Shown here: positions 1 to 58,395 of the stretch, in pieces
Layout: each line of letters opens with the position of its first letter
Numbering within the stretch: the stretch's first letter is position 1
Assembly (NCBI GenBank): GCA_965533305.1
Contig: CBESWV010000001.1
Location: forward strand, 1 to 58,395
Source of the DNA: an uncultured bacterium
Lineage (GTDB): Bacteria; Acidobacteriota; Thermoanaerobaculia; Thermoanaerobaculales; Sulfomarinibacteraceae
Direction of reading: 5' to 3'
Length of the DNA: 58,395 nucleotides
Translations under genes and position numbers: made by a program
The notes under the pieces: generated by a model
What the model was told of the DNA's origin: nothing
Databases searched by the model: none
Seen by the model: the letters and a program-made list of their open reading frames with translations, nothing else

Positions 1-3000
1 GATCTCCTCGGCCTCGAGCGACCGCCGATCAACGCGACCGCGAATCTCGAGCTCGAGGCGAGCTGGCACCCGGATCGACCCGGCGACACTCGAGTGCTTG
101 CCGAGTTTGGGGATCTCCGGCTGCAACATCTCGGGGGCGAATTCACGGCAGAGGAACCGCTCACGGTGCGTGCGTCGGGAGACAGGATCGAAATCGAACC
201 CGTGTCGCTCAGAGGTCCTCAGACGGTGATCAACGCTGAAGGGGGAGTGAATCTCGTCACCGGCGAAATGGATGGATCCATCGACGCGCTTCTGGCCCCA
301 CGGTTTGCTCGAAACATTCCATACCCGGTTCAGATTCACGAACCCATCAGCCTCTCGGCGACCATGGGAGGCAACCTACGGCGCCCGGAGGTTTCACTCT
401 GGGTCAACCACCCCGGAGGCGCCCTCGTTTTTCGGGATCCCCCGCTTCGGATCCGCGATCTGGTGCTCTCGGCGGAATGGGTTGATGGAGCGTTGTGGAT
501 CAACGACGGGCGGGCGAGGGTCAACCAGGGAACCATGGAAATCGGCGGCGGCTGGGACCCCGTTTCACGCCAGGGCGTCGTCGCCGAGTTCGAACATGTG
601 GTCGTCTTTGTCGGCGGCATCCTCAGCCAATGGACGGGGGCGGTCGCCGTCGAACCCGAGCCCGGCCGGATCGCGACCGTGGCCGGCGAACTCAACCTGG
701 TGGCCGGTCTGTGGGATCAGAACGTCAGCCTCGGCGGCGCCCTTTTCGGATCCAGCTCCCTCGAACCGACCATTGATGATCCTTTGAACGATGTCTTCCT
801 CGATCTCGATGTGCGCGGACGCGGTGTCGTCAGGGTCGAGAACAACCTCGGCAGGTTTGATGCCCGCTGGGACGTCCTCCGTGTCACCGGCACCGCGGCG
901 CAACCGAGAATCAAGGGGGAGATCACCATCGCGCCGGGCGGGCGTTTCGCCCTCGCCGGCCAGAAGGTGACGGTGCGACGAGGGAATCTGGTTTTCACCG
1001 GGGACCCGGAAGTGGATCCGATCATCGAGATCGTGCCGGAATCCGACATCGCGGTTTTCGGGGGCTCCGAGGGCGGGCTCAACACCACGACCATGGCGAC
1101 CGAAGCACTGGTCGGCGGGATTGCGGGGGCCCTCGGCTTCGAAAACGAGACCCTGCAACCCGCCGAGATCTCGGTGGAGACCGAAAAGGACTCGGCCGAC
1201 AACTTCCTGTTCGGCCAGAGGGTGAGCCACAACGTGGCGCTTTTCTTCGCCACCAACACCACCGACGTCCAGGATCGGACCTCCATGCTCCAGTTCTGGA
1301 ATCTGCCGGGTCTCAAGGGGCTGGCGTTTCAAGGCTATGAAAAGACGCTAACTAGCGAGGTCGGCGGGAACGTCATCCATCGGTTCCAGTTTGGTGGCTC
1401 GTCGCTCTATGCCGACCGGCCGACCATCCGCAAGTTGAGGCTCAACGGGGAGTGGCCGCTGAGCAAGCGAAAACTCAGGAAATCCACGGGCTTCAGACGG
1501 GGGCAACCGTTCGACCCATTCCTCGAGTTTGTCGCGCGCGTTCGCATGGAACGAACGCTCGCGGCGGCGGGATACCAGGAGGCTCGGGTCCATGCCGAGT
1601 CGGTGGAGTCCAACAACGCCTGGACCCTGAACTTTGAGTGCGAACCGGGCGAACGGCAGGAGATTGTCTTCGAGGGTGATGAGCCTCCACGGCGCATCCG
1701 GGACGAGGTAACGGCGCTCTATCGACACCCGCCGCTCGAGTCATTCGGCTTTCGGAACATGCAGATCCTCCTCGAACGTCACTTCGATGTCGAGGGCTAC
1801 CCCGATGCCTCGATCGTCATCGAACGGCGTGGCGAGGAGGTGGTGGCCGAGATCTCGCCTAAGGGTCTGACTGAACTCAGCGGTCCGTTCCTGGAAGGGG
1901 TGCCGGAGTCGGTTTCCGAGGCGGTCGTGAATCGTCTCGGCAAAGCGAACGAGCTGGCCATCCTGTCCGAGGATGAAGAGCGGGCGATCAGGATGATCGA
2001 GCGGGTCCTCGCCGATCAAGGTTATCGCGAGGCGCGCGTCGAGTCGGTGGAGACCGTGGCCACCAGCGCCGAACGGGCGGAGGTCCGGGCGGTGGTGGAG
2101 CTTGGCCCCCGGGCAGTGGTCGGAGAGTTGATCGTCAGCGGGTCCGATCCTCTCGGTCTCACCGCCGCCGAGGACTTCCCGCTCAGGATCGGAAGTCCCC
2201 TCGATCGCCTGAGCGTCGATCTCGCCGCGAGCCAGGTGCGGGCCGGTTACGACGCCGCCGGGTACTCGGATGCGGTTGTTCGGGGTTCGGCGGAGGAGAT
2301 CCCCGATGGCGGATGGGTGGTGTCGATCTTGATTGAGCCCGGGATTCAGCGGATCCTCGAGGGCGTCGTTGTCAACGGGCTGAAGCACACCAGCCCGCGC
2401 GCGATTGTTTCGGGTGTCTCCATCGAAGAGGGTGAGATTCTGCGCAACTCTGATCTCGATGCGACCGCGGCTCGGATTGCGAATTTCGCTCCCATCGAAA
2501 GAGTCGACGTGCGAACCGTACCGCAGGGCAGCACCGGCGCCAACGTTGAGATCGATGTCATCGAAAAACCGCGCTGGACCACCGAGGTCGGTGGCGGCTG
2601 GAGCTCGGAACGCGGCGCCCAGGCGCGATTCGGCCTGCGCGACGACAATCTCATCGGGCGCGGTTTCGGCCTCAATCTCCGCGGCCGCTGGGACCAGACC
2701 GAGTGGCTCGGTTTCATCGTCGCGTCACTCCCACCCCTGCCCGGCAAGAAGCTGTCGTTCATCTCCACCATCGGCTACTCGAGCGGGGACGCGCCGGAGA
2801 GCCCTGATCTCCTGGCTCAGGACGAAGCCTCATGGAGCATCGATGCGACCCGTCGTGTCGGGAGCGGGCGAAAGGGATCCGCGGGCTACGCCTACGGCGA
2901 CAGCGGGCAGCAGGTCACCGCCTACTATCGTTTCACGACGACCCATGTCTACGAAAAGGTACCCGATCCGGACTTTTTCGTTCCCATCGACAACACCACC

Positions 3001-3594
3001 CGGGTCGGTCTCATCGGTGCGCGCTACGTGCGCGATCGATTCGACTACCCCTTCGACCCGAAATCGGGTCATGGACTACTCCTCGATCTCGGCTACAGCA
3101 ACAACCTCATCGGCTCGGATCTCGACTACTGGACGGGCCTCGGCAACGGATCCGTGGCCTTGGGGGTCTTCGGATCCAGCACCTGGATGCAGAGCCTGCG
3201 GATCGGGGTGGTGGAACCGCTGCACGGAACCAATCTCGATCGGCTAGCGAAGTTCTTCGCCGGGGGTCAGGGTTCGGTCCGTGGTTTCGACCGGAACACG
3301 GTCGGGCCGACCATTCTGGACAGCCCGGTCGGCGGCGGGGCGCTCTTCATTCTCAACGAGGAGCTGCGGATTCCCGTGTGGGGGACCTTCAGGGCCGCGG
3401 TCTTCGCCGATGTCGGTCAGGTGTGGGAGAGCTGGGGCCACGCCAACATCCACATGTCGGTGGGGGTCGGAATCGGTGTGCGTTGGGCGACTCCGGTGGG
3501 ACCCCTGTGGGCCGATATCGCCTGGCCGGTAGTCAACACCGGGATCAGCTCAACCAAACCAAAGTTCTACGTCGGGATCGGGAGGCCGTTCTAG
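1..3594 (+). CDS. TamB-like (DUF490-type) C-terminal module fused in frame to POTRA repeats and an Omp85 (TamA/BamA-type) beta-barrel; 5' end cut by the window edge
   Basis: Frame 1 is open from nt 1; the track ORF 94..3594 only begins at an internal GTG. Around nt 850-1390 there are TamB C-terminus-like motifs (VTGTAAQPRIKGEITI, RGNLVFTGDPEVDPIIEIV, LFGQRVSHNVALFF). About nt 1420-2570 encodes repeated POTRA-like units. About nt 2570-3594 encodes a surface-antigen barrel ending in the OMP beta-signal FYVGIGRPF. Confidence 0.8.
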   Translation, partial: DLLGLERPPINATANLELEASWHPDRPGDTRVLAEFGDLRLQHLGGEFTAEEPLTVRASGDRIEIEPVSLRGPQTVINAEGGVNLVTGEMDGSIDALLAPRFARNIPYPVQIHEPISLSATMGGNLRRPEVSLWVNHPGGALVFRDPPLRIRDLVLSAEWVDGALWINDGRARVNQGTMEIGGGWDPVSRQGVVAEFEHVVVFVGGILSQWTGAVAVEPEPGRIATVAGELNLVAGLWDQNVSLGGALFGSSSLEPTIDDPLNDVFLDLDVRGRGVVRVENNLGRFDARWDVLRVTGTAAQPRIKGEITIAPGGRFALAGQKVTVRRGNLVFTGDPEVDPIIEIVPESDIAVFGGSEGGLNTTTMATEALVGGIAGALGFENETLQPAEISVETEKDSADNFLFGQRVSHNVALFFATNTTDVQDRTSMLQFWNLPGLKGLAFQGYEKTLTSEVGGNVIHRFQFGGSSLYADRPTIRKLRLNGEWPLSKRKLRKSTGFRRGQPFDPFLEFVARVRMERTLAAAGYQEARVHAESVESNNAWTLNFECEPGERQEIVFEGDEPPRRIRDEVTALYRHPPLESFGFRNMQILLERHFDVEGYPDASIVIERRGEEVVAEISPKGLTELSGPFLEGVPESVSEAVVNRLGKANELAILSEDEERAIRMIERVLADQGYREARVESVETVATSAERAEVRAVVELGPRAVVGELIVSGSDPLGLTAAEDFPLRIGSPLDRLSVDLAASQVRAGYDAAGYSDAVVRGSAEEIPDGGWVVSILIEPGIQRILEGVVVNGLKHTSPRAIVSGVSIEEGEILRNSDLDATAARIANFAPIERVDVRTVPQGSTGANVEIDVIEKPRWTTEVGGGWSSERGAQARFGLRDDNLIGRGFGLNLRGRWDQTEWLGFIVASLPPLPGKKLSFISTIGYSSGDAPESPDLLAQDEASWSIDATRRVGSGRKGSAGYAYGDSGQQVTAYYRFTTTHVYEKVPDPDFFVPIDNTTRVGLIGARYVRDRFDYPFDPKSGHGLLLDLGYSNNLIGSDLDYWTGLGNGSVALGVFGSSTWMQSLRIGVVEPLHGTNLDRLAKFFAGGQGSVRGFDRNTVGPTILDSPVGGGALFILNEELRIPVWGTFRAAVFADVGQVWESWGHANIHMSVGVGIGVRWATPVGPLWADIAWPVVNTGISSTKPKFYVGIGRPF

Positions 3595-3618
3595 ATGGTC
3601 GGCCGGCGGAGTTACGCC

Positions 3619-4404
3619 CTATTTTCTCGTCGCGAGAAGGGCTTTGGCGGTCTTGGCTTCCGGTGAGTTCGGCGCCAGCTTGACGAACTGATCGAGATCG
3701 ATGAGGAAGTTGTCCTTCCGGCCGAGTTTGTCCCAGGCAAGCCCACGATAGAAATAGAGATGTGCGTATCTCGGGTCCAATTCGTGGACGGAGTCAAAGC
3801 TCTTCTTGGCTGCTTCCCAGTTCTTCTGGATGAGAAAGGTGAGCCCGATCTGGAAATCGACCATGGGTTTGTCAAAGCCGTACTTTGCAGCCTTCTTCAG
3901 CGCCTTTCGCGCTTCAACGGCATTTTTTTGGCGGACTTTGGAGGCGCCGAGATAAAATTGGGCTCGCGCGTCCCTGGAGTTTTTCGCCACCTGTGCTTTG
4001 GCTCGGTTGAGGGCATTCTGCCAGGCGGCTCTGGCCTTGTCGGATTCACCCACCCACTTGAGCACCTCTCCACGGTAGAACTCCGACACGGGATCACCCG
4101 GGTCCTTCTTGGACTGTTTGTCGAGAATCGCGAGGCCCTTCTTGACCGTCGCCTCGTCCTGCCCGATGCCGAAGGTTGCCATCAAGAGCGCCTCTGCGGT
4201 CAACCACGGCTGGGAATTTTCGAACTTCAGGTTTTTCTTGAGGATGGACTCCGCAGTCTTCGGTCGCCATGCCACGGATTTCGAAATGGCACGGTCGCGA
4301 ACCCGCTCCGCTCCGGCCTGGGGAGCATCCGCAGCCTGCGAGGGAGCCACCACCAGAGCAGCGAATATGATCGACAGCGCAACCCTCAGCGTCTTCCAAG
4401 TCAT
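3619..4404 (-). CDS. Secreted TPR-repeat protein
   Basis: ATG at 4404 with a GGGAGG RBS upstream. N-terminal signal peptide (ALVVAPSQA/AD). Lys/Ala-rich helical repeats with TPR-like spacing (YFYRGLAWDKLGR, EFYRGEVLKWVGE). Confidence 0.7.
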   Translation of the reverse strand: MTWKTLRVALSIIFAALVVAPSQAADAPQAGAERVRDRAISKSVAWRPKTAESILKKNLKFENSQPWLTAEALLMATFGIGQDEATVKKGLAILDKQSKKDPGDPVSEFYRGEVLKWVGESDKARAAWQNALNRAKAQVAKNSRDARAQFYLGASKVRQKNAVEARKALKKAAKYGFDKPMVDFQIGLTFLIQKNWEAAKKSFDSVHELDPRYAHLYFYRGLAWDKLGRKDNFLIDLDQFVKLAPNSPEAKTAKALLATRK

Positions 4405-4583
4405 TCTCGACCTCCCGGTCCATAGTCCTGTCGGTCATGATGCCACAGACCGCGGTGATTTCCGACGAGGTTTTTCAGATGGTCACGACAGACCCGAGCG
4501 GATGATCGCCATCCACTTCGGCGCAAACAACCGACCGTGGGTGGAGATTGAGATTTCCTGCTAGGCTCCATAACCGGAGTTTC

Positions 4584-5909
4584 ATGGTCACAGAAACGCG
4601 TCGCGCGCGAATCTTTTCCCTTGCCCTGCCGATCATCGGCGGGATGGTTTCACAGAACGTGCTCAACCTGGTGGACACGGCGATGGTGGGGGTCCTCGGG
4701 GCGGCGGCCCTGGCCGCGGTCGGGATGGCGAGCTTCGCCAACTTCATGGCATCCGCTTTCATCACCGGTCTTTCCGCCGGTGTCCAGGCCGTCGCGGCTC
4801 GGCGACTTGGCGAGGGACGTACGGAAATGATCGCGCGTCCGCTGAACGGAGGGTTGCTTCTCGCGGTGGTCATCGCCATCCCGCTCTCCGCGGTCCTGGT
4901 CGTCTTTGCGGATGACGTCTTTGCGATGTTGGTGGAGGACCCGGATGTGGTGGGGCTCGGAGTTCCCTATTTTCGGGCCCGGCTCGCGGCCATGGCGGCT
5001 CTCGGGGTCAACTTCGCCTTCCGCGGGTATTGGAACGGCGTCAACATGTCCAAGATCTACATGCGGACCCTGCTGGTCATGCATGGATCCAACATCGTTC
5101 TCAACTGGGCGTTGATCTTCGGTCACTTCGGCCTGCCCGCCCTTGGGGTGGCCGGCGCAGGTATCGGCTCGGCCATCGCGACCTTCATCGGGTCCGCCCT
5201 GTATTTCTACCAGGGATGGAAGCTCGCTCGGTCCAACGGATTCCTGCGGGGCCTTCCCGACCGCGAGACCTTGCTGACCATGCTCCGACTGTCGATCCCG
5301 ACCGGGATCCAACAGTTCTTTTTTGCCGCGGGATTGACCGGGTTCTTCTGGATTCTCGGAAGGGTTGGGACCGCGGAATTGGCCGCCTCGAACGTCCTGG
5401 TCCAGCTTCTTCTGGTGGCGATTCTCCCGGGTCTCGGATCCGGCATGGCGGCGGCATCCCTGGTGAGTCAGGCGTTGGGGAGGAAAGAGCCGGACGACGC
5501 CATGGCCTGGGGCTGGGATGTCGCCAAGCTCGCCACCATCGGGGTCGGTCTCATGGCCCTTCTCGGTCTCTTTTTTCCGGACCTGCTGCTGCGACCGTTT
5601 CTGCACGACGAGCAGACCCTCGCCCTGGCCCGTTTGCCCCTGAGGTTTCTCGCGGCAACCATGAGTTTGGACACCCTCGGAATGGTCCTGATGAACGCCC
5701 TCCTCGGCGCCGGGGACAACCTCAGAGTGATGGCGGTGACGCTGGTGTTTCAGTGGGTGATCTTTCTGCCGGTGGCTTATGTCATCGGACCGGTTCTGGG
5801 TTTCGGCATGACCGGGGTCTGGCTCGCGCACATCGGCTACCGGTCGATTCAGGCGGTGGTTTTTCTGCTCATCTGGCGGTCGGGCTCCTGGGCCAAGATC
5901 CAGGTCTGA
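4584..5909 (+). CDS. MATE family multidrug/toxin efflux transporter
   Basis: Polytopic membrane protein with the MATE N-terminal signature (LALPIIGGMVSQNVLNLVDTAMVG). The ATG at 4584 (MVTETRR) is preferred over the non-ATG track start at 4548. Confidence 0.85.
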   Translation: MVTETRRARIFSLALPIIGGMVSQNVLNLVDTAMVGVLGAAALAAVGMASFANFMASAFITGLSAGVQAVAARRLGEGRTEMIARPLNGGLLLAVVIAIPLSAVLVVFADDVFAMLVEDPDVVGLGVPYFRARLAAMAALGVNFAFRGYWNGVNMSKIYMRTLLVMHGSNIVLNWALIFGHFGLPALGVAGAGIGSAIATFIGSALYFYQGWKLARSNGFLRGLPDRETLLTMLRLSIPTGIQQFFFAAGLTGFFWILGRVGTAELAASNVLVQLLLVAILPGLGSGMAAASLVSQALGRKEPDDAMAWGWDVAKLATIGVGLMALLGLFFPDLLLRPFLHDEQTLALARLPLRFLAATMSLDTLGMVLMNALLGAGDNLRVMAVTLVFQWVIFLPVAYVIGPVLGFGMTGVWLAHIGYRSIQAVVFLLIWRSGSWAKIQV

Positions 5910-6063
5910 GGGCCCGTCACGTGCCGCAGAGCGGCGTTGTGGTGGAAAAAATACGGTGGTAGTCTCTCTCCCCGGTGTTGCCGAGGCAACCCGCGGGAAA
6001 CTCCCCCAAACGCAGACAGCCATCGTTCGAAATCGGTCGAGGGAGCGTCCCCAGGAGAGAACC

Positions 6064-7080
6064 ATGAGATTTGAAAACGTGTCGATTTATGGTGTTGCTC
6101 ACATCGATGCGCCTATCAGGGTGGCATCCGAAGAGATCGAAAAACGCCTCGCGCCGACCCTGGAACGTCTTGGTATGCGTGCCGATCTGATCCGCAATCT
6201 GTCGGGCATCATCGAGCGCCGGATCTTGGATGAGGGTATGCAACCGAGCGACGTCGCTGCTCAAGCTGCCGAGAAGGCCATCGAGCAGGCGGAAATCACC
6301 CGTGAGCAGGTGGGCATCCTCGTCAACACCTCGGTCTGCCGCGACTATATCGAGCCGTCGACCGCGTCCATCGTCCACTCCAAGCTCGGTCTTCCCGAGA
6401 CCTGCATGAATTTCGATCTTGGCAATGCGTGCCTGGCCTTCATCAACGGGATGGACATGGTCGGAAACATGATCGAACAGGGGCAGATCGACTACGGCAT
6501 TGTCGTCAATGGGGAATCGAGCAGCTATTCCACCGAGAAGACCATCGAAAAGCTCCTCGATCCCGAGGTGGACGAAGAGACCTTCCGGTCCAACTTCGCC
6601 ACCCTGACCCTCGGTTCGGGCTCGGCCGCCATGGCCCTCGGGCGATCCGATCTCGCCGAAGGCGGACACCCGTTCCTCGGTGGGGTGAATCTCGCCGCCA
6701 CCGAACACAACCGACTCTGCTACGGCCAGGTTGATGGGATGGTCACCAAAGGCCACGAGTTACTGACCGCCGGTCTCGGCCTCGCGGCGCGAACCTGGAA
6801 GAAAGCAGTCGACGAGTTCGGTTGGAAGATCGAGGACTTCGACCACTGCGTGATTCACCAGGTGAGCAAGGTCCATACCGAGCAGTTCTGTCAGATCATC
6901 GGACTGGATGTCGACTCGGTCTTTCGTCTGTACCCAAAATTTGCGAATATCGGCCCGGCGGGCGTGCCCATCGTTCTGTCCAAGCTCAACGAGGAGGGTC
7001 GGTTCAAAAGCGGTGACCGCATCGCGCTCATGGGTATCGGCAGCGGACTCAACTGCACCATGGCGGAGCTGCGCTGGTAA
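6064..7080 (+). CDS. oleA: OleA-type thiolase (FabH-like condensing enzyme)
   Basis: FabH/thiolase-fold sequence. ATG at 6064 is preceded by AGGAGA; the track start at 5956 adds an unlikely 36-aa extension. It is the first of four genes in the canonical oleABCD family order. Confidence 0.8.
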   Translation: MRFENVSIYGVAHIDAPIRVASEEIEKRLAPTLERLGMRADLIRNLSGIIERRILDEGMQPSDVAAQAAEKAIEQAEITREQVGILVNTSVCRDYIEPSTASIVHSKLGLPETCMNFDLGNACLAFINGMDMVGNMIEQGQIDYGIVVNGESSSYSTEKTIEKLLDPEVDEETFRSNFATLTLGSGSAAMALGRSDLAEGGHPFLGGVNLAATEHNRLCYGQVDGMVTKGHELLTAGLGLAARTWKKAVDEFGWKIEDFDHCVIHQVSKVHTEQFCQIIGLDVDSVFRLYPKFANIGPAGVPIVLSKLNEEGRFKSGDRIALMGIGSGLNCTMAELRW

Positions 7081-7104
7081 GCGGTCTCCGGCCACTTAGC
7101 TCGA

Positions 7105-8013
7105 GTGCAGTGGCTGAAATCTGCTGAAGAAGTCATGCAAGGCATCCCAAAGCACCTCTATCCGTTCCAATCGAAGTTCCTCGAGTTGGGCGATCTGCGT
7201 CTTCACTATATCGATGAGGGTTCGGGTGAAGTGGTGGTCGCGGTTCACGGCAATCCGACATGGTCGTTCTACTACCGCGAACTCATCAAGGATCTAAGAG
7301 GCGACCACCGGGTTTTGGCCCCGGATCATATGGGCTGCGGCCTCTCGGACCGACCCGACGATGACGCCTATCAGTTCACCCTCGAGCGCCGGGTGGCCGA
7401 CTTCGAGACCTTTATGGACCGCCTCGATCTCGACGAGGTGAACTTGGTCGTCCACGACTGGGGCGGCGCCATCGGCTGCGCCTGGGCCGGGCGGAATCCC
7501 GAGCGGGTCAAACGCCTGGTCGTCCTCAACACCGGCGCCTTTCATCTGCCCGCGAGCAAAGCCCTTCCCTGGCAACTCTGGCTCATCCGCAACACGCCCC
7601 TCGGCAGCGGTCTGGTCCGCGGGCTCAACGGCTTCGCCCGCGGCGCAACGCACTTCGGCTGCACCCGGCGTCCCATGCCGAAAGAGGTGCGCGATGCTTT
7701 TTGCGCGCCCTATGACACGTGGGAGAACCGGCGCGCGGTGCTTCGCTTTGTCGAGGACATTCCGCTCAAATCCGGTGACCAGGGTTTCGATCTCGTGACC
7801 GAGATCGCCGAGAACCTGCCGAAGCTGGCCGACAAACCGATTCTCATCTGCTGGGGCGACAAGGACTTTGTCTTTGACCACCACTTCCTCGCCGAATGGG
7901 TCAGGATCTTTCCCGACGCCGAGCTCCACCGCTTCGCCGATGGCGGCCACTACATCCTCGAGGACTACGCCGACGAGATCGTGCCGCTGATCCGCACGTT
8001 CCTGGAGCGCTAG
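7105..8013 (+). CDS. oleB: OleB-type alpha/beta-hydrolase (haloalkane-dehalogenase-like beta-lactone decarboxylase)
   Basis: Alpha/beta-hydrolase with the HGNPTWSFYYR oxyanion region and the VVHDWGG nucleophile-Asp motif. The start is either GTG 7105 or ATG 7135. Confidence 0.8.
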   Translation: MQWLKSAEEVMQGIPKHLYPFQSKFLELGDLRLHYIDEGSGEVVVAVHGNPTWSFYYRELIKDLRGDHRVLAPDHMGCGLSDRPDDDAYQFTLERRVADFETFMDRLDLDEVNLVVHDWGGAIGCAWAGRNPERVKRLVVLNTGAFHLPASKALPWQLWLIRNTPLGSGLVRGLNGFARGATHFGCTRRPMPKEVRDAFCAPYDTWENRRAVLRFVEDIPLKSGDQGFDLVTEIAENLPKLADKPILICWGDKDFVFDHHFLAEWVRIFPDAELHRFADGGHYILEDYADEIVPLIRTFLER

Positions 8014-8030
8014 CGAGGGTGGCGTTCCGT

Positions 8031-8203
8031 CACAACCACGAAGGCACGAAGACGCAAAGCATCGCACACGAAGCTGCCGATTCTGAGGCGCCGAAAGACC
8101 CCGGTCGAGGAGAGAGTCCTTCCCACGGCCTCCGGGTCTATCGGCGCCTCAGAATCGGCAGGACTTTGTGACCTCTTGGCGTCTTGGTGTCTTGGTGGTT
8201 GCG
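8031..8203. repeat. Long imperfect inverted-repeat (hairpin) element, copy A
   Basis: Perfect 21-nt inverted repeat: ctgccgattctgaggcgccga at 8074-8094 and its exact reverse complement at 8141-8161. Outer arms at 8031-8073 and 8162-8203 are made of CACGAAG/CGCAAAG-type units and are about 75-80 percent complementary by hand alignment. Confidence 0.85.
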
Positions 8204-8252
8204 ACGAATCGAATTGCCCGAATCGGCGCGATCGTGATTCAATAGCTCGCCT

Positions 8253-9896
8253 ATGAACAAATCGGTCAATATCGCAAATGCGGTCAGCGACATGGCGCAA
8301 CGCCAGCCGGAGGCCACGGCGGTTGTCTGCCCCTGGGGTCGCCGAGGCGGCTCGCTGACCTATGGTGAACTCGAAAACCGGACCTCAGCGGTGGCTGCCG
8401 GTCTCGAATCGGCTGGAATCGGCCGAGGGGTCCGGACGGTTCTGATGGTTCCTCCGGGGCTGGATCTTTTTGTCCTCGCATTCGGACTCTTCAAGGTCGG
8501 GGCGGTGCCGGTCCTGGTGGATCCCGGGATCGGTCTGCACCACCTCAAGGCGTGTCTCGGAAACGCCCGGCCGGAGGCCTTTATCGGAGTGCCCAAGGCG
8601 CAGGCCGCCCGGGTCATTCTCGGATGGGCCAGGGAGAGCGTTCGCACCACGGTCACGGTCGGCCCGAGGTATTTCTGGGGCGGCCACAGTATGCGCAAGC
8701 TCGAAAAGCGTGGTCTCGATGCCGGAGGCAGGGGTGTGGCTGATACCGCCGCCGATGAGATGGCGGCCATCGTCTTCACCTCGGGAAGCACCGGTCCGCC
8801 CAAGGGCGTGGTCTACCGCCACGGGAACTTCGCCGCCCAGATCGAAGCGGTCCGCGGGGTCCTCGATTGCGGTCCGGGTGATGTGGATCTGCCCACCTTT
8901 CCGCTCTTCTCGCTCTTTGATCCCGCGCTCGGGATGACGACGATCATCCCCGACATGGATCCGACCCGGCCGGCGAAGGTCGATCCGGCGAAGATCATCG
9001 GTCCCATCCACGAGTTCGGCGTCACCACCATGTTCGGATCGCCGGCGTTGCTGGATACCGTGGGGCGGTATGGAGTCGAGCATGACATTCAGTTGCCGAC
9101 GCTCAGGCAGGTCGTGTCCGCCGGTGCACCGGTGGCGCCGAGAATCATCGAACGATTCGTCTCGCTCATGGCCCCGGGAGGCCGGGTTCTGACCCCCTAC
9201 GGCGCCACCGAATCGCTGCCGGTCGCGGTCAACTCGAGCGATGTGATCCTCGGCGAAACCCGCGCCGCAACCGATCGCGGCGCCGGGACCTGCGTCGGAT
9301 CACCGGTGCCGTCCATCGAAGCGGCCATCATCGGGATCGAGGATGGCCCCATCGCGGATTGGAGCGATGCTCTCAAGCGACCGGTCGGCGAGGTCGGAGA
9401 GATCGTCGTCAAGGGGCCGCAGGTCACTCACGAGTACTTCGCAACCGAGAAACACAATCGGCTCGGGAAGATCCGCGATGGCGAGAGTGTGCGCCACCGG
9501 ATGGGGGATCTCGGTTACTTTGACGAGCAGGGGAGGCTCTGGTTCTGCGGCAGGATGTCGCAGCGTGTGATCACCGTCAACGAAACGCTCTTCACGGTTC
9601 CCTGTGAGAGTATTTTCAACACCCATGCTGATGTCTATCGCAGCGCGTTGGTCTCTGCCGATGTCGACGGCAAGATCGTGCCGGTGATCTGCATTGAGGC
9701 CGAACCCGGCGTCAAACCCGCTGATCACGAACGGGTTCGGACCGAACTCCTGGAACTCGGCTCCGGGTTCGACCACACCGAGAACATCCGGACTGTGCTG
9801 TTCCACCCGTCGTTCCCGGTTGATATCCGCCACAACGTCAAGATCGGTCGCCGCGAGCTCGGTCAGTGGGCCACGGCGCAACTTCGGAGGGGCTGA
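8253..9896 (+). CDS. oleC: OleC-type AMP-dependent synthetase (beta-lactone synthetase)
   Basis: Acyl-AMP ligase motifs (IVFTSGSTGPPKGV, TPYGATE, GDLGYFDEQGRLWFCGR). Third position in the ole gene order. Its stop TGA at 9894-9896 overlaps the next start. Confidence 0.8.
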   Translation: MNKSVNIANAVSDMAQRQPEATAVVCPWGRRGGSLTYGELENRTSAVAAGLESAGIGRGVRTVLMVPPGLDLFVLAFGLFKVGAVPVLVDPGIGLHHLKACLGNARPEAFIGVPKAQAARVILGWARESVRTTVTVGPRYFWGGHSMRKLEKRGLDAGGRGVADTAADEMAAIVFTSGSTGPPKGVVYRHGNFAAQIEAVRGVLDCGPGDVDLPTFPLFSLFDPALGMTTIIPDMDPTRPAKVDPAKIIGPIHEFGVTTMFGSPALLDTVGRYGVEHDIQLPTLRQVVSAGAPVAPRIIERFVSLMAPGGRVLTPYGATESLPVAVNSSDVILGETRAATDRGAGTCVGSPVPSIEAAIIGIEDGPIADWSDALKRPVGEVGEIVVKGPQVTHEYFATEKHNRLGKIRDGESVRHRMGDLGYFDEQGRLWFCGRMSQRVITVNETLFTVPCESIFNTHADVYRSALVSADVDGKIVPVICIEAEPGVKPADHERVRTELLELGSGFDHTENIRTVLFHPSFPVDIRHNVKIGRRELGQWATAQLRRG

Positions 9897-10900
9897 TGCG
9901 TTCCCTGGTGACCGGTGGTGGAGGATTCCTCGGCGGCGCCATCGTTCGTCGCCTCCTCAGCGGCGGGGACAGCGTTCGAACCGTTCAGCGCGGGGACTAC
10001 CCTGAACTCGGCGCCCTGGGCGTCGAGTGCATCCGGGGCGATATTGCCGACCCGGAGATCGTCGATCTCGCCGTCGCCGGGTGTGATCGGGTTTTTCACG
10101 TTGCCGCCAAGGTCGAGATGTGGGGGCCACGAGAACCCTTTCGGCTCGCCAACGTGGTGGGAACCGAGAATCTTCTGCAATCCATGCGCCGTCATGAAGT
10201 TCGCAAGCTCGTCTTCACGAGTTCTCCAAGCGTGGTCCACGGCGGCGAAAATATCGAAGGCGCCACGGAGACGCTGCCGTACCCGGATCAATTCGAGGCG
10301 GCCTACCCTGAGACCAAGGCCGAAGCAGAGCGTCTGGTCCTTGCCGCAAACTCGGCTGAATTCTCGACGGTCGCCCTGAGGCCGCACCTTATTTGGGGAC
10401 CTGAAGACACCAATCTGGTGCCGACCATTGTCGACCGCGCCCGGACCGGGCAGCTTCGACTGGTAGGGGATGGATCGAACCTCATCGATACCGTCTACAT
10501 CGACAACGCCGTGGATGCGCACGTCCTCGCCGCCGAACGTCTGGGGCCGGACTCGGCCTGCTCGGGGCGGGCCTATTTCATCACCAATGACGACCCGAGA
10601 CCGATTCGAGAGATCATCAACGGCTTCGTGACAGCTGCCGGACTCCCTCCTGTCGAGAAAACCATCTCGGTAGGAATGGCCGTCGCCGCCGGGAGGATCT
10701 TTGAGGCGATTCACCGTATTTTTCCATCACCGTCCGGACCCCGGATGACCCCGTTTCTCGCCCGCCACCTCTCGACGGCGCACTGGTACGACATCTCGGC
10801 CGCCAAGAGGGATCTCGGGTATGAGGCCACGGTGGGGATCGATGAGGGTATGGTGCGGTTGAGGCAGTGGTTTCAATCATCCGCAGGGGGGTCCGCATGA
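9896..10900 (+). CDS. oleD: OleD-type NAD(P)H-dependent reductase (3-beta-HSD/epimerase family)
   Basis: Rossmann motif VTGGGGFLGGAI and a 3-beta-hydroxysteroid dehydrogenase-like body. ATG 9896 overlaps the oleC stop by 1 nt (TGATG). Confidence 0.8.
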   Translation: MRSLVTGGGGFLGGAIVRRLLSGGDSVRTVQRGDYPELGALGVECIRGDIADPEIVDLAVAGCDRVFHVAAKVEMWGPREPFRLANVVGTENLLQSMRRHEVRKLVFTSSPSVVHGGENIEGATETLPYPDQFEAAYPETKAEAERLVLAANSAEFSTVALRPHLIWGPEDTNLVPTIVDRARTGQLRLVGDGSNLIDTVYIDNAVDAHVLAAERLGPDSACSGRAYFITNDDPRPIREIINGFVTAAGLPPVEKTISVGMAVAAGRIFEAIHRIFPSPSGPRMTPFLARHLSTAHWYDISAAKRDLGYEATVGIDEGMVRLRQWFQSSAGGSA

Positions 10901-11334
10901 TGTCATCGATCATTCTCGTCGTGGCGGCTTCGATTCTCTCGAGCGTGGTCACGGTTCTGCTGCTTTGGTCGGTTGCAAGAAGGGCCATCGACCGGAAGCT
11001 CGCCACTGCCGGCGAAGAACTCGCGGGCAGGATTCGCACTGCGGTGGAGGAGGGCGCCGAAGAGGTCGTTCCGAAAATCCGCAGCGCGGTGCGGTCGGGG
11101 CTGGACGCGTCCGTCGAGACGGCTCTTCCCACCGTCCGCGATGAGGTGGCCTCGGGTGTGAGAAGTGGCGCTGAGAGTGTGTTGCCCAGGGTTCGTGAAG
11201 AGGTCCGACAGGGTGTGGAAGAGGCGATTGCCAACGCCGTCACCGGCGGCGTGGTGGGCAAAGCCGGCGAAGAACTCGCCCGCAAAGGATCAACGGTACT
11301 CAACCGAATTCTCCGGGGCATGGACGACGGCTGA
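10897..11334 (+). CDS. Membrane-anchored repeat protein, translationally coupled to oleD
   Basis: ATG 10897 overlaps the oleD stop (ATGA). One N-terminal TM helix (SSIILVVAASILSSVVTVLLLW). It is followed by three ~19-20 aa repeats: VVPKIRSAVRSGLDASVETA / LPTVRDEVASGVRSGAESV / LPRVREEVRQGVEEAIANAV. Confidence 0.6.
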   Translation: MMSSIILVVAASILSSVVTVLLLWSVARRAIDRKLATAGEELAGRIRTAVEEGAEEVVPKIRSAVRSGLDASVETALPTVRDEVASGVRSGAESVLPRVREEVRQGVEEAIANAVTGGVVGKAGEELARKGSTVLNRILRGMDDG

Positions 11335-11504
11335 AAAGGATCGTGACCTCGATCATTGCGCAAGTGTTGCACCGACAAATTTCCGTCCCCAGGTGGAATT
11401 TTTAGTGCTATTCTTCTGCGGATGAGCGAACTCGTGCTTTTTTTCACACAGCGCCTCGAAGTTGAATCGGGGCACTGACATCTCGTTCGCGAAAGGAGTC
11501 AACT

Positions 11505-12515
11505 ATGCTCAACAAAATCGGTCTCATCGGTGGCGGTTACATCGGCGGTGTTCTGCTTCAGGAAATCGTCAAGCGCCGCCTCGCCCGAGAAGTCGGGATG
11601 TCTGATCCGGCCCCCTTCGTCAACCCCAACGATCCGCCTGAGCAGCAGGCAACGCAGGCCAAGCAGTCGGTGGCCAAGGGCAAGGCCCTGGATATTGCTG
11701 AGGGCACTCCGACCATCGGGTCCGATGTCCGCTGCTATGGATCCAAAGACTATTCGGCCCTCGATGGCGCCGAACTCATCATCAACACCGCGGGGGTGCC
11801 CCGCAAGGCCCGTCCCGACGGTACCTTCCCGACCCGTGAAGAGTTGCTGACCGTCAACCTCAAAGTCACCAATGAGGTCGCGAAGGGAATCAAGCAGTAT
11901 TGCCCCGACGCGACGATTCTCTCTATCGCAAACCCCCTCGACGCCATCGTCTACACCCTGAACAAACGCCTGAATCCGCCCAAGAACAAACTCTTCGGTA
12001 TGGCCGGGCAGCTCGACTCGGGGCGTTACTGCTATTTCGTCGCCGATGCCGCAAATGTGTCGGTCGAGAACGTCACCGCAATGGTCCTCGGCGGCCACGG
12101 CGACACCATGGTTCCAGTCCGGAGTTCGTGCCAGGTCGGTGGGATCCCGGTTGAGAAGTTCCTCGACGAAGAGACCCTCGCCGCCATCGAGGCCCGCACC
12201 CGGAAAGCCGGTGGCGAAGTAGTCGGTCTGCTCGGCTTTGGTTCGGCGTTTGCGTCGCCGGCCTGGGCCGCGCTTGAAATGGCCGAGGCAGTGATCTTCG
12301 ACAAACGCAAGATCATCCCGGTCTGTGCCTACCTCGAGGGTGAGTACGGCGTCAACGGTCTTTATGTTGGTGTTCCGGCCATCGTCGGAAAGAACGGCGT
12401 GGAAGAGGTCCTCGAGATGGATCTCACCGATGCCGAGAAGGCCGCCTTCGATCACTCCGTCGGCGCCGTCCGCAAGACCTGCGACGAGGTCGATGGAATG
12501 CTCGCCAGCCTCTAG
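11505..12515 (+). CDS. mdh: Malate dehydrogenase (LDH-like family)
   Basis: AAAGGAG RBS before ATG 11505. Motifs: GLIGGGYIGG dinucleotide fold, NTAGVPRK, IANPLD, LGGHGDTMVP, YLEGEYG. Confidence 0.9.
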   Translation: MLNKIGLIGGGYIGGVLLQEIVKRRLAREVGMSDPAPFVNPNDPPEQQATQAKQSVAKGKALDIAEGTPTIGSDVRCYGSKDYSALDGAELIINTAGVPRKARPDGTFPTREELLTVNLKVTNEVAKGIKQYCPDATILSIANPLDAIVYTLNKRLNPPKNKLFGMAGQLDSGRYCYFVADAANVSVENVTAMVLGGHGDTMVPVRSSCQVGGIPVEKFLDEETLAAIEARTRKAGGEVVGLLGFGSAFASPAWAALEMAEAVIFDKRKIIPVCAYLEGEYGVNGLYVGVPAIVGKNGVEEVLEMDLTDAEKAAFDHSVGAVRKTCDEVDGMLASL

Positions 12516-12536
12516 ATTCAGCCAATCGATCGATTC

Positions 12537-12568
12537 AAGCCCCCCCTTCGCGGGGGGCTTTATTTGTT
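12537..12568 (+). terminator. Rho-independent terminator after mdh
   Basis: GC stem aagccccccc / ggggggctt with a ttcg-type loop, followed by tatttgttg, about 20 nt after the mdh stop. Confidence 0.65.
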
Positions 12569-12620
12569 GTCGGACGAAGTTCTGCCGTCCAGTCGGAACC
12601 CGCGATAGGATGATGAGGTC

Positions 12621-14189
12621 ATGTTCAGACCGGTCACATTGTTGTGCGCGCTGGCTCTGGCCTCGTCGGTGGGGGCTGGTGAGGGGCCAGACTATTCTGA
12701 GCTTCCAGGATGGATCCAGGCGCAGATGGCTCTGAAAACGGTTCCGCCCTCCGTCGCCGATACCGCTGCGATGAAGAGTGATTCTCAGTCCTGGGCGGAA
12801 CTCATCGACGAGACCTGGGGTGAGGGACTGAGCACTGGCGAGAAGCTCTTTTTCTTCGACACTTTCTGGCACGCCGTCAATGATGAATTCGCATGCTTTC
12901 AAGGCCTCGATGTGGACTGGTCGGCGCTCAGGGATCACTACCGACCCGAGGTCGTGTCCGGGGTCAGCAAGGGTCGATTCGCCGCGATCATGAGCCGGCT
13001 CTCGCTCGCACTCATGGATGCTCACACCGTCGCGCTCGACAGGGTCGTTTTCTGGCGAACCGCCTCGGTCCCCGGTGTTCCGCTCCTCGTGGTTGGGGGG
13101 TGGGGTTATCTCCGCGAGTTCGGTGCATGTCTGACACCACTGTCCGATCGATCACTGCTGGTCTACAAGGCGCTGGATGACCATCCCCTCGGCCTCGCGC
13201 CCGGCGACATTATCACCGGGTATGAGAGCCGGGCTTGGGCCGAACTCTATCCGGAGATGCTCGAGCATGGCCTCCCGGTCTCCGGTTTTTGGGGCAGCAG
13301 CGATGAGACCTACGAGCACGCTTGGTTGATGGCCGCTGGGGCCAACTGGCACCTCTTTGACACGATCGATATCAAACGACACGGCTCTGGTGAGATCGAC
13401 CACCTCTCCACCACGCTGATGGCCGGATACAACGAGCAATTGTGGTGTACCGAGCAGTTTCCGATTGCGGGTGTGGCCATGCCCGACTTCAATCATGAAC
13501 AGCTCTTTTCCTGGGGTGTCATCGAGGGAACGAAGATCGGTTACATCTATGGTTGGGGTTGGGCCTGGGATGCCGAACGGGAGTTTCAGGAGGCGGTTGA
13601 AGCGTTGATGACCGAGCACGAAACCGACGGTCTGATCATCGATTTCCGCTTCAACATGGGCGGAAACATGCACCTCAGCAATCCCGGTCTTGCCCTCCTT
13701 TTCGACCGGGTTGTTCCCACCATCGACTGGGTCACCCGGTGTCATCCTGATCTCCACCTGGCGCTGTGCGACGAGGATATCTGGCCGTCGTATGTCATTC
13801 CAGGGGATCCCGAAACGGGGTATGACAAACCCATCGCGGTCCTCGTGGGCCCGGGTTCAGTGAGTTCCGGGGATCAGGTCGCCCTGCGGATGAAATTTCA
13901 CCCGAAGGCGCGGTTCTTCGGAAAGTCGACCAATACCGCCTTCAACGCCGCGGCCTTGCTGTATTCGGATGACGAGTGGCGGGCCACGTATGCGGTCGCT
14001 GACGCCTATCTGTTGACCAACCCGGGGGAGTACCTCACCCACGACCCTCTCGAGGTGGACCATGCCGTTTGGCTGACGCCGGACGATGTTGCGGAGGGTC
14101 GGGACACCGTCGTCGATGCGGCGGTGGAGTGGATTCGGGGTTTCCGATTCGCCCCCAGGAGTGTAACGGGACGAGCCTCGCCACCGTGA
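12621..14189 (+). CDS. Secreted S41-family (tail-specific-type) peptidase-like protein
   Basis: Signal peptide (LLCALALASSVGA). S41-like motifs LIIDFRFNMGGN and AVLVGPGSVSSGDQVA. Confidence 0.65.
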   Translation: MFRPVTLLCALALASSVGAGEGPDYSELPGWIQAQMALKTVPPSVADTAAMKSDSQSWAELIDETWGEGLSTGEKLFFFDTFWHAVNDEFACFQGLDVDWSALRDHYRPEVVSGVSKGRFAAIMSRLSLALMDAHTVALDRVVFWRTASVPGVPLLVVGGWGYLREFGACLTPLSDRSLLVYKALDDHPLGLAPGDIITGYESRAWAELYPEMLEHGLPVSGFWGSSDETYEHAWLMAAGANWHLFDTIDIKRHGSGEIDHLSTTLMAGYNEQLWCTEQFPIAGVAMPDFNHEQLFSWGVIEGTKIGYIYGWGWAWDAEREFQEAVEALMTEHETDGLIIDFRFNMGGNMHLSNPGLALLFDRVVPTIDWVTRCHPDLHLALCDEDIWPSYVIPGDPETGYDKPIAVLVGPGSVSSGDQVALRMKFHPKARFFGKSTNTAFNAAALLYSDDEWRATYAVADAYLLTNPGEYLTHDPLEVDHAVWLTPDDVAEGRDTVVDAAVEWIRGFRFAPRSVTGRASPP

Positions 14190-14206
14190 GGATTGTCAGC
14201 GTTCGG

Positions 14207-14626
14207 CTAGCCGACCGCGACCGGGTGCAGGTGCTTCTCGATGGTCTCGATGAGCTTGCCGAAGTCCGGCGGTTTGGTGTGGAAGCCCTCCACATCGACC
14301 CAGCTTTTTTCGAGCCGAGAACGGACCTCGAAGACCCGATTGACCCCGGTCAGCATGACGATGGGAATGTCGGATGTCTCGGGGTTCTTTTTGAGGGTGG
14401 CCGCGAGATCATAGCCCTCGGAAGGGTAGGTGAGCATGACATCGAGAAGGATGAGGTCGGGGCGCTTTGCCATGAGACTGGCCATGGCCTCTTCGCCATC
14501 GGCCGCTCTACGGACCTCATAGCGGGTTGCCAAAACCGCGGTCATGGCATCGACAAAAACCGGATCGTCATCGACCAGAAGTATCGTGTGTTGTGCCACG
14601 AGGTCATTATAACCAGGCCAATTCAA
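14207..14626 (-). CDS. Stand-alone response-regulator receiver domain
   Basis: REC motifs ILLVDDD, DLILLDVML and PIVMLTG, with no output domain. The track start at 14626 is TTG. An in-frame GTG at 14599 (giving MAQHTILLVDDD) looks more natural. Confidence 0.85.
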   Translation of the reverse strand: MNWPGYNDLVAQHTILLVDDDPVFVDAMTAVLATRYEVRRAADGEEAMASLMAKRPDLILLDVMLTYPSEGYDLAATLKKNPETSDIPIVMLTGVNRVFEVRSRLEKSWVDVEGFHTKPPDFGKLIETIEKHLHPVAVG

Positions 14627-14634
14627 ATTATGAA
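14606..14634 (-). promoter_or_regulatory. Candidate sigma70-type promoter for the receiver gene
   Basis: On the minus strand: TTCATA (14634-14629), a 17-nt spacer, TATAAT (14611-14606), then 6 nt to GTG 14599. This would give a leaderless or near-leaderless mRNA. The -35 lies inside the heptad repeat array. Confidence 0.3.
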
Positions 14635-14850
14635 TTATGAATTATGAATTTTGAATGACAGCAGCTCCGCCTGGCGCTCCTGAGCAGCCACGGTCTGGTT
14701 TCGACGTGTTTTTGCGTGTTTGCTCTGATCGATGTTCGGAAGCATCGACGAGCCCGCTTTTCTCACACAGAAACCCAGCGGCGTCGCGGCACCCCATCGA
14801 AGTCTTGCGATGCAATTCATAACTCATAATTCATAATTCAGAATTGAGTA
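14621..14850. repeat. Inverted arrays of five AT-rich heptads flanking a 160-nt core, copy B
   Basis: 14621-14655 reads attcaaa ttatgaa ttatgaa ttatgaa ttttgaa. 14816-14850 reads ttcataa ctcataa ttcataa ttcagaa ttgagta, the reverse-complement orientation. It is strikingly AT-rich against GC-rich surroundings. Confidence 0.85.
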
Positions 14851-17800
14851 CTACCAGGCTCCGTATCGCGGATCCTCCTCTATCCCATCGAGCCGCACCC
14901 GGACCGCGGTCTCGAGTTGGGTGTCGGTGATTTGGGACGAATCCTCTGCCGGAGGCTGCCAGACGACCACATCGGGCTGCGCTCCCTGCTTTTCCATGTT
15001 GATCCCGGATCCGGCGACATACCAGCCTCGGCCTGGAAGACGCACGAGGCCACCGTTGATCAGACCCATACCGCCGGTGGAGATGACGGCGCCGAAAGTG
15101 GGGGAGCCGACCAACGGGCCCCGGCCGAGGGTCTGGAAGGCCCACGAAAAGATCTCGGCGTTGGAATAGGAGTCCTCGTTGCACAGGGCGACGGCGGGTC
15201 TGGTGAAGGCCCCGACCGGGAGTCGCTCCGAGGTCGGGTAGGACCTCACCGAGGGATCGCCATCGCGTGGGATGGTGAAGGCATGCCTCTGGACGGTGAG
15301 CACGGCCATGAGGTAGTCGGTGGTCCAGCCGCCGCCGTTGGACCGGACGTCGATGATCAGCCCCTCCTTGCCATCGGCGGCGGCAAAGAGATCGCGCTCG
15401 AAGACCTCAAAGGACGGTGCGCTCATGCCCTGGATGTGGAGATAGCCCAGACGGCTGTCTGAGACTTCGTCGACAATCAGCCGGCGTTGCCGAACCCACT
15501 CCTCATACCGGAGTTGGCGGTGTGATCCGTAGTCGATTGGACGAAGGATGACCGAACGTGTTGATCCATCCGATGCCACGACCGTGGTCGGTACCCGTTC
15601 ACCGATGGTGTCGACAAAGAAGTCGTAGATGTTGGTATCCGACTCAATCTCATGACCGTTGACGGTGAGAAGGCGTTCTCCGGCTTTGATCCCGACCTCG
15701 GCGTTGGCGGCGGGAGAGTCGGGCAGAATCTCGCTCACCAGAAGGCCGGGGCCTTCAGCGGTGGGATCGAAGACGGCGCCGATCCAGCCGGTTTGGTCGC
15801 CCTCGGCGGAGGTGCCGCGGCCGGTGGGGTAGTAACCCATGTGTGAGGCGTTGAGTTCGCCAAGCATGAGATTGACGACATCTGAGAAATCAGCCTCACA
15901 GGACGCCTCGACGGCCCAGGGACGATAAAGATCGTGGATGCCGGCCCAATTTGCGCCGTGAAACCCGGGGTCGTAGAAATTGTCGTTGAGTGCGGCCCAC
16001 GCCTCGTCGAAGATCACCCCCCGCTCCACCCGCCGGTCAACTTCGTAACGAGCCTTGAACGGGACCGGATCCCCGTCGGAGCCGTCCATGCCGATCCGGT
16101 TGATCGTGCCGTCACCGTCTATAAAAAAGAGCGTCTCCTCGTCGATGAGTTGGACATTGTCGGGATTGGTGTCTCCCTCAGTGAGGCGTTCGAGTTCCTC
16201 ACCGTCGAATCGGATGCTGAAGAGATCTGTTTCGTCCTCGGCCTCGCCGACGAGGAAGATTTTTTTGCCGTCGGGACCCACAACCACCGGATATTCATTA
16301 CCGTTGAGGGTCGTCAGTTTGACCGAGCGTCGCCAAAGTCGATCAAACTCGATCACCGTTTCGGGCAGATCGGGAGGATCAGACTCATCTTCTTCGTCGC
16401 TTTCATCGGTTGAATCATCGCCATCGTCCTCGGGTTCATCATCACTCCGCCACACCTTGAGCCACTCGGCGGCCGTTCGTTGGTGATCCGCCTCGGTGAG
16501 CCAGACCGCCCAGACATCAAAGTTATTGTCATGACGATGTGATCCCCACACCAGGCGTTTCCCGTCCGGCGACCAAACCGGGTTCTCGTCGAAATCAGGG
16601 TGGCGGCTGACGTTGTAGGGCTCCCCACCGGATGCAGGCACGATGAAGATTTCGGAGTTCGCGTGCTGATCCTCCGATGCGTAGGCGATCCACCGGCCGT
16701 CGGGCGACCAGTTGAAGGTCGGTGGGTAGAAATGGTCGTTGAGCACTATTTCGTTCCCGCCTTCGGCATCCGCAACAACGAGTTGTCCCTTGCCGCGGAC
16801 AAATGCGATGAGCTTTCCATCGGGAGAGAACTGCGGATCCTGCTCGTTCTCCGGCCCGGTGGCGATGGGATTGGTGGTGAAATCGAAGCTGTCGGTCCAC
16901 GCCGCATCCTCGTCGGCACGAGTGACGGAGAAGAGATCGAAATTGCCGTTGCGGGCGGAGGTGAAGACGAGGGCCTCACCATCGGGGGCCCAACGTGGTT
17001 GCTGCTCCCGCTCGGGTGTCGTGGTGAGGCGTACCGTCGGTGGCTTGGCGATTTCCTGGTCCTCTTTGGAAACGATGTCGGTCACAAAAATATCGCCGTG
17101 GATCACAAAGGCTGCGAGCTTGCCGTCGGGACTGATGGTGAGATCCGATGCACCGTCACGTTCGGTGCGCCGCTCGATGGCGTTGACGACCTGATCGGCC
17201 GGTACATTGATGGTCAGCCGAGCCGGAGTCCCATTCGCCGGCGAAACGGTCCAGATACCGTCCTCGAACTCGTAGGCGATGAGCGATCCATCCGCCGAAG
17301 CTTTGGGAAAACGGACCGCCGAACCCTGGTGATCGGTGAGTGCGCTGACCTTGCCGCTCGAAATGTTGAGTTTGAATACGTTCTTCCGACCGTTCCGGCT
17401 CGACAGGAAACTGATGGTGTCGGAATCGAGCCATGACGGGTTGTCGTCATCGCCGTCGAAGTCGGTGAGACGGCGGTAATCGTCATCACCCTCGGTCAAC
17501 CAAAGATCGCGGCTCGCGGATCCGCGGTAACCACGCCGGGTCCATTTGGTGGCGCCCCGGACCATTGCCAGAAAATCTCCATCGGGCGAGTAGACCGCTT
17601 GTTCGGCAAAGGCCTCCTGAAGCATGGCCGGAGTGCCCCCCGTGATGGGGACGGTCCAGAGCTGAGGCATCCAACGGATGCCCATGGCGCGGTTGGATGA
17701 AAAGAGGACGGCCTGACCGTCCGGGGTGAAGCCGTAGGGAACATCGGTCACCGAGGCGTAGGTGAGACGCGTCGGCGGTGCGCTGCCGTCGGCGGGCATG

Positions 17801-18078
17801 AAGAAGATATCCGCGTTGCCGTGCCGGTCCGACGCAAAGGCGATGAGCCGACCATCGGTCGACCACACCGGGTGACGCTCGTTGGCCGGGTGGGCGGTGA
17901 TCCGTCGCGCATCACCACCGGTGGCCGGAACCAACCAGAGGTCACCCTGCCAGGAGAAGGCGATCTGTGAAGCGTCCGGTGACGGCGCCGGGTGGCGCGG
18001 CAGCGGTGCGTCGGCACCCATGACCGTTGCGGCGATGACCAGACTGATGAAAAGGGCAACCGGGGTGTGCAGGCGCAT
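14851..18078 (-). CDS. Tricorn-type protease homologue (beta-propellers + PDZ + S41 peptidase)
   Basis: 1075 aa with a signal peptide and a GGAGGAGG RBS. Repeated TolB-like propeller motifs (P.WSPDG..IAF). PDZ-like region, and a C-terminal S41 core (LIIDVRSNGGG, NEDSYSNAEIF). Confidence 0.85.
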   Translation of the reverse strand: MRLHTPVALFISLVIAATVMGADAPLPRHPAPSPDASQIAFSWQGDLWLVPATGGDARRITAHPANERHPVWSTDGRLIAFASDRHGNADIFFMPADGSAPPTRLTYASVTDVPYGFTPDGQAVLFSSNRAMGIRWMPQLWTVPITGGTPAMLQEAFAEQAVYSPDGDFLAMVRGATKWTRRGYRGSASRDLWLTEGDDDYRRLTDFDGDDDNPSWLDSDTISFLSSRNGRKNVFKLNISSGKVSALTDHQGSAVRFPKASADGSLIAYEFEDGIWTVSPANGTPARLTINVPADQVVNAIERRTERDGASDLTISPDGKLAAFVIHGDIFVTDIVSKEDQEIAKPPTVRLTTTPEREQQPRWAPDGEALVFTSARNGNFDLFSVTRADEDAAWTDSFDFTTNPIATGPENEQDPQFSPDGKLIAFVRGKGQLVVADAEGGNEIVLNDHFYPPTFNWSPDGRWIAYASEDQHANSEIFIVPASGGEPYNVSRHPDFDENPVWSPDGKRLVWGSHRHDNNFDVWAVWLTEADHQRTAAEWLKVWRSDDEPEDDGDDSTDESDEEDESDPPDLPETVIEFDRLWRRSVKLTTLNGNEYPVVVGPDGKKIFLVGEAEDETDLFSIRFDGEELERLTEGDTNPDNVQLIDEETLFFIDGDGTINRIGMDGSDGDPVPFKARYEVDRRVERGVIFDEAWAALNDNFYDPGFHGANWAGIHDLYRPWAVEASCEADFSDVVNLMLGELNASHMGYYPTGRGTSAEGDQTGWIGAVFDPTAEGPGLLVSEILPDSPAANAEVGIKAGERLLTVNGHEIESDTNIYDFFVDTIGERVPTTVVASDGSTRSVILRPIDYGSHRQLRYEEWVRQRRLIVDEVSDSRLGYLHIQGMSAPSFEVFERDLFAAADGKEGLIIDVRSNGGGWTTDYLMAVLTVQRHAFTIPRDGDPSVRSYPTSERLPVGAFTRPAVALCNEDSYSNAEIFSWAFQTLGRGPLVGSPTFGAVISTGGMGLINGGLVRLPGRGWYVAGSGINMEKQGAQPDVVVWQPPAEDSSQITDTQLETAVRVRLDGIEEDPRYGAW

Positions 18079-18271
18079 TCGATTCCTCCTCCGATGTGAG
18101 CGACCATTGGCGGTCGAGATTAACAGAATCCGGAACCGCCCCCATGGGCGCTGGATGACCGTACGAAGATTTTCGTCACGGGTTTGTAGAAATCATGGTC
18201 AGGGATCGGTTTCGGGGGATACTGGAAGGAGAGTCTCGATCTTCGAACAACCCACCCCCGCGGAGGCGACC

Positions 18272-19486
18272 ATGAGAGAAAGAGTCGTACTTGCCGTCGT
18301 CATCGGTTTCTGCCTGATCGGGTCCGCCTGCGCTCCGGAGCCCGTGGTGGGTGTGCTGATCCCGCAGACCGGACCCGCCGAGGCCTACGGCCACGCGGTC
18401 AACAACGGAATTCGTCTGGCTTTGAACGAGGCGCGGGCATCGAACACCCTGCCCGAGAATTTTCAGCTCATCGAGGCAGACACCGGCTCGCGCCCCGACT
18501 TCGCGGCCGACGAACTCCGGCGTCTTGCCTCGACTCTCGATGTCAAATTAGTCGTCGCAGGGGTGACCACTGATGAGGCCCTCGCGCTTCTGCCGGTGGT
18601 CGAGGACGAAAAGGTCGTGTGTCTCTCGCCGTCGGCGTCGGCGAGCAGCCTGACCGGCAAAAGTCCATACTTCTTCCGGCTCTTCGCCACCGACGAGGTT
18701 GAAGGAAGCACCGCCGCACGCTATCTCCACGAAACCCAATCCGCCCGCTCAGTTCTGGTGATCACCGATGATTCGACCTTCTCACGGGGGCTCGAGGCCG
18801 AGTTCCGTCAGCACTATCAGCTCCGGCTCGGTGGCGAAATCGTGGCGACGATCCACAACGAACTCGAGTGGTGGAAACGCAAGGCAACCGATATGGTCAA
18901 CGCCCATGAACCCGACGCGGTCTATATCGTCGGGCACGCCGAACACATCCTGACCAGCCTCGAACTGCTCAGCGATATCGGCTATGAGGGTGTGAAATGC
19001 ACAACCTCGGCGGTCTATCTCGCCGAACTCCTCGAACAGGGGAACCCGGCCCTGGAGGGTGTTTTCTTTCCGCTCGCCGCCTTGCGAACCTGCGAACAGG
19101 AAACCGACAACGCTCGTGAATGCCCGTTCGTCGACCGATACAAGGACGAATTCGGGGGCCAACCGGATTTCTATGCGGCCCACGGCTATGACGCCATGCG
19201 AGTTGCACTCCGAGCTCTCGTGGATGCACGTTCGGTCGATGTCAGCGAGCTGCGTCGATACATGCGGGTCGGTCTTCAGGAGTTCGATGGCGTGACGGGT
19301 ACCATTGCCTTCGATGAGCGGGGGGATGTCCGGCGCTACCCGACCATGCACACCATCTGGAACGGTCGGGTGGTGAAGTGCCGATGGCTCCGCGATATGA
19401 AAAAACTCCAGTTCAAGCAGCTCATCGAGGGGATCACTCCGACGAGGGCTCAACCACCCGCACCGGTCCTCCGGCTGGAAGTTTAA
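18272..19486 (+). CDS. Periplasmic binding lipoprotein, type-1 PBP (Leu/Ile/Val-binding-protein family)
   Basis: GGAGG RBS then ATG 18272. Lipobox LIGSAC, then GVLIPQTGPAEAYGHAVNNGIRLALNEA. The upstream part of the track ORF (17882-18271) overlaps the tricorn gene and is rejected. Confidence 0.75.
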   Translation: MRERVVLAVVIGFCLIGSACAPEPVVGVLIPQTGPAEAYGHAVNNGIRLALNEARASNTLPENFQLIEADTGSRPDFAADELRRLASTLDVKLVVAGVTTDEALALLPVVEDEKVVCLSPSASASSLTGKSPYFFRLFATDEVEGSTAARYLHETQSARSVLVITDDSTFSRGLEAEFRQHYQLRLGGEIVATIHNELEWWKRKATDMVNAHEPDAVYIVGHAEHILTSLELLSDIGYEGVKCTTSAVYLAELLEQGNPALEGVFFPLAALRTCEQETDNARECPFVDRYKDEFGGQPDFYAAHGYDAMRVALRALVDARSVDVSELRRYMRVGLQEFDGVTGTIAFDERGDVRRYPTMHTIWNGRVVKCRWLRDMKKLQFKQLIEGITPTRAQPPAPVLRLEV

Positions 19487-19566
19487 GCGAAGGTCGTGAA
19501 TCGTGAGTTGGTAGCCTGAGCGATCGACGACTCCGTACGACGGTGCTCGTGACCTCGGTGCCATCT

Positions 19567-20004
19567 TTGAAACACGAAGGGCACAAAGTTCCACGAAGAT
19601 CGACACAAAGCGTCGCATTTGAAAGTAGGATCTCGGTCCCGGAGTGACATTCAACTCCGTGGATCGGTCGGTGAATCTTCAGCGAATTGTTTGAAACGCA
19701 ATGACCGCAAAGATCGCAAAGACCATCGCAACGAACGCAACATGATCCACCGCAAGGAAGGGTGGCATCTGCAGGCGCCCTCCTTGTGTTCAGTCCTGGA
19801 TTGGATGATGCGATGGGTCAACCATGCGATGTCCTTTGCGATGGTCTTTGCGATCTTAGCGGTCGTTGCGGTAGAACTGCGATGGAGGCCGAGGATTTAG
19901 AGATTACTGAACGAAGCCGATTACTTCCCCGGCAGCGGTGACCCATTTTCAATTGCGATGCTTCGTGAAATCCTTGGTGGATCTTCGTGCTCTTTGTGTT
20001 TCAA
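19567..20004. repeat. Nested long inverted-repeat element, copy C
   Basis: Outer arms 19567-19623 / 19947-20004 match 44 of 57 positions by hand. The inner arms contain a perfect 20-nt inverted repeat at 19712-19731 / 19836-19855. 19823-19855 is the exact reverse complement of 48451-48483. Confidence 0.9.
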
Positions 20005-20105
20005 TCACGCCCTCGCGGCAGCCTCGACCGAAGAACGAAGTCTCGGGTCACTCCGGATACCGCCGACTCACGACCGCCGACGCGCCGTGGTAATCTTCGC
20101 CGGTT

Positions 20106-21482
20106 GTGACACAGGGCAGAAAATGGTTTCCGTGGGTCGGCTGGGCGGTGGTCATCGTCCTTCTGGTGACTTTTGTCTGGGGTCTCAATCGACGTTCCCG
20201 TCTCGAGGCCTCGGGGCAGAAAGCGGTCCAGATGCTCTTTGTCCCATCGGTGGAACAGGGCACCCTCGTTCGCCGTGGTGATGAGCTCGCCCGCTTTGTC
20301 CGCTCCGACAGCGGTCTGACTCTCAGATCTCAGGTTCCGACCAGCTACGCCGCGGTCATCGAGGCCCTGGGTGCCGGCCAGGCCGATGTCGCCTGGATTC
20401 CCGCATTCGCCTATGTCCTGGCCAATGCTCGCTATGGCGCCGAAGCACGGCTCCAGGTGGTTCGGTCGGTGGATCGGTACGGGATCATCATCACCCGCAA
20501 CGGTGCCGGTGAGCCGGATCGTCTCGAGAACCTCGTGGATGGGAAGATCGCCTTTCCCCTGACCATCCGCGGCCGGCTGCGAGCCATGCTGGTCGAACTC
20601 CTGGATGAGTACGCCCCAGGGTGGGTCGAGGTTCCCGTGGCCGACGACAAGGAAGCCGCGTGGTATCTCGCAGAGCGCAAAGACGGCGTCGTCGCGGCGG
20701 CGAGCCGGCACGTCACCTCGGGTCCCAACGACCTGGTGGGGGATGGCCGTAAGGAACTCGAATACGACCGGCCCGGAACGATGCTCGAGACCAGGATCAT
20801 CCACCGCACCGATCAAGCGGCGCCGGAACTCTCCAAGGTCTACTACGGCTGCGTGATGACCCGATCCGATTCGGGAATCAACCGTCTCGAAGACCTCAAT
20901 GGCAAGACCTTCGCCTTCTCGGACGAAACATCCACCTCGGGGCATATTTTCGCTCGGGCGCTGCTGCAACGGAACAAGGTCGAACTCGGTCGTATCTTCT
21001 TCGCCGGCGGCCACCCCAACGCGGTGCGGGCGGTGGAGGATGGCAAGGTCGCAGGCGGCGCATCCTTCTACTCGCCGCCATCGGCCGCCAATGAACGCGA
21101 CGGCACCAAGGTCGGCGACGCGCGTTTCCTGATTCTCAAGAACATGGCCGATCAGGAAACCCGTGATGCCTTTCTCGACAGCGTCCGCGTCATCGCTCTT
21201 ACCGATCCCATCCCGAACGATGTCTGCTGTGTCCGGCGAGGATTTCCCGAGTCCATCTGGCGTGATTTCGAAGCCTCGCTCAATCGATTCCTCGAGACCC
21301 CCGATGGCCAGGGTGCCTACTACGACCTCGTCGCCGGCGTGGCGGCGGCGCCCTGCACCGATGAAGATTTCAACGAGTTCCGCGGCGCCCTCAAGAAGAC
21401 CGGCGTCAGCGCCTCGAGGCTCCTCGAGGCCGCCGAGGCCAAACTCGAACGGAAGAAGGCCAAATCGGGGAGTGGGTCGTGA
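20106..21482 (+). CDS. phnD: Phosphonate/phosphite ABC transporter substrate-binding protein (PhnD-like), enlarged and TM-anchored
   Basis: GTG 20106. N-terminal TM helix. PhnD-like motifs (YAAVIEALGAGQADVAW, YYGCVMTRSDSGINRLEDLNGKTFAFSDETSTSGH). Its stop overlaps the phnC start (GTGA). Confidence 0.75.
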   Translation: MTQGRKWFPWVGWAVVIVLLVTFVWGLNRRSRLEASGQKAVQMLFVPSVEQGTLVRRGDELARFVRSDSGLTLRSQVPTSYAAVIEALGAGQADVAWIPAFAYVLANARYGAEARLQVVRSVDRYGIIITRNGAGEPDRLENLVDGKIAFPLTIRGRLRAMLVELLDEYAPGWVEVPVADDKEAAWYLAERKDGVVAAASRHVTSGPNDLVGDGRKELEYDRPGTMLETRIIHRTDQAAPELSKVYYGCVMTRSDSGINRLEDLNGKTFAFSDETSTSGHIFARALLQRNKVELGRIFFAGGHPNAVRAVEDGKVAGGASFYSPPSAANERDGTKVGDARFLILKNMADQETRDAFLDSVRVIALTDPIPNDVCCVRRGFPESIWRDFEASLNRFLETPDGQGAYYDLVAGVAAAPCTDEDFNEFRGALKKTGVSASRLLEAAEAKLERKKAKSGSGS

Positions 21483-22258
21483 CGGCCGAAACCGCAATCC
21501 GGGTCGAGAATCTCGGGATGGTCTATCCCGGCGGTGTGCGGGCGCTGGAGGGTGTTTCCCTCGATGTCCGCGCGGGTGAATTCCTCGCTGTCCTGGGTCT
21601 GTCGGGTTCAGGCAAATCGACGCTTCTGCGTTGTATCAATCGGCTCATCGATCCCACCGAAGGTCGGGTGTGGATCCTCGATGAAGAGATCACCGGAGCC
21701 AAGGGCCCCCGTCTGCGCAATATGCGCCGTCAGGTGGCGATGATCTTCCAGCAATTCAATCTCGTGCGACGGCAGACGGTTCTGACCAATGTTCTGTCCG
21801 GCGCCCTCGGCCGGAGCCCTCTGATCTCAAGCATGATGCTCACGTTTTCGACCGAAGAGCGGGCGCGAGCCATCGCCTACCTGGATCGGGTCGGTCTGGG
21901 TGATCGGTTTGCGAGCCGCGCGGATGCCCTGTCGGGTGGCCAGCAGCAGCGCGTCGCCATCGCCCGCGCCCTCATGCAGGAGCCGCGGTTGATCCTCGCC
22001 GACGAGCCGGTTGCGTCCCTCGACCCGGCCCTGCGGCACTCGGTGATGCAGCACATCGAGGCCCTCAACCGTGATGAGGGCATGACGGTCATGTGTTCGC
22101 TGCACGACATTGATCTGGTGACCCGCTACGCCACTCGCATGGTCGCCCTGCGGGACGGCCGGCTGGTCTGGGAGGGTGTGCCCGCGGAGTTCGACAGAAC
22201 GACCTTCAAAGAGATCTACGGCGAGGACGCCCAGCCGGCATCAAATACGGGCTTCTGA
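21479..22258 (+). CDS. phnC: Phosphonate ABC transporter ATP-binding protein
   Basis: Walker A GLSGSGKST, signature LSGGQQQRVAIARAL, Walker B LILADEP. 4-nt overlap with phnD. Confidence 0.85.
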   Translation: MTAETAIRVENLGMVYPGGVRALEGVSLDVRAGEFLAVLGLSGSGKSTLLRCINRLIDPTEGRVWILDEEITGAKGPRLRNMRRQVAMIFQQFNLVRRQTVLTNVLSGALGRSPLISSMMLTFSTEERARAIAYLDRVGLGDRFASRADALSGGQQQRVAIARALMQEPRLILADEPVASLDPALRHSVMQHIEALNRDEGMTVMCSLHDIDLVTRYATRMVALRDGRLVWEGVPAEFDRTTFKEIYGEDAQPASNTGF

Positions 22259-23352
22259 TGGGCTGGAAGGACGATTCATCCGTGCGCAGAGCGGTGTTGG
22301 TCAAGAGTCTCGATCGACTACAGGCGACGATCCTGGATGCGGTGCTGCTCGGCATCACGCTGCTCATGCTCGAGTTTCTCTTTCTCGCCTTCTCCGGACG
22401 CCGCGGACCAACCGGCCTCCTTCTTTCGGCCGAACAGATCCTCGATCTGCTCCACTATTCGTGGGCGGCGGTCGGCGGCCTCATCCTCGCCCTGTTGTGG
22501 AATCTCTTCTACCGGCATCTCGGAGCCTCGCCCGGTCGAGCGTGGGTGAGGGGTGTCCCCGACTGGGAAGCGCCTCTCGCGTGGAATCGAACGCTGCGCG
22601 GGTGGTACCTCGCCGTTTTCATCGAACTCACGGTGTTTTCAGGATGGCTCATCACCGAACTCGATCTTTTTACCTTCCTGACCAAGTTCGGAAAGGCCGC
22701 CGATATCGTCCGCGGTCTCATGCACCCGTCCGGCGCTGTCCTCCACGAGGGCCTCGTTCTGCTCGTCCAGACCATCTTCCTGGCCTTCATGGCCACCGCC
22801 TTCGCGATCCCCGTGGCGTTCGTGCTGGCATTTCCCTCGGCCCGGAACCTGACGCGCCACACCCTCACCGCCAGAATCTCCTACACCGTCGCCCGCACCC
22901 TTATGAATTTCGTACGAGCTGTCGAACCGCTGGTTTGGGCGCTGATCTTCATCTCGTGGGTGGGAATCGGTCCGTTCGCCGGTGTCCTCGCCCTGTGGGT
23001 GCACTCGGTGGCGGCCCTGACCAAGCTCTACTCCGAGCAGATCGAATCAATCGACACCGGGCCCATGGAGGCCATCGCAGCCACCGGGGCCTCGGGTCTC
23101 CAGGTGCTGCGCTACGGCGTCGTGCCGCAGGTCATCCCGCCCTTCCTGAGCTTCACCATCTACCGCTGGGACATCAATGTCCGGATGTCGACCATCATCG
23201 GTTTTGTCGGTGGCGGCGGGATCGGCTACATCCTCAAACCGAGGGTCGATCTCGGCGAGTGGGGTGAGGTGGGGACTCTGGTGTTGCTGATCGCAGGCAC
23301 CGTCTGGCTCATGGATGTGATTTCCGCGAAGATTCGCGAACGGATCGTCTAG
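22258..23352 (+). CDS. phnE: Phosphonate ABC transporter permease
   Basis: ATG 22258 overlaps the phnC stop by 1 nt. Polytopic protein with the PhnE-like C-terminal half (EAIAATGASGLQVLRYGVVPQVIPPFLSFTIYRWDINVRMSTIIG). Confidence 0.8.
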   Translation: MGWKDDSSVRRAVLVKSLDRLQATILDAVLLGITLLMLEFLFLAFSGRRGPTGLLLSAEQILDLLHYSWAAVGGLILALLWNLFYRHLGASPGRAWVRGVPDWEAPLAWNRTLRGWYLAVFIELTVFSGWLITELDLFTFLTKFGKAADIVRGLMHPSGAVLHEGLVLLVQTIFLAFMATAFAIPVAFVLAFPSARNLTRHTLTARISYTVARTLMNFVRAVEPLVWALIFISWVGIGPFAGVLALWVHSVAALTKLYSEQIESIDTGPMEAIAATGASGLQVLRYGVVPQVIPPFLSFTIYRWDINVRMSTIIGFVGGGGIGYILKPRVDLGEWGEVGTLVLLIAGTVWLMDVISAKIRERIV

Positions 23353-23424
23353 CCGCGATTCGCGGCGGCCGCGAATTGGGGCCTCGTCCCATGCCCACGG
23401 CCGTGGATATCAGTTTCAACCTTT

Positions 23425-25074
23425 CTAACGCAGCGACGCGGGAAGTTTGCTCGGTGCTTCGAACCGGAAGGGTTGGTCGAGCCCATCGATGATCTTCGCG
23501 TCGCGGTGGTAGATGTCTTCGCGGAATCCGATCGTCCCATCGGCGCGGACCTCGGCGGTCCAGTAGAGGAGAAAGACGGTCATGGGCTTGGCCAGGGTGA
23601 CCGTGGTCATCTTCGCCGAGTCGACCACCTTGTCGATCCGGGTGCGATCCCAGCCTTCGTTGTCCTCCAGCAGCAGAGCGGCAAGATCGAGCGGATTCTC
23701 GGTGCGGATGCAGCCGTGACTGAAGGCGCGGGCCGAGCGGCCGAAGAGACTCTTTGACGGGGTGTCGTGGAAGTAAACAAAGTAGGGGTTCGGGAAGATG
23801 AACTTGATCCGGCCGAGGGCGTTGCTGGGACCAGGTTCTTGTCGGACGCCGTAGGGAAACTTGCCATTGAAATCCACGGTCGAGGGGTCGACGACGGATC
23901 CGTCAGAGCGGATCACACTCATGTTCTTTTTCTTGAGGTAGTCGGGATCGCGACGGATGGCGGGGAGGGTTTCCTTGCGTAGAATACCTGGCGGTATCGT
24001 CCAGGTCGGATTGATCACCAGATAGGTCATCTCGTCCTTGAAGACGGGGGTGGCGTGGTAGGGCTTGCCGACCTGGATCCGGGTGGTCCACACCCGCTCG
24101 CGATCGCGAAAGAGAATGAGTTGGAAACCGGCGATGTCTGCGATGACGAAATCGTCGGGCACGTCGCGGAAAACCCACCGCATCCGTTCCAAGCTGGCGC
24201 GGATCTGATCGATCCGATCCTCTATCGAAATATTGAGGGCCTCGTCGGTCTTCGGACCGATCTTGCCGTCGGTGTCGAGGTGGTGGCGATCCTGAAACCG
24301 CTTGACGGCCTCCTCGACCTCCTCGTCGAAGAGTTCCGGATCCCCGGCAGTCGTTTCGAGGCCGTCAGTGACGGCGAGGCGGGCCCGGAGCTCGGTGACC
24401 CGCGGAGAGCGGTCGCCGGGCTCGAGAACCGGTCCTTCCGAGACGGTCGGCCAGCCGCCGGCCTCGGCGAGCTCGCGATACTCTTTCAAGGCAGCTACGA
24501 ACCTCCGGTACTCGGTGAGATCGGGGGCGACAGCGATGAGGAACTCTCTGATTGAACCCGTGTCCAGGGCCATGGAAAAAAGTTCGACACCGTCACCGCG
24601 TTCGGCGAATTCCCGGCTCAGATTCCACACGGGGTCGATATCTTCGGGGTTGAGCTTGCCGAAGTGGAGGGTAAAGGCGTAGCGCGCGAAGGCATCGGTG
24701 AGCAGGAGATCGAGATCCACCAACGAAGTGGTGCCCGTGAGACCCTGCGCTGCGATATCGAGACGCAAACGGATCGCCTCAAAGTGGTAGTCGTTGGGAT
24801 CGAGACCCTGGTCTGGCGCCTCCTCGATGGCCGTCAGGAGGGTTTCAACCATAGCCGGCCGGGTCCAGACCAAGCGAAAGTCGCGGTCCTGGTACAACTT
24901 TGGGATGAGTCGAACCGCTGCGATGGTCTCTTGGCCGACGGTCAACACGCCGGTTTCGTGAAGTGTGTCGATCCGGCCACGAAGGGTCTCCTGGATCTCG
25001 TCGGCGACCACCCCGGATGTGGAAAAAAACGCCAAGGCGGCGAAACAAAGCGAGGCAATTGCAGGTCTTTTCAT
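23425..25074 (-). CDS. L,D-transpeptidase (YcbB-like, with a peptidoglycan-binding domain)
   Basis: Signal peptide. PG-binding-like segment (AVKRFQDRHHLDTDGKIGPKT). YkuD catalytic motif HDTPSKSLFGRSARAFSHGCIR. Confidence 0.85.
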   Translation of the reverse strand: MKRPAIASLCFAALAFFSTSGVVADEIQETLRGRIDTLHETGVLTVGQETIAAVRLIPKLYQDRDFRLVWTRPAMVETLLTAIEEAPDQGLDPNDYHFEAIRLRLDIAAQGLTGTTSLVDLDLLLTDAFARYAFTLHFGKLNPEDIDPVWNLSREFAERGDGVELFSMALDTGSIREFLIAVAPDLTEYRRFVAALKEYRELAEAGGWPTVSEGPVLEPGDRSPRVTELRARLAVTDGLETTAGDPELFDEEVEEAVKRFQDRHHLDTDGKIGPKTDEALNISIEDRIDQIRASLERMRWVFRDVPDDFVIADIAGFQLILFRDRERVWTTRIQVGKPYHATPVFKDEMTYLVINPTWTIPPGILRKETLPAIRRDPDYLKKKNMSVIRSDGSVVDPSTVDFNGKFPYGVRQEPGPSNALGRIKFIFPNPYFVYFHDTPSKSLFGRSARAFSHGCIRTENPLDLAALLLEDNEGWDRTRIDKVVDSAKMTTVTLAKPMTVFLLYWTAEVRADGTIGFREDIYHRDAKIIDGLDQPFRFEAPSKLPASLR

Positions 25075-25098
25075 GAGCTGATCTTCGTCCTTTCGAAC

Positions 25099-26025
25099 TC
25101 AGTGGTGAGCGCCAATGTACCGTTCCCCGGCCTTGATGGCGACAAAGAGGGTATTTTCCGGGGTCGGCAGGGGACAGGTGGCAAAGGGGGTGAAGGCACA
25201 CGGCGGGTTGGTGGCGAGATTGAAATCGAGCACAACCTCGTTGGATCCCTCGCTGATCTCGGCGTTGAGGAATCGCCCGGCGCCGTAGGTTGTGTCTCCG
25301 GAAGTAGCGTCGCGGTAGACGATGAAGAGGTCTCGCTCTCCGGGTTTCGAGATGTACGGCTCAAGGGACACTGATTCCCCGCCAATTTTGAATTCGAGGA
25401 TGCCGGGCGCGAGCATCATCGACGGCTCACCGATGACGGTCGGTATCGCGACCTCCTTCGGTTCGGAGTAAGGATCGAGGAGAGCCACCACCCGAAAAGC
25501 CGGGTCGAGCCGGTAGCGTTCGAGGCCGTGGAAGTTCCGGCGGATGGGAGATTCAGGATCCTTGACCCTGACACCGATCCGGTCGCCGCGTCCGATGAGA
25601 TAAAAGAGCACGCGGCCGGTTCGCATCAGATCCGGGGCGCCGGAGGTGTCGATTGCGAGGGTCTGCTCGACTGCGGTTTCACCGTTGACCATGAGATCGC
25701 CACCGGGGTACGGAACGAGGGTGACGGCCCCGTCCTCGCCGATGACGAGGCTTGCGACTTCATCGGGCCCGTCCGGCAGGAGGACGGCTGCATCCTCGCC
25801 GGACCCAACCGAGTTCGCTCCGGGTGCGAGCCAGAACAACCCGGTCAGGGTCAGCCAACCATCATCGGCGATGAGGTGGGCCTCCCGCGCGGCCCACTGA
25901 GCTTCGATTTCGGTTTGGTAGGCGGGATCTATATCAGGCGCATCCCGGGAGCATCCGGTGAGAGCCACAAGAAAGACCAGGATGACGATGGTGGGGGACT
26001 GTCTCATGGCGTTGTTGTAGCACAT
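25099..26025 (-). CDS. DUF1684-family lipoprotein
   Basis: Lipobox LTGC. The C-terminal motif NPPCAFTPFATCPLPTPEN is typical of DUF1684. An alternative start exists at 26007. Confidence 0.7.
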   Translation of the reverse strand: MCYNNAMRQSPTIVILVFLVALTGCSRDAPDIDPAYQTEIEAQWAAREAHLIADDGWLTLTGLFWLAPGANSVGSGEDAAVLLPDGPDEVASLVIGEDGAVTLVPYPGGDLMVNGETAVEQTLAIDTSGAPDLMRTGRVLFYLIGRGDRIGVRVKDPESPIRRNFHGLERYRLDPAFRVVALLDPYSEPKEVAIPTVIGEPSMMLAPGILEFKIGGESVSLEPYISKPGERDLFIVYRDATSGDTTYGAGRFLNAEISEGSNEVVLDFNLATNPPCAFTPFATCPLPTPENTLFVAIKAGERYIGAHH

Positions 26026-26079
26026 GCGATCAACCCCCAGCTCGACCGAAACCGCACACCGGGACGTGCCGGGCTCGGT

Positions 26080-27312
26080 CTACTCCCACCGCAGCGCGTC
26101 GATGGGATTCAGCTTCGCAGCACGCTGGGCGGGATAGAGACCCGATCCGATCCCGACCGCCATGGAAACCCCGAACGCCAACACCACCGACCACAGGGTG
26201 ACCACGGTGGACCAACCGGCTGACACGGCCACGATCTTGGAGATCAGGACTCCGACCACGACCCCGGCGAGGCCGCCGAGGACGCTGATGGTGAAGCTCT
26301 CCATCAGAAACAGGGTTCGGATGTCCACTTGGCGGGCGCCGACGGCGCGCCGGACCCCGATCTCACGGGTTCGCTCGAAGACCGTGGCCAACATGATGTT
26401 GGCGATCCCGATGCCCCCCACAAGGAGCGAGATCCCGGCGATGGCTCCCATGACGATGTTGAAGAGCCGCTGGGTCTTGCGGCTCTGCTCGAGCAGGGCT
26501 TCCGGAACCACGAGCTCGTAGTCTTCTTCCCCGCCGTGCAGGCGACCCAGGAGCTCATCCATGAGACGAGCGGTTTCTCCCGGATTGGCGGAGGGCTCGA
26601 GGCGGACGATGATCTCATCAAGGGGCGCCTCGAGGAGGGGAAGGTCGAGTTTGCGAATGGCGGTCGATACCGGCAGATAGATGTCGAGATCGGTGGATCC
26701 GACGGCCACGCCCTGTACCGAAGAGACCCCGCCGGAACCGGCAAGGACGCCGATGACCTCGAGCCAGAGCTCGTTGACCTTGAGAACCTTGCCGACCGCC
26801 TCCTCGTAGCCGAAGAGTTCACGACGGACGGATTCTCCGATGACGCAGACCTGGGCGTGCCGGGCCACATCCACGCCGTCAAAGAACCGACCAACGGTCA
26901 CTTCGAGGTTGGTGAGCCCTGCGAAGCCGGCATCGACGCCGTGTGCGGTGGCCTTGACGGTTCGTCCTCCCGACAGAACGGTGTAGGGTTCAATCTCGAC
27001 CCGCGCGCACGTGCGTTCAACGCCGGGGATCGCATCGGCAATCGCCACCGCATCTCGCGGCGACACTCCTGGGGATGTCTCGCGAACCTCCTGAAGCTCT
27101 TCGTCTCGCATATCCACGTCGCGCACCAGGATGTTCCGGACCCCGAGCCTTTCGATCATTTCCATGGCCTGCCGTTCGGCGCCCTCCCCGATGGAGAGCA
27201 TCGCGATGACCGCACCGACCCCGAAAATCATGCCGAGCATGGTCAGCACGGAGCGCAGCTTGTGAGTTGAGAGGTTTTCGACGGCGGTACCGAATGCATC
27301 GCGCAGGGTCAT
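26080..27312 (-). CDS. MacB/FtsX-type ABC transporter permease with no fused ATPase
   Basis: N-terminal TM (LRSVLTMLGMIFGVGAVIAM), a large periplasmic domain, and a C-terminal FtsX module (ERTREIGVRRAVGAR). Its ATG overlaps the upstream stop (ATGA). Confidence 0.8.
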   Translation of the reverse strand: MTLRDAFGTAVENLSTHKLRSVLTMLGMIFGVGAVIAMLSIGEGAERQAMEMIERLGVRNILVRDVDMRDEELQEVRETSPGVSPRDAVAIADAIPGVERTCARVEIEPYTVLSGGRTVKATAHGVDAGFAGLTNLEVTVGRFFDGVDVARHAQVCVIGESVRRELFGYEEAVGKVLKVNELWLEVIGVLAGSGGVSSVQGVAVGSTDLDIYLPVSTAIRKLDLPLLEAPLDEIIVRLEPSANPGETARLMDELLGRLHGGEEDYELVVPEALLEQSRKTQRLFNIVMGAIAGISLLVGGIGIANIMLATVFERTREIGVRRAVGARQVDIRTLFLMESFTISVLGGLAGVVVGVLISKIVAVSAGWSTVVTLWSVVLAFGVSMAVGIGSGLYPAQRAAKLNPIDALRWE

Positions 27313-28586
27313 GATCCACCACCAGGGAGGACGGGCCCCGTCGATTCTCGGTTTTCATCACTCGGGTCTTCGGCTGTGGTGGGGTCTCGCAACGCGACAA
27401 GATCGCCGTCTTCGAGTCCGGAGGTGACCACCACCCTCCCGAAGGCAGCGGGTCCGAGTTCGACCTCAGCAGCCACGAATTTTCCCCGTTGCCAGCGGTA
27501 AACAACGGAGGTCCCGTCGAGGCTGCAGATCGCCTGACGGGGAACGGTGATGGCCGAATCGAGGTCGGCAATCGTGATCTCGGCATGGACCCGCGATCCG
27601 GGCTTCATGCGTTCGATATCGGTGCTTTCGAGAGCGAGAACCGTGCGGAAGTACTGGACCGGAACGCGGCGGTTTCTGCGCCCCGCCATGGGATCAATGC
27701 TCTTGAGGGTGGCCGGGTGGGGGACACCGGGGTCGGCCTCGAGCCAGACCGTCGCGGTTTGGCCTGATTCGAGATTACCGGCATCGGCTTCGAGAACAAA
27801 GACCTCTGCCTGCATTTCGGTGAGATCCGGGATCTTGGCGAGGGGACGCCCCGGCCATACCGTGTCGCCGACCCGAACCGGATCCCCGCGCCAATCGCGA
27901 TCCAGCATGACGATGCCTCCGTGTGGGGATCGAACCTCGAGGGCCGCGAGCCCCTCGTCGGCCTGCTGAACCTTGATGTCCGCCTTGCGCCGCTCGATGG
28001 AGAGAAGCGCGATCTCGGCTTCGGAGAGTTGATCTACGATGTCCTGCGACTCGCGGGCGTGGTCGGCCCGGGTTTCGGCGAGCTCGGTGTCGATCTGCGA
28101 TTCGACGATCTCGATCTTCGAGTAGACGAGATTGTCGGTGGACTGAAACTCCCGTGCGACTTCCAACTCCCGATCCGCCACGTCGGCGTCGCGATCGAGC
28201 TTGCTGACGTTGACCTCGCGGGAGGTCTGAGCGCTGCCGAGACGGTGGTCGCTGATCCGTTGGTCGGAAAGCCCGTCCTCACGGTCCTTCTCGAGCTGGC
28301 TCGCATCGAATATCGCGATAACCTCGTTCTCCTCCACGACAGCACCATCCGCCACCAGCCAGGCAAGGGTGAACGGCATTTGCGGTTTCATGGGAGCAGT
28401 GAGTGGGGTGTTTTGGACGGCAGCGAGATTCCCTTCAGCGGTCACTCGTGCTCGAAACTGGCTGCTCTTGACCCTGAGGGTGGGAACCGTGGGACTCGAT
28501 CGGCTGAGAAAGCCCGTAACCACCACAGTGGCGCCGAGCACAATGACGACCAGGGCGAATCCTATCAGCGACGTTCTTCGGGTCAT
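27309..28586 (-). CDS. HlyD-family periplasmic adaptor (membrane fusion protein) 3
   Basis: TM anchor, coiled-coil region and beta-barrel/lipoyl-like motifs. ATG 28586 (MTRRTS) overlaps the upstream stop (ATGA); the longer track start at 28688 is rejected. Confidence 0.75.
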   Translation of the reverse strand: MTRRTSLIGFALVVIVLGATVVVTGFLSRSSPTVPTLRVKSSQFRARVTAEGNLAAVQNTPLTAPMKPQMPFTLAWLVADGAVVEENEVIAIFDASQLEKDREDGLSDQRISDHRLGSAQTSREVNVSKLDRDADVADRELEVAREFQSTDNLVYSKIEIVESQIDTELAETRADHARESQDIVDQLSEAEIALLSIERRKADIKVQQADEGLAALEVRSPHGGIVMLDRDWRGDPVRVGDTVWPGRPLAKIPDLTEMQAEVFVLEADAGNLESGQTATVWLEADPGVPHPATLKSIDPMAGRRNRRVPVQYFRTVLALESTDIERMKPGSRVHAEITIADLDSAITVPRQAICSLDGTSVVYRWQRGKFVAAEVELGPAAFGRVVVTSGLEDGDLVALRDPTTAEDPSDENRESTGPVLPGGGS

Positions 28587-29788
28587 TCTCGTCTCTCCAA
28601 CGAGACCAGATCTCCGGGTTCCAAACCCGCGATGACCTCGACTTGATCCGAGTTGCGATCGCCGAGGACCAGAGGAACGGATCGCCAACCGGTCATGCCG
28701 CGGCTGTAGGCCACGGTGAGTCCCTTGTCGCGGAAGACGGCCTCCACCGGAATCAGGACGACATCGTCGTGACGATCGACCTCGACCTCGCCGCGAACCC
28801 GCATCCCGGGCCGCATCCGTTCGGGGTCGGTTTCCTCGAGGGAGAGGGTGAGGTGAACGATCTTGAGCGGGTTGCGCCAGCTCTTCTCCTGGACGGCCCT
28901 TGAGATGGATTCGACCACCGCGCGGTACTCGTGGTCCGGATGGGCGTCGAGGTGGAGTGAAACCGCCTGGCCTTCACGGATTCGTCCGGCCTCAGCCTCC
29001 TCGACCTCGCCGTCGGCCTCCATCCGGCTGAGATCCGGGATCTCGACCACCCGCTCGGCGACCCAACAGGAGTCGCCCACCTTCTTTTTCTCGTTGCGCC
29101 AGTTGGCGACGTGGATGACGATCCCGTCGCGGGGTGCCGTTCGCTGCATCCGGCCGATCCCGTCCTGAATCTGCTTAACCTCGGACTCGACCTGGGCGAG
29201 GGTCGCCTCGAGTACGCCGAGCTCCTCGTCGCCGGCGCGCCGTGTGGCGTCGATTCTCCTCTTCACGAGGCCCACTTCGAGCCCCGCGAGCTCGAGATCC
29301 AACCGAGCCTTGGCGATCTCGTTGTTCGCCCGGAGCCCGAACGGCTGATCGGCGATGAGGCTTGCCTTTCGGAGTCTGGCCTCGACTTCGGCAAGCGCGA
29401 GGCGATCGTTGGCCACGGTGACCGCGATGTCCACCTTCTTCTTCTCCACTTCGGTGCGGGCGGAGTCGAGGTCGGCCAGCTTGGTCTGGAGACGTTGCTG
29501 GAGCTCCGAAGCGTCGAAGGCGATCACCGGCTGTCCGGTCTTCACCTCGGTTCCCTCATCGGCCATCATGGAGATCTTGAACTGCCACACATCGCGCACC
29601 TGAGGTGGGCCGAGGACCGACGAATCCACCGCTCGCAGGGTTCCGGTGACCTCGACTCCGATCACCAGGTCTCCGCGTTCGGTCCGCCGGCAGCCCGGGG
29701 GCTCGTGCAGCACTGCCCAGATCACTCGTCCCGCAACCAGCAGGATGACGATCGCGCTGATCGCGAGGACGATCCGGCGACGCATCAC
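28583..29788 (-). CDS. HlyD-family periplasmic adaptor 2
   Basis: TM anchor and a long coiled-coil (LQQRLQTKLADLDSARTEVEKKK...). GTG 29788 / ATG 29785 overlaps the stop of adaptor 1. Confidence 0.75.
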   Translation of the reverse strand: MMRRRIVLAISAIVILLVAGRVIWAVLHEPPGCRRTERGDLVIGVEVTGTLRAVDSSVLGPPQVRDVWQFKISMMADEGTEVKTGQPVIAFDASELQQRLQTKLADLDSARTEVEKKKVDIAVTVANDRLALAEVEARLRKASLIADQPFGLRANNEIAKARLDLELAGLEVGLVKRRIDATRRAGDEELGVLEATLAQVESEVKQIQDGIGRMQRTAPRDGIVIHVANWRNEKKKVGDSCWVAERVVEIPDLSRMEADGEVEEAEAGRIREGQAVSLHLDAHPDHEYRAVVESISRAVQEKSWRNPLKIVHLTLSLEETDPERMRPGMRVRGEVEVDRHDDVVLIPVEAVFRDKGLTVAYSRGMTGWRSVPLVLGDRNSDQVEVIAGLEPGDLVSLERRE

Positions 29789-31011
29789 GAGGGTCTCTCG
29801 GTGATCCGGGCAAGTTTGGCTCCCTCGGCGAGCCCATCGATGAGGATGCAGCTCTGTGCCGAGCAGGCGCCAATCTCGATCTCTGCCCAGGTTCCCTTGC
29901 GAAGGAATGCGCGGGGAGGCTCCGAGACGAGATCGACGGCGGATCTGGGAATTAGAAGACTTTCTTCGGCCCGCGCCTCGATCTCCACCAGTACCGACAT
30001 CCCGGGCACGAGAAGGGCCTCGCCAAAGTCGTTCCCGATCTCGATGGTCACGTCAAATCCGCGTCGTTCGGAGAAGATCCTCTGCTCGCGGGCGATGGGG
30101 GTGATCTCAGTGATCCGTCCCTCGAGGTGGAGACCGGGTTCGATGTCCGGGGTACAACGTGCAGCGAGGCCTGGTTCGAGGCGTCCGTCATCGACATCGC
30201 TCAAAGTGGCTCGCACCTGGAGTCGCTTGAGATCAGGGATTCTGAGAACCGTCCAACCCTGAAAGAGGGTGTCGCCGACTTGGTACTTGCGGTCTTCCCA
30301 GGGGTGTTCATCAACGACAATGATCCCGTCGCGCGGTGCGGTCAGCACCAGCGCCTTGAGCGCCTCCTCGGCAACCGTCAACTCGCGCTCCACCTTGAGG
30401 TACTGCTCCTCGCCGACTTGATTTTCGGACTCCACCGCGGTTGCGGTGGAGTGCAGATCGGCCAGCGCTTTTTCGTGATCCGCCCGGGCCTTGGTCGCAG
30501 CGAGCTTGACCCTGCTGTGGTCGTATCGACTCCGGATCGATTCCGGAACGGAGGCATCGATCTCGGCCTTGGCAAGGGTGATGCGTGTTCGCTCGACCGC
30601 CGCTTCTGCCTCGCGAAGTCGAGCCTCTCCCTGGGCGCGAGTCTGGAGCAGCGTCCTCCGGCTCCGTTGTACGGCGGTGCGTTGCTGGTCCAGGTTGGCA
30701 GTGAAGGAGGAGTTGTCGAACTCGAGAACGGTGTCTCCCTCGGCGACCATCGCGCCGTCGGGTGCCAACCATTGGATTTGGAGACGGTGCTCGCTGGTTC
30801 GGGGAACCTTGATCTCGGCGCCCTCGATCGCTTCCAGGACTCCGGTCAACAGGTGGCGTTCGACCAGAGTTCCTCGGGAGACACGAAGATCCGCAGGGGA
30901 GGAGACCGCGCCTCGGTCCCGACCACAGCCGACGGTTCCACACACCACGCTCATGACGAACATCGCGAGCACGAGCCCGAAACCTTGTTGAGATTGTCGT
31001 TTCATGATCAC
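29785..31011 (-). CDS. HlyD-family periplasmic adaptor 1 (possible lipoprotein)
   Basis: Signal or lipobox-like N-terminus (VMSVVCGTVGC), with coiled-coil and beta-barrel segments paralogous to the next two genes. Confidence 0.75.
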   Translation of the reverse strand: MIMKRQSQQGFGLVLAMFVMSVVCGTVGCGRDRGAVSSPADLRVSRGTLVERHLLTGVLEAIEGAEIKVPRTSEHRLQIQWLAPDGAMVAEGDTVLEFDNSSFTANLDQQRTAVQRSRRTLLQTRAQGEARLREAEAAVERTRITLAKAEIDASVPESIRSRYDHSRVKLAATKARADHEKALADLHSTATAVESENQVGEEQYLKVERELTVAEEALKALVLTAPRDGIIVVDEHPWEDRKYQVGDTLFQGWTVLRIPDLKRLQVRATLSDVDDGRLEPGLAARCTPDIEPGLHLEGRITEITPIAREQRIFSERRGFDVTIEIGNDFGEALLVPGMSVLVEIEARAEESLLIPRSAVDLVSEPPRAFLRKGTWAEIEIGACSAQSCILIDGLAEGAKLARITERPS

Positions 31012-31074
31012 GACTATTCTACGTGATCGCAGCAGCGAGAGTTTATGACTTTCGAGTCGATCTGCAGAAAAGGC

Positions 31075-32472
31075 TCAGCCGTGGATCGCCCGCTTGTCCA
31101 CCGCGAGAGCGGCTTCTTTGACCGCCTCGGCCAGGGTCGGGTGAGCGTGACAGGTCCGGGCGAGATCCTCGGCGGAGGCGCGCATCTCCATCGCCATGGC
31201 AGCCTCGGCGATGAGTTCGGAGACCCGCGGACCCACCATGTGAACCCCGAGAATCTCGTCGGTCTCCTTGTGAGCGAGAATTTTCACCATTCCGGTCTCG
31301 TTGCCCAGGCTCTTGGCCCTTCCGTTTGCTTTGAACATGAAGCGACCGGTATTGAACGGAATCCCGGCATCTTTGAGTTCTGCCTCGGTGCGGCCGACCG
31401 CGGCGAGCTCGGGGTCGGTATAGACCACATTGGGAATCACGTGATAGTTGACGTGGGCGGGCATTCCGGCCAAGTGTTCGGCGACAGCCATGCCTTCGTC
31501 CTCGGCCTTGTGCGCGAGCATGGGCCCCCGCACCAGATCGCCGATGGCGTAAACCCCCTCCACACTGGTCTGGAGATGATCATCGACCTCGACCCGACCG
31601 CTGTCATCGAGCTTGACCCCGATCTTGTCGAGGCTGGCGCCGTTTGTCACCGGGCGGCGCCCGACAGCCACGAGAACGCGGTCGCAATCGATGGTCTGGG
31701 TCCCGGTCTTGGCGTTCTCCACGGTGAGCTTGACCTTGGTCTTCATCACCTTGGCGGCGGTGACCGCGGTTCCCAGGAGGATCTCGAGACCCTGGTCGGA
31801 GAGTGCTCGCTCGAGGGTCTTGGCCATTTGTTTGTCGGCGAAAGGAGTGATGGTCGGAAGCATCTCGATGACGGTGACCCGCGCGCCGAGACGACGCCAT
31901 ACGCTGCCGAGTTCGAGTCCCACGGCTCCGGCGCCGATGACGACGAGGTGTTTGGGAACCGAGTCAAAGCCGAGGGCCTCGGTGGAGGAGACCACCCGAT
32001 CTCCGTCGATGGGCAGGAAGGGGAGGTCGATGACGGTGGAGCCCATGGCGAGGCAGATGTGCTTTGCCTCGAGTTCGGTCTCGCCGTCGGCGCCGTGGAC
32101 AACGACTTTGTCCGCTGCGCTGAGCTCGCCGCGTCCGGCGAAGACCTGCACCTTGTTCTTCTTCATCAGCATGGCGACGCCGCCGGTGAGTTCGCCGACG
32201 ATGCGGTCCTTCCGCGCCATCATGGCTTCCAGATCGAGGCCGATGTCGCCGATGACGACCCCGTGGTCGCCGGCATGGTTCATGGTCTCTTCGAAGACTT
32301 CCGATGACTCGAGCAGCGCCTTGGACGGAATACAACCGACGTTGAGACAGGTGCCGCCCAGGGTTGCGCGCTCTTCGACGAGGGCGACCTTCATCCCCAG
32401 TTGGGCTGCGCGGATGGCGCAGACATAACCGCCGGGGCCGGCGCCGATGACGACCAGGTCGAAGTTCTCCAT
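31075..32472 (-). CDS. lpdA: Dihydrolipoyl dehydrogenase (E3)
   Basis: VVIGAGPGGY FAD motif, redox-active GGTCLNVGCIPSK, and the C-terminal HAHPTLAEA interface motif. Confidence 0.92.
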   Translation of the reverse strand: MENFDLVVIGAGPGGYVCAIRAAQLGMKVALVEERATLGGTCLNVGCIPSKALLESSEVFEETMNHAGDHGVVIGDIGLDLEAMMARKDRIVGELTGGVAMLMKKNKVQVFAGRGELSAADKVVVHGADGETELEAKHICLAMGSTVIDLPFLPIDGDRVVSSTEALGFDSVPKHLVVIGAGAVGLELGSVWRRLGARVTVIEMLPTITPFADKQMAKTLERALSDQGLEILLGTAVTAAKVMKTKVKLTVENAKTGTQTIDCDRVLVAVGRRPVTNGASLDKIGVKLDDSGRVEVDDHLQTSVEGVYAIGDLVRGPMLAHKAEDEGMAVAEHLAGMPAHVNYHVIPNVVYTDPELAAVGRTEAELKDAGIPFNTGRFMFKANGRAKSLGNETGMVKILAHKETDEILGVHMVGPRVSELIAEAAMAMEMRASAEDLARTCHAHPTLAEAVKEAALAVDKRAIHG

Positions 32473-32475
32473 GGC

Positions 32476-33750
32476 TCAGACCTCCAACAGCATACGTTCG
32501 GGATTCTCGAGGCAGTCGACGATCCGCTTGAGAAACGTCACGGCCTCCTTGCCGTCAATGAGCCGATGATCATACGACACGGCCAAGTTCATCATGGGAC
32601 GGATCGCGATCTCGTCATCGACCACGATTGGGCGTTTTTTGATGCTGTGCATCCCCAGAATCGCGCTGCCCGGCGGGTTCAGAATCGGTGTCGAGAGCAG
32701 CGATCCGAAGATGCCGCCATTGGTGATGGTGAAGACCGCGCCCTGAAGATCGGCGATGCCGAGGGTCCGATCTCTGGCCTTGGCCGCGAGATCGCCGATG
32801 GCGGCTTCGACACCGGCCACAGACAGACGATCCGCATCTCTGATGACGGGAACCACAAGGCCATGCTCGCTACTGACCGCAATGCCGATATCGTAGTAGT
32901 GGTTGTTGATGATTTCATCGCCTTCGATAAAGGCGTTGACGTCGGGAACGGTCTTGAGCCCGTCGACGACGGCTTTGACAAAGAAGGACATGAAACCGAG
33001 CTTGACCCCGTGCTTCTGCACAAAGCTGTCTTTGTACTCAGAACGCAGCGTAATGATCCGGCTCATGTCGACCTCATTGAAAGTCGTGAGCATGGCGGTG
33101 GTTTGTTGGACCTCGACCAGCCGCTCGGCCAGGCGCTTGCGAAGACGTGACATGGGTTTCCGGCTCTGTCTCTGTCCGGCGTCTAAGACGGCGACTGGTT
33201 TCGGAGCCGAAGTGGGCGCCTTTGGCACTTCCCGGGGGACTTCCGATGCCGTTTCCGGTGCGGGCGCCTGCTCCTTCATGAAGGCCAGGACATCACCCTT
33301 GAGAATCCGACCGTCTTTGCCCGTGCCCTCGATGGCGGATGGGTCGAGCGCGTGCTCCACGACGAGACGACGCACCGCCGGAGACAGTTGATCCAACCCA
33401 GCGGCATCGGTTGGGGCTGTCGCCCGCACGGGCGACTCGTCGGCCTCTGCCCGAGCAGGAGCTGCCGGTGGTTCGGCGGATTCCGTCGGAGTTGCCGCCG
33501 GCGATTCTCCAGCCCCGTCCGGATCGATCCGCGCGACGACCTGACCGACCTCGACGGTTTCGCCTTCGGCGACGAGGATCTCGAGCCTGCCGGCGACCTC
33601 CGCGGTCACATTCATGGTGATCTTGTCGGTTTCAAGTACGAGGAGGGGTTCCTCCGCCGCGACCGTAGCGCCGTCCTTCTGCGACCACTCGGCGAGGAAT
33701 CCTTCGGTAATGGACTCGCCGATTTCGGGGATTTTGACGTCAACCGCCAT
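32476..33750 (-). CDS. sucB: Dihydrolipoyllysine-residue succinyltransferase (E2 of 2-oxoglutarate dehydrogenase)
   Basis: Lipoyl domain ([10 protein letters not shown]), E3-binding domain, and catalytic YDHRLIDG motif. ATG 33750 has a GGAGG RBS. Confidence 0.9.
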
Positions 33751-33815
33751 AGCTACCTCCACGCGCCTTGAGTACATCGATCTGAAGATTCTGGGTATTT
33801 CAACGTGATGGCCGG

Positions 33816-36551
<2,736 letters not shown>

Positions 36552-36713
36552 CCTGAGTTGCTCCTTCGCGAACGAGTCTCCGCTACCGAGTTTTCAACAG
36601 CGATGCCTCAAGGATTATGCCATTTCTGGGTCCAAAAAGCCGGTTCCGGTCACGGGGGCCGAAAACTGAACCTCGGCCGCCGCTTTCCCGTTAGACTATC
36701 CGGAGGGGGAGTC

Positions 36714-37496
36714 ATGGCCAAAACATCGACCGTTGTCTGGAGCCTCATCGGTACCGTGATCGCTGTTCTCGGCATCCTGGGTCTGATCTACGGACCCGAC
36801 ATGTACCGCCAGGGCAAGGCGCTGGTCGGACCCATCGTCGACATTGCCCAATCCGAGGAGCGTCTCACCGAGATGAACAATGAGATTCCCTTCGACGAGC
36901 CCTCGGACGGAACCATCAGTAACGATCGCTTCACCGTCTTCCTCGACATCCGGCGTGATCTCCTTCCCCGCTATCTCGAGTGGCAGGCGATCGAACGGCA
37001 GCTCGAACAGGGCGAGCCGGAGGATTGGGAAACCGGGATGGAGGTTCTCAAGGCGATCCAGGGTGCGATGACGATGCAGATCGAGACCCTGCGGAAGCAC
37101 GGGATGTCGCCGGCCGAGTTCATTTGGATCGAGGATTCAACCTATGTGAACTGGGCGGAACATGTGACCGACGTGATAGATGGGAGCATCGTGTCCGAAA
37201 AGCTGCGCGAAACCGCGGTTTCCGATATGGAGGCCCTGGCCGATCTCGAACGGCGGTATGGATCTTCGCGAGCCACCAGAGAGTTCGCGGCTGTTCTCGA
37301 TGCCCGGCTGGATTCCCTCGACAACCCGGGTGCACCAATGGTCGAGGGTGTGCCGGAGGCGAATTCCACACTTTTCTGGGACCATCGCGACGAGATCGTC
37401 GAACTCGATCTTGCCAGGTACAGCGAACTCCACGACATCATCCGAGGCAACAACAACGTCAACATCAACATCCACGGTCAAGCGGACGAGGACTAG
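36714..37496 (+). CDS. Hypothetical membrane-anchored protein
   Basis: GGAGGGGGAG RBS then ATG 36714. One N-terminal TM helix and an acidic helical body. No family recognised. Confidence 0.5.
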   Translation: MAKTSTVVWSLIGTVIAVLGILGLIYGPDMYRQGKALVGPIVDIAQSEERLTEMNNEIPFDEPSDGTISNDRFTVFLDIRRDLLPRYLEWQAIERQLEQGEPEDWETGMEVLKAIQGAMTMQIETLRKHGMSPAEFIWIEDSTYVNWAEHVTDVIDGSIVSEKLRETAVSDMEALADLERRYGSSRATREFAAVLDARLDSLDNPGAPMVEGVPEANSTLFWDHRDEIVELDLARYSELHDIIRGNNNVNINIHGQADED

Positions 37497-37509
37497 GGCG
37501 TCCTCCCGC

Positions 37510-38901
37510 TCAGTCCTTTGAAGGCAACCACTCCGGTCGCGAGACGCCGAGGGCGTGAAACCGCTCCCAAAGGGCGGGCGTTGCAGCTCTGGCCTCGTCG
37601 GCGATGATCACCGGATCAACAGCGGCGAGCCGGTGGTCTTCCATGACGACTCGCCCGCGTGCAATCGTGTGACGCACGGGTGACCCGGCGAGCCCGTAAA
37701 CCATTTGCGCAAAAACATTTTCGGGATTCAGCGGGGTCGGCGGCGCCTGGTCGAGAGCACAGAGATCGGCGGGCGCACCGACCTCGAGGCAACCGAGCTG
37801 GGGCTCATCGAGGAACCTCCCTGCGACCTCAGCGTTGACGGCGAGCATCTCCGGAACGACGGTGAAACCCGCCGTAGGATCCCGCCGACCGCCGCGGACA
37901 CCGAGGAAGGCGGCGCGCAGGGATCCGAGGATGGTCGACGACATCCCATCGGTGCCGAGCCCGATCCGACAGCCATCGGCCGCGGCACCGTCGAGGTCGA
38001 GCCGTCCGACGCCGTTGTTGGCGTTGGACTCGGGGTTGTGAATGATGACCGCACCACGATCCGCGAGAAGCCGGCGATCATCGCTGCCGAGGTGAATGCA
38101 GTGAACCGCCAGCGTGCGATCGTCGATGAATCCCCAGCGTTCGAGCCGTTGCACGGGGCCGTTGTCGTAGACCACCTTGGACACTCTGAGATCGATGGGA
38201 TCCTCCGCGACGTGGATGTGGCAACCCATCCCGGCGAGGCGTGAATCGGTGGCCGCCTGAAGGGTTTCATCATCCACAGTGAAGCTGGCGTGAAAGCCGA
38301 GCATCCCACGGATCCTGGCATCATCGCGACGACTCGCGAAGAATGCGAGGTTTTCTTCCAGACCCTCGAGTGCGCCGTCGTGGCCGTTGCGATCGGTGAT
38401 CTCGTAGCACAGAACGGCTGAGAGTCCGGCGCGGTCCACCGCTTGGGCAATGATCTCCAGACTGCCGCCGATCAGCGTCGGCGACGCGTGGTGGTCAAAG
38501 ACCGTGGTGACCCCCCAGCGGATCGACTCGGCAAGTGCCAACTCGGCGGAAATGCGGATGGTATCCGCGTCAAGTGCGCGATCAAGCCGCCACCACAACC
38601 CGTCGAGGATCTCGCCGAAGTCGCCCATTTGCCGGCCCGGGTCCAGCCCGCGCGCGAGGCTCGAGTAGAAGTGGTGGTGAAGGTTGACCAGGCCGGGAAG
38701 GACAAGACCGCCATGGCCGTCGAGGATTCGGGCGTTCGGGTACTTTCCGGTGATCTCGGAAGCGTCTCCGAGATCGAGGATTCGATCTCCCTGCCACGCC
38801 ACGGCGCCGTCGGTGAGTACGCGGGGCGCCCTGAAAGCCGTGACGATGGTTCCTCCGACAAGAATCGTCACCGGTGGCGAGAATCCGGGATTCTCGTTCA
38901 T
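37510..38901 (-). CDS. ssnA: SsnA-type amidohydrolase (chlorohydrolase/aminohydrolase superfamily)
   Basis: HHHFYSSLARG metal motif, plus LWWRLDRALD and DHHASPTLIGGSL, which resemble E. coli SsnA as I recall it. ATG 38901 overlaps the upstream stop (ATGA). Confidence 0.75.
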   Translation of the reverse strand: MNENPGFSPPVTILVGGTIVTAFRAPRVLTDGAVAWQGDRILDLGDASEITGKYPNARILDGHGGLVLPGLVNLHHHFYSSLARGLDPGRQMGDFGEILDGLWWRLDRALDADTIRISAELALAESIRWGVTTVFDHHASPTLIGGSLEIIAQAVDRAGLSAVLCYEITDRNGHDGALEGLEENLAFFASRRDDARIRGMLGFHASFTVDDETLQAATDSRLAGMGCHIHVAEDPIDLRVSKVVYDNGPVQRLERWGFIDDRTLAVHCIHLGSDDRRLLADRGAVIIHNPESNANNGVGRLDLDGAAADGCRIGLGTDGMSSTILGSLRAAFLGVRGGRRDPTAGFTVVPEMLAVNAEVAGRFLDEPQLGCLEVGAPADLCALDQAPPTPLNPENVFAQMVYGLAGSPVRHTIARGRVVMEDHRLAAVDPVIIADEARAATPALWERFHALGVSRPEWLPSKD

Positions 38902-40292
38902 TCCAGACCTCGTTGGATCCAGCGGCCACAACCCGCCGGGGCAAAGAGCTCACGCCCATCGGGCTTGCGTTCGAATACCGCTTGACCTCGAACATAGGTG
39001 GCTCGGACCCGGCCGGTGAACTCGTGTCCCTCGAACGGCGTGTAGCGGTTGAGGTTGTGCAGTTCGGAACCCACCACCTTCCAACGGACGTTTTCGTCGA
39101 GAACCACGAAGTCGGCATCATAGCCCTCGCGAAACGCACCTTTTCGATCCTCGATGCCGAAGAAGCGGGCGGGATGGGCGGCGGTGAGCTTGACCAGCTG
39201 TTCGAGGGTGATCCGGCCCGCGGAAACTCCCTCAGAATAGAGATAGGGCAGGAGGGTTTCAACACCTGGGACCCCACCGTAGTCGGTCCAGATCGCCCCC
39301 GTATTCTTCTCCTCCGGCCATTGCCCCGGCGCGTGGTCGGTGGCGACGAACGAGATTTCGCGCTCGGCGACGCCCCGCCATAGGCGCTCGCGATCCGCCA
39401 TGGACTTGACCACCGGCGCGGTCTTGAGCAGTGAACCCTGGCTCAGGAAATCGTCCAACGTGAATTGGAGGAAATGGGGACAGGTTTCGGTGCTGATCGC
39501 CACCCCGTCTTTCCGGGCTTCGGTGATGAGGTCGAGGGCGGCGCCGCTCGAAAGGTGGACGATGTGGACCTGCCCGCCGGTCGATCGTGACGCTTCGATG
39601 AGTTCTCTCACCGCCACGACCTCGCCCAAGGTCGGTCGCGAGGCGGCGTAGTCCGCAGGCTCGTTCCCTCCCTGTTGGCGGACCCCGTTTGTGAGTTCGC
39701 GGACAATGGTCGAGTCTTCGGCATGGACCCCGACCGGAATCCCCAACTCCTCGGCAGCGACCAGGACCTCGCGGATCCGGCCATAGTCGAGCGCGGTGAA
39801 GCTCTCCATCCCCGACAGACAATAGACCTTGATCGCCGCGACACCGGCCTCCACGAGATCGGCGAGGTTTGCTCGCCAATCATCGCGGGCCATGGCGTTG
39901 CCCGAGACACCACCCCAAAGCATGAAATCGACATGGGCTTTGGTCTGGATCGCACGGACTTTGGTTGCGAGTGCCTCGGTATCGGTGATGGGTGGCAACG
40001 AGGTGCACGGCATATCGACCACGCAGGTTACGCCGCCCGCCGCGGCAGAGGCGGTGCCGCTGGCGAAGTCCTCACGATGAGTGAACCCCGGATCGTCAAA
40101 ATGAACATGTCCGTCGATGACCCCTGGGAGCGCCAGCGCGCCGCGGAGATTGACCCACTGTTCGCCACCTGCGGCGGTCTCGGTTCCGGCGGGGAGGATC
40201 TCTTCAAAACGGCCGTCATCGACGACGATCTCGACATCCTGAACCTCGTTACCACCCGCGGGAATCCTCATGTTGACGAATCGTGTTCGCAT
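38898..40292 (-). CDS. Cyclic amidohydrolase (allantoinase/dihydroorotase/hydantoinase family)
   Basis: GGAGG RBS then ATG 40292. Motifs: VIDGHVHFDDPG, GTASAAAGGVTCVVDMP, AIKVY (candidate carbamylated Lys), VHAED, HIVHLSS, FVATDHAP. Confidence 0.8.
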   Translation of the reverse strand: MRTRFVNMRIPAGGNEVQDVEIVVDDGRFEEILPAGTETAAGGEQWVNLRGALALPGVIDGHVHFDDPGFTHREDFASGTASAAAGGVTCVVDMPCTSLPPITDTEALATKVRAIQTKAHVDFMLWGGVSGNAMARDDWRANLADLVEAGVAAIKVYCLSGMESFTALDYGRIREVLVAAEELGIPVGVHAEDSTIVRELTNGVRQQGGNEPADYAASRPTLGEVVAVRELIEASRSTGGQVHIVHLSSGAALDLITEARKDGVAISTETCPHFLQFTLDDFLSQGSLLKTAPVVKSMADRERLWRGVAEREISFVATDHAPGQWPEEKNTGAIWTDYGGVPGVETLLPYLYSEGVSAGRITLEQLVKLTAAHPARFFGIEDRKGAFREGYDADFVVLDENVRWKVVGSELHNLNRYTPFEGHEFTGRVRATYVRGQAVFERKPDGRELFAPAGCGRWIQRGLE

Positions 40293-40388
40293 TCAGCCTC
40301 CGTTGGGATCATTGTAATGGGGAGGCCACAGTATCGGGAGACCAATGGTCCTCATCCAATCGCATTCCTGAAACGCGTCGCCAGCCCT

Positions 40389-43300
40389 CTACAGTCTGTG
40401 GATCAACCATTCCGGCTGCGCCTCCGGCCTCGGCAGGTGGGGCATGGATTCGGTCAGACCACGAAGGAGGGCGATCATGATCGCCGACTCCGGTGTCGTG
40501 TCGATCTTCATGACAGCCGGATTTCCGTCGAGGACCAACTGGTGGGTCCTTCCCTCGAATCTGCCCTGGATCGCCGGCAGATCGTCGATGGTCAGCAGCA
40601 TGAATGCGTTGTCGAGTTCGGTCTCGAAATCCCCACGATCGAAAAAGACCCGCGGTTTATCACGCCACGGCCTTCCGATGGTCGGGCAGAAGGTCGCGCA
40701 GTTGCCGCACTCGTTGCACAGATCAGCCATCACGGCGACCTGGGGGATCTGTTCGGGAGCGGTGAAGCTGTCCCCCTGGATGCGTCTTGAATCGGAGAAT
40801 GGGGGTGACGGTTCGAGGAAATACGTCGCGATGGCGCGGTTGGGACAGACCCCGTCACAGGTGCTGCACAGGTGATCGCAGTCAAGGCAACGCGCCGCCT
40901 CGCGAGCCGCTGCATCGGGTTTGAGCGTGTCGATCACCTCGTCAAATCCCTTGTGATCGATTTCTTCACGTCGGGGAATCTCCACCCGGGGAAGACGGTG
41001 GGCCCGGCGGGCGAAGAGATCGACCAGTTCGGCTCGATCCAGCGAAACTCGGGGATCTCGACGATCACGGGAATTGACAAGCCCTTCGCGATCCATGATG
41101 GATCTCGCGATGATCTGGCCGTCGCCGCACGCATCAACGATATTCGACGGCCCGGGGTCGCGGAGATCGCCACCGGCGTAAACCCGCGGCAAAGAGGTCT
41201 CCAGCGTCTCCTCGTTGACGACCAGGTAGCCCGAAGATGAAATCCTGACGTTGCTGCCTTCGAAGACTCCGAGATCCGCCTGCTGGCCGATGGCCACGAT
41301 GAGGGTGTCGAGTCCGAGGGTAAGATCCCCGCCGGGCACCTCGACCGGACGCGGTCGTCCCGATGCATCGGGCTCCCCGAGTGCCATGACAGCGCACTCG
41401 AGGGCCTGGATCTCGCCGTTCTCAGCGAGGATTTTCCGTGGCGCGACGAGTTCGCGAATGGTGATTCCCTCGGCGAGGAGATCTTGGATTTCTTCCGGGT
41501 GGGCGGGCATCTCATCAATGGTGCGGCGGTAAAGGACTTCCACCGTTCCGTCGCTCAGCCGTCGAGCCGACCGGGCGCAGTCCATGGCGACATCACCGCC
41601 GCCGATGACAGCGACTCTCCGACCGAGCTCAACGGGCACGCCGTGACGAGCCTCCCGCAGGAAATCGAGCCCGTCCAACACGCCCGCGGCCCCTTCGTCC
41701 TCGAGCCCGAGGCGAAGCCCGCGCTGGGCGCCTGCTGCGACGACGACATACAAGAAACCATCCCGCAGAAGATCCTCGAGGCTGAGGTCACGCCCGACGG
41801 AAATGCCGTATCGCACCTCGACTCCCAGAGCCACGATGGCTTCGAGATCGCGGCGGACCGCTCCCGAGGACGTGCGGTATCCAGGGATGGTCGCCGAGAC
41901 CATTCCACCACCTTCATTCCTTGACTCGAAGAGCACGACCCGAACGCCGCCACGGGCGAGCTCGGCTGATGCTGCTAGTCCGCAGGGTCCGGCCCCGATG
42001 ACAGCCACCCCGGGAGATTTGGAATCGGAGGGCACCGGTTGGATATCGAGATGGGAGTTGTCCATGGCGAATCGTTTGATCTCACGGATCGCCAACGGCT
42101 GATCGAGGTGGGTTCGCAGACAGACCGGCTCACAGGGATGATGGCACGCTCGGCCCAGAATCGCGGGGAGGGGATTGTCCTGCGCAATGATCGCCGCCGC
42201 CCCGTCGACATCACCAGCGGCCACCCGACGCATATAGCCGGGTACCTGCTGGTTCACGCTGCAGGCGTCGGTACACGGCGCTTCAATGCAATCGAAGAAC
42301 CCGAGGGATCGGCCGGTCTTGGTGTGCTGTCGCCGGTAGCTGCCGTACACGAGTTCGGGATCGTCCCGCAGGCTGTCGGCGTAGATCTCGAGGTTGTGCC
42401 TGGCCGCATCGTGGACGCTTTGTGTGTCACCGGCGGTTGTGATGATGAGTTCATCAAGACCGGCGGCGCCGGTGCGATCGAGGGCGGTATCGATTTCCTC
42501 GAGATACTGTCCGAGCCTGAGATATCCTCCCGGGCGCAGAAGATCAGAACAGGTCGTGATCGGTCTCAGCCCGGAAGCGAGGAGAGCCGGAGTGTTGAAT
42601 GCGTCAGCTCCGCCGGCAAAAGAGATGTCGAGTTTCTCCTCGGCGTCATCGCCGAGACGCCGGGCGAGTTCAACCGCAAGGGCGTGCAGGGGACGTCCCG
42701 AAAGATAGGCCGTGGCCTCGGTGGTCGAGAACTCGGGGCACCTGTTGGCGACCGGCAGCGTATTGCAGAGCTTGATGCCGAATCCGAGTCCTCGCTCATC
42801 ACCGAATCGCTGCAGACGGTCGATGAGAGCGATGGCATCGGGATACCCGATATCGGTGTCGAAGGCCGGTCGATGGGGTTCGACCTTGGTCCAGTGGAGT
42901 TGATCGACGAGGATTTCTCTCACCGCCTCGTATCCGAGCAGCGTGGGGTTGAGCTTGACCGCAGTGTGGAGGCCCCAGGATTCGAGGAGGTGCTTGGCGA
43001 TGGCGCCGATCTCCTCGGGTGGGCATCCGTGGAGGGTGGACAGGGTCACGCTGTCGGCGATTCTGCCGGGGACTTCGAGATCGAGAACACAGGGAAACGC
43101 TTGAGCGACCTCGGTCACGCAGCACTCGAGTTCCTCGCCCGGATGGGTCATGTGTTCGAGATACCAACGCATGTTCCGCTGTTGTAAGCCATCGAGGTCG
43201 TAACCGACGCTGAGGTCGAAGAGAACGCCTGGGTCGTTACCCTCGAATCCGAGTTCGGCGTGCAGCGTGTGGATCAGGACCCACGCGGTGAGGTATTCGC

Positions 43301-43664
43301 TGAAGGACTCTCGGACCGTCAGCTCCTGTGACCACTCGATGTTGTAGCCCTCGTCCTGCATGTCGATGCACGGCTTCGACACCTCGATCCGGTCGAGGGT
43401 CTGAACCGTCTTGAGTTCGATGACCCGAGCTCCGCATAGCCACGCGACGACGATGTTCTGCGCCAATTGGGTATGGGGACCGGCGGCGACTCCGATTGGT
43501 GTCTGCAGCCTCGTGCCGCGAAGGTCGAAGGTGAATCGGTCGGTGGCCCGCGGTTTGAACCAGAGTTCGCGGGGGATGCCGAAAACCGAACCGGCGTCGT
43601 CAATTTCACGGGCGATCCACGCGGCGAGGCGCTTCGCTCCGAGCGGATGAAAACGATCGCTCAT
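40389..43664 (-). CDS. ygfK: YgfK-type multidomain Fe-S flavoprotein oxidoreductase (DHODH/DPD-like TIM barrel + GltD-like FAD/NAD(P) module + 2x[4Fe-4S])
   Basis: N-terminal dihydroorotate/dihydropyrimidine dehydrogenase-like domain. A Cys-rich GltD N-terminal segment. VIGAGPCGLAAS and VIGGGDVAMDCARS dinucleotide folds. C-terminal CLDCDHLCSTCDGVCP and CNECGNCATFCP. The ATG at 43664 (MSDRF) with a GAGGA RBS is preferred over 43697. Confidence 0.8.
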   Translation of the reverse strand: MSDRFHPLGAKRLAAWIAREIDDAGSVFGIPRELWFKPRATDRFTFDLRGTRLQTPIGVAAGPHTQLAQNIVVAWLCGARVIELKTVQTLDRIEVSKPCIDMQDEGYNIEWSQELTVRESFSEYLTAWVLIHTLHAELGFEGNDPGVLFDLSVGYDLDGLQQRNMRWYLEHMTHPGEELECCVTEVAQAFPCVLDLEVPGRIADSVTLSTLHGCPPEEIGAIAKHLLESWGLHTAVKLNPTLLGYEAVREILVDQLHWTKVEPHRPAFDTDIGYPDAIALIDRLQRFGDERGLGFGIKLCNTLPVANRCPEFSTTEATAYLSGRPLHALAVELARRLGDDAEEKLDISFAGGADAFNTPALLASGLRPITTCSDLLRPGGYLRLGQYLEEIDTALDRTGAAGLDELIITTAGDTQSVHDAARHNLEIYADSLRDDPELVYGSYRRQHTKTGRSLGFFDCIEAPCTDACSVNQQVPGYMRRVAAGDVDGAAAIIAQDNPLPAILGRACHHPCEPVCLRTHLDQPLAIREIKRFAMDNSHLDIQPVPSDSKSPGVAVIGAGPCGLAASAELARGGVRVVLFESRNEGGGMVSATIPGYRTSSGAVRRDLEAIVALGVEVRYGISVGRDLSLEDLLRDGFLYVVVAAGAQRGLRLGLEDEGAAGVLDGLDFLREARHGVPVELGRRVAVIGGGDVAMDCARSARRLSDGTVEVLYRRTIDEMPAHPEEIQDLLAEGITIRELVAPRKILAENGEIQALECAVMALGEPDASGRPRPVEVPGGDLTLGLDTLIVAIGQQADLGVFEGSNVRISSSGYLVVNEETLETSLPRVYAGGDLRDPGPSNIVDACGDGQIIARSIMDREGLVNSRDRRDPRVSLDRAELVDLFARRAHRLPRVEIPRREEIDHKGFDEVIDTLKPDAAAREAARCLDCDHLCSTCDGVCPNRAIATYFLEPSPPFSDSRRIQGDSFTAPEQIPQVAVMADLCNECGNCATFCPTIGRPWRDKPRVFFDRGDFETELDNAFMLLTIDDLPAIQGRFEGRTHQLVLDGNPAVMKIDTTPESAIMIALLRGLTESMPHLPRPEAQPEWLIHRL

Positions 43665-43693
43665 GATCCTCGTTTGAATCGCCGGGACACGCC

Positions 43694-44848
43694 TCAACGC
43701 CTCCCGCTCTTGTCGTGGTACATGAGGTGATCGGCCCGAACCATCGCCGCCGATGGATCCCCGCCGGATTCGAGTTCGGTCACGCCGACGGCGAGCGAGA
43801 CGGCTGGTTTCTTGTTGTCCGAGGCACCCATGAGCGACCTGATTCGCTCGATTCTCGGGCCGACGCTCTTCTGAACCATTTCGGGTGCGATGACGAGAAA
43901 CTCATCGCCGCCATAGCGCATGACGATATCCTGCGGCCGAAAGGCCTCGACAAGCAGGTGCGCCAGTCGTTGCAGGACCGCGTCACCGATGGGATGACCA
44001 AAGCGGTCGTTGATCATTTTGAAATTGTTGATATCGATAAAGATCAGCGCCGCGCCCGTCGAGGTCGCCCGATCCATGAAAGGTCGCAACGCCCGCCGAT
44101 TGGCAAGCCCGGTCAGTGGGTCGGTGTCCACCATCTGGCTCAAACGATCCTGCGACTCGAGCAGTTCCCGATTGGCGTAACGCAGCTGGTCCTCGCTTCT
44201 GTCCGCAACCGCGGCGAGACAACTCAACGCGAGGATGAGCTCGAGCCAGGCGTCCATGAAGGACGTGAGGTGCAGGAAAGGGAACAGAACCGGCTTGTCG
44301 ATAAGAGTCGGAGCCATGGCGATCGCATAGAAGAGAAAAACCGAGCTCTGGAGCACGAATGCCCACCCGAGCCAGCGGGAGACCTGGGACCTGGGCCTGC
44401 GGAGAACGATCCACCCGCCCGCGGCAAAGAGGACCGCGACCATGACGCTTTGGGCGAACTGGGCCACCACAAGTTGTCTCGCCACCGCGGCGACCGAAAT
44501 GCTCCACACGCCAATGAGAACCGCCAGAGGAGCGGGACGAATACGCGGTTCGGCTCCGGGTCGGACGTGATTTCTTGCACCCGAGACCATGAACACCGCA
44601 AATGCTGTTTTGCCGGCGAGATAGAGAAAGAGGGTCAGGCGGAGGGGCATCCCTCCACCGCCGTACAACGAACTGTAAAGCACCGCGCCGAGGGCGACGG
44701 CATCGGAGAACCACGCCGCCGACCACAGCCGCACTTCTTCGAGGCGCACGGTTTTCCTCAGCAGCAGGAAGTAGACCAACAGCGTGGTGACCACCGAGAA
44801 CTGTACGGCGATGGAGAGTTTGGCGGCTATGGCGGTTTCGGGTGACAT
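43694..44848 (-). CDS. Membrane-bound diguanylate cyclase (GGDEF domain)
   Basis: About 6-7 predicted TM helices, then a GGDEF domain (IDINNFKMINDRFGHPIGD, RYGGDEFLV). Confidence 0.85.
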   Translation of the reverse strand: MSPETAIAAKLSIAVQFSVVTTLLVYFLLLRKTVRLEEVRLWSAAWFSDAVALGAVLYSSLYGGGGMPLRLTLFLYLAGKTAFAVFMVSGARNHVRPGAEPRIRPAPLAVLIGVWSISVAAVARQLVVAQFAQSVMVAVLFAAGGWIVLRRPRSQVSRWLGWAFVLQSSVFLFYAIAMAPTLIDKPVLFPFLHLTSFMDAWLELILALSCLAAVADRSEDQLRYANRELLESQDRLSQMVDTDPLTGLANRRALRPFMDRATSTGAALIFIDINNFKMINDRFGHPIGDAVLQRLAHLLVEAFRPQDIVMRYGGDEFLVIAPEMVQKSVGPRIERIRSLMGASDNKKPAVSLAVGVTELESGGDPSAAMVRADHLMYHDKSGRR

Positions 44849-44943
44849 CTTTCGCCGTCAACTATACCTCTGCGGTGGATTCGAATCAGAAAGAGCGGTG
44901 GAAAAGGCTACACTTCATGCCTACCGAATCCCGGGGGTGACTG

Positions 44944-46044
44944 ATGTCTGGCACAATTCGACGTATTGCGATCAATACCGGGGGAGGGGATGCGCCGGGA
45001 CTCAACGCCGTCATCCGGGCGGCAGTGTTGTCTGCCGTCGAGCGGGGATGGGACGTGCTCGGAATCCGGCGCGGCTACACGGGGCTGCTGGACACCAGCA
45101 AAATCATGCAGCTCGATCCTGATGCCGTACGCGGCATTACCCACACCGGGGGCACCATTCTCGGCACCACCAACAAGGGCAATCCGTTCGAGTTTCCGGT
45201 CACCCTCCCGGGACAGGCGACCACTCTCGTCGACCGGTCGGACGAAGTTGTCGAGAACTACCACCGTCTGGGGATCGACGCGCTCATTGCCATCGGCGGT
45301 GATGGCTCCATGCGGATCGCCAGCCGTTTTGCCGCCAAGGGGATCCGGGTTGTCGGCGTCCCCAAGACCATCGATAACGATCTCACCGGCACGGTCGTGA
45401 CCTTCGGCTTCGACACCGCGGTCACCGTCGCCACCGAGGCGATCGACCGGCTGCACTCCACCGCCGAGGCCCACGAACGGGTGATGGTGGTCGAGGTCAT
45501 GGGCCGGTACGCCGGGTGGATCGCTCTGCATTCCGGCGTCGCCTCGACCGCCGATGTGATCCTGATCCCGGAGATCCCGTTCGACATCGATTTGGTGTGC
45601 GACAAGATCTCCGACCGCGAGGGCCACGGCCGCCGGTTCTCGATCGTGGTGGTTGCCGAGGGCGCCCGCGCCAAGGATGGTGGAACGATCATCATGAAGG
45701 AAGAGCTCGGGCGCGAGGTTCGGCTTGGTGGGATCGCGGAGAAGGTGGCGAACCAAATCGAGGAGCGCACCGGAAAGGAGACCCGGACCGTTGTGCTCGG
45801 TCACATCCAGCGCGGTGGACGCCCAACCACCTTCGACCGGCTCCTCGCCCTCAGGTTCGGGGCTGCGGCGGTTCGACTCATCGAGAAGGGGACCTTCAAC
45901 CACATGGTGGCCCTCGATCCGCCGCGGGTGCTGGCGGTCCCACTGGAGGTGGCCACCAGCCGGATGAAGACCGTGCCGATCGATTGCGACACCGTCCTCA
46001 CCGCCAGAGACGTAGGGACCTCGTTCGGCGACCGGCCGGCGTGA
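44944..46044 (+). CDS. pfk: 6-phosphofructokinase (phosphoryl donor not resolved)
   Basis: Motifs: NTGGGDAPGLNA, IGGDGS, GVPKTIDNDL, MGRYAGW. Gly in GGDG combined with Lys in PKTIDND is a mixed ATP/PPi signature. Confidence 0.9.
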   Translation: MSGTIRRIAINTGGGDAPGLNAVIRAAVLSAVERGWDVLGIRRGYTGLLDTSKIMQLDPDAVRGITHTGGTILGTTNKGNPFEFPVTLPGQATTLVDRSDEVVENYHRLGIDALIAIGGDGSMRIASRFAAKGIRVVGVPKTIDNDLTGTVVTFGFDTAVTVATEAIDRLHSTAEAHERVMVVEVMGRYAGWIALHSGVASTADVILIPEIPFDIDLVCDKISDREGHGRRFSIVVVAEGARAKDGGTIIMKEELGREVRLGGIAEKVANQIEERTGKETRTVVLGHIQRGGRPTTFDRLLALRFGAAAVRLIEKGTFNHMVALDPPRVLAVPLEVATSRMKTVPIDCDTVLTARDVGTSFGDRPA

Positions 46045-46137
46045 GCGGAAGGGGAAGAGGTGAGGTTTTGACGTAAGACGTCTAACCCTCTCACGTCTCA
46101 CCTCCTTACCCTCCGAGAATGCTAGACTTACCCGGCG

Positions 46138-46476
46138 ATGATCGTCTCAGCCTGGTACGACGGACACAGCACCTACGGGGTGCGCATTCTCGACCGGGAA
46201 GTGAGCCTCTGGTTCAGACCCGAGTGGGAGACGGTGGAGATTTGTCTGCCGGACCGTGCCGAACCCGTCGAAATACCCCTCACCGAAAGTTTTTGGCACG
46301 GGTCACCCGAACTCCGTTCACCTCGGATCAAAGAATTCTTGATCCGCTACGATCTGGTTGGTTGGCCAAAGAAGCATCCGCCACAATTCGAACTCGAACC
46401 CCTCGGAGGAGGCGTTTTTCGGCTCAATTGGCTGACGAGGGTTGAGGGACAACGAGCACTCCCGCTCGACGTCTGA
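46138..46476 (+). CDS. Hypothetical small protein (112 aa)
   Basis: Clean ORF of non-repetitive, globular-looking sequence. No RBS. A TAGACT -10-like hexamer lies 9 nt upstream of the ATG. No family recognised. Confidence 0.45.
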   Translation: MIVSAWYDGHSTYGVRILDREVSLWFRPEWETVEICLPDRAEPVEIPLTESFWHGSPELRSPRIKEFLIRYDLVGWPKKHPPQFELEPLGGGVFRLNWLTRVEGQRALPLDV

Positions 46477-46501
46477 TCGTCGTCGGCCGGGTCGGCCCAG
46501 C

Positions 46502-47347
46502 TCAGTGTCGTTGGAGATCCACCGGCGCCACCATCCGACCGTCCAGACTTCTGCTGTCGGTCACTGATCCATAGACGACGAGCGGACCATCGACAACCAC
46601 CTCGAGATCAAAGCTCTCGGGCTCGAAACAGCCCTCAAAGGGACGACCCATCGGCGCGAGGCTGAACTGCTTCCACCGTCCCGCCTCGATCACGAACTGA
46701 TGGGGAAGGGCGACGGCACGGTTGTTGATCCTGATGGCGCGTTGGGGCTCTTTGGGTAGGTACAACGCAACTGTGACCGGTTCGACTCCGGGGTTGGCAA
46801 AGCCGACATCGGTGGTGAAAGCGGGTTCGCCGCAGGGATTTCGGTGCCATAGCAGGGCTGGGAGCAGAAGGGTGGTCGGTCCGGAAAGCTCGCTCACGCG
46901 AACCGCACCCACCGACTGTCCTTCACCGGAAAGAACGCCCGTGGGTGTTGCCTCGCCGGCATCGAGATGGCGTACCAACCGAGCGGTGACCCGAACCGGG
47001 CCATCGGCGTGGAGCTTGAGGGCGCCCAGGACTTCATCCGCACACCCGAGATCCGTGGCGAGACCCGACGCGGTCCAGAGCACCGCTGACTGAGGAGGAA
47101 CAACGCGGGTCGGCGACATGAACTGGCCGCAGGGGGTGGGTCGACTGACCCTCCCGGGCAGCAGTTCGGCGATGGCCACCGACACCGGATCCAGGGTCGG
47201 GTTAACGAGATACACCTCGGTCGACCAGCGCGAGCCGTCGGGATTCTCGGCGTTGAGGGCAAAGACGGGGAGAATGAGTTCCTCAGCCAGTCCAATCACC
47301 GGCATCACAAACAAAATCAGGGTCAGTACGAGGATTCGAATCGCCAT
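46502..47347 (-). CDS. Hypothetical secreted protein with two related beta-rich halves
   Basis: ATG 47347 gives a signal peptide (MAIRILVLTLILFVMPVIGLA). Two similar segments are present (WSTEVYLVNPTLDPVSVAI and FTTDVGFANPGVEPVTVALYL). The longer track start at 47512 is rejected. Confidence 0.55.
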   Translation of the reverse strand: MAIRILVLTLILFVMPVIGLAEELILPVFALNAENPDGSRWSTEVYLVNPTLDPVSVAIAELLPGRVSRPTPCGQFMSPTRVVPPQSAVLWTASGLATDLGCADEVLGALKLHADGPVRVTARLVRHLDAGEATPTGVLSGEGQSVGAVRVSELSGPTTLLLPALLWHRNPCGEPAFTTDVGFANPGVEPVTVALYLPKEPQRAIRINNRAVALPHQFVIEAGRWKQFSLAPMGRPFEGCFEPESFDLEVVVDGPLVVYGSVTDSRSLDGRMVAPVDLQRH

Positions 47348-47469
47348 GTCACTCCAATGGGTTGGCGGCGTCAGACGCACCGCTCCCTGCACTCTACTAC
47401 GGAAGCCGCCGCAGATGTGTTGGTACACTCTCGAAGATGGCGCCCGGTCTCGGCGCTTCAGGAGGTCCC

Positions 47470-48312
47470 ATGGCACTACCGAGCGGCGCATACGCTCCGA
47501 TCCCGACACCACTGGATGCCGGAGGTTTGCTGGATCCGGTCGCCCTGGATCGTCATCTCGGATTTCTTGCCGATGAGGGACTCGACGGGGCCTTGATCAT
47601 GGGGACCAACGGTGAGTTCCCATCGTTTGAAGTCAGTGAACGATTGGCCTTGGCTGAGGCCGCCGCCCGGTTCGCGCACGGATTGTCGCTGATGCTCGGC
47701 GTCGGCTCGAGCGCGCTGCCGGAGGCGATTCAGCTTGTCCAGGCAGCTCGGCATTTCGGCTACTCGTCGGTGTTGCTTCCACCGCCGTTCTACTTCCGCT
47801 CAGCACCGATCGAGGGCTTGGTCGCGTTCTTCCGAATGGTCCTCGACTCCGCCGAGATCCCGGTCTTGCTCTACCACATTCCGCAGGTGACCGGGATCGA
47901 GATTTCGGATGCGATCCTCGACGGGGTCGCCGACCATCCCCGCTACGGTGGGGTCAAGGACAGTTCCGGCAAGCTCGATGAGATCGACAGATTCACCTCC
48001 AGGCCCGGTGATCGCTCGTACATGGTCGGGCACGATCGGCTTTTATCGACGGCGCGAGCTGCCGGGGGAAGTGGCAGCATCACCGCCTCGGCCAGCGTGG
48101 TTCCGGCGCTCGTAGCGGCAGCCCAACAGAATTCCGAACGACAGCCCGACCTCGATGTTGTCAGAGATCTCCTCGAGAAGTACGGCCTCGGTCCTGCGGT
48201 CAAGGCGATCCTTCGGAACAAGGGCTTCGGCGATTTCCGAACCCGACCACCACTGCTCGATCTCGACGACGAATCCGCCGACCGACTCATCGAGGAGTTC
48301 AAAACACTCTGA
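47470..48312 (+). CDS. DapA/NAL-family class I aldolase (dihydrodipicolinate synthase-like lyase)
   Basis: GGAGG RBS then ATG 47470. Motifs: GALIMGTNGEF, LLYHIPQVTG, Schiff-base Lys context GGVKDSSG. Confidence 0.8.
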   Translation: MALPSGAYAPIPTPLDAGGLLDPVALDRHLGFLADEGLDGALIMGTNGEFPSFEVSERLALAEAAARFAHGLSLMLGVGSSALPEAIQLVQAARHFGYSSVLLPPPFYFRSAPIEGLVAFFRMVLDSAEIPVLLYHIPQVTGIEISDAILDGVADHPRYGGVKDSSGKLDEIDRFTSRPGDRSYMVGHDRLLSTARAAGGSGSITASASVVPALVAAAQQNSERQPDLDVVRDLLEKYGLGPAVKAILRNKGFGDFRTRPPLLDLDDESADRLIEEFKTL

Positions 48313-48427
48313 GCTGCCGGGGGGAGTAGTCGCAAAATGGGCTGAAGTTTTCAACGACAGGACCATTCCCAAGCTCATCATCCCTTGGCTCGTCGAGAGT
48401 GAGGTCTCCTGGCCAAGAACCCATCAC

Positions 48428-48668
48428 AGTTTTACCGCAAAGACCGCGATGATCGCAAAGACCATCGCAAAGGACATCGCATGATTGAGCCATCGCACCA
48501 TCGCGGGAGCTCATCGAGGGTCGAGCACTCAGGTTCGCTGAAACGAATCACTCAGAGAGGTCTTTCTTCAAGCCGGATGCCACCATCCGACTCCTGTTGC
48601 GATGACTTCTTGAAATGGTCTCTTTGCGATGGCCATAGCGGTCGTAGCGTTCTTTGCGGTGAAACTGC
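48428..48668. repeat. Long imperfect inverted-repeat element, copy D
   Basis: Arms at about 48428-48505 and 48596-48668 are built from CGCAAAG units. 48451-48483 (gatcgcaaagaccatcgcaaaggacatcgcatg) is identical to the reverse complement of 19823-19855. Confidence 0.9.
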
Positions 48669-48703
48669 AGTGGGAATGTGCGATGACACTCTGGCGCAGC
48701 CCT

Positions 48704-49684
48704 CTAACCGATGGTCAATACGACCTTGCCGAAGGCTTCTCCCGAGGCCAACCGTCGGTGGGCATCCGCAACACGATTCATTGGGAAAACGCTGTCGATG
48801 ACCGGCCGGAGTCTTCCGGCCTGCAGGGCATCGCCGAATCGGTCGAGGAACGAACTCACGATCTCGGCCTTGCGCTCGAGGCTGAGCGCCCGCAGGGTCG
48901 ATCCGATGATCCGAATCCGTTTTGACAGCAACCGGCGCAGATCGAGGTCGCCCGTCATTCCGCCCATGAGACCGATCACCACCAGCCGCCCCTCGGTTGT
49001 CAGCACCTTCAGATTCTTCTCCAGATACGGTCCGCCGATACAGTCGAGAACGACATCGACCCCGCGCGTCTCGGTGGCTTCCAGGCAAACGCTCTCGAAA
49101 TCCCGGTCGCGGTAGTTGAGGGCGAGATCGGCGCCGAGTTCGGTGCAGCGACGACAGCGGTCATCGGAGCCGGCCGTCACGAAGACGCGTGCTCCTGCAT
49201 TCTTCACGAGTTGAATCGCCGCGGTTCCGACTCCGCCCGATCCGCCGTGGACGAGGGCCGTTCCGCCGGTTTTCAACCCACCGAGCATGAAGAGGTTGAG
49301 ATACGCCGTGAGATAGACCTCCGGGAACGCGCCGGCCTCCTGATCAGAAAAGACCTCCGGCACCGGGAGCAGTGATCCCCGATCGATTACCGCCTCCTGA
49401 GCCTGGCCCCCCCCGGCGACGAGCGCCATGACACGGCCGCCCGCCTCGAGACTGGTCACTTCAGAGCCGAGTTCAGTGATCGATCCCGAACACTCGAGTC
49501 CGAGGATGTCCGAAATTCCGGGAGGTGGAGGATACAGACCACGGCGTTGCAGGAGATCTGCGCGGTTGAGCCCCGCCGCACCGACCGCCATTCGAATCGA
49601 ACCTGATCTCAGCTCCGGAGAGACACGATCTTCAATCCGAAGCACACTTTCGTCACCATGATCGCTGCAAACCACGCTTTTCAT
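48704..49684 (-). CDS. qor: NADPH:quinone oxidoreductase (zeta-crystallin-type MDR)
   Basis: ATG 49684 (MKSVVCSDHG). Motifs: GLNRADLLQRRGLYPPPPG, ALVHGGSGGVGTAAIQL. The 5' part of the track ORF (49685-51193) is antisense to two real genes and is rejected. Confidence 0.85.
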   Translation of the reverse strand: MKSVVCSDHGDESVLRIEDRVSPELRSGSIRMAVGAAGLNRADLLQRRGLYPPPPGISDILGLECSGSITELGSEVTSLEAGGRVMALVAGGGQAQEAVIDRGSLLPVPEVFSDQEAGAFPEVYLTAYLNLFMLGGLKTGGTALVHGGSGGVGTAAIQLVKNAGARVFVTAGSDDRCRRCTELGADLALNYRDRDFESVCLEATETRGVDVVLDCIGGPYLEKNLKVLTTEGRLVVIGLMGGMTGDLDLRRLLSKRIRIIGSTLRALSLERKAEIVSSFLDRFGDALQAGRLRPVIDSVFPMNRVADAHRRLASGEAFGKVVLTIG

Positions 49685-49704
49685 ACACGGAGCATAGCCC
49701 AGGT

Positions 49705-49758
49705 ACAATTCAGCCTGCCGACGACCCGCCGCGAACGGCAGTCTGCAGGCTGAATTGT
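49705..49758. promoter_or_regulatory. 14-bp perfect inverted repeat in the divergent qor/aminopeptidase intergenic region (candidate operator or 5'-UTR hairpin)
   Basis: acaattcagcctgc at 49705-49718 and gcaggctgaattgt at 49745-49758, 26 nt apart, with an inner ctgccg/cggcag pair at 49715-49720 / 49736-49741. Confidence 0.3.
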
Positions 49759-49768
49759 GGAGGCTTGA

Positions 49769-50953
49769 ATGATCGATCAGCGTGATCTCGAAACTTGGGC
49801 AGGGTTCCTTCTCGAACATTCCGTGGGCGGCGTCGTTCCCGGAGACCGGGTCATGATCAAAGGGGAGCCGGTTTGTTGGCCGCTCATGGCGGTGCTTGAA
49901 AGAAAGACCATCGAAGCGGGGGCCGTGCCCGATATCTGTCTCGTCGCCCCCAACAACGATCGTGGTCGGGTGTGGTCGGCGGCCATGGGCCGGGCGGCCT
50001 CGCCCGAGCAGCTCGCAAAGGTCCCGGACTGGCACCGTGAGCGATATGAAAGCATGACCAAGTACATCGAGATCCTCGGAGGCGAGGATCCGAGCCAGTA
50101 CATGGGACTCGATCCGGAACAATCCCAGGCCCTCGCTGCGGCCGATCGTCCCTATTCCAACATCCGTCTGTCGAAACCCTGGGTCATCACTCTTTATCCG
50201 ACACCGGCTTTCGCCGCGCTCGAGGGGATGACCGTCGAGGAGTTCGAGGACTTTATTGTCGGCGCTTCGACGGTGGATCCGAGGCCCTTGCGAGAGGCTG
50301 AAGAGCGGATCGCGCCGTTGTTGGACGACGGCTCCGAGATCACGATTGCCACGAGACACCCGCGTCAGGACCGAGAACTGGTGTTGCAGATGGGGATATC
50401 CCAGGGCCACGCTGCGCTCTCCTACGGCCTGCGGAATTTTCCCGACGGAGAAGTCTTCACGAGCCCCGATGCATCCAGCGTCGAGGGTGAGATCTTCATC
50501 GATCTGCCGATCAACTCCGGCGGCAACGACATTTCCGGGATCTACCTCAGGTTTGAAGGCGGAAAGATCGTCGAGTATCGAGCCGATGAGGGCCACGAAC
50601 ACCTGACGACGATCATCGAAACCGACGACGGTTCCCACCGGCTCGGCGAGGTGGCGCTCGGGATGAACCCGGGCCTCGATCGCGTACTCAAACACCCACT
50701 CTTTGTCGAGAAGGTCGGGGGCACCCTTCACATCGCTATCGGCGCCAGTTATGAACACTGCTATGTCGAAGATCCCGGCTCTGATGAGGGGCGCGAGCGG
50801 ATCGCCCAGCTGGAAGCCGACGGAGTGCTCAATCGCTCGGCCCAACACGTGGATATTGTCACCGATTTCCGACCCGGAGGGTGCGGCGTCTCGGTTCACA
50901 TCGACGGCGTCGAGCTGGTGCCGCGCGATGGGGTCTGGGTGGCCGCCGGCTGA
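49769..50953 (+). CDS. M29-family aminopeptidase (AmpS/PepS/aminopeptidase T type)
   Basis: GGAGG RBS then ATG 49769. M29-like segments (FPDGEVFTSP, LGEVALGMNPG, GGTLHIAIG). Confidence 0.85.
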   Translation: MIDQRDLETWAGFLLEHSVGGVVPGDRVMIKGEPVCWPLMAVLERKTIEAGAVPDICLVAPNNDRGRVWSAAMGRAASPEQLAKVPDWHRERYESMTKYIEILGGEDPSQYMGLDPEQSQALAAADRPYSNIRLSKPWVITLYPTPAFAALEGMTVEEFEDFIVGASTVDPRPLREAEERIAPLLDDGSEITIATRHPRQDRELVLQMGISQGHAALSYGLRNFPDGEVFTSPDASSVEGEIFIDLPINSGGNDISGIYLRFEGGKIVEYRADEGHEHLTTIIETDDGSHRLGEVALGMNPGLDRVLKHPLFVEKVGGTLHIAIGASYEHCYVEDPGSDEGRERIAQLEADGVLNRSAQHVDIVTDFRPGGCGVSVHIDGVELVPRDGVWVAAG

Positions 50954-51062
50954 GTCGTTTCGAGGTCCGAGTCCGTATACGTTTCGGCAGCGTCGGAATC
51001 TGCGGCGCTTTCCAGGCGTTCGAGGCATCGAGGGCGCACCGTCGCTCAACATTGGAGTCAAG

Positions 51063-52223
51063 ATGGCAACCGACAGTTCCAACCCGTCCACCACCGAGGG
51101 TGGATTGCGTGATCTCACTTCGATCACCCCACCCAATATCTTCAAGGAACTCCAGAAGGGGGTCCTCGGGCAGAGCACATCGCTGCGATACACCTCGGTC
51201 GCGGTCTACAAGCACACGACCGGGAAGGTCCCGGGAAACATCCTGCTTATCGGCAACTCGGGAACCGGCAAGACAACCATCATGAACAACATCCAGCGGA
51301 TGTACCACGAGGTTGAAGAGTACCGCCCGTTCAGAGCGATGACCATCATCAATGCAAACCTCTTGGTGGACGCGGAACGCCTCGAGTTTCAACCGGCGAG
51401 ACTCCTCACCGCCGTTGAGCAACGCGCCCGCGCGCTCGTCGGAGAGAAGCCGACAGCCGAGGAACTCGTCGCCACGATGGAACGGGCCACCGTCTGTATC
51501 GATGAGATCGACAAGATGTCATCCATCGTCGCCGGAAAACCCAATGCCATCGGGGTTGTTCTCCAGCAGGGCCTCCTGACCCTCATGGAAGGGGAGGTGG
51601 TGGCCCACCGCGCCCACGTCTGGGAGGACGGTGAAGAGCGCGAGGTCATCCTCTCCGTTGATACCCGCCGCATGATGTTCATCTGCGGCGGGGCTTTCGA
51701 GGGTCTGTATGACCAGGTTTACCTCAGAGTGATCAAACCGGGCAGCGGTGAGAAACTCAAATCGCAGGCGATCCAGACCGCCGACGGGCAGGTCAGGATC
51801 GAGAGCCGATTTGCAATCAGTGATTTTCTCAAGCCCGAAGACCTCTTCGAATACGGGATGGTGCCGCAGTTCATGGCCCGGTTTGACGACGTCGTCCTGC
51901 TTCGGGATCTCGACACATCGGTGCTCAAAGAAATCCTTCTGATATCGGTCGATTCGCCGTTCCTGCGCTCGAAGCGCTACTTCGAGGTCCTCGGTATCAA
52001 CCTCGAGATGGAGGATGTCGCTGCCGGGATGATTGCCGAAGAGGCGGCCAAGAGCACTCGAACCGGAGCACGCGCACTGCGGACGGTCTTCGGCCGGATC
52101 ATCAACCCGCTCGAGTTCGACCCGTGGACCTTTGAAGGACTCGAGGACGACCCCGGGGGCGGAAAACGACTGCTGATTTCCACGGAGATGGTGCAACGAG
52201 TCATCGCCGGCCGGAGGAGTTGA
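51063..52223 (+). CDS. ClpX-family AAA+ ATPase paralogue lacking the zinc-binding domain, pore-1 loop and IGF loop
   Basis: GGAG RBS then ATG 51063. Walker A GNSGTGKT and Walker B VCIDEIDK. ClpX-like FICGGAF, GMVPQFMARFD and sensor GARALRTV. DAERLEFQ sits where ClpX has GYVGEDVE. Confidence 0.8.
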   Translation: MATDSSNPSTTEGGLRDLTSITPPNIFKELQKGVLGQSTSLRYTSVAVYKHTTGKVPGNILLIGNSGTGKTTIMNNIQRMYHEVEEYRPFRAMTIINANLLVDAERLEFQPARLLTAVEQRARALVGEKPTAEELVATMERATVCIDEIDKMSSIVAGKPNAIGVVLQQGLLTLMEGEVVAHRAHVWEDGEEREVILSVDTRRMMFICGGAFEGLYDQVYLRVIKPGSGEKLKSQAIQTADGQVRIESRFAISDFLKPEDLFEYGMVPQFMARFDDVVLLRDLDTSVLKEILLISVDSPFLRSKRYFEVLGINLEMEDVAAGMIAEEAAKSTRTGARALRTVFGRIINPLEFDPWTFEGLEDDPGGGKRLLISTEMVQRVIAGRRS

Positions 52224-52276
52224 ATCGTCGACAAAGGCTCCTGATAAGATAAGGGAAGAGCTATCGAGATGCGCCG

Positions 52277-53425
52277 ATGCAGCGTGAGAAACAAAAGAAG
52301 GCGAAGAGTATGGCGCAGTTCATTCTGGTCTACACCCACCCGACTGAAGGGGAGAAAAGGTTCGATCTGGTCCCCGGTCGGAGCTATCGCATCGGTTCCC
52401 GACCGGACAACGATGTCGTCATCGACCAGAAGGATGTTTCGCGACGGCATTCGGTGCTCCGGGTCGAGGATGGCTCGTTTTTCATCACCGACCTCGACAG
52501 CAAGAACGGCACCTTCATCAACGGGGCAAAGACGGCATCCGAGGCCTTCAACTGCGGCGACATGGTCCACCTCTCATCCGCTCGTCTCGTCATCGTGGAA
52601 TTGGGCACCGGAAGCTATCCGACCGGTCCTGAAGCGATCTTCCGGCGCGACGACGATTCAGGGATCCAAGGGACCGAAGAGACTCAGAAATTTCGCGGTG
52701 AGGCCTCCATGGAAGATGTGGTCTCGCTGCTCGAAACCATCGCAGACGTCGTCGAATGCGGTGGCCTGGCTGAACCGCTCATCTGGGCGGTGGAGCGCCT
52801 CGGGTTCGATGGCGCGGTCGTGCTCTATCGCGATGAGAACGACAGCGTCGCGATGATCTGCAGTGCGGGAGATCTCGGTCAGCTCGCTCGCAGAAGCGAG
52901 ATCCTCGCCAAGCTTGCAATCGATCACAAACAGCCCGACGCCTCCGGAACCCGTGTCCGCCAGGTCAGTGAACTCGGTGAGGACTTCCTCGTCGCAACCG
53001 TGGGGGCGGACCACGTTTTGGTGGTTCGGTATTCCGGCCAACCACCGGCCATCGGCGACCTGCGATCAGTGATCGCCGGGGTCAACATCGTGCTCAGATG
53101 CGGCAAGTTGCAGCGCTCAGGGAGCAGCTCGCCTTCGTCTGATTCCAGCAACTCGAAGACTCCGGCCGCGACCAGTGCCATTCCCGTTGCCGATTTTTGG
53201 CTTTCGGAGGGAAAACAGACCAATCCCACCACCGGTAGTGTTATCCCAGATATCGACCTCGAAAGTGTCGCGGCACTCGAGCTTGCCGAGGCCCGCGACT
53301 GGTTTGAGAAGTGGATGGTCAAACGCGCCCTCGCGACGAGTGACGGGAACCAGTCGCAAGCCGCCCAACGGCTGGGGCTTTCACGAGCCGGACTGTTCAA
53401 GAAGATGAGGAAAATGGGCCTCTGA
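52277..53425 (+). CDS. FHA domain / GAF-like middle region / Fis-type HTH protein
   Basis: N-terminal FHA domain (YRIGSRPDNDVVIDQKDVSRRHSVL...SKNGTFING). C-terminal HTH_8 (NQSQAAQRLGLSRAGLFKKMRKMGL). No Walker motifs in between. An alternative start is at 52310. Confidence 0.75.
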   Translation: MQREKQKKAKSMAQFILVYTHPTEGEKRFDLVPGRSYRIGSRPDNDVVIDQKDVSRRHSVLRVEDGSFFITDLDSKNGTFINGAKTASEAFNCGDMVHLSSARLVIVELGTGSYPTGPEAIFRRDDDSGIQGTEETQKFRGEASMEDVVSLLETIADVVECGGLAEPLIWAVERLGFDGAVVLYRDENDSVAMICSAGDLGQLARRSEILAKLAIDHKQPDASGTRVRQVSELGEDFLVATVGADHVLVVRYSGQPPAIGDLRSVIAGVNIVLRCGKLQRSGSSSPSSDSSNSKTPAATSAIPVADFWLSEGKQTNPTTGSVIPDIDLESVAALELAEARDWFEKWMVKRALATSDGNQSQAAQRLGLSRAGLFKKMRKMGL

Positions 53426-53500
53426 GGCTCAGACCTCATTCGCGCGGCTCTGATCCCCGGGTCGGATTTGGGCTCATCGGTCGGTGCTATTCTCTCCAAC

Positions 53501-53877
<377 letters not shown>

Positions 53878-54108
53878 AATTTTTGGCCCGTGGTGCCCGG
53901 CGCCACGGGCCAATGTTGCTGAAAAGGGTTTAACCTGAGATCAGCGATTCTCACCGGCGATCTGCACCAAGCTCTTGGGCTCTGGATATTTGCGAAAATG
54001 CTCGGAATACCAACGGGTATGCCTGCGCTTTTCGCAAGCACCAGAGTCACAAGCCCTTGGCACATCTCATCCGGCAGAACCGCTCGTCTTAGGTTATTGT
54101 TGGTTTGC

Positions 54109-54996
54109 ATGGGTATTTGGCGTTCTCTCGATCCTCACGAGCCTCTTGGCGTTGTCGCTCTTTCCGGGCCGGTGGATCCGGCGAAGTTGGACGACGGGTT
54201 GCAGGTCCTCCGCACCTGGGGGAATCCGGTGTGCCTGGCGTCGAATCTTCGCGATCGGGAAACCTATCTCGCCGGATCGGACGACGATCGCCTCGGCGGT
54301 CTTCTCGAACTCCTCGATCACGGCGTCCGCACATTCATCGCGGCCCGGGGCGGATTCGGATCCACCCGCTTATTGGAGCGCCTTCCCTGGGATCGACTCA
54401 TCGCCGATGAGGTTCGTTTCGTCGGGTATTCCGATCTCACCGCGATTCTCAATCCCCTCGCCTCATCGGTGGTTCAGATCCACGGACCGATGGTGGCCGC
54501 TGGTCTCGAGCGAAATTCCAACGCCGACAGGCTTCGCGAGCTTCTCGATGGTCGTTTGGTGGGTCAGACCCTGTTTCCGATACCTTCGGGGTGTGTGCTC
54601 CGGCACGGCGCCGCTGAGGGAATCGCGCTCGGTGGAAACCTCTCGCTGCTCTCGGCTTTGTTGGGGACCCATTGGGAGCCGGATTTCAGTGATTCCGTGC
54701 TCTTTGTCGAAGAGGTTTCGGAGCCCCCATACCGACTCGATCGTCTGTTGACCCACCTCCGTGGCTCTGCTAGCTTCGGAGGGGTAAAAGCACTGATAGG
54801 TGGGAGTTTGCACGCCTGTCGGCCAAAATCAAAGTGCCTGCCGCGCTGGTGCGAGCTGCTTCTTGAATCGGTGCCTGAAACGGTTCCGGTCATTGTTGGA
54901 ATGCCTTTCGGTCATGCAACGAGAAACCTGGCCTTCCCCGTCGGTGCATCGGTGGAGATCGATACCCGGCGAGGTGCGCTAACCTGGAGCGTGTGA
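54109..54996 (+). CDS. ldcA: LD-carboxypeptidase (S66, muramoyl-tetrapeptide carboxypeptidase-like)
   Basis: Motifs: VVALSGPV, FIAARGGFGSTRLL, nucleophile context VGYSDLTAIL, C-terminal GMPFGHA. ATG 54109 is preferred over 53998. Confidence 0.75.
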   Translation: MGIWRSLDPHEPLGVVALSGPVDPAKLDDGLQVLRTWGNPVCLASNLRDRETYLAGSDDDRLGGLLELLDHGVRTFIAARGGFGSTRLLERLPWDRLIADEVRFVGYSDLTAILNPLASSVVQIHGPMVAAGLERNSNADRLRELLDGRLVGQTLFPIPSGCVLRHGAAEGIALGGNLSLLSALLGTHWEPDFSDSVLFVEEVSEPPYRLDRLLTHLRGSASFGGVKALIGGSLHACRPKSKCLPRWCELLLESVPETVPVIVGMPFGHATRNLAFPVGASVEIDTRRGALTWSV

Positions 54997-55796
54997 TGGC
55001 GAAATTCAAAACGACCGGCTCAAAGGGGACCCACGACTCCCTGGATCCGATGCGGACTCAATTTGCATCCGGAGATGTTGTCTTCGGCGAAGGCGATCTC
55101 GGGCTTCAGATGTACGTTATCGAGAGCGGCGAGGTCGAAATCCGTAAGAACTTCGGCAAGGAAGACCGGGTGCTCGCGGTCCTGGGCAAGGGCGACTTCT
55201 TCGGCGAAATGTGCATGCTGGAGGATGAAATCCCGCGATCTGCGACTGCTCTGGCATTGACCGATGTCGAAGTCGTGATGATCGATCGGTCGGCCTTCAC
55301 CTTTATCCTCAAGCACAACCCGGAGATCACCATCCGGATCATGCGCAAGCTGGTCCGACGCCTGAGACAAACGACCCAACTGCTCGAAGAGGCCGTCGGT
55401 CACAAGGTCGACATCGAATCGTCAGGGATATCTGACGAGCCGAAATCCGGCCTCGACCCCAGGGCGAGATTGGTCGAGGTGACATCCGGTCTGGTCTTTC
55501 CCCTGGCGAAGGATGGTGAGACGTCGGTCGGCCGCATCGACCCGGTGACGGGGATCCACCCCGATGTCGATCTCACGCCGGTTGACGGCAAACGATCGAT
55601 TTCCCGCCGCCATGCGCGAGTTCGCCGGGAAGAGGACGGCTCCTACAGCGTCATCGAGGATGTCGGCACCATGAACGGGACCTTTGTCAATGGCGTGAGG
55701 CTGACGGCCGGGCAATCCCATCCGGTCGAGGCTGGTGACACAGTCATCTTCGGTACGATTCAGTGCCGGTTCGAGATTGACCCCACCAGAGCCTGA
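54996..55796 (+). CDS. Cyclic-nucleotide-binding domain fused to an FHA domain
   Basis: cNMP-binding motifs (GEGDLGLQMYVIESGEVEI, GKGDFFGEMCML, RSATALAL). C-terminal FHA domain (SVGR...ISRRHARV...GTMNGTFVNG). ATG 54996 overlaps the ldcA stop by 1 nt. Confidence 0.8.
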   Translation: MAKFKTTGSKGTHDSLDPMRTQFASGDVVFGEGDLGLQMYVIESGEVEIRKNFGKEDRVLAVLGKGDFFGEMCMLEDEIPRSATALALTDVEVVMIDRSAFTFILKHNPEITIRIMRKLVRRLRQTTQLLEEAVGHKVDIESSGISDEPKSGLDPRARLVEVTSGLVFPLAKDGETSVGRIDPVTGIHPDVDLTPVDGKRSISRRHARVRREEDGSYSVIEDVGTMNGTFVNGVRLTAGQSHPVEAGDTVIFGTIQCRFEIDPTRA

Positions 55797-57888
55797 GGCC
55801 GAGTTGCCGCTACGGGCGGACGACCCGGTCCATTGCATCGTGGGCATCGGCCCCAAGACAGCCGCTGCGCTGGAAGAAATCGGGATTCGGCGAGTCGCGG
55901 ATCTTCTCTTCCACCTTCCCAGACGTTATGAGGACCGAGGCGCGGTCATCAGCGTCGACGAAGCCAAGCAACACCGAGGTTCGGTCCTGTTGCACGGTCG
56001 GCTCACCGCCGGTTCGGGCCGCTATGTCCGCCGACGGCTCCACATCAATGATGGCGAACTCGCCGACGACACCGGCGTGATGTCCATTCGCTGGTTCAAC
56101 CAGCCCTGGATGGGCGATCGAGTGGCCGCCGGGGTCGACGCTTTTGTCTACGGTGATGTGGGCCGGGGTAAGACCGGTCAGCAGCAGATGGTGAACCCGG
56201 AAATCGAGATCGCTCCCAAATCCGCGTCGGTGGACGAGGTGGTTCCGATCTACGGACGGCTCGGCTCACTCTCGGGCAAACGACTCCGGAGAGCACTGGA
56301 TCAGGCGATGGACTGCCTCGGTAGTCTCGTGGACCCCGTTCCGACGGCGATACGGCGCCGATTCGCGCTGCTGCCGCTCGGCGAAGCCCTTGGGTGTCTT
56401 CACCAGCCCAAACTACCCGTAGACCCAGGCGAACGGGCTTCGTTCGTCACAGCTCTGAACGAGAGGTCGAACAAAGGGCACTCCAGGCTGGCCTTTGATG
56501 AACTCCTCGCGGTGGCTTCGGTTGTCGCCGGATATCGGGCGCGCCGGATCGAACAGTCGGCAAAACCCATCCGCCTGTCATCGAAGTTCCGCCGCCAGGC
56601 CAAACGGGCGCTGCCCTTCGATCTCACCTCCGCCCAGCAACGGGTGGTGGACGAGATCGTTGCCGATCTCGGCGGAACGATCCCCATGGCCCGCCTGCTT
56701 CAGGGAGATGTCGGCTGTGGCAAGACGGCAGTGGCGATTCTCGCGATCCTCGCAGTGGTGTCCGCCGGCCGTCAGGTTGCATTGATGGCGCCGACCGAGT
56801 TGCTGGCCGAGCAACTTCACCGGTCGGTCTCCACCGCCCTCGGTCCCTTCGGGTATCGGGTCTGTTCGCTGACCGGTTCGTCGGCTGCGGCAGACGCGCG
56901 ATTACGGCGATCGGAATTGGCGAAGGGTGAAATCGATGCCGTCGTCGGTACCCACGCTTTGTTCCAGCAGCGCGTCGCTTACAGCAACCTGGGTTTGGTC
57001 ATCATCGACGAGCAGCATCGATTCGGCGTAGCCCAGCGGCAACGGCTGCTCGACAAGGGCGATTCACCCCATCTTCTGGTCATGACTGCGACCCCGATCC
57101 CGCGTTCACTGGCCCTCACGCTCTACGGCGACCTCGATCTGTCGATCATTGATGAGCTTCCTCCCGGAAGGACGCCCATTCGAACCGAGATCCGGGACTC
57201 CGGCGCGCGGGATCGGATTCTCGGGTTTCTTCGTTCGGAGATCGAAGCGGGCGGGCAGGGCTATATCGTCTACCCGCTGATCGAGGCTTCGGAAAAGCTC
57301 GAAGCTGCCGCCCTCGAAAAACACGAGAGCATTGTCCGCCAAGCCATGGGCCCTGCCGAAATCGGGGTTCTCCACGGACGGCTCGGTCGTGACGAACGTG
57401 AAGAGGTCGCGGATCGCTTTCGCCAAGGGGAGATCAAGGTCATTCTCGCCACCACGGTCATCGAGGTAGGCGTCGATGTGCCCGCAGCCTCGGTCATGAT
57501 CATCGAATCCGCGGATCGCTTCGGCCTGTCCCAACTCCACCAACTGCGGGGACGGGTCGGTCGCGGGAGTCGGAAGTCCTGGTGCGTCCTCATCACCGGT
57601 GACGACCCCACGGAGCACGCATCTCGGCGACTCAGGGTTCTCGCCGCCACAAACGATGGATTCGCCATCGCCGAGGCCGATCTCGAACACCGCGGGCCCG
57701 GTGAGATCACCGGACAGCGGCAGTGGGGCGCTGAGAGTTTTCGTTTTGCAGACCTGCTCCGGCACCGGGACTGGGTCCTTCGCACCAGATCGGTCGCCCG
57801 AGAACTGGCCGATGACGGGAGCCTCGCCGAGATTCGCGATGCGCTCCTGCGATTCCATCCGGTCGGAGCCGAGTTCTCCATCGGGTGA
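55735..57888 (+). CDS. recG: ATP-dependent DNA helicase RecG
   Basis: Wedge and helicase motifs: GIGPKTAAALEEIGI, LPRRYEDR, LLQGDVGCGKT, DEQHRFGV, MTATPIPRSL, QLHQLRGRVGRG. ATG 55735 would overlap the upstream gene by 62 nt. An in-frame TTG at 55804 avoids the overlap. Confidence 0.9.
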   Translation: MTQSSSVRFSAGSRLTPPEPEAELPLRADDPVHCIVGIGPKTAAALEEIGIRRVADLLFHLPRRYEDRGAVISVDEAKQHRGSVLLHGRLTAGSGRYVRRRLHINDGELADDTGVMSIRWFNQPWMGDRVAAGVDAFVYGDVGRGKTGQQQMVNPEIEIAPKSASVDEVVPIYGRLGSLSGKRLRRALDQAMDCLGSLVDPVPTAIRRRFALLPLGEALGCLHQPKLPVDPGERASFVTALNERSNKGHSRLAFDELLAVASVVAGYRARRIEQSAKPIRLSSKFRRQAKRALPFDLTSAQQRVVDEIVADLGGTIPMARLLQGDVGCGKTAVAILAILAVVSAGRQVALMAPTELLAEQLHRSVSTALGPFGYRVCSLTGSSAAADARLRRSELAKGEIDAVVGTHALFQQRVAYSNLGLVIIDEQHRFGVAQRQRLLDKGDSPHLLVMTATPIPRSLALTLYGDLDLSIIDELPPGRTPIRTEIRDSGARDRILGFLRSEIEAGGQGYIVYPLIEASEKLEAAALEKHESIVRQAMGPAEIGVLHGRLGRDEREEVADRFRQGEIKVILATTVIEVGVDVPAASVMIIESADRFGLSQLHQLRGRVGRGSRKSWCVLITGDDPTEHASRRLRVLAATNDGFAIAEADLEHRGPGEITGQRQWGAESFRFADLLRHRDWVLRTRSVARELADDGSLAEIRDALLRFHPVGAEFSIG

Positions 57889-57931
57889 GATGATCTTTCC
57901 GACAATGGCACAATGGCCAAACGGAGGATCG

Positions 57932-58395
57932 ATGAACGCTGATGCACCCCAGTTGGTGGTACGCCCCGAAGAACTGACCAATCTCGATGACTCACCTCGG
58001 CACATGGCCGAGATTCCGGGAAGTCGGATGTTCGAAATCAAAGAGGCATTGGCGGTTTTTCGCCGCACCGATCCCGACGCGGAGGTCTTCGACGCCAGCC
58101 AGGGCGACGGCGGCGCGAGCCTGCCCGGTGTCCCGCGCGAAGTCCTCGAGGCAGCGCACGAGTTGCAAATGGAGCACGGTACGGGGTACGACAAGCCATT
58201 CGGCACCCCCATGTTCCGCCAAGCGGTGGTCGAGGACTACTGGCAACTCGATGCAGCCACCGGTTGGGGACCGGCCAATGTTCTGGCCGGTCAGGGCGGG
58301 CGCGATGTTCTGATCAAGGCGTATGAGGCCGCCCAGTTCCTCGGCCGGAAACGCCGCGGCGACTTCGTGGCGGTGTCCAGGGTGCCGTGGATCTC
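57932..58395 (+). CDS. PLP-dependent aminotransferase (class I/II-like), 3' end cut by the window edge
   Basis: GGAGG RBS then ATG 57932, with the frame open to the end of the window. It is absent from the ORF track because it has no stop codon. N-terminal aminotransferase-like sequence (FDASQGDGGASLPGVP, GYDKPFG, LAGQGGRDVLIKAY). Confidence 0.6.
   Translation, partial: MNADAPQLVVRPEELTNLDDSPRHMAEIPGSRMFEIKEALAVFRRTDPDAEVFDASQGDGGASLPGVPREVLEAAHELQMEHGTGYDKPFGTPMFRQAVVEDYWQLDAATGWGPANVLAGQGGRDVLIKAYEAAQFLGRKRRGDFVAVSRVPWI

Follow-up and report, generated by a model that had tools for sequence, protein, structure and literature searches.

A preliminary description of the stretch of DNA analysed here (58,395 nt from an uncultured bacterium; hereafter the window) proposed that its first open reading frame encodes TamB-like and TamA/BamA-like modules as one continuous chain. 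This raises the question of whether such a fusion is real and, if so, how a single polypeptide could be arranged between the inner and the outer membrane.

Reading frame and domain order of the chain

Frame 1 of nt 1 to 3594 (+ strand) was free of stops over 1,197 codons and ended with TAG at nt 3592 to 3594, while the remaining two forward frames contained stops throughout. GC content by codon position was even along the ORF, including the block at nt 1201 to 1500 that holds the junction (third position 0.69 to 0.85, second position ~0.45). The proposed single ORF was thus borne out by both continuity and codon bias. It represents the 3' part of a fused tamB-omp85 gene whose 5' 770 codons, including the N-terminus, lie outside the window, as had been stated, and this upstream part was recovered in P0001, the full-length product of 1,967 aa, in which residue 771 corresponds to window residue 1 (100% identity over the common part). 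P0001 has the N-terminus MKIRRKLTLIVGIMIAVAVCGLIIL, and its start, MKIRRKLTLIVGIMIAVAVCGLIILHSS, consists of basic residues followed by a hydrophobic stretch of ~20 residues, with a possible SSA/V cleavage site after the hydrophobic segment. In order, the chain comprises this segment (a putative anchor), a beta-rich region containing DUF490, OMP-like strands, a linker, five POTRA domains and a 16-strand Omp85 barrel. The region upstream of the Omp85 module (P0001 aa 1 to 1236) has the length of a TamB protein (1,236 aa compared to 1,259 aa in E. coli TamB), and a full TamB-length region with a hydrophobic N-terminal segment ruled out an ordinary BamA with an N-terminal extension. Pfam gave no match for the first 770 aa of P0001 alone; relatives carry N-terminal DUF748, AsmA and TamB_N matches, and these, together with the length, suggest that the first 770 residues are of TamB/AsmA type.

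Within the window, the chain starts with the C-terminal part of the TamB beta-taco (nt 1 to 1038, + strand; window aa 1 to 346; AF2, Foldseek, and hhalign), which AF2 modelled as nearly all beta-strand with pLDDT mostly ~90. TamB domain PF04357 (DUF490) matched nt 754 to 1050 (+ strand; aa 252 to 350, including the RGNLVFTGDP motif; Pfam and phmmer) with 30.9 bits against a gathering cut-off of 22.4, and it is annotated (precomputed) in most homologues. By hhalign, E. coli TamB residues 749 to 1102 were aligned over 316 columns (probability 87.7, E 3.4e-6), and phmmer against the TamB crystal fragment 5vtg gave E 0.021. When the modelled TamB part was compared to the PDB by Foldseek, the only matches with E < 0.01 were the TamB chains 9xdc_B and 9xdd_B, with the TOC-TIC chain 7xzi_9 among the weaker ones. 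The NCBIfam TamB equivalog cut-off was missed (12.7 bits compared to 825). The TamB-like nature claimed for the N-terminal part was hence supported by profile, alignment and structure, as well as by the DUF748 and AsmA matches in relatives.

The taco is followed by a partly helical segment of low confidence (nt 1039 to 1197, + strand; aa 347 to 399; AF2) with a conserved GFENETLQPAEI, which, judged from its position and a by-eye alignment, probably is the counterpart of the amphipathic helices between taco and terminal strands in E. coli TamB. The next region (nt 1201 to 1392, + strand; alignment, AF2, and conservation) holds the last TamB strand, GGNVIHRFQF (nt 1363 to 1392), in agreement with the earlier placement of the end of a DUF490-like segment near nt 1390; the landmarks RGNLVFTGDPEVDPIIEIV and LQFWNLPGLKGLAFQGYEKT lie at nt 979 to 1035 and nt 1288 to 1347, respectively. 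This last strand aligned with the C-terminal ...LDLLYQFEF of E. coli TamB. It is strongly conserved in the family (Q460 85%, R461 98%, F462 87%, and W/F464 98%), and its QRF-W/F-GG is almost invariant even though it is internal in the chain. Measured by the TamB family criteria of Heinz et al. 2015 (PMC4494059), the chain has the DUF490/PF04357 domain and a long beta-rich region (modelled for window aa 1 to 346), and its OMP-like strands are present and highly conserved, yet they are not C-terminal, with ~730 residues following them.

The junction linker, GGSSLYADRP (nt 1393 to 1422, + strand; aa 465 to 474; alignment), is ~10 residues long in most members, with G465 and G466 invariant, residues 467 to 472 variable, and R473 and P474 conserved. 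That the last TamB strand and its adjoining GG hardly vary while the linker does argues that the strand keeps a pairing function. At the position of the linker, split relatives have a stop codon and then a signal peptide; in the junction alignments, no signal peptide was found before POTRA1 in the fused proteins.

Five POTRA domains follow (nt 1423 to 2574, + strand; approximately aa 475 to 548, 555 to 619, 625 to 700, 706 to 779, and 785 to 855; AF2, Foldseek, and Pfam), visible in the AF2 secondary structure as five beta-alpha-alpha-beta-beta units, the first of which starts at nt 1423 with TIRKLRLNGEW. The chain ends in a 16-strand Omp85 barrel (nt 2575 to 3591, + strand; aa 859 to 1197; Pfam, PDB profile search, AF2, and Foldseek). 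Both POTRA PF07244 (aa 474 to 548, 45.8 bits) and Omp85 PF01103 (aa 883 to 1197, 125.3 bits) scored above their gathering cut-offs. The loop-6 VRGF is found at aa 1093 to 1096 (nt 3277 to 3288; R1094, G1095, and F1096 invariant), and the C-terminal beta-signal KFYVGIGRPF at nt 3562 to 3591 has F1197 as its last residue. POTRA repeats from about nt 1420 and a barrel with a terminal Phe, both previously suspected, were in this way confirmed.

For the POTRA-barrel part, Foldseek returned BamA and TamA matches, covering ~800 columns for full-length five-POTRA BamA chains, with best values of E 3e-39 to BamA and a TM-score of 0.74 to TamA 4c00; given that superpositions on BamA had an rmsd of 13 to 18 Å, the geometry of the POTRA arm in the model is uncertain. 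With the barrel alone, PDB chains of TamA scored higher (113 and 97.5 bits) than those of BamA (~78 bits). The features of the BamA/TamA branch of Omp85 proteins are all present, i.e., POTRA repeats, a 16-strand PF01103 barrel, VRGF and a C-terminal aromatic residue. Neither canonical form is matched: the score for the BamA equivalog TIGR03303 was low (161.5 bits, cut-off 297; NCBIfam), no signal peptide precedes POTRA1 and the gene is not set among envelope genes as is usual for bamA (MAPEG, pyruvate dehydrogenase, TPR and MatE genes are found in place of skp or lpxD); compared to canonical TamA, there are five and not three POTRAs, the score for equivalog NF047950 was below cut-off (101.8 bits, cut-off 625; NCBIfam) and the module follows TamB within the same polypeptide.

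The convergent neighbour (nt 3619 to 4404, - strand) encodes a 261-aa secreted TPR protein with a signal peptide and no lipobox Cys. The TPR gene was syntenic with the fusion gene in 28 of 32 loci, and a distant TPR neighbour with 30% identity (E 3e-25) adjoins a fusion that is itself only 29% identical. On these sequence grounds, the TPR protein is a candidate accessory factor of the fusion. It was also considered as a BamD homologue, and this was rejected, with generic TPR matches only and none to BamD.

Conservation and origin of the junction

Could the fusion have been created by a frameshift, a missed stop or a chimeric assembly joining adjacent tamB and omp85 genes? We examined 30 species-level loci from Thermoanaerobaculia (Acidobacteriota), scanned with the closer junction alignment A3, A2 being too divergent. 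The junction was in one frame in 22 of the 30, from independent assemblies (18 complete and 4 truncated at a contig edge). The eight interrupted loci, and the entries that look split (P0096 to P0100 with TamB only, P0081 with POTRA and Omp85 only), could speak for an artefact. However, all eight were long-read "contig_N" MAGs in which 1 to 7 frame changes lay scattered while the protein coordinates stayed contiguous, a pattern that points to sequencing errors; one of the eight also had a broken TPR gene next to the fusion. After tblastn had shown scattered frameshifts on long-read contigs, these loci and the split-looking entries were rejected as true splits. The even codon bias across the junction and the wider protein set described below, with the same short linker and no signal peptide, also argue against an artefact, which we regard as next to impossible. 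In view of this conservation, the stop or frameshift near the junction against which the preliminary description had cautioned is very unlikely in this genome.

Beyond these loci, more than 90 homologues had lengths of ~1,950 to 1,985 aa, and an exhaustive search gave at least ~100 clusters (50% identity) with the same junction in one frame and proteins of 1.86 to 2.29 kaa. The search added 98 representatives that were 1,800 aa or longer. Of these, 81 matched the junction HMM from the last TamB strand through to POTRA1, 83 had an N-terminal hydrophobic segment (an uncharged hydrophobic 18-mer within the first 60 aa), and four were confirmed by Pfam. Two of the distant fusion clusters carry names, both Acidobacteriota. 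The fused architecture and its short linker are conserved across Thermoanaerobaculia and a far wider protein set, and we conclude that the fused gene is a real, widely conserved acidobacterial gene.

As to whether orthologues are fused or split, the form was fused across Thermoanaerobaculia, and genuine splits were found in four loci (L034 to L037). Operons of tamB and omp85 have been described before (Heinz et al. 2015; PMC4494059). The order is tamB-omp85 in L035 to L037 and omp85-tamB in Terriglobia (L034). In L035, a 1,367-aa TamB ending ...FRVRHRF* overlaps by TGATG with the start of a 988-aa Omp85 with its own signal peptide. These split operons resemble the fusion in that TamB adjoins a dedicated multi-POTRA Omp85, in L035 in the same order, but their separate Omp85 proteins (~990 to 1,000 aa) have their own signal peptides and more N-terminal sequence, with ~185 extra residues in the L035 Omp85 that have no counterpart in the fused proteins. 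Because stop and start overlap in L035, a single small change could fuse the two genes. Most plausibly, the fusion would have arisen from a tamB-omp85 operon with such an overlap, once the stop and the signal peptide of Omp85 were lost. The fused form is a third arrangement, beside the two gene orders previously described for tamB and omp85 operons.

Possible arrangement of the chain between the membranes

Taken together, we consider it probable that the product of this gene is a translocation-and-assembly module that occurs naturally as a single chain, and the fusion is most likely a covalent inter-membrane bridge of the TamAB type. We found no paper describing a fused TamB-Omp85 form in the literature searched, in line with the earlier remark that no such form had been characterised. 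The same description raised a biogenesis question for a chain that has to reach both membranes. This difficulty is smaller than supposed, since 2026 cryo-EM work shows that ordinary TamB, too, is rooted in the inner membrane by its N-terminus while its last strands sit in the outer membrane with TamA (PMC12800296, PMC13119328), so that the fusion makes an existing contact covalent. There, the last TamB strand joins TamA strand 1 to form a hybrid barrel (PMC12800296; PMC13119328), a state reported to be stable and functional (PMC13119328), and one 2026 cryo-EM study saw both the hybrid-barrel and a disengaged state (PMC12800296).

By analogy with established TamAB work, the fused chain would be exported by Sec with its N-terminus staying in the inner membrane, and the TamB beta-taco would then form a lipid conduit across the periplasm like that of E. 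coli TamAB. Whether the internal last TamB strand would pair in cis with strand 1 of its own barrel stands at about an even chance. Because only ~10 residues separate this strand from POTRA1, such pairing would make the five POTRAs a closed loop beneath the lateral gate. In AF2, the terminal-strand pLDDT blocks were 67 to 86 with the Omp85 part compared to 58 to 77 without it, and the last TamB strand was 12 residues long with it compared to 7 without. Mean-field covariation (DCA) between the last strand and barrel strand 1 in 184 fused sequences was dominated by gap and truncation artefacts and gave no strand-ladder positive control.

Other arrangements have to be weighed against this cis pairing. 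The intact chain could instead dock its terminal strands in trans, either on a second copy, head to tail, or on a separate canonical BamA, which would keep a free lateral gate on its own barrel and allow it to work as an insertase. The short linker fits this better, as it sets POTRA1, normally farthest from the barrel, directly after the last strand and is awkward for cis pairing; the uncertain POTRA-arm geometry (rmsd 13 to 18 Å on BamA) and the Borrelia TamB, which docks on the general BamA (PMC13382580), point the same way. On the other hand, the Borrelia AF3 model has POTRA1 beside POTRA5, which makes a closed loop of POTRAs plausible (PMC13382580), AF2 models the terminal strands with higher confidence when the Omp85 part of the same chain is present, and a 1:1 cis interaction is the simplest account of a covalent 1:1 fusion. 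We therefore hold docking in trans to be rather unlikely. Cleavage of a precursor in the linker into a two-subunit TamB and Omp85, with fusion serving only co-translation or stoichiometry, seems less likely still. A linker whose core varies between an invariant GG and the conserved R473 and P474 might serve as a processing site, and a free C-terminal aromatic residue would give the last TamB strand a canonical beta-signal end again, but Pfam revealed no protease motif or autoproteolytic domain, the linker has just ~10 residues in most members, and the TAM literature searched held no precedent. It is highly improbable that residues 1 to 1236, instead of forming a lipid bridge, extend an Omp85 as a passenger-like or structural region whose similarity to TamB is local and incidental. 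Such an extension would agree with the lack of a Pfam match in the N-terminal 770 aa and with the weak similarity to E. coli TamB (5vtg E 0.021; hhalign probability 87.7); it is at odds with a TamB Pfam score above cut-off, a near-E. coli length (1,236 compared to 1,259 aa), a C-terminal domain that aligns end to end with E. coli TamB including the last strand, TamB chains as the only significant Foldseek matches, the DUF748, AsmA and TamB_N matches in relatives and the hydrophobic N-terminal segment as a putative anchor.

A related question is whether these bacteria have another BamA. No second Omp85 was found in the 58,395-nt window or in ~550 kb of examined loci. Non-fused Omp85 matches were considered as canonical BamA and rejected, as they proved to be Terriglobia TamB-associated paralogues, part of a tamB-omp85 operon, or alphaproteobacterial-looking by consensus. 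There is only a slim chance that the fused Omp85 is the sole BamA-type insertase of these bacteria, tethered to the inner membrane via the TamB bridge and with its gate occupied in cis, in which case one polypeptide would carry out both protein insertion and lipid delivery; permanent occupation of the gate in cis and a role as OMP insertase are hard to reconcile. That a separate BamA exists, and that the chain is a single-chain hybrid barrel whose five-POTRA array forms a closed periplasmic loop, is about as likely as not.

Known systems and implications of the family

With E. coli TamA-TamB, the fusion has in common the inner-membrane anchor (putative here), a beta-taco of ~1,200 aa with DUF490, terminal OMP-like strands with a beta-signal-like last strand, and POTRAs followed by a 16-strand Omp85 barrel with VRGF, the barrel alone being closer to TamA than to BamA by profile score. 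E. coli, however, has two genes, tamA then tamB, and two polypeptides, with TamA carrying its own signal peptide and three POTRAs, whereas in the fusion TamB precedes Omp85 in one chain with five POTRAs, no internal signal peptide and an internal last strand. The BAM-TAM of Borrelia burgdorferi (TamB BB0794 and BamA BB0795) also has the order tamB then bamA and five POTRAs (PMC13382580, PMC11361582, PMC5582053), and AF3 predicts the same hybrid-barrel augmentation there, with POTRA1 close to POTRA5 (PMC13382580). In Borrelia the two proteins are separate, and TamB is partnered by the cell's sole, general BamA, unlike the covalent fusion with its TamA-like barrel score. In chloroplast TIC236-TOC75, too, a TamB homologue connects two membranes and has an Omp85 barrel as its docking site; this pair is eukaryotic, consists of two proteins, and its assigned function is protein import. 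Other domains fused N-terminally to Omp85 barrels, as in the patatin-like PlpD and WD40-like Omp85 (Heinz and Lithgow 2014; PMC4104836), are a precedent for a partner-like N-terminal domain, but they are small and soluble, lack an inner-membrane anchor, and none is TamB.

How TamB is attached at the outer membrane is currently disputed, and the fusion family bears on this dispute. With one chain and a near-invariant docking strand, it argues for a permanent 1:1 association on independent, evolutionary grounds, and the ~10 residues between the last strand and POTRA1 set a hard geometric constraint on the position of POTRA1. The family is also a single-gene target of fixed stoichiometry for structural work and for engineered covalent TamB-TamA constructs, and it bears on whether TAM-type barrels with an occupied gate still act as protein insertases.

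A single open frame from TamB to an Omp85 barrel

The preliminary description had placed a DUF490-like segment ending near nt 1390, POTRA-like repeats from about nt 1420 and a barrel with a terminal Phe in one uninterrupted ORF at nt 1 to 3594, and translation of the window bore this out. Frame 1 holds 1,197 open codons followed by a TAG stop at 3592 to 3594, stops are abundant in the remaining two forward frames, and codon-position GC is even throughout frame 1, including the junction block at 1201 to 1500. The peptides quoted earlier lie at their assigned places in this frame; on the forward strand, the codons of the last TamB strand (GGNVIHRFQF) extend to nt 1392, those of POTRA1 start at nt 1423, and the chain terminates in ...GIGRPF. 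Pfam matches above the gathering cut-offs were obtained for TamB (PF04357, aa 252 to 350, 30.9 bits against a cut-off of 22.4), POTRA (PF07244, aa 474 to 548) and Omp85 (PF01103, aa 883 to 1197, 125.3 bits), all on the forward strand. The missing upstream part was found in the databases as the full-length product P0001 (1,967 aa), in which window aa 1 corresponds to aa 771. Its N-terminus (MKIRRKLTLIVGIMIAVAVCGLIILHSS), with basic residues followed by a hydrophobic stretch of ~20 residues, appears to have the form of a TamB signal-anchor. The TamB-like part of P0001 spans 1,236 aa, compared to 1,259 aa for E. coli TamB.

The proposed TamB-like nature of the N-terminal part also held in profile and structure comparisons. 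A profile of the window's own family aligned with E. coli TamB over 316 columns (TamB residues 749 to 1102; hhalign probability 87.7, E 3.4e-6), and the sole phmmer match was the TamB DUF490 crystal fragment 5vtg. The E. coli C-terminus (...SGYVLPGLQVKYGVGIF...TLTLRYRL...LDLLYQFEF-stop) matches the window (...FGQRVSHNVALFFATN...SMLQFWNL...GGNVIHRFQF) segment for segment. For the AF2 model of window aa 1 to 472 (pLDDT 76), the only PDB matches with E < 0.01 in Foldseek were the TamB chains 9xdc_B and 9xdd_B, from two TamAB cryo-EM entries. Pfam gave no match for the first 770 aa of P0001 by themselves; relatives have DUF748, AsmA, YhdP and TamB_N matches in this region.

The AF2 model of all 1,197 window residues (pLDDT 80.7) has five POTRA units and a barrel of 16 strands. 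With this model, Foldseek aligned full-length five-POTRA BamA chains over ~800 columns (E 3e-39), and TamA 4c00 superposed with a TM-score of 0.74. The family profile scored 232 bits against N. gonorrhoeae BamA and 189 bits against P. aeruginosa TamA, while against barrel-only chains TamA (113 and 97.5 bits) scored above BamA (~78 bits). Neither the BamA nor the TamA equivalog cut-off of NCBIfam was reached. Judged by POTRA count and barrel scores, the Omp85 module is BamA-like in the number of its POTRAs and TamA-like in its barrel. This mixed character agrees with Heinz et al. (PMC4494059), who reported for Acidobacteria a "second BamA copy, sister to TamA".

Extent of the family and conservation of the junction

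An initial search returned >90 proteins of about 1,930 to 1,985 aa and 34 to 84% identity with TamB, POTRA and Omp85 domains, originating from JGI, ENA, NCBI and Logan assemblies, the named members belonging to Thermoanaerobaculales, "Holophagae" and Sulfomarinibacteraceae. A genome scan, with the junction alignment as query and one genome per GTDB species, gave 30 loci, all in Acidobacteriota MAGs with one Methylomirabilota-labelled exception. Complete open frames of 1,963 to 2,133 codons were present at 18 of these, and four more end at a contig edge, yet are unbroken through the junction, so that 22 of the 30 are fused there. The frame is interrupted at the other eight, every one a long-read "contig_N" assembly, where the protein alignment resumes in another frame at 1 to 7 scattered positions per locus. 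Scattered frame changes with the alignment carrying on indicate that these breaks are sequencing errors and not gene boundaries; at one such locus (L002), the adjoining TPR gene is likewise broken. That the fusion is an artefact of assembly or gene calling can thus be effectively excluded, given the open junctions at the 18 complete and four contig-end loci and the sequencing-error pattern at the interrupted ones.

The long-read MAGs concerned (L002/L032, L005, L014, L023, L026 and L029 to L031) carry 1 to 7 frameshifts in this 6-kb gene, and public gene calls therefore give false "TamB-only" or "Omp85-only" proteins. At its junction, the exceptional locus in a MAG labelled Candidatus Methylomirabilota (L008, DATHSO010000055.1) shares 67% identity with the window; the remaining named loci are all from Acidobacteriota, and the L008 label probably reflects faulty binning or labelling and not a second phylum.

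An exhaustive phmmer search over 1.84 billion cluster representatives gave 414 matches at E < 1e-30. Among the best 150 were ~25 full-length clusters from the window's own family and ~80 more distant proteins (25 to 31% identity, 1,860 to 2,293 aa), each with a single match spanning the junction. Of the new representatives, 98 measured 1,800 aa or more; 81 of these matched the junction HMM from the last TamB strand into POTRA1, and 83 had an N-terminal hydrophobic segment. Distant members share the junction layout (...LQQxxELGG, then 8 to 12 residues, then POTRA1 strand 1), and Pfam confirmed DUF748/AsmA, TamB, POTRA and Omp85 in four of them. The few named distant fusions are from Acidobacteriota, and a third fusion group contains a Polarisedimenticolaceae protein. 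Fused proteins are named from two Acidobacteriota classes, and they are probably present in further ones.

Proteins of the window's family have a near-invariant last TamB strand (Q460 85%, R461 98%, F462 87%, W464 98%, the window having Phe at 464), which is followed in 100% of them by G465 and G466. Linker residues 467 to 472 are variable, R473 and P474 are conserved, and POTRA1 comes next; in one subclade, the linker is ~20 residues longer. With the Omp85 part included, AF2 predicted the terminal TamB strands more confidently, and the last strand as longer, than for the TamB part alone.

Split relatives and gene neighborhood

The closest unfused Omp85 proteins are TamB-linked as well. At three split loci (L035 to L037), a 1,367-aa TamB ends in ...FALDFRVRHRF-stop, and its TGA overlaps the ATG of the Omp85 gene (TGATG; at 5990 to 6010 in L035), which encodes 988 aa with its own signal peptide (MRVLWRVSLSCLLAAVVVCPAVVALAQ). 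Like the fusion, this operon has the order tamB-omp85, whereas in the split locus L034 and many Terriglobia (Terracidiphilus, Telmatobacter, Occallatibacter) a gene for an Omp85 of ~1,000 aa precedes tamB, the arrangement that Heinz et al. (PMC4494059) reported. The L035 pair is nearer to the Polarisedimenticolaceae-type fusions (26 to 28% identity) than to the window's family. The fusion would most simply have arisen in a tamB-omp85 operon whose stop codon and signal peptide were lost, and the TGATG operon gives a plausible view of the pre-fusion state.

The fusion gene stands alone on its contig. Upstream of it, the opposite strand carries genes for MAPEG and pyruvate dehydrogenase, and no separate tamA or bamA adjoins the fusion gene there. 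Downstream lies a convergent gene (3619 to 4404, reverse strand) for a secreted TPR protein of ~260 aa, whose signal peptide (...APSQA/ADAP) is without a lipobox. It directly follows the fusion gene at 28 of 32 loci, and homologues lie next to fusions at L040 (14463 to 15260), L041 (10158 to 11006) and L042 (12610 to 13422), all on the reverse strand. The TPR gene also adjoins fusions just ~29% identical to the window's (TPR proteins 30% identical, E 3e-25), and is absent beside the Polarisedimenticolaceae-type fusion at L043. Comparisons of the TPR protein gave generic TPR matches only and no match to BamD; the protein may act as an accessory factor for the fused machine.

Between 4548 and 58212, the window holds ordinary housekeeping content with no further envelope-biogenesis genes: a MatE exporter, KAS III, a hydrolase, an acyl-AMP ligase, malate/lactate dehydrogenase, a phosphonate-type ABC transporter, an L,D-transpeptidase, a MacB/HlyD pair, 2-oxoglutarate dehydrogenase E1/E2/E3, amidohydrolases, a GGDEF protein and phosphofructokinase. 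Two neighboring S41-family peptidases are encoded at 12621 to 14189 (forward) and 14851 to 18078 (reverse), the larger (1,075 aa) combining a tricorn-like PD40 beta-propeller with PDZ and S41 domains; a related Tricorn_N/PD40 protein is encoded upstream of the fusion gene on its contig L001. A full-length bacterial class A RNase P RNA (297.6 bits) lies at 53503 to 53879 (forward), and no tRNA genes were found across the 58-kb window. Pfam gave no match for the ORFs at 57106 to 58212 (reverse), 9915 to 10379 (forward) and 27547 to 27969 (forward).

Proposed assembly and significance of the single chain

In TamB, an AsmA-like bridge, phospholipids travel along a hydrophobic groove. The single chain, now confirmed, had been taken to pose a biogenesis puzzle, namely how its barrel reaches BAM while the N-terminus stays anchored. 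This puzzle is smaller than thought: strand 1 of TamA pairs with the last strand of TamB in a hybrid barrel (PMC12800296; PMC13119328), a state reported to be stable and functional (PMC13119328), and ordinary TamB therefore already contacts both membranes. For Borrelia TamB and a five-POTRA BamA, AF3 predicts the same strand pairing, with POTRA1 near POTRA5 (PMC13382580). By homology, Sec would export the fused chain, its N-terminus remaining as an anchor, BAM would insert the C-terminal barrel through the chain's own beta-signal, and the chain may serve as a lipid bridge. The internal TamB strands could then pair with strand 1 of their own barrel. With a linker of just ~10 residues between the last TamB strand and POTRA1, such pairing would turn the five POTRAs into a closed loop under the lateral gate.

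We consider this pairing in cis about equally likely to hold or to fail. Two alternatives remain beside it: cleavage of the chain in the linker, and docking of the TamB strands in trans, on another copy or a separate BamA. A separate canonical BamA is likely in these genomes because of the TamA-like barrel, the atypical gene neighborhood and the phylum-wide pattern of Heinz et al.; that the fused Omp85 is the sole BamA of these bacteria is quite improbable.

Full-text literature searches found no description of a TamB-Omp85 fusion, in line with the earlier statement that no characterized fused form was known, and databases carry the proteins as "BamA/TamA family" or "TamB domain-containing", with no remark on the fusion. 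The fusion is natural evidence of a permanent TamB-Omp85 association; it sets a geometric constraint on the TamB-Omp85 complex and, being one chain, makes a convenient target for structural studies.

Follow-up and report, generated by a model that had tools for sequence, protein, structure and literature searches.

A nested foldback-type element ahead of phnD, a probable member of a modular family of interspersed repeats in uncultured Acidobacteriota

The intergenic DNA ahead of a phnD-family gene in an uncultured member of the Sulfomarinibacteraceae (Acidobacteriota) is occupied by what we read, with a probability of roughly 60%, as a non-coding, nested, foldback-type interspersed repeat (positions 19487-20087) belonging to a modular family of Thermoanaerobaculales-like Acidobacteriota. 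All positions refer to the window, by which we mean the whole 58,395-nt stretch of DNA that was analysed. The best reading of the evidence is a selfish element, similar to foldback elements, MITEs and REPINs, that occupies the neutral stretch after a stop codon and ahead of the next promoter; we take it for a probably mobile member of a new repeat family, and for neither a gene nor a regulatory switch. The original prediction had left three options for this DNA (MITE-like DNA, a structured RNA family or a protein-binding array), and the evidence favours the first of them.

The gap that holds the element (19487-20105, 619 nt) is bounded upstream by a periplasmic binding-protein gene (Peripla_BP_6 in a Pfam scan, stop at 19486) and downstream by a PhnD-family (Phosphonate-bd) gene that starts at 20106, ahead of ABC ATPase and permease genes. 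Almost the whole gap is a single nested imperfect palindrome, larger than the outer and inner arms noticed at first, and it folds as one hairpin on both strands. Treated as single-stranded RNA, the plus strand is predicted to fold at -291 kcal/mol (z -7.6) and the minus strand at -278 kcal/mol (z -8.3), values that no shuffled sequence equalled. Four concentric layers can be distinguished, namely an outermost layer, the outer arms, a middle unit and the inner arms. On the left, the outermost layer (19487-19566) carries RRTCGTG heptamer units, with GGTCGTGAATCGTGAG at 19492-19507; on the right (20005-20090), with CGACTCACGACC at 20064-20075, it holds the end of the strain-variable segment. Complementarity between the two sides is weak (58%). 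The outer left arm (19567-19623, plus strand), which we designated module M2, contains TTGAAA, CACGAAG, CACAAAG, CACGAAG, CACAAAG, TCGCA and TTTGAA in this order, with its heptamers spaced 9-12 nt. The outer right arm (19947-20004, minus strand) is M2 inverted, composed of TGCGATG and CTTCGTG/CTTTGTG units with GTTTCAA at the end. The 44 matches in 57 positions first counted by hand for these arms were exact on recount without gaps, and a gapped alignment gives 46/59 (78%). The middle unit is without heptamers on the left (19624-19696, plus strand), and its counterpart on the right (19871-19946, minus strand) is 51% complementary to it.

The innermost layer is formed by two copies of another module, M1, an 83-nt sequence (CCATCGCAGTTTCACCGCAAAGAnCGCnAAGAnCGCAAAGACCATCGCAAAGGACATCGCATnATTGAnCCATCGCACCATCG) whose profile was made from the left arm of an element at 48.4 kb. 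The left copy (19690-19753, plus strand; CGCAAAG arrays and CATCGCA) is degenerate and scores 38.8 bits. The right copy (19804-19885, minus strand) is near-consensus, scores 78.8 bits and is 90% identical to 48421-48502; the central loop of the palindrome (19754-19803) lies between the two. Aligned as arms, 19697-19751 and 19816-19870 are 80% complementary with 64 nt between them, and we recovered within them the perfect 20-nt repeat reported earlier (19712-19731 / 19836-19855). The right copy also contains a 33-mer shared with the other locus: 19823-19855 and 48451-48483 are exact reverse complements of each other, as had been stated, and 0 of 100 shuffles gave such a match. The figure given for the extended alignment, 57 of 62, was one too high, the recount being 56/62 on that span, and overall the match between the two elements extends to 74/82 positions. 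To the right, the element is bounded by a TGnTAATCT motif (TGGTAATCT, 20088-20096, plus strand) that lies outside it, resembles an extended -10 sequence and is kept in 7/7 relatives directly right of the variable zone. Judged by its sequence, this motif is probably the phnD promoter.

Three further loci of the window are built in a related way. The second member (48420-48690, plus strand), between convergent genes, has M1 at 48421-48503, a conserved loop and a variant module, M1', inverted at 48596-48673. The third (8023-8211) is composed of an arm of CACGAAG/CGCAAAG and CATCGCA units (8030-8073), an inner hairpin of 28 bp with 96% complementarity (8074-8101 / 8134-8161) and CTTGGTG units at 8163-8205. 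The fourth locus (14626-14845) has inverted arrays of the heptamer AATTATG (14626-14656 / 14814-14845) and a TGCGATG at 14806. CRCRAAG clusters were found in the window only at 8037-8067, 19573-19604, 19961-19992 and 48436-48466, so the heptamer type originally assigned to all four loci holds at 8.0, 19.6-20.0 and 48.4 kb and fails at 14.6 kb, where the unit is AATTATG. The signature that unites the four loci, the AT-rich one at 14.6 kb included, is CATCGCA in left arms and TGCGATG in right arms. The window has 23 occurrences of it, and 14 of these fall inside the four elements, where about 0.18 would be expected (an enrichment of about 80-fold). Ranked by size, the first four true intergenic gaps of the window are those that hold the elements, which together cover about 2.5% of its sequence.

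The locus at 14.6 kb follows the same grammar with a different heptamer, its inverted array pair abutting TGCGATG. At the orthologous site, relatives carry other AT-rich heptamers (GAATTTT, AGTTTTT) in arrays that directly abut CATCGCAAAG or (CATCGCAC)n units. From the arrays and CATCGCA units at the four loci and in the relatives, we derived the common grammar [heptamer array][CATCGCA]n - loop - [TGCGATG]n [complementary array]. Each module is directional: a short linker resembling TT(G/T)AA(A/C)C accompanies 1-2 CATCGCA units and a tandem array in which 3-6 heptamers follow one another every 8-12 nt, and the heptamer changes from array to array (CACGAAG, CGCAAAG, CACAGAG, CGCAGAG, CACGGAT, CGCAGAT, RRRTCGT and AATTATG were recorded). 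TRF detected arrays of period 7-12 at 8174, 14626, 14814, 19697, 19825 and 48452; most array units are 7-mers with 1-5 variable bases between them, and strictly tandem units occur only in the AATTATG arrays. Modules stand head-to-head around a loop, always in the order 5'-CRCRAAG arrays ... CTTYGYG arrays-3', and doublets of modules can nest within each other. The linkers vary among modules (GTTTCAC, ATTGAAC, GATTTAA, GGGTTGAAA). This variation led us to reject two candidate explanations of the module ends, that GTTTCAC ... GTGAAAC represents split parS half-sites and that ATTGAAAC linkers are CRISPR repeat ends.

Across the window and the retrieved contigs, the M1 profile gave 113 matches in 71 sequences, 37 of them near full length; four copies are in the window (48421-48503, 19885-19804, 48673-48596 and 19690-19753). 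Adjacent M1 pairs were arranged '+ then -' in 21 cases versus '- then +' in 2, which is the inverted doublet arrangement of REPINs. The 48.4 kb element recurs at full length (48420-48673) in contigs L058, L018 and L039 at 91%, 89% and 88% identity, respectively, and in L114 at 83%. All these copies keep the non-repetitive loop and the distinct right-arm variant, and their flanks are unrelated. Since the M1 and M1' arm variants are each conserved across copies, the unit was copied as a whole. The segment 19566-19735 (M2 plus the middle unit) recurs at 75-78% identity in L018 (9530-9699) and in L058, where it adjoins elements of the 48.4 kb type, and AATTATG arrays recur in the same contigs; modules have thus been shuffled into different composites. 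The view that this is a dispersed family rather than a local palindrome is borne out by the presence of M1 in 71 sequences, by the 88-91% copies with unrelated flanks and by the polymorphism of the site itself.

A metagenome scan with the pattern CGCAAAG-N(0-5)-CGCAAAG-N(0-5)-CATCGCA returned at least 119 loci. Among the matches listed, counting the heptamer and CATCGCA motifs around each one placed the inverted partner cluster downstream in most loci; a dense cluster of complementary motifs was seen by eye 130-500 nt downstream in about 35 loci, all on G+C-rich contigs, and hardly ever upstream of the match. Four pattern matches on viral contigs were discarded as family members, none of them matching the M1 profile. 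Scanning a genome collection with the exact 20-mer GATCGCAAAGACCATCGCAA, an overly specific pattern, yielded six single matches. Five of these were chance matches in coding DNA of unrelated taxa, encoding FAMVFAI-like membrane helices, and the sole genuine relative was an Acidobacteriota MAG (L003). Homologs of PhnD at 88-100% identity came from metagenomes and MAGs, the named ones being Thermoanaerobaculales and Acidobacteriota. We consider it probable that this dispersed, modular family is abundant in the intergenic DNA of Thermoanaerobaculales-like Acidobacteriota.

We compared the orthologous phnD locus in seven relatives. L012, with a 100% identical PhnD and DNA identities of 97.1% and 98.6% in the two flanks, has 57 nt where the window's 634 nt (19449-20082) would stand. 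The site is also empty in L008 (PhnD 95% identical) and, save for a short CCTTGCGCGCTTGCGGTTGATTCA remnant, in L007 (96%). Empty or near-empty sites, named at the outset among the things to look for, were found in three relatives. A different member of 650-740 nt, with CACAGAG, CGCAGAG and CGCAAAG arrays and CATCGCACCATCGCA units, occupies the site in L009 (PhnD 92%), L010 (94%) and the metagenome contig L098. This element, arms included, has opposite orientations in L009 and L010; a search for inverton features found no recombinase gene nearby and no promoter consensus. The site in L011 holds a third type, 200 nt long, with RRRTCGT heptamers. As this is the unit type of the outermost layer in the window, the comparison suggests that in the window a younger composite element lies within an older one.

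The left edge of the variable zone lies at or just before the stop codon of the binding-protein gene, the last ~12 codons of which are hypervariable. The difference between L012 and the window also takes in the last 38 nt of this upstream gene (window ORF stop 19486), and because the 3' end of the gene is both included and hypervariable, the difference may represent allelic replacement by recombination and not a fresh insertion. Near-identical strains have the same operon without the element, so the phnD operon does not need it.

Other sites showed the same kind of turnover. The gap between the Ldh and S41-peptidase genes measures 105 nt in the window, 864 nt in L010 and 450-540 nt in L009, L011 and L008; each of these four relatives has a different family member there, always 3' of a conserved intrinsic terminator. 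In the window, 17 nt separate the convergent S41-peptidase and response-regulator genes; the distance is 66 nt in L009, where it holds a plain terminator hairpin, and reaches 832 nt in L010 and 644 nt in L011. L010 contains three copies of a ~740-nt element (993-1721, 3392-4118 and 9352-9941) at sites that are empty in the window. The copies are 75-85% identical over their full length, with a hairpin-rich, strongly conserved centre, and differ by whole 8-9 nt units. With crude ORF calls, the genes on either side of 22 classifiable elements were convergent in 10 cases, co-directional in 9 and divergent in 3. The same distribution is known from REP-like elements, for which the 3' ends of genes are permissive sites and promoter regions are not. 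The elements are confined to DNA that follows a stop codon (or terminator) and precedes the next promoter.

In summary of behavior, near-identical copies have been dispersed into unrelated contexts, close strains differ by presence, absence and replacement of elements, and arrays differ in their number of units. The steps behind this can be proposed conditionally. Doublets or modules would be copied to new sites in trans by a putative enzyme, with CATCGCA as a candidate recognition site. An HUH/Y1-type single-strand transposase is one candidate mover; it would be consistent with a dependence on hairpins and with the absence of target-site duplications (TSDs). Arrays would grow and shrink by slipped-strand mispairing, and family members would form mosaics by recombination and invade the loops of older copies. 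In a transcript running on from the upstream gene, the element would fold into a long hairpin, and this RNA structure may stabilise the 3' end or serve as an insulator.

We searched for such an enzyme and for marks of insertion. Pfam scans of ~45 ORFs of the window (58 kb of genome) agreed with the original prediction in detecting no transposase, RAYT, integrase or reverse transcriptase. An all-against-all BLASTP of the ORFs of those metagenome contigs, out of the 119 retrieved, that have at least 55% G+C brought up no recurrent neighbour protein; those recurring beside the repeats were only generic kinases, GGDEF-EAL proteins and ABC transporters. Terminal inverted repeats are present, with arms 78-80% complementary and the ends of the 48.4 kb element mirrored, and no parent autonomous IS with matching termini was found in ~0.9 Mb of retrieved sequence. 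Looking for TSDs, also suggested at the outset, gave a negative result: neither the comparisons of filled with empty sites nor the five copies of the 48.4 kb element revealed direct repeats at the junctions or a clean boundary, the boundaries being fuzzy and short TSDs possible.

The stable fold invites another explanation, in which the elements are a cis-acting structured RNA family (a 3'-UTR stabiliser, a terminator, an RNase III target or the 5' leader of phnD) and the long hairpin itself is selected. The fold is very stable indeed, the elements follow stop codons and occur preferentially between convergent genes, the sense strand folded better in 8 of 10 hand-picked co-directional cases, and the 63-nt central hairpin of the type found in L009, L010 and L098 differs on both arms between L010 and L098, as judged by eye. 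Against this, Rfam searches of the window and relatives, at gathering thresholds and even at E<=10, matched no family and gave only spurious miRNA-like hairpin hits, and a consensus scan of the locus found no convincing promoter or terminator inside the element. The trend in strand folding was not significant in an automatically collected second set (6/9, Wilcoxon p = 0.25), and the trend could come from transcription-coupled mutation bias instead. Testing the arms for covariation, as had been proposed, showed no compensatory signal: partner arms were 74.9% identical versus 75.3 +/- 1.2% for shuffled partners, and 1209 of 2000 shuffles reached the observed value, so that the two arms of one element are no closer to each other than to arms taken from other elements. 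The five 48.4 kb copies, too similar to be informative here, had double changes at only 2 of 74 predicted pairs. As the paired arms do not co-vary, selection on the hairpin itself is without support. The lack of an Rfam match, of arm covariation and of a clear strand bias weakens the structured-RNA explanation, strains with the same operon and no element show that phnD can do without it, and we regard this explanation as unlikely.

The periodic spacing of the units (8-12 nt) could also be taken to mean that the arrays offer sites, placed along one face of the helix, to a protein that binds DNA, be it a regulator, a nucleoid-associated protein or a factor for partition or uptake. The spacing of 9-12 nt between units agrees with this, as do the roughly 80-fold enrichment of the invariant CATCGCA in the elements and the fact that the conserved feature is the module sequence, not the pairing of the arms. 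Eight heptamer types occur in different arrays, however, so no single heptamer can be the site; the number and spacing of units vary, and the elements are dispensable between strains. A fixed protein-binding array is improbable given how freely the heptamer sequence varies between arrays, and we give this explanation a small chance, although the invariant CATCGCA unit could itself be a protein site.

It is still less probable that the palindromes arose locally, by slippage and template switching at each site and with no transfer between sites. Arrays do change by whole units, TSDs were not seen, and the same site holds different arrays in different relatives, all of which such a process would produce. 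The existence of full-length copies of 245-740 nt, non-repetitive loops included, at unrelated sites with 75-91% identity largely refutes it, and the separate conservation of the M1 and M1' arms of the 48.4 kb element across copies also speaks against it.

That the modules are divergent genes for small hydrophobic peptides of the type I toxin kind (for example MMRWVNHAMSFAMVFAILAVVAVELRWRPRI, read from 19804) is very improbable: similar short hydrophobic ORFs can be seen by eye in M1 at 19804-19899 (plus strand) and 48421-48498 (minus strand), but the apparent 'MVRW' start is a mere translation of TGCGATGGTGCGATG, homologous modules differ by frame-breaking 1-2 nt indels and variable spacing, and by eye only 1 of 8 differences between the two window copies is synonymous. 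The same indels mark the M1 modules as non-coding. Decayed gene fragments were also rejected, the copies being always intergenic and without protein similarity.

With the foldback-type interspersed repeat as the preferred reading, we compared the family with known systems. The REP, REPIN and BIME elements of Proteobacteria are mobilised by RAYT Y1 transposases. The present family resembles them in being extragenic, placed behind genes, arranged as inverted doublets and mosaics, free of TSDs, abundant and strain-variable. It differs in its unit, which in REPs is a self-complementary hairpin of 20-40 nt and here consists of ~57-83 nt of tandem heptamers and does not fold on its own: single arms scored no better than shuffled sequences (z +0.30, +1.61 and +1.17), and only the doublet folds (z -5.4). 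The early description of these elements as larger and more repetitive than REP/REPIN units was therefore apt. Another hallmark of REP units is a terminal GTAG or CGTC tetranucleotide, conserved at the hairpin base (PMC3733652). In contrast, a reading of the module ends in our family showed CATCGCA and TTGAAAC-like linkers and no recurring tagged terminal hairpin. RAYT-associated REPs exist in Acidobacteria of the class Terriglobia (PMC3733652), whereas in the window and in the contigs with at least 55% G+C no RAYT was found for the heptamer-array family. Bacterial MITEs (Correia/NEMIS, ERIC, RUP, Nezha) share with it a non-coding length of 190-740 nt, long imperfect terminal inverted repeats, dispersal and polymorphism; unlike them, the family has arms that are internally repetitive and variable in length and elements that are nested, and neither a TSD nor a matching parent IS was found.

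The BOX elements of Streptococcus pneumoniae are assembled from boxA, boxB and boxC modules of 45-59 nt. They are similarly modular, intergenic and stably folded, with a variable number of internal units, but their modules are unrelated in sequence, are not heptamer arrays and are not nested. The STRR heptamers of cyanobacteria and the small dispersed repeats of Nostoc reportedly form intergenic tandem heptanucleotide arrays with several sequence classes per genome, as here, in another phylum and with other sequences. To our knowledge, paired inverted arrays punctuated by CATCGCA units are not a described STRR feature. The closest architectural analogue is the Foldback (FB) transposons of eukaryotes, whose long inverted arms consist of short tandem sub-repeats, with variable arms and differing loops. 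FB transposons are much larger, some have coding loops, and no evolutionary link is implied. By analogy, the family behaves most like REPIN/BIME elements and MITEs. Strictly, its unit does not match the self-folding, tagged one of a REP, and the TSDs and parent IS of a classical MITE were not found in the sequence retrieved.

Literature searches with the exact motif strings and for acidobacterial repeats found no description of the family, which is apparently undescribed and involves no new biological principle. A bolder reading, which we put forward tentatively and think somewhat more likely to be wrong than right, is that it represents an undescribed superfamily of bacterial foldback elements with CATCGCA-punctuated heptamer arms, which insert into each other's loops, make up much of the intergenic DNA of Thermoanaerobaculia and spread without TSDs and without a TIR transposase. 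Their share in the window is the ~2.5% given above, and one 16-kb contig of a relative has three copies of ~600-740 nt. Under this reading, the mover is possibly a new hairpin- or CATCGCA-specific enzyme, and the elements might serve the host by insulating transcripts or making them more stable.

Genome plasticity and mRNA stability in bacteria are shaped by small interspersed repeats (REP, REPIN, BOX and Correia elements among them), which also bear on strain typing. Nearly all repeat families known to us come from cultured Proteobacteria, Firmicutes and cyanobacteria. For work with MAGs, the present family carries a warning, as its loci break assemblies, produce small ORFs that are spurious and vary among strains that are identical in other respects. 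The CATCGCA signature and the 83-nt M1 profile provide a handle for finding the mobilising enzyme. In this acidobacterial lineage, which is poorly known and largely uncultured, the intergenic space is filled with a repeat of different build, distinguished by tandem-heptamer arms, an invariant 7-nt signature and the nesting of element within element.

The intergenic element at 19487-20087 lies between the binding-protein gene (stop codon ending at 19486) and phnD (start at 20106), within a zone that varies among relatives. On the phnD side, the motif TGnTAATCT just 5' of the gene (TGGTAATCT, window 20088-20096, plus strand) is kept in all seven relatives and is a candidate extended -10 promoter, a type in which a -35 box is not required. 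On the opposite side, the final ~12 codons of the binding-protein gene (window 19449-19486) are hypervariable among strains that are at least 97% identical elsewhere, so the variable tract begins within the gene itself. In two relatives with identical flanking genes, L009 and L010, this gap holds the same element in opposite orientations, which implies either independent insertions or that the element was flipped in situ across its long inverted arms.

The Ldh gene is followed by an intrinsic terminator hairpin (GCCCCCCCTTCGCGGGGGGCTTTATTT, window 12530-12565) that is conserved in the relatives L008-L011. In those four loci repeat elements lie directly downstream of the hairpin; in the window the corresponding gap is empty of any repeat element.

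The signature unit of the family, CATCGCA/TGCGATG, also forms pure tandem arrays of its own, with six copies in the relative L011 ((CATCGCAGT)x6, 400-451) and five in the metagenome contig L018 ((CATCGCAC)x5, about 11020-11065), both of which adjoin AT-rich heptamer arrays. Inside the 8.0 kb element, enclosed by its heptamer arms, is a 28-bp hairpin with 96% complementarity (CTGCCGATTCTGAGGCGCCGAAAGACCC ..., window 8074-8161), for which no homolog was found among the fetched loci.

Two side observations concern coding regions. In the relative L007, a segment (614-5273) with genes for an SSF transporter, a MarR regulator, a radical-SAM/LAM enzyme and an acetyltransferase breaks synteny, separating the response regulator from the tricorn-like protease; neither the window nor the remaining relatives have these genes at the corresponding position. 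Within window 48704-52223 long ORFs are in conflict: an 829-aa minus-strand ORF, with alcohol-dehydrogenase domains confined to its C-terminal third, is overlapped in its 5' part by a 506-aa plus-strand ORF (50703-52223) with AAA ATPase domains.

The sole Rfam family in the window is the bacterial RNase P class A RNA (53503-53879, plus strand; full-length match, 297.6 bits). Relatives carry a ~740-nt member of the superfamily to which the window's repeat elements belong, present three times inside 10 kb of one contig, L010 (993-1721, 3392-4118 and 9352-9941), in L009 (9302-9951) and in the metagenome contig L098; it gave no match to Rfam. Its ~450-nt centre is hairpin-rich and strongly conserved, and includes a 63-nt near-perfect hairpin; by eye, L010 and L098 differ at some of its positions in both arms. 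This centre could be a structured RNA cargo.
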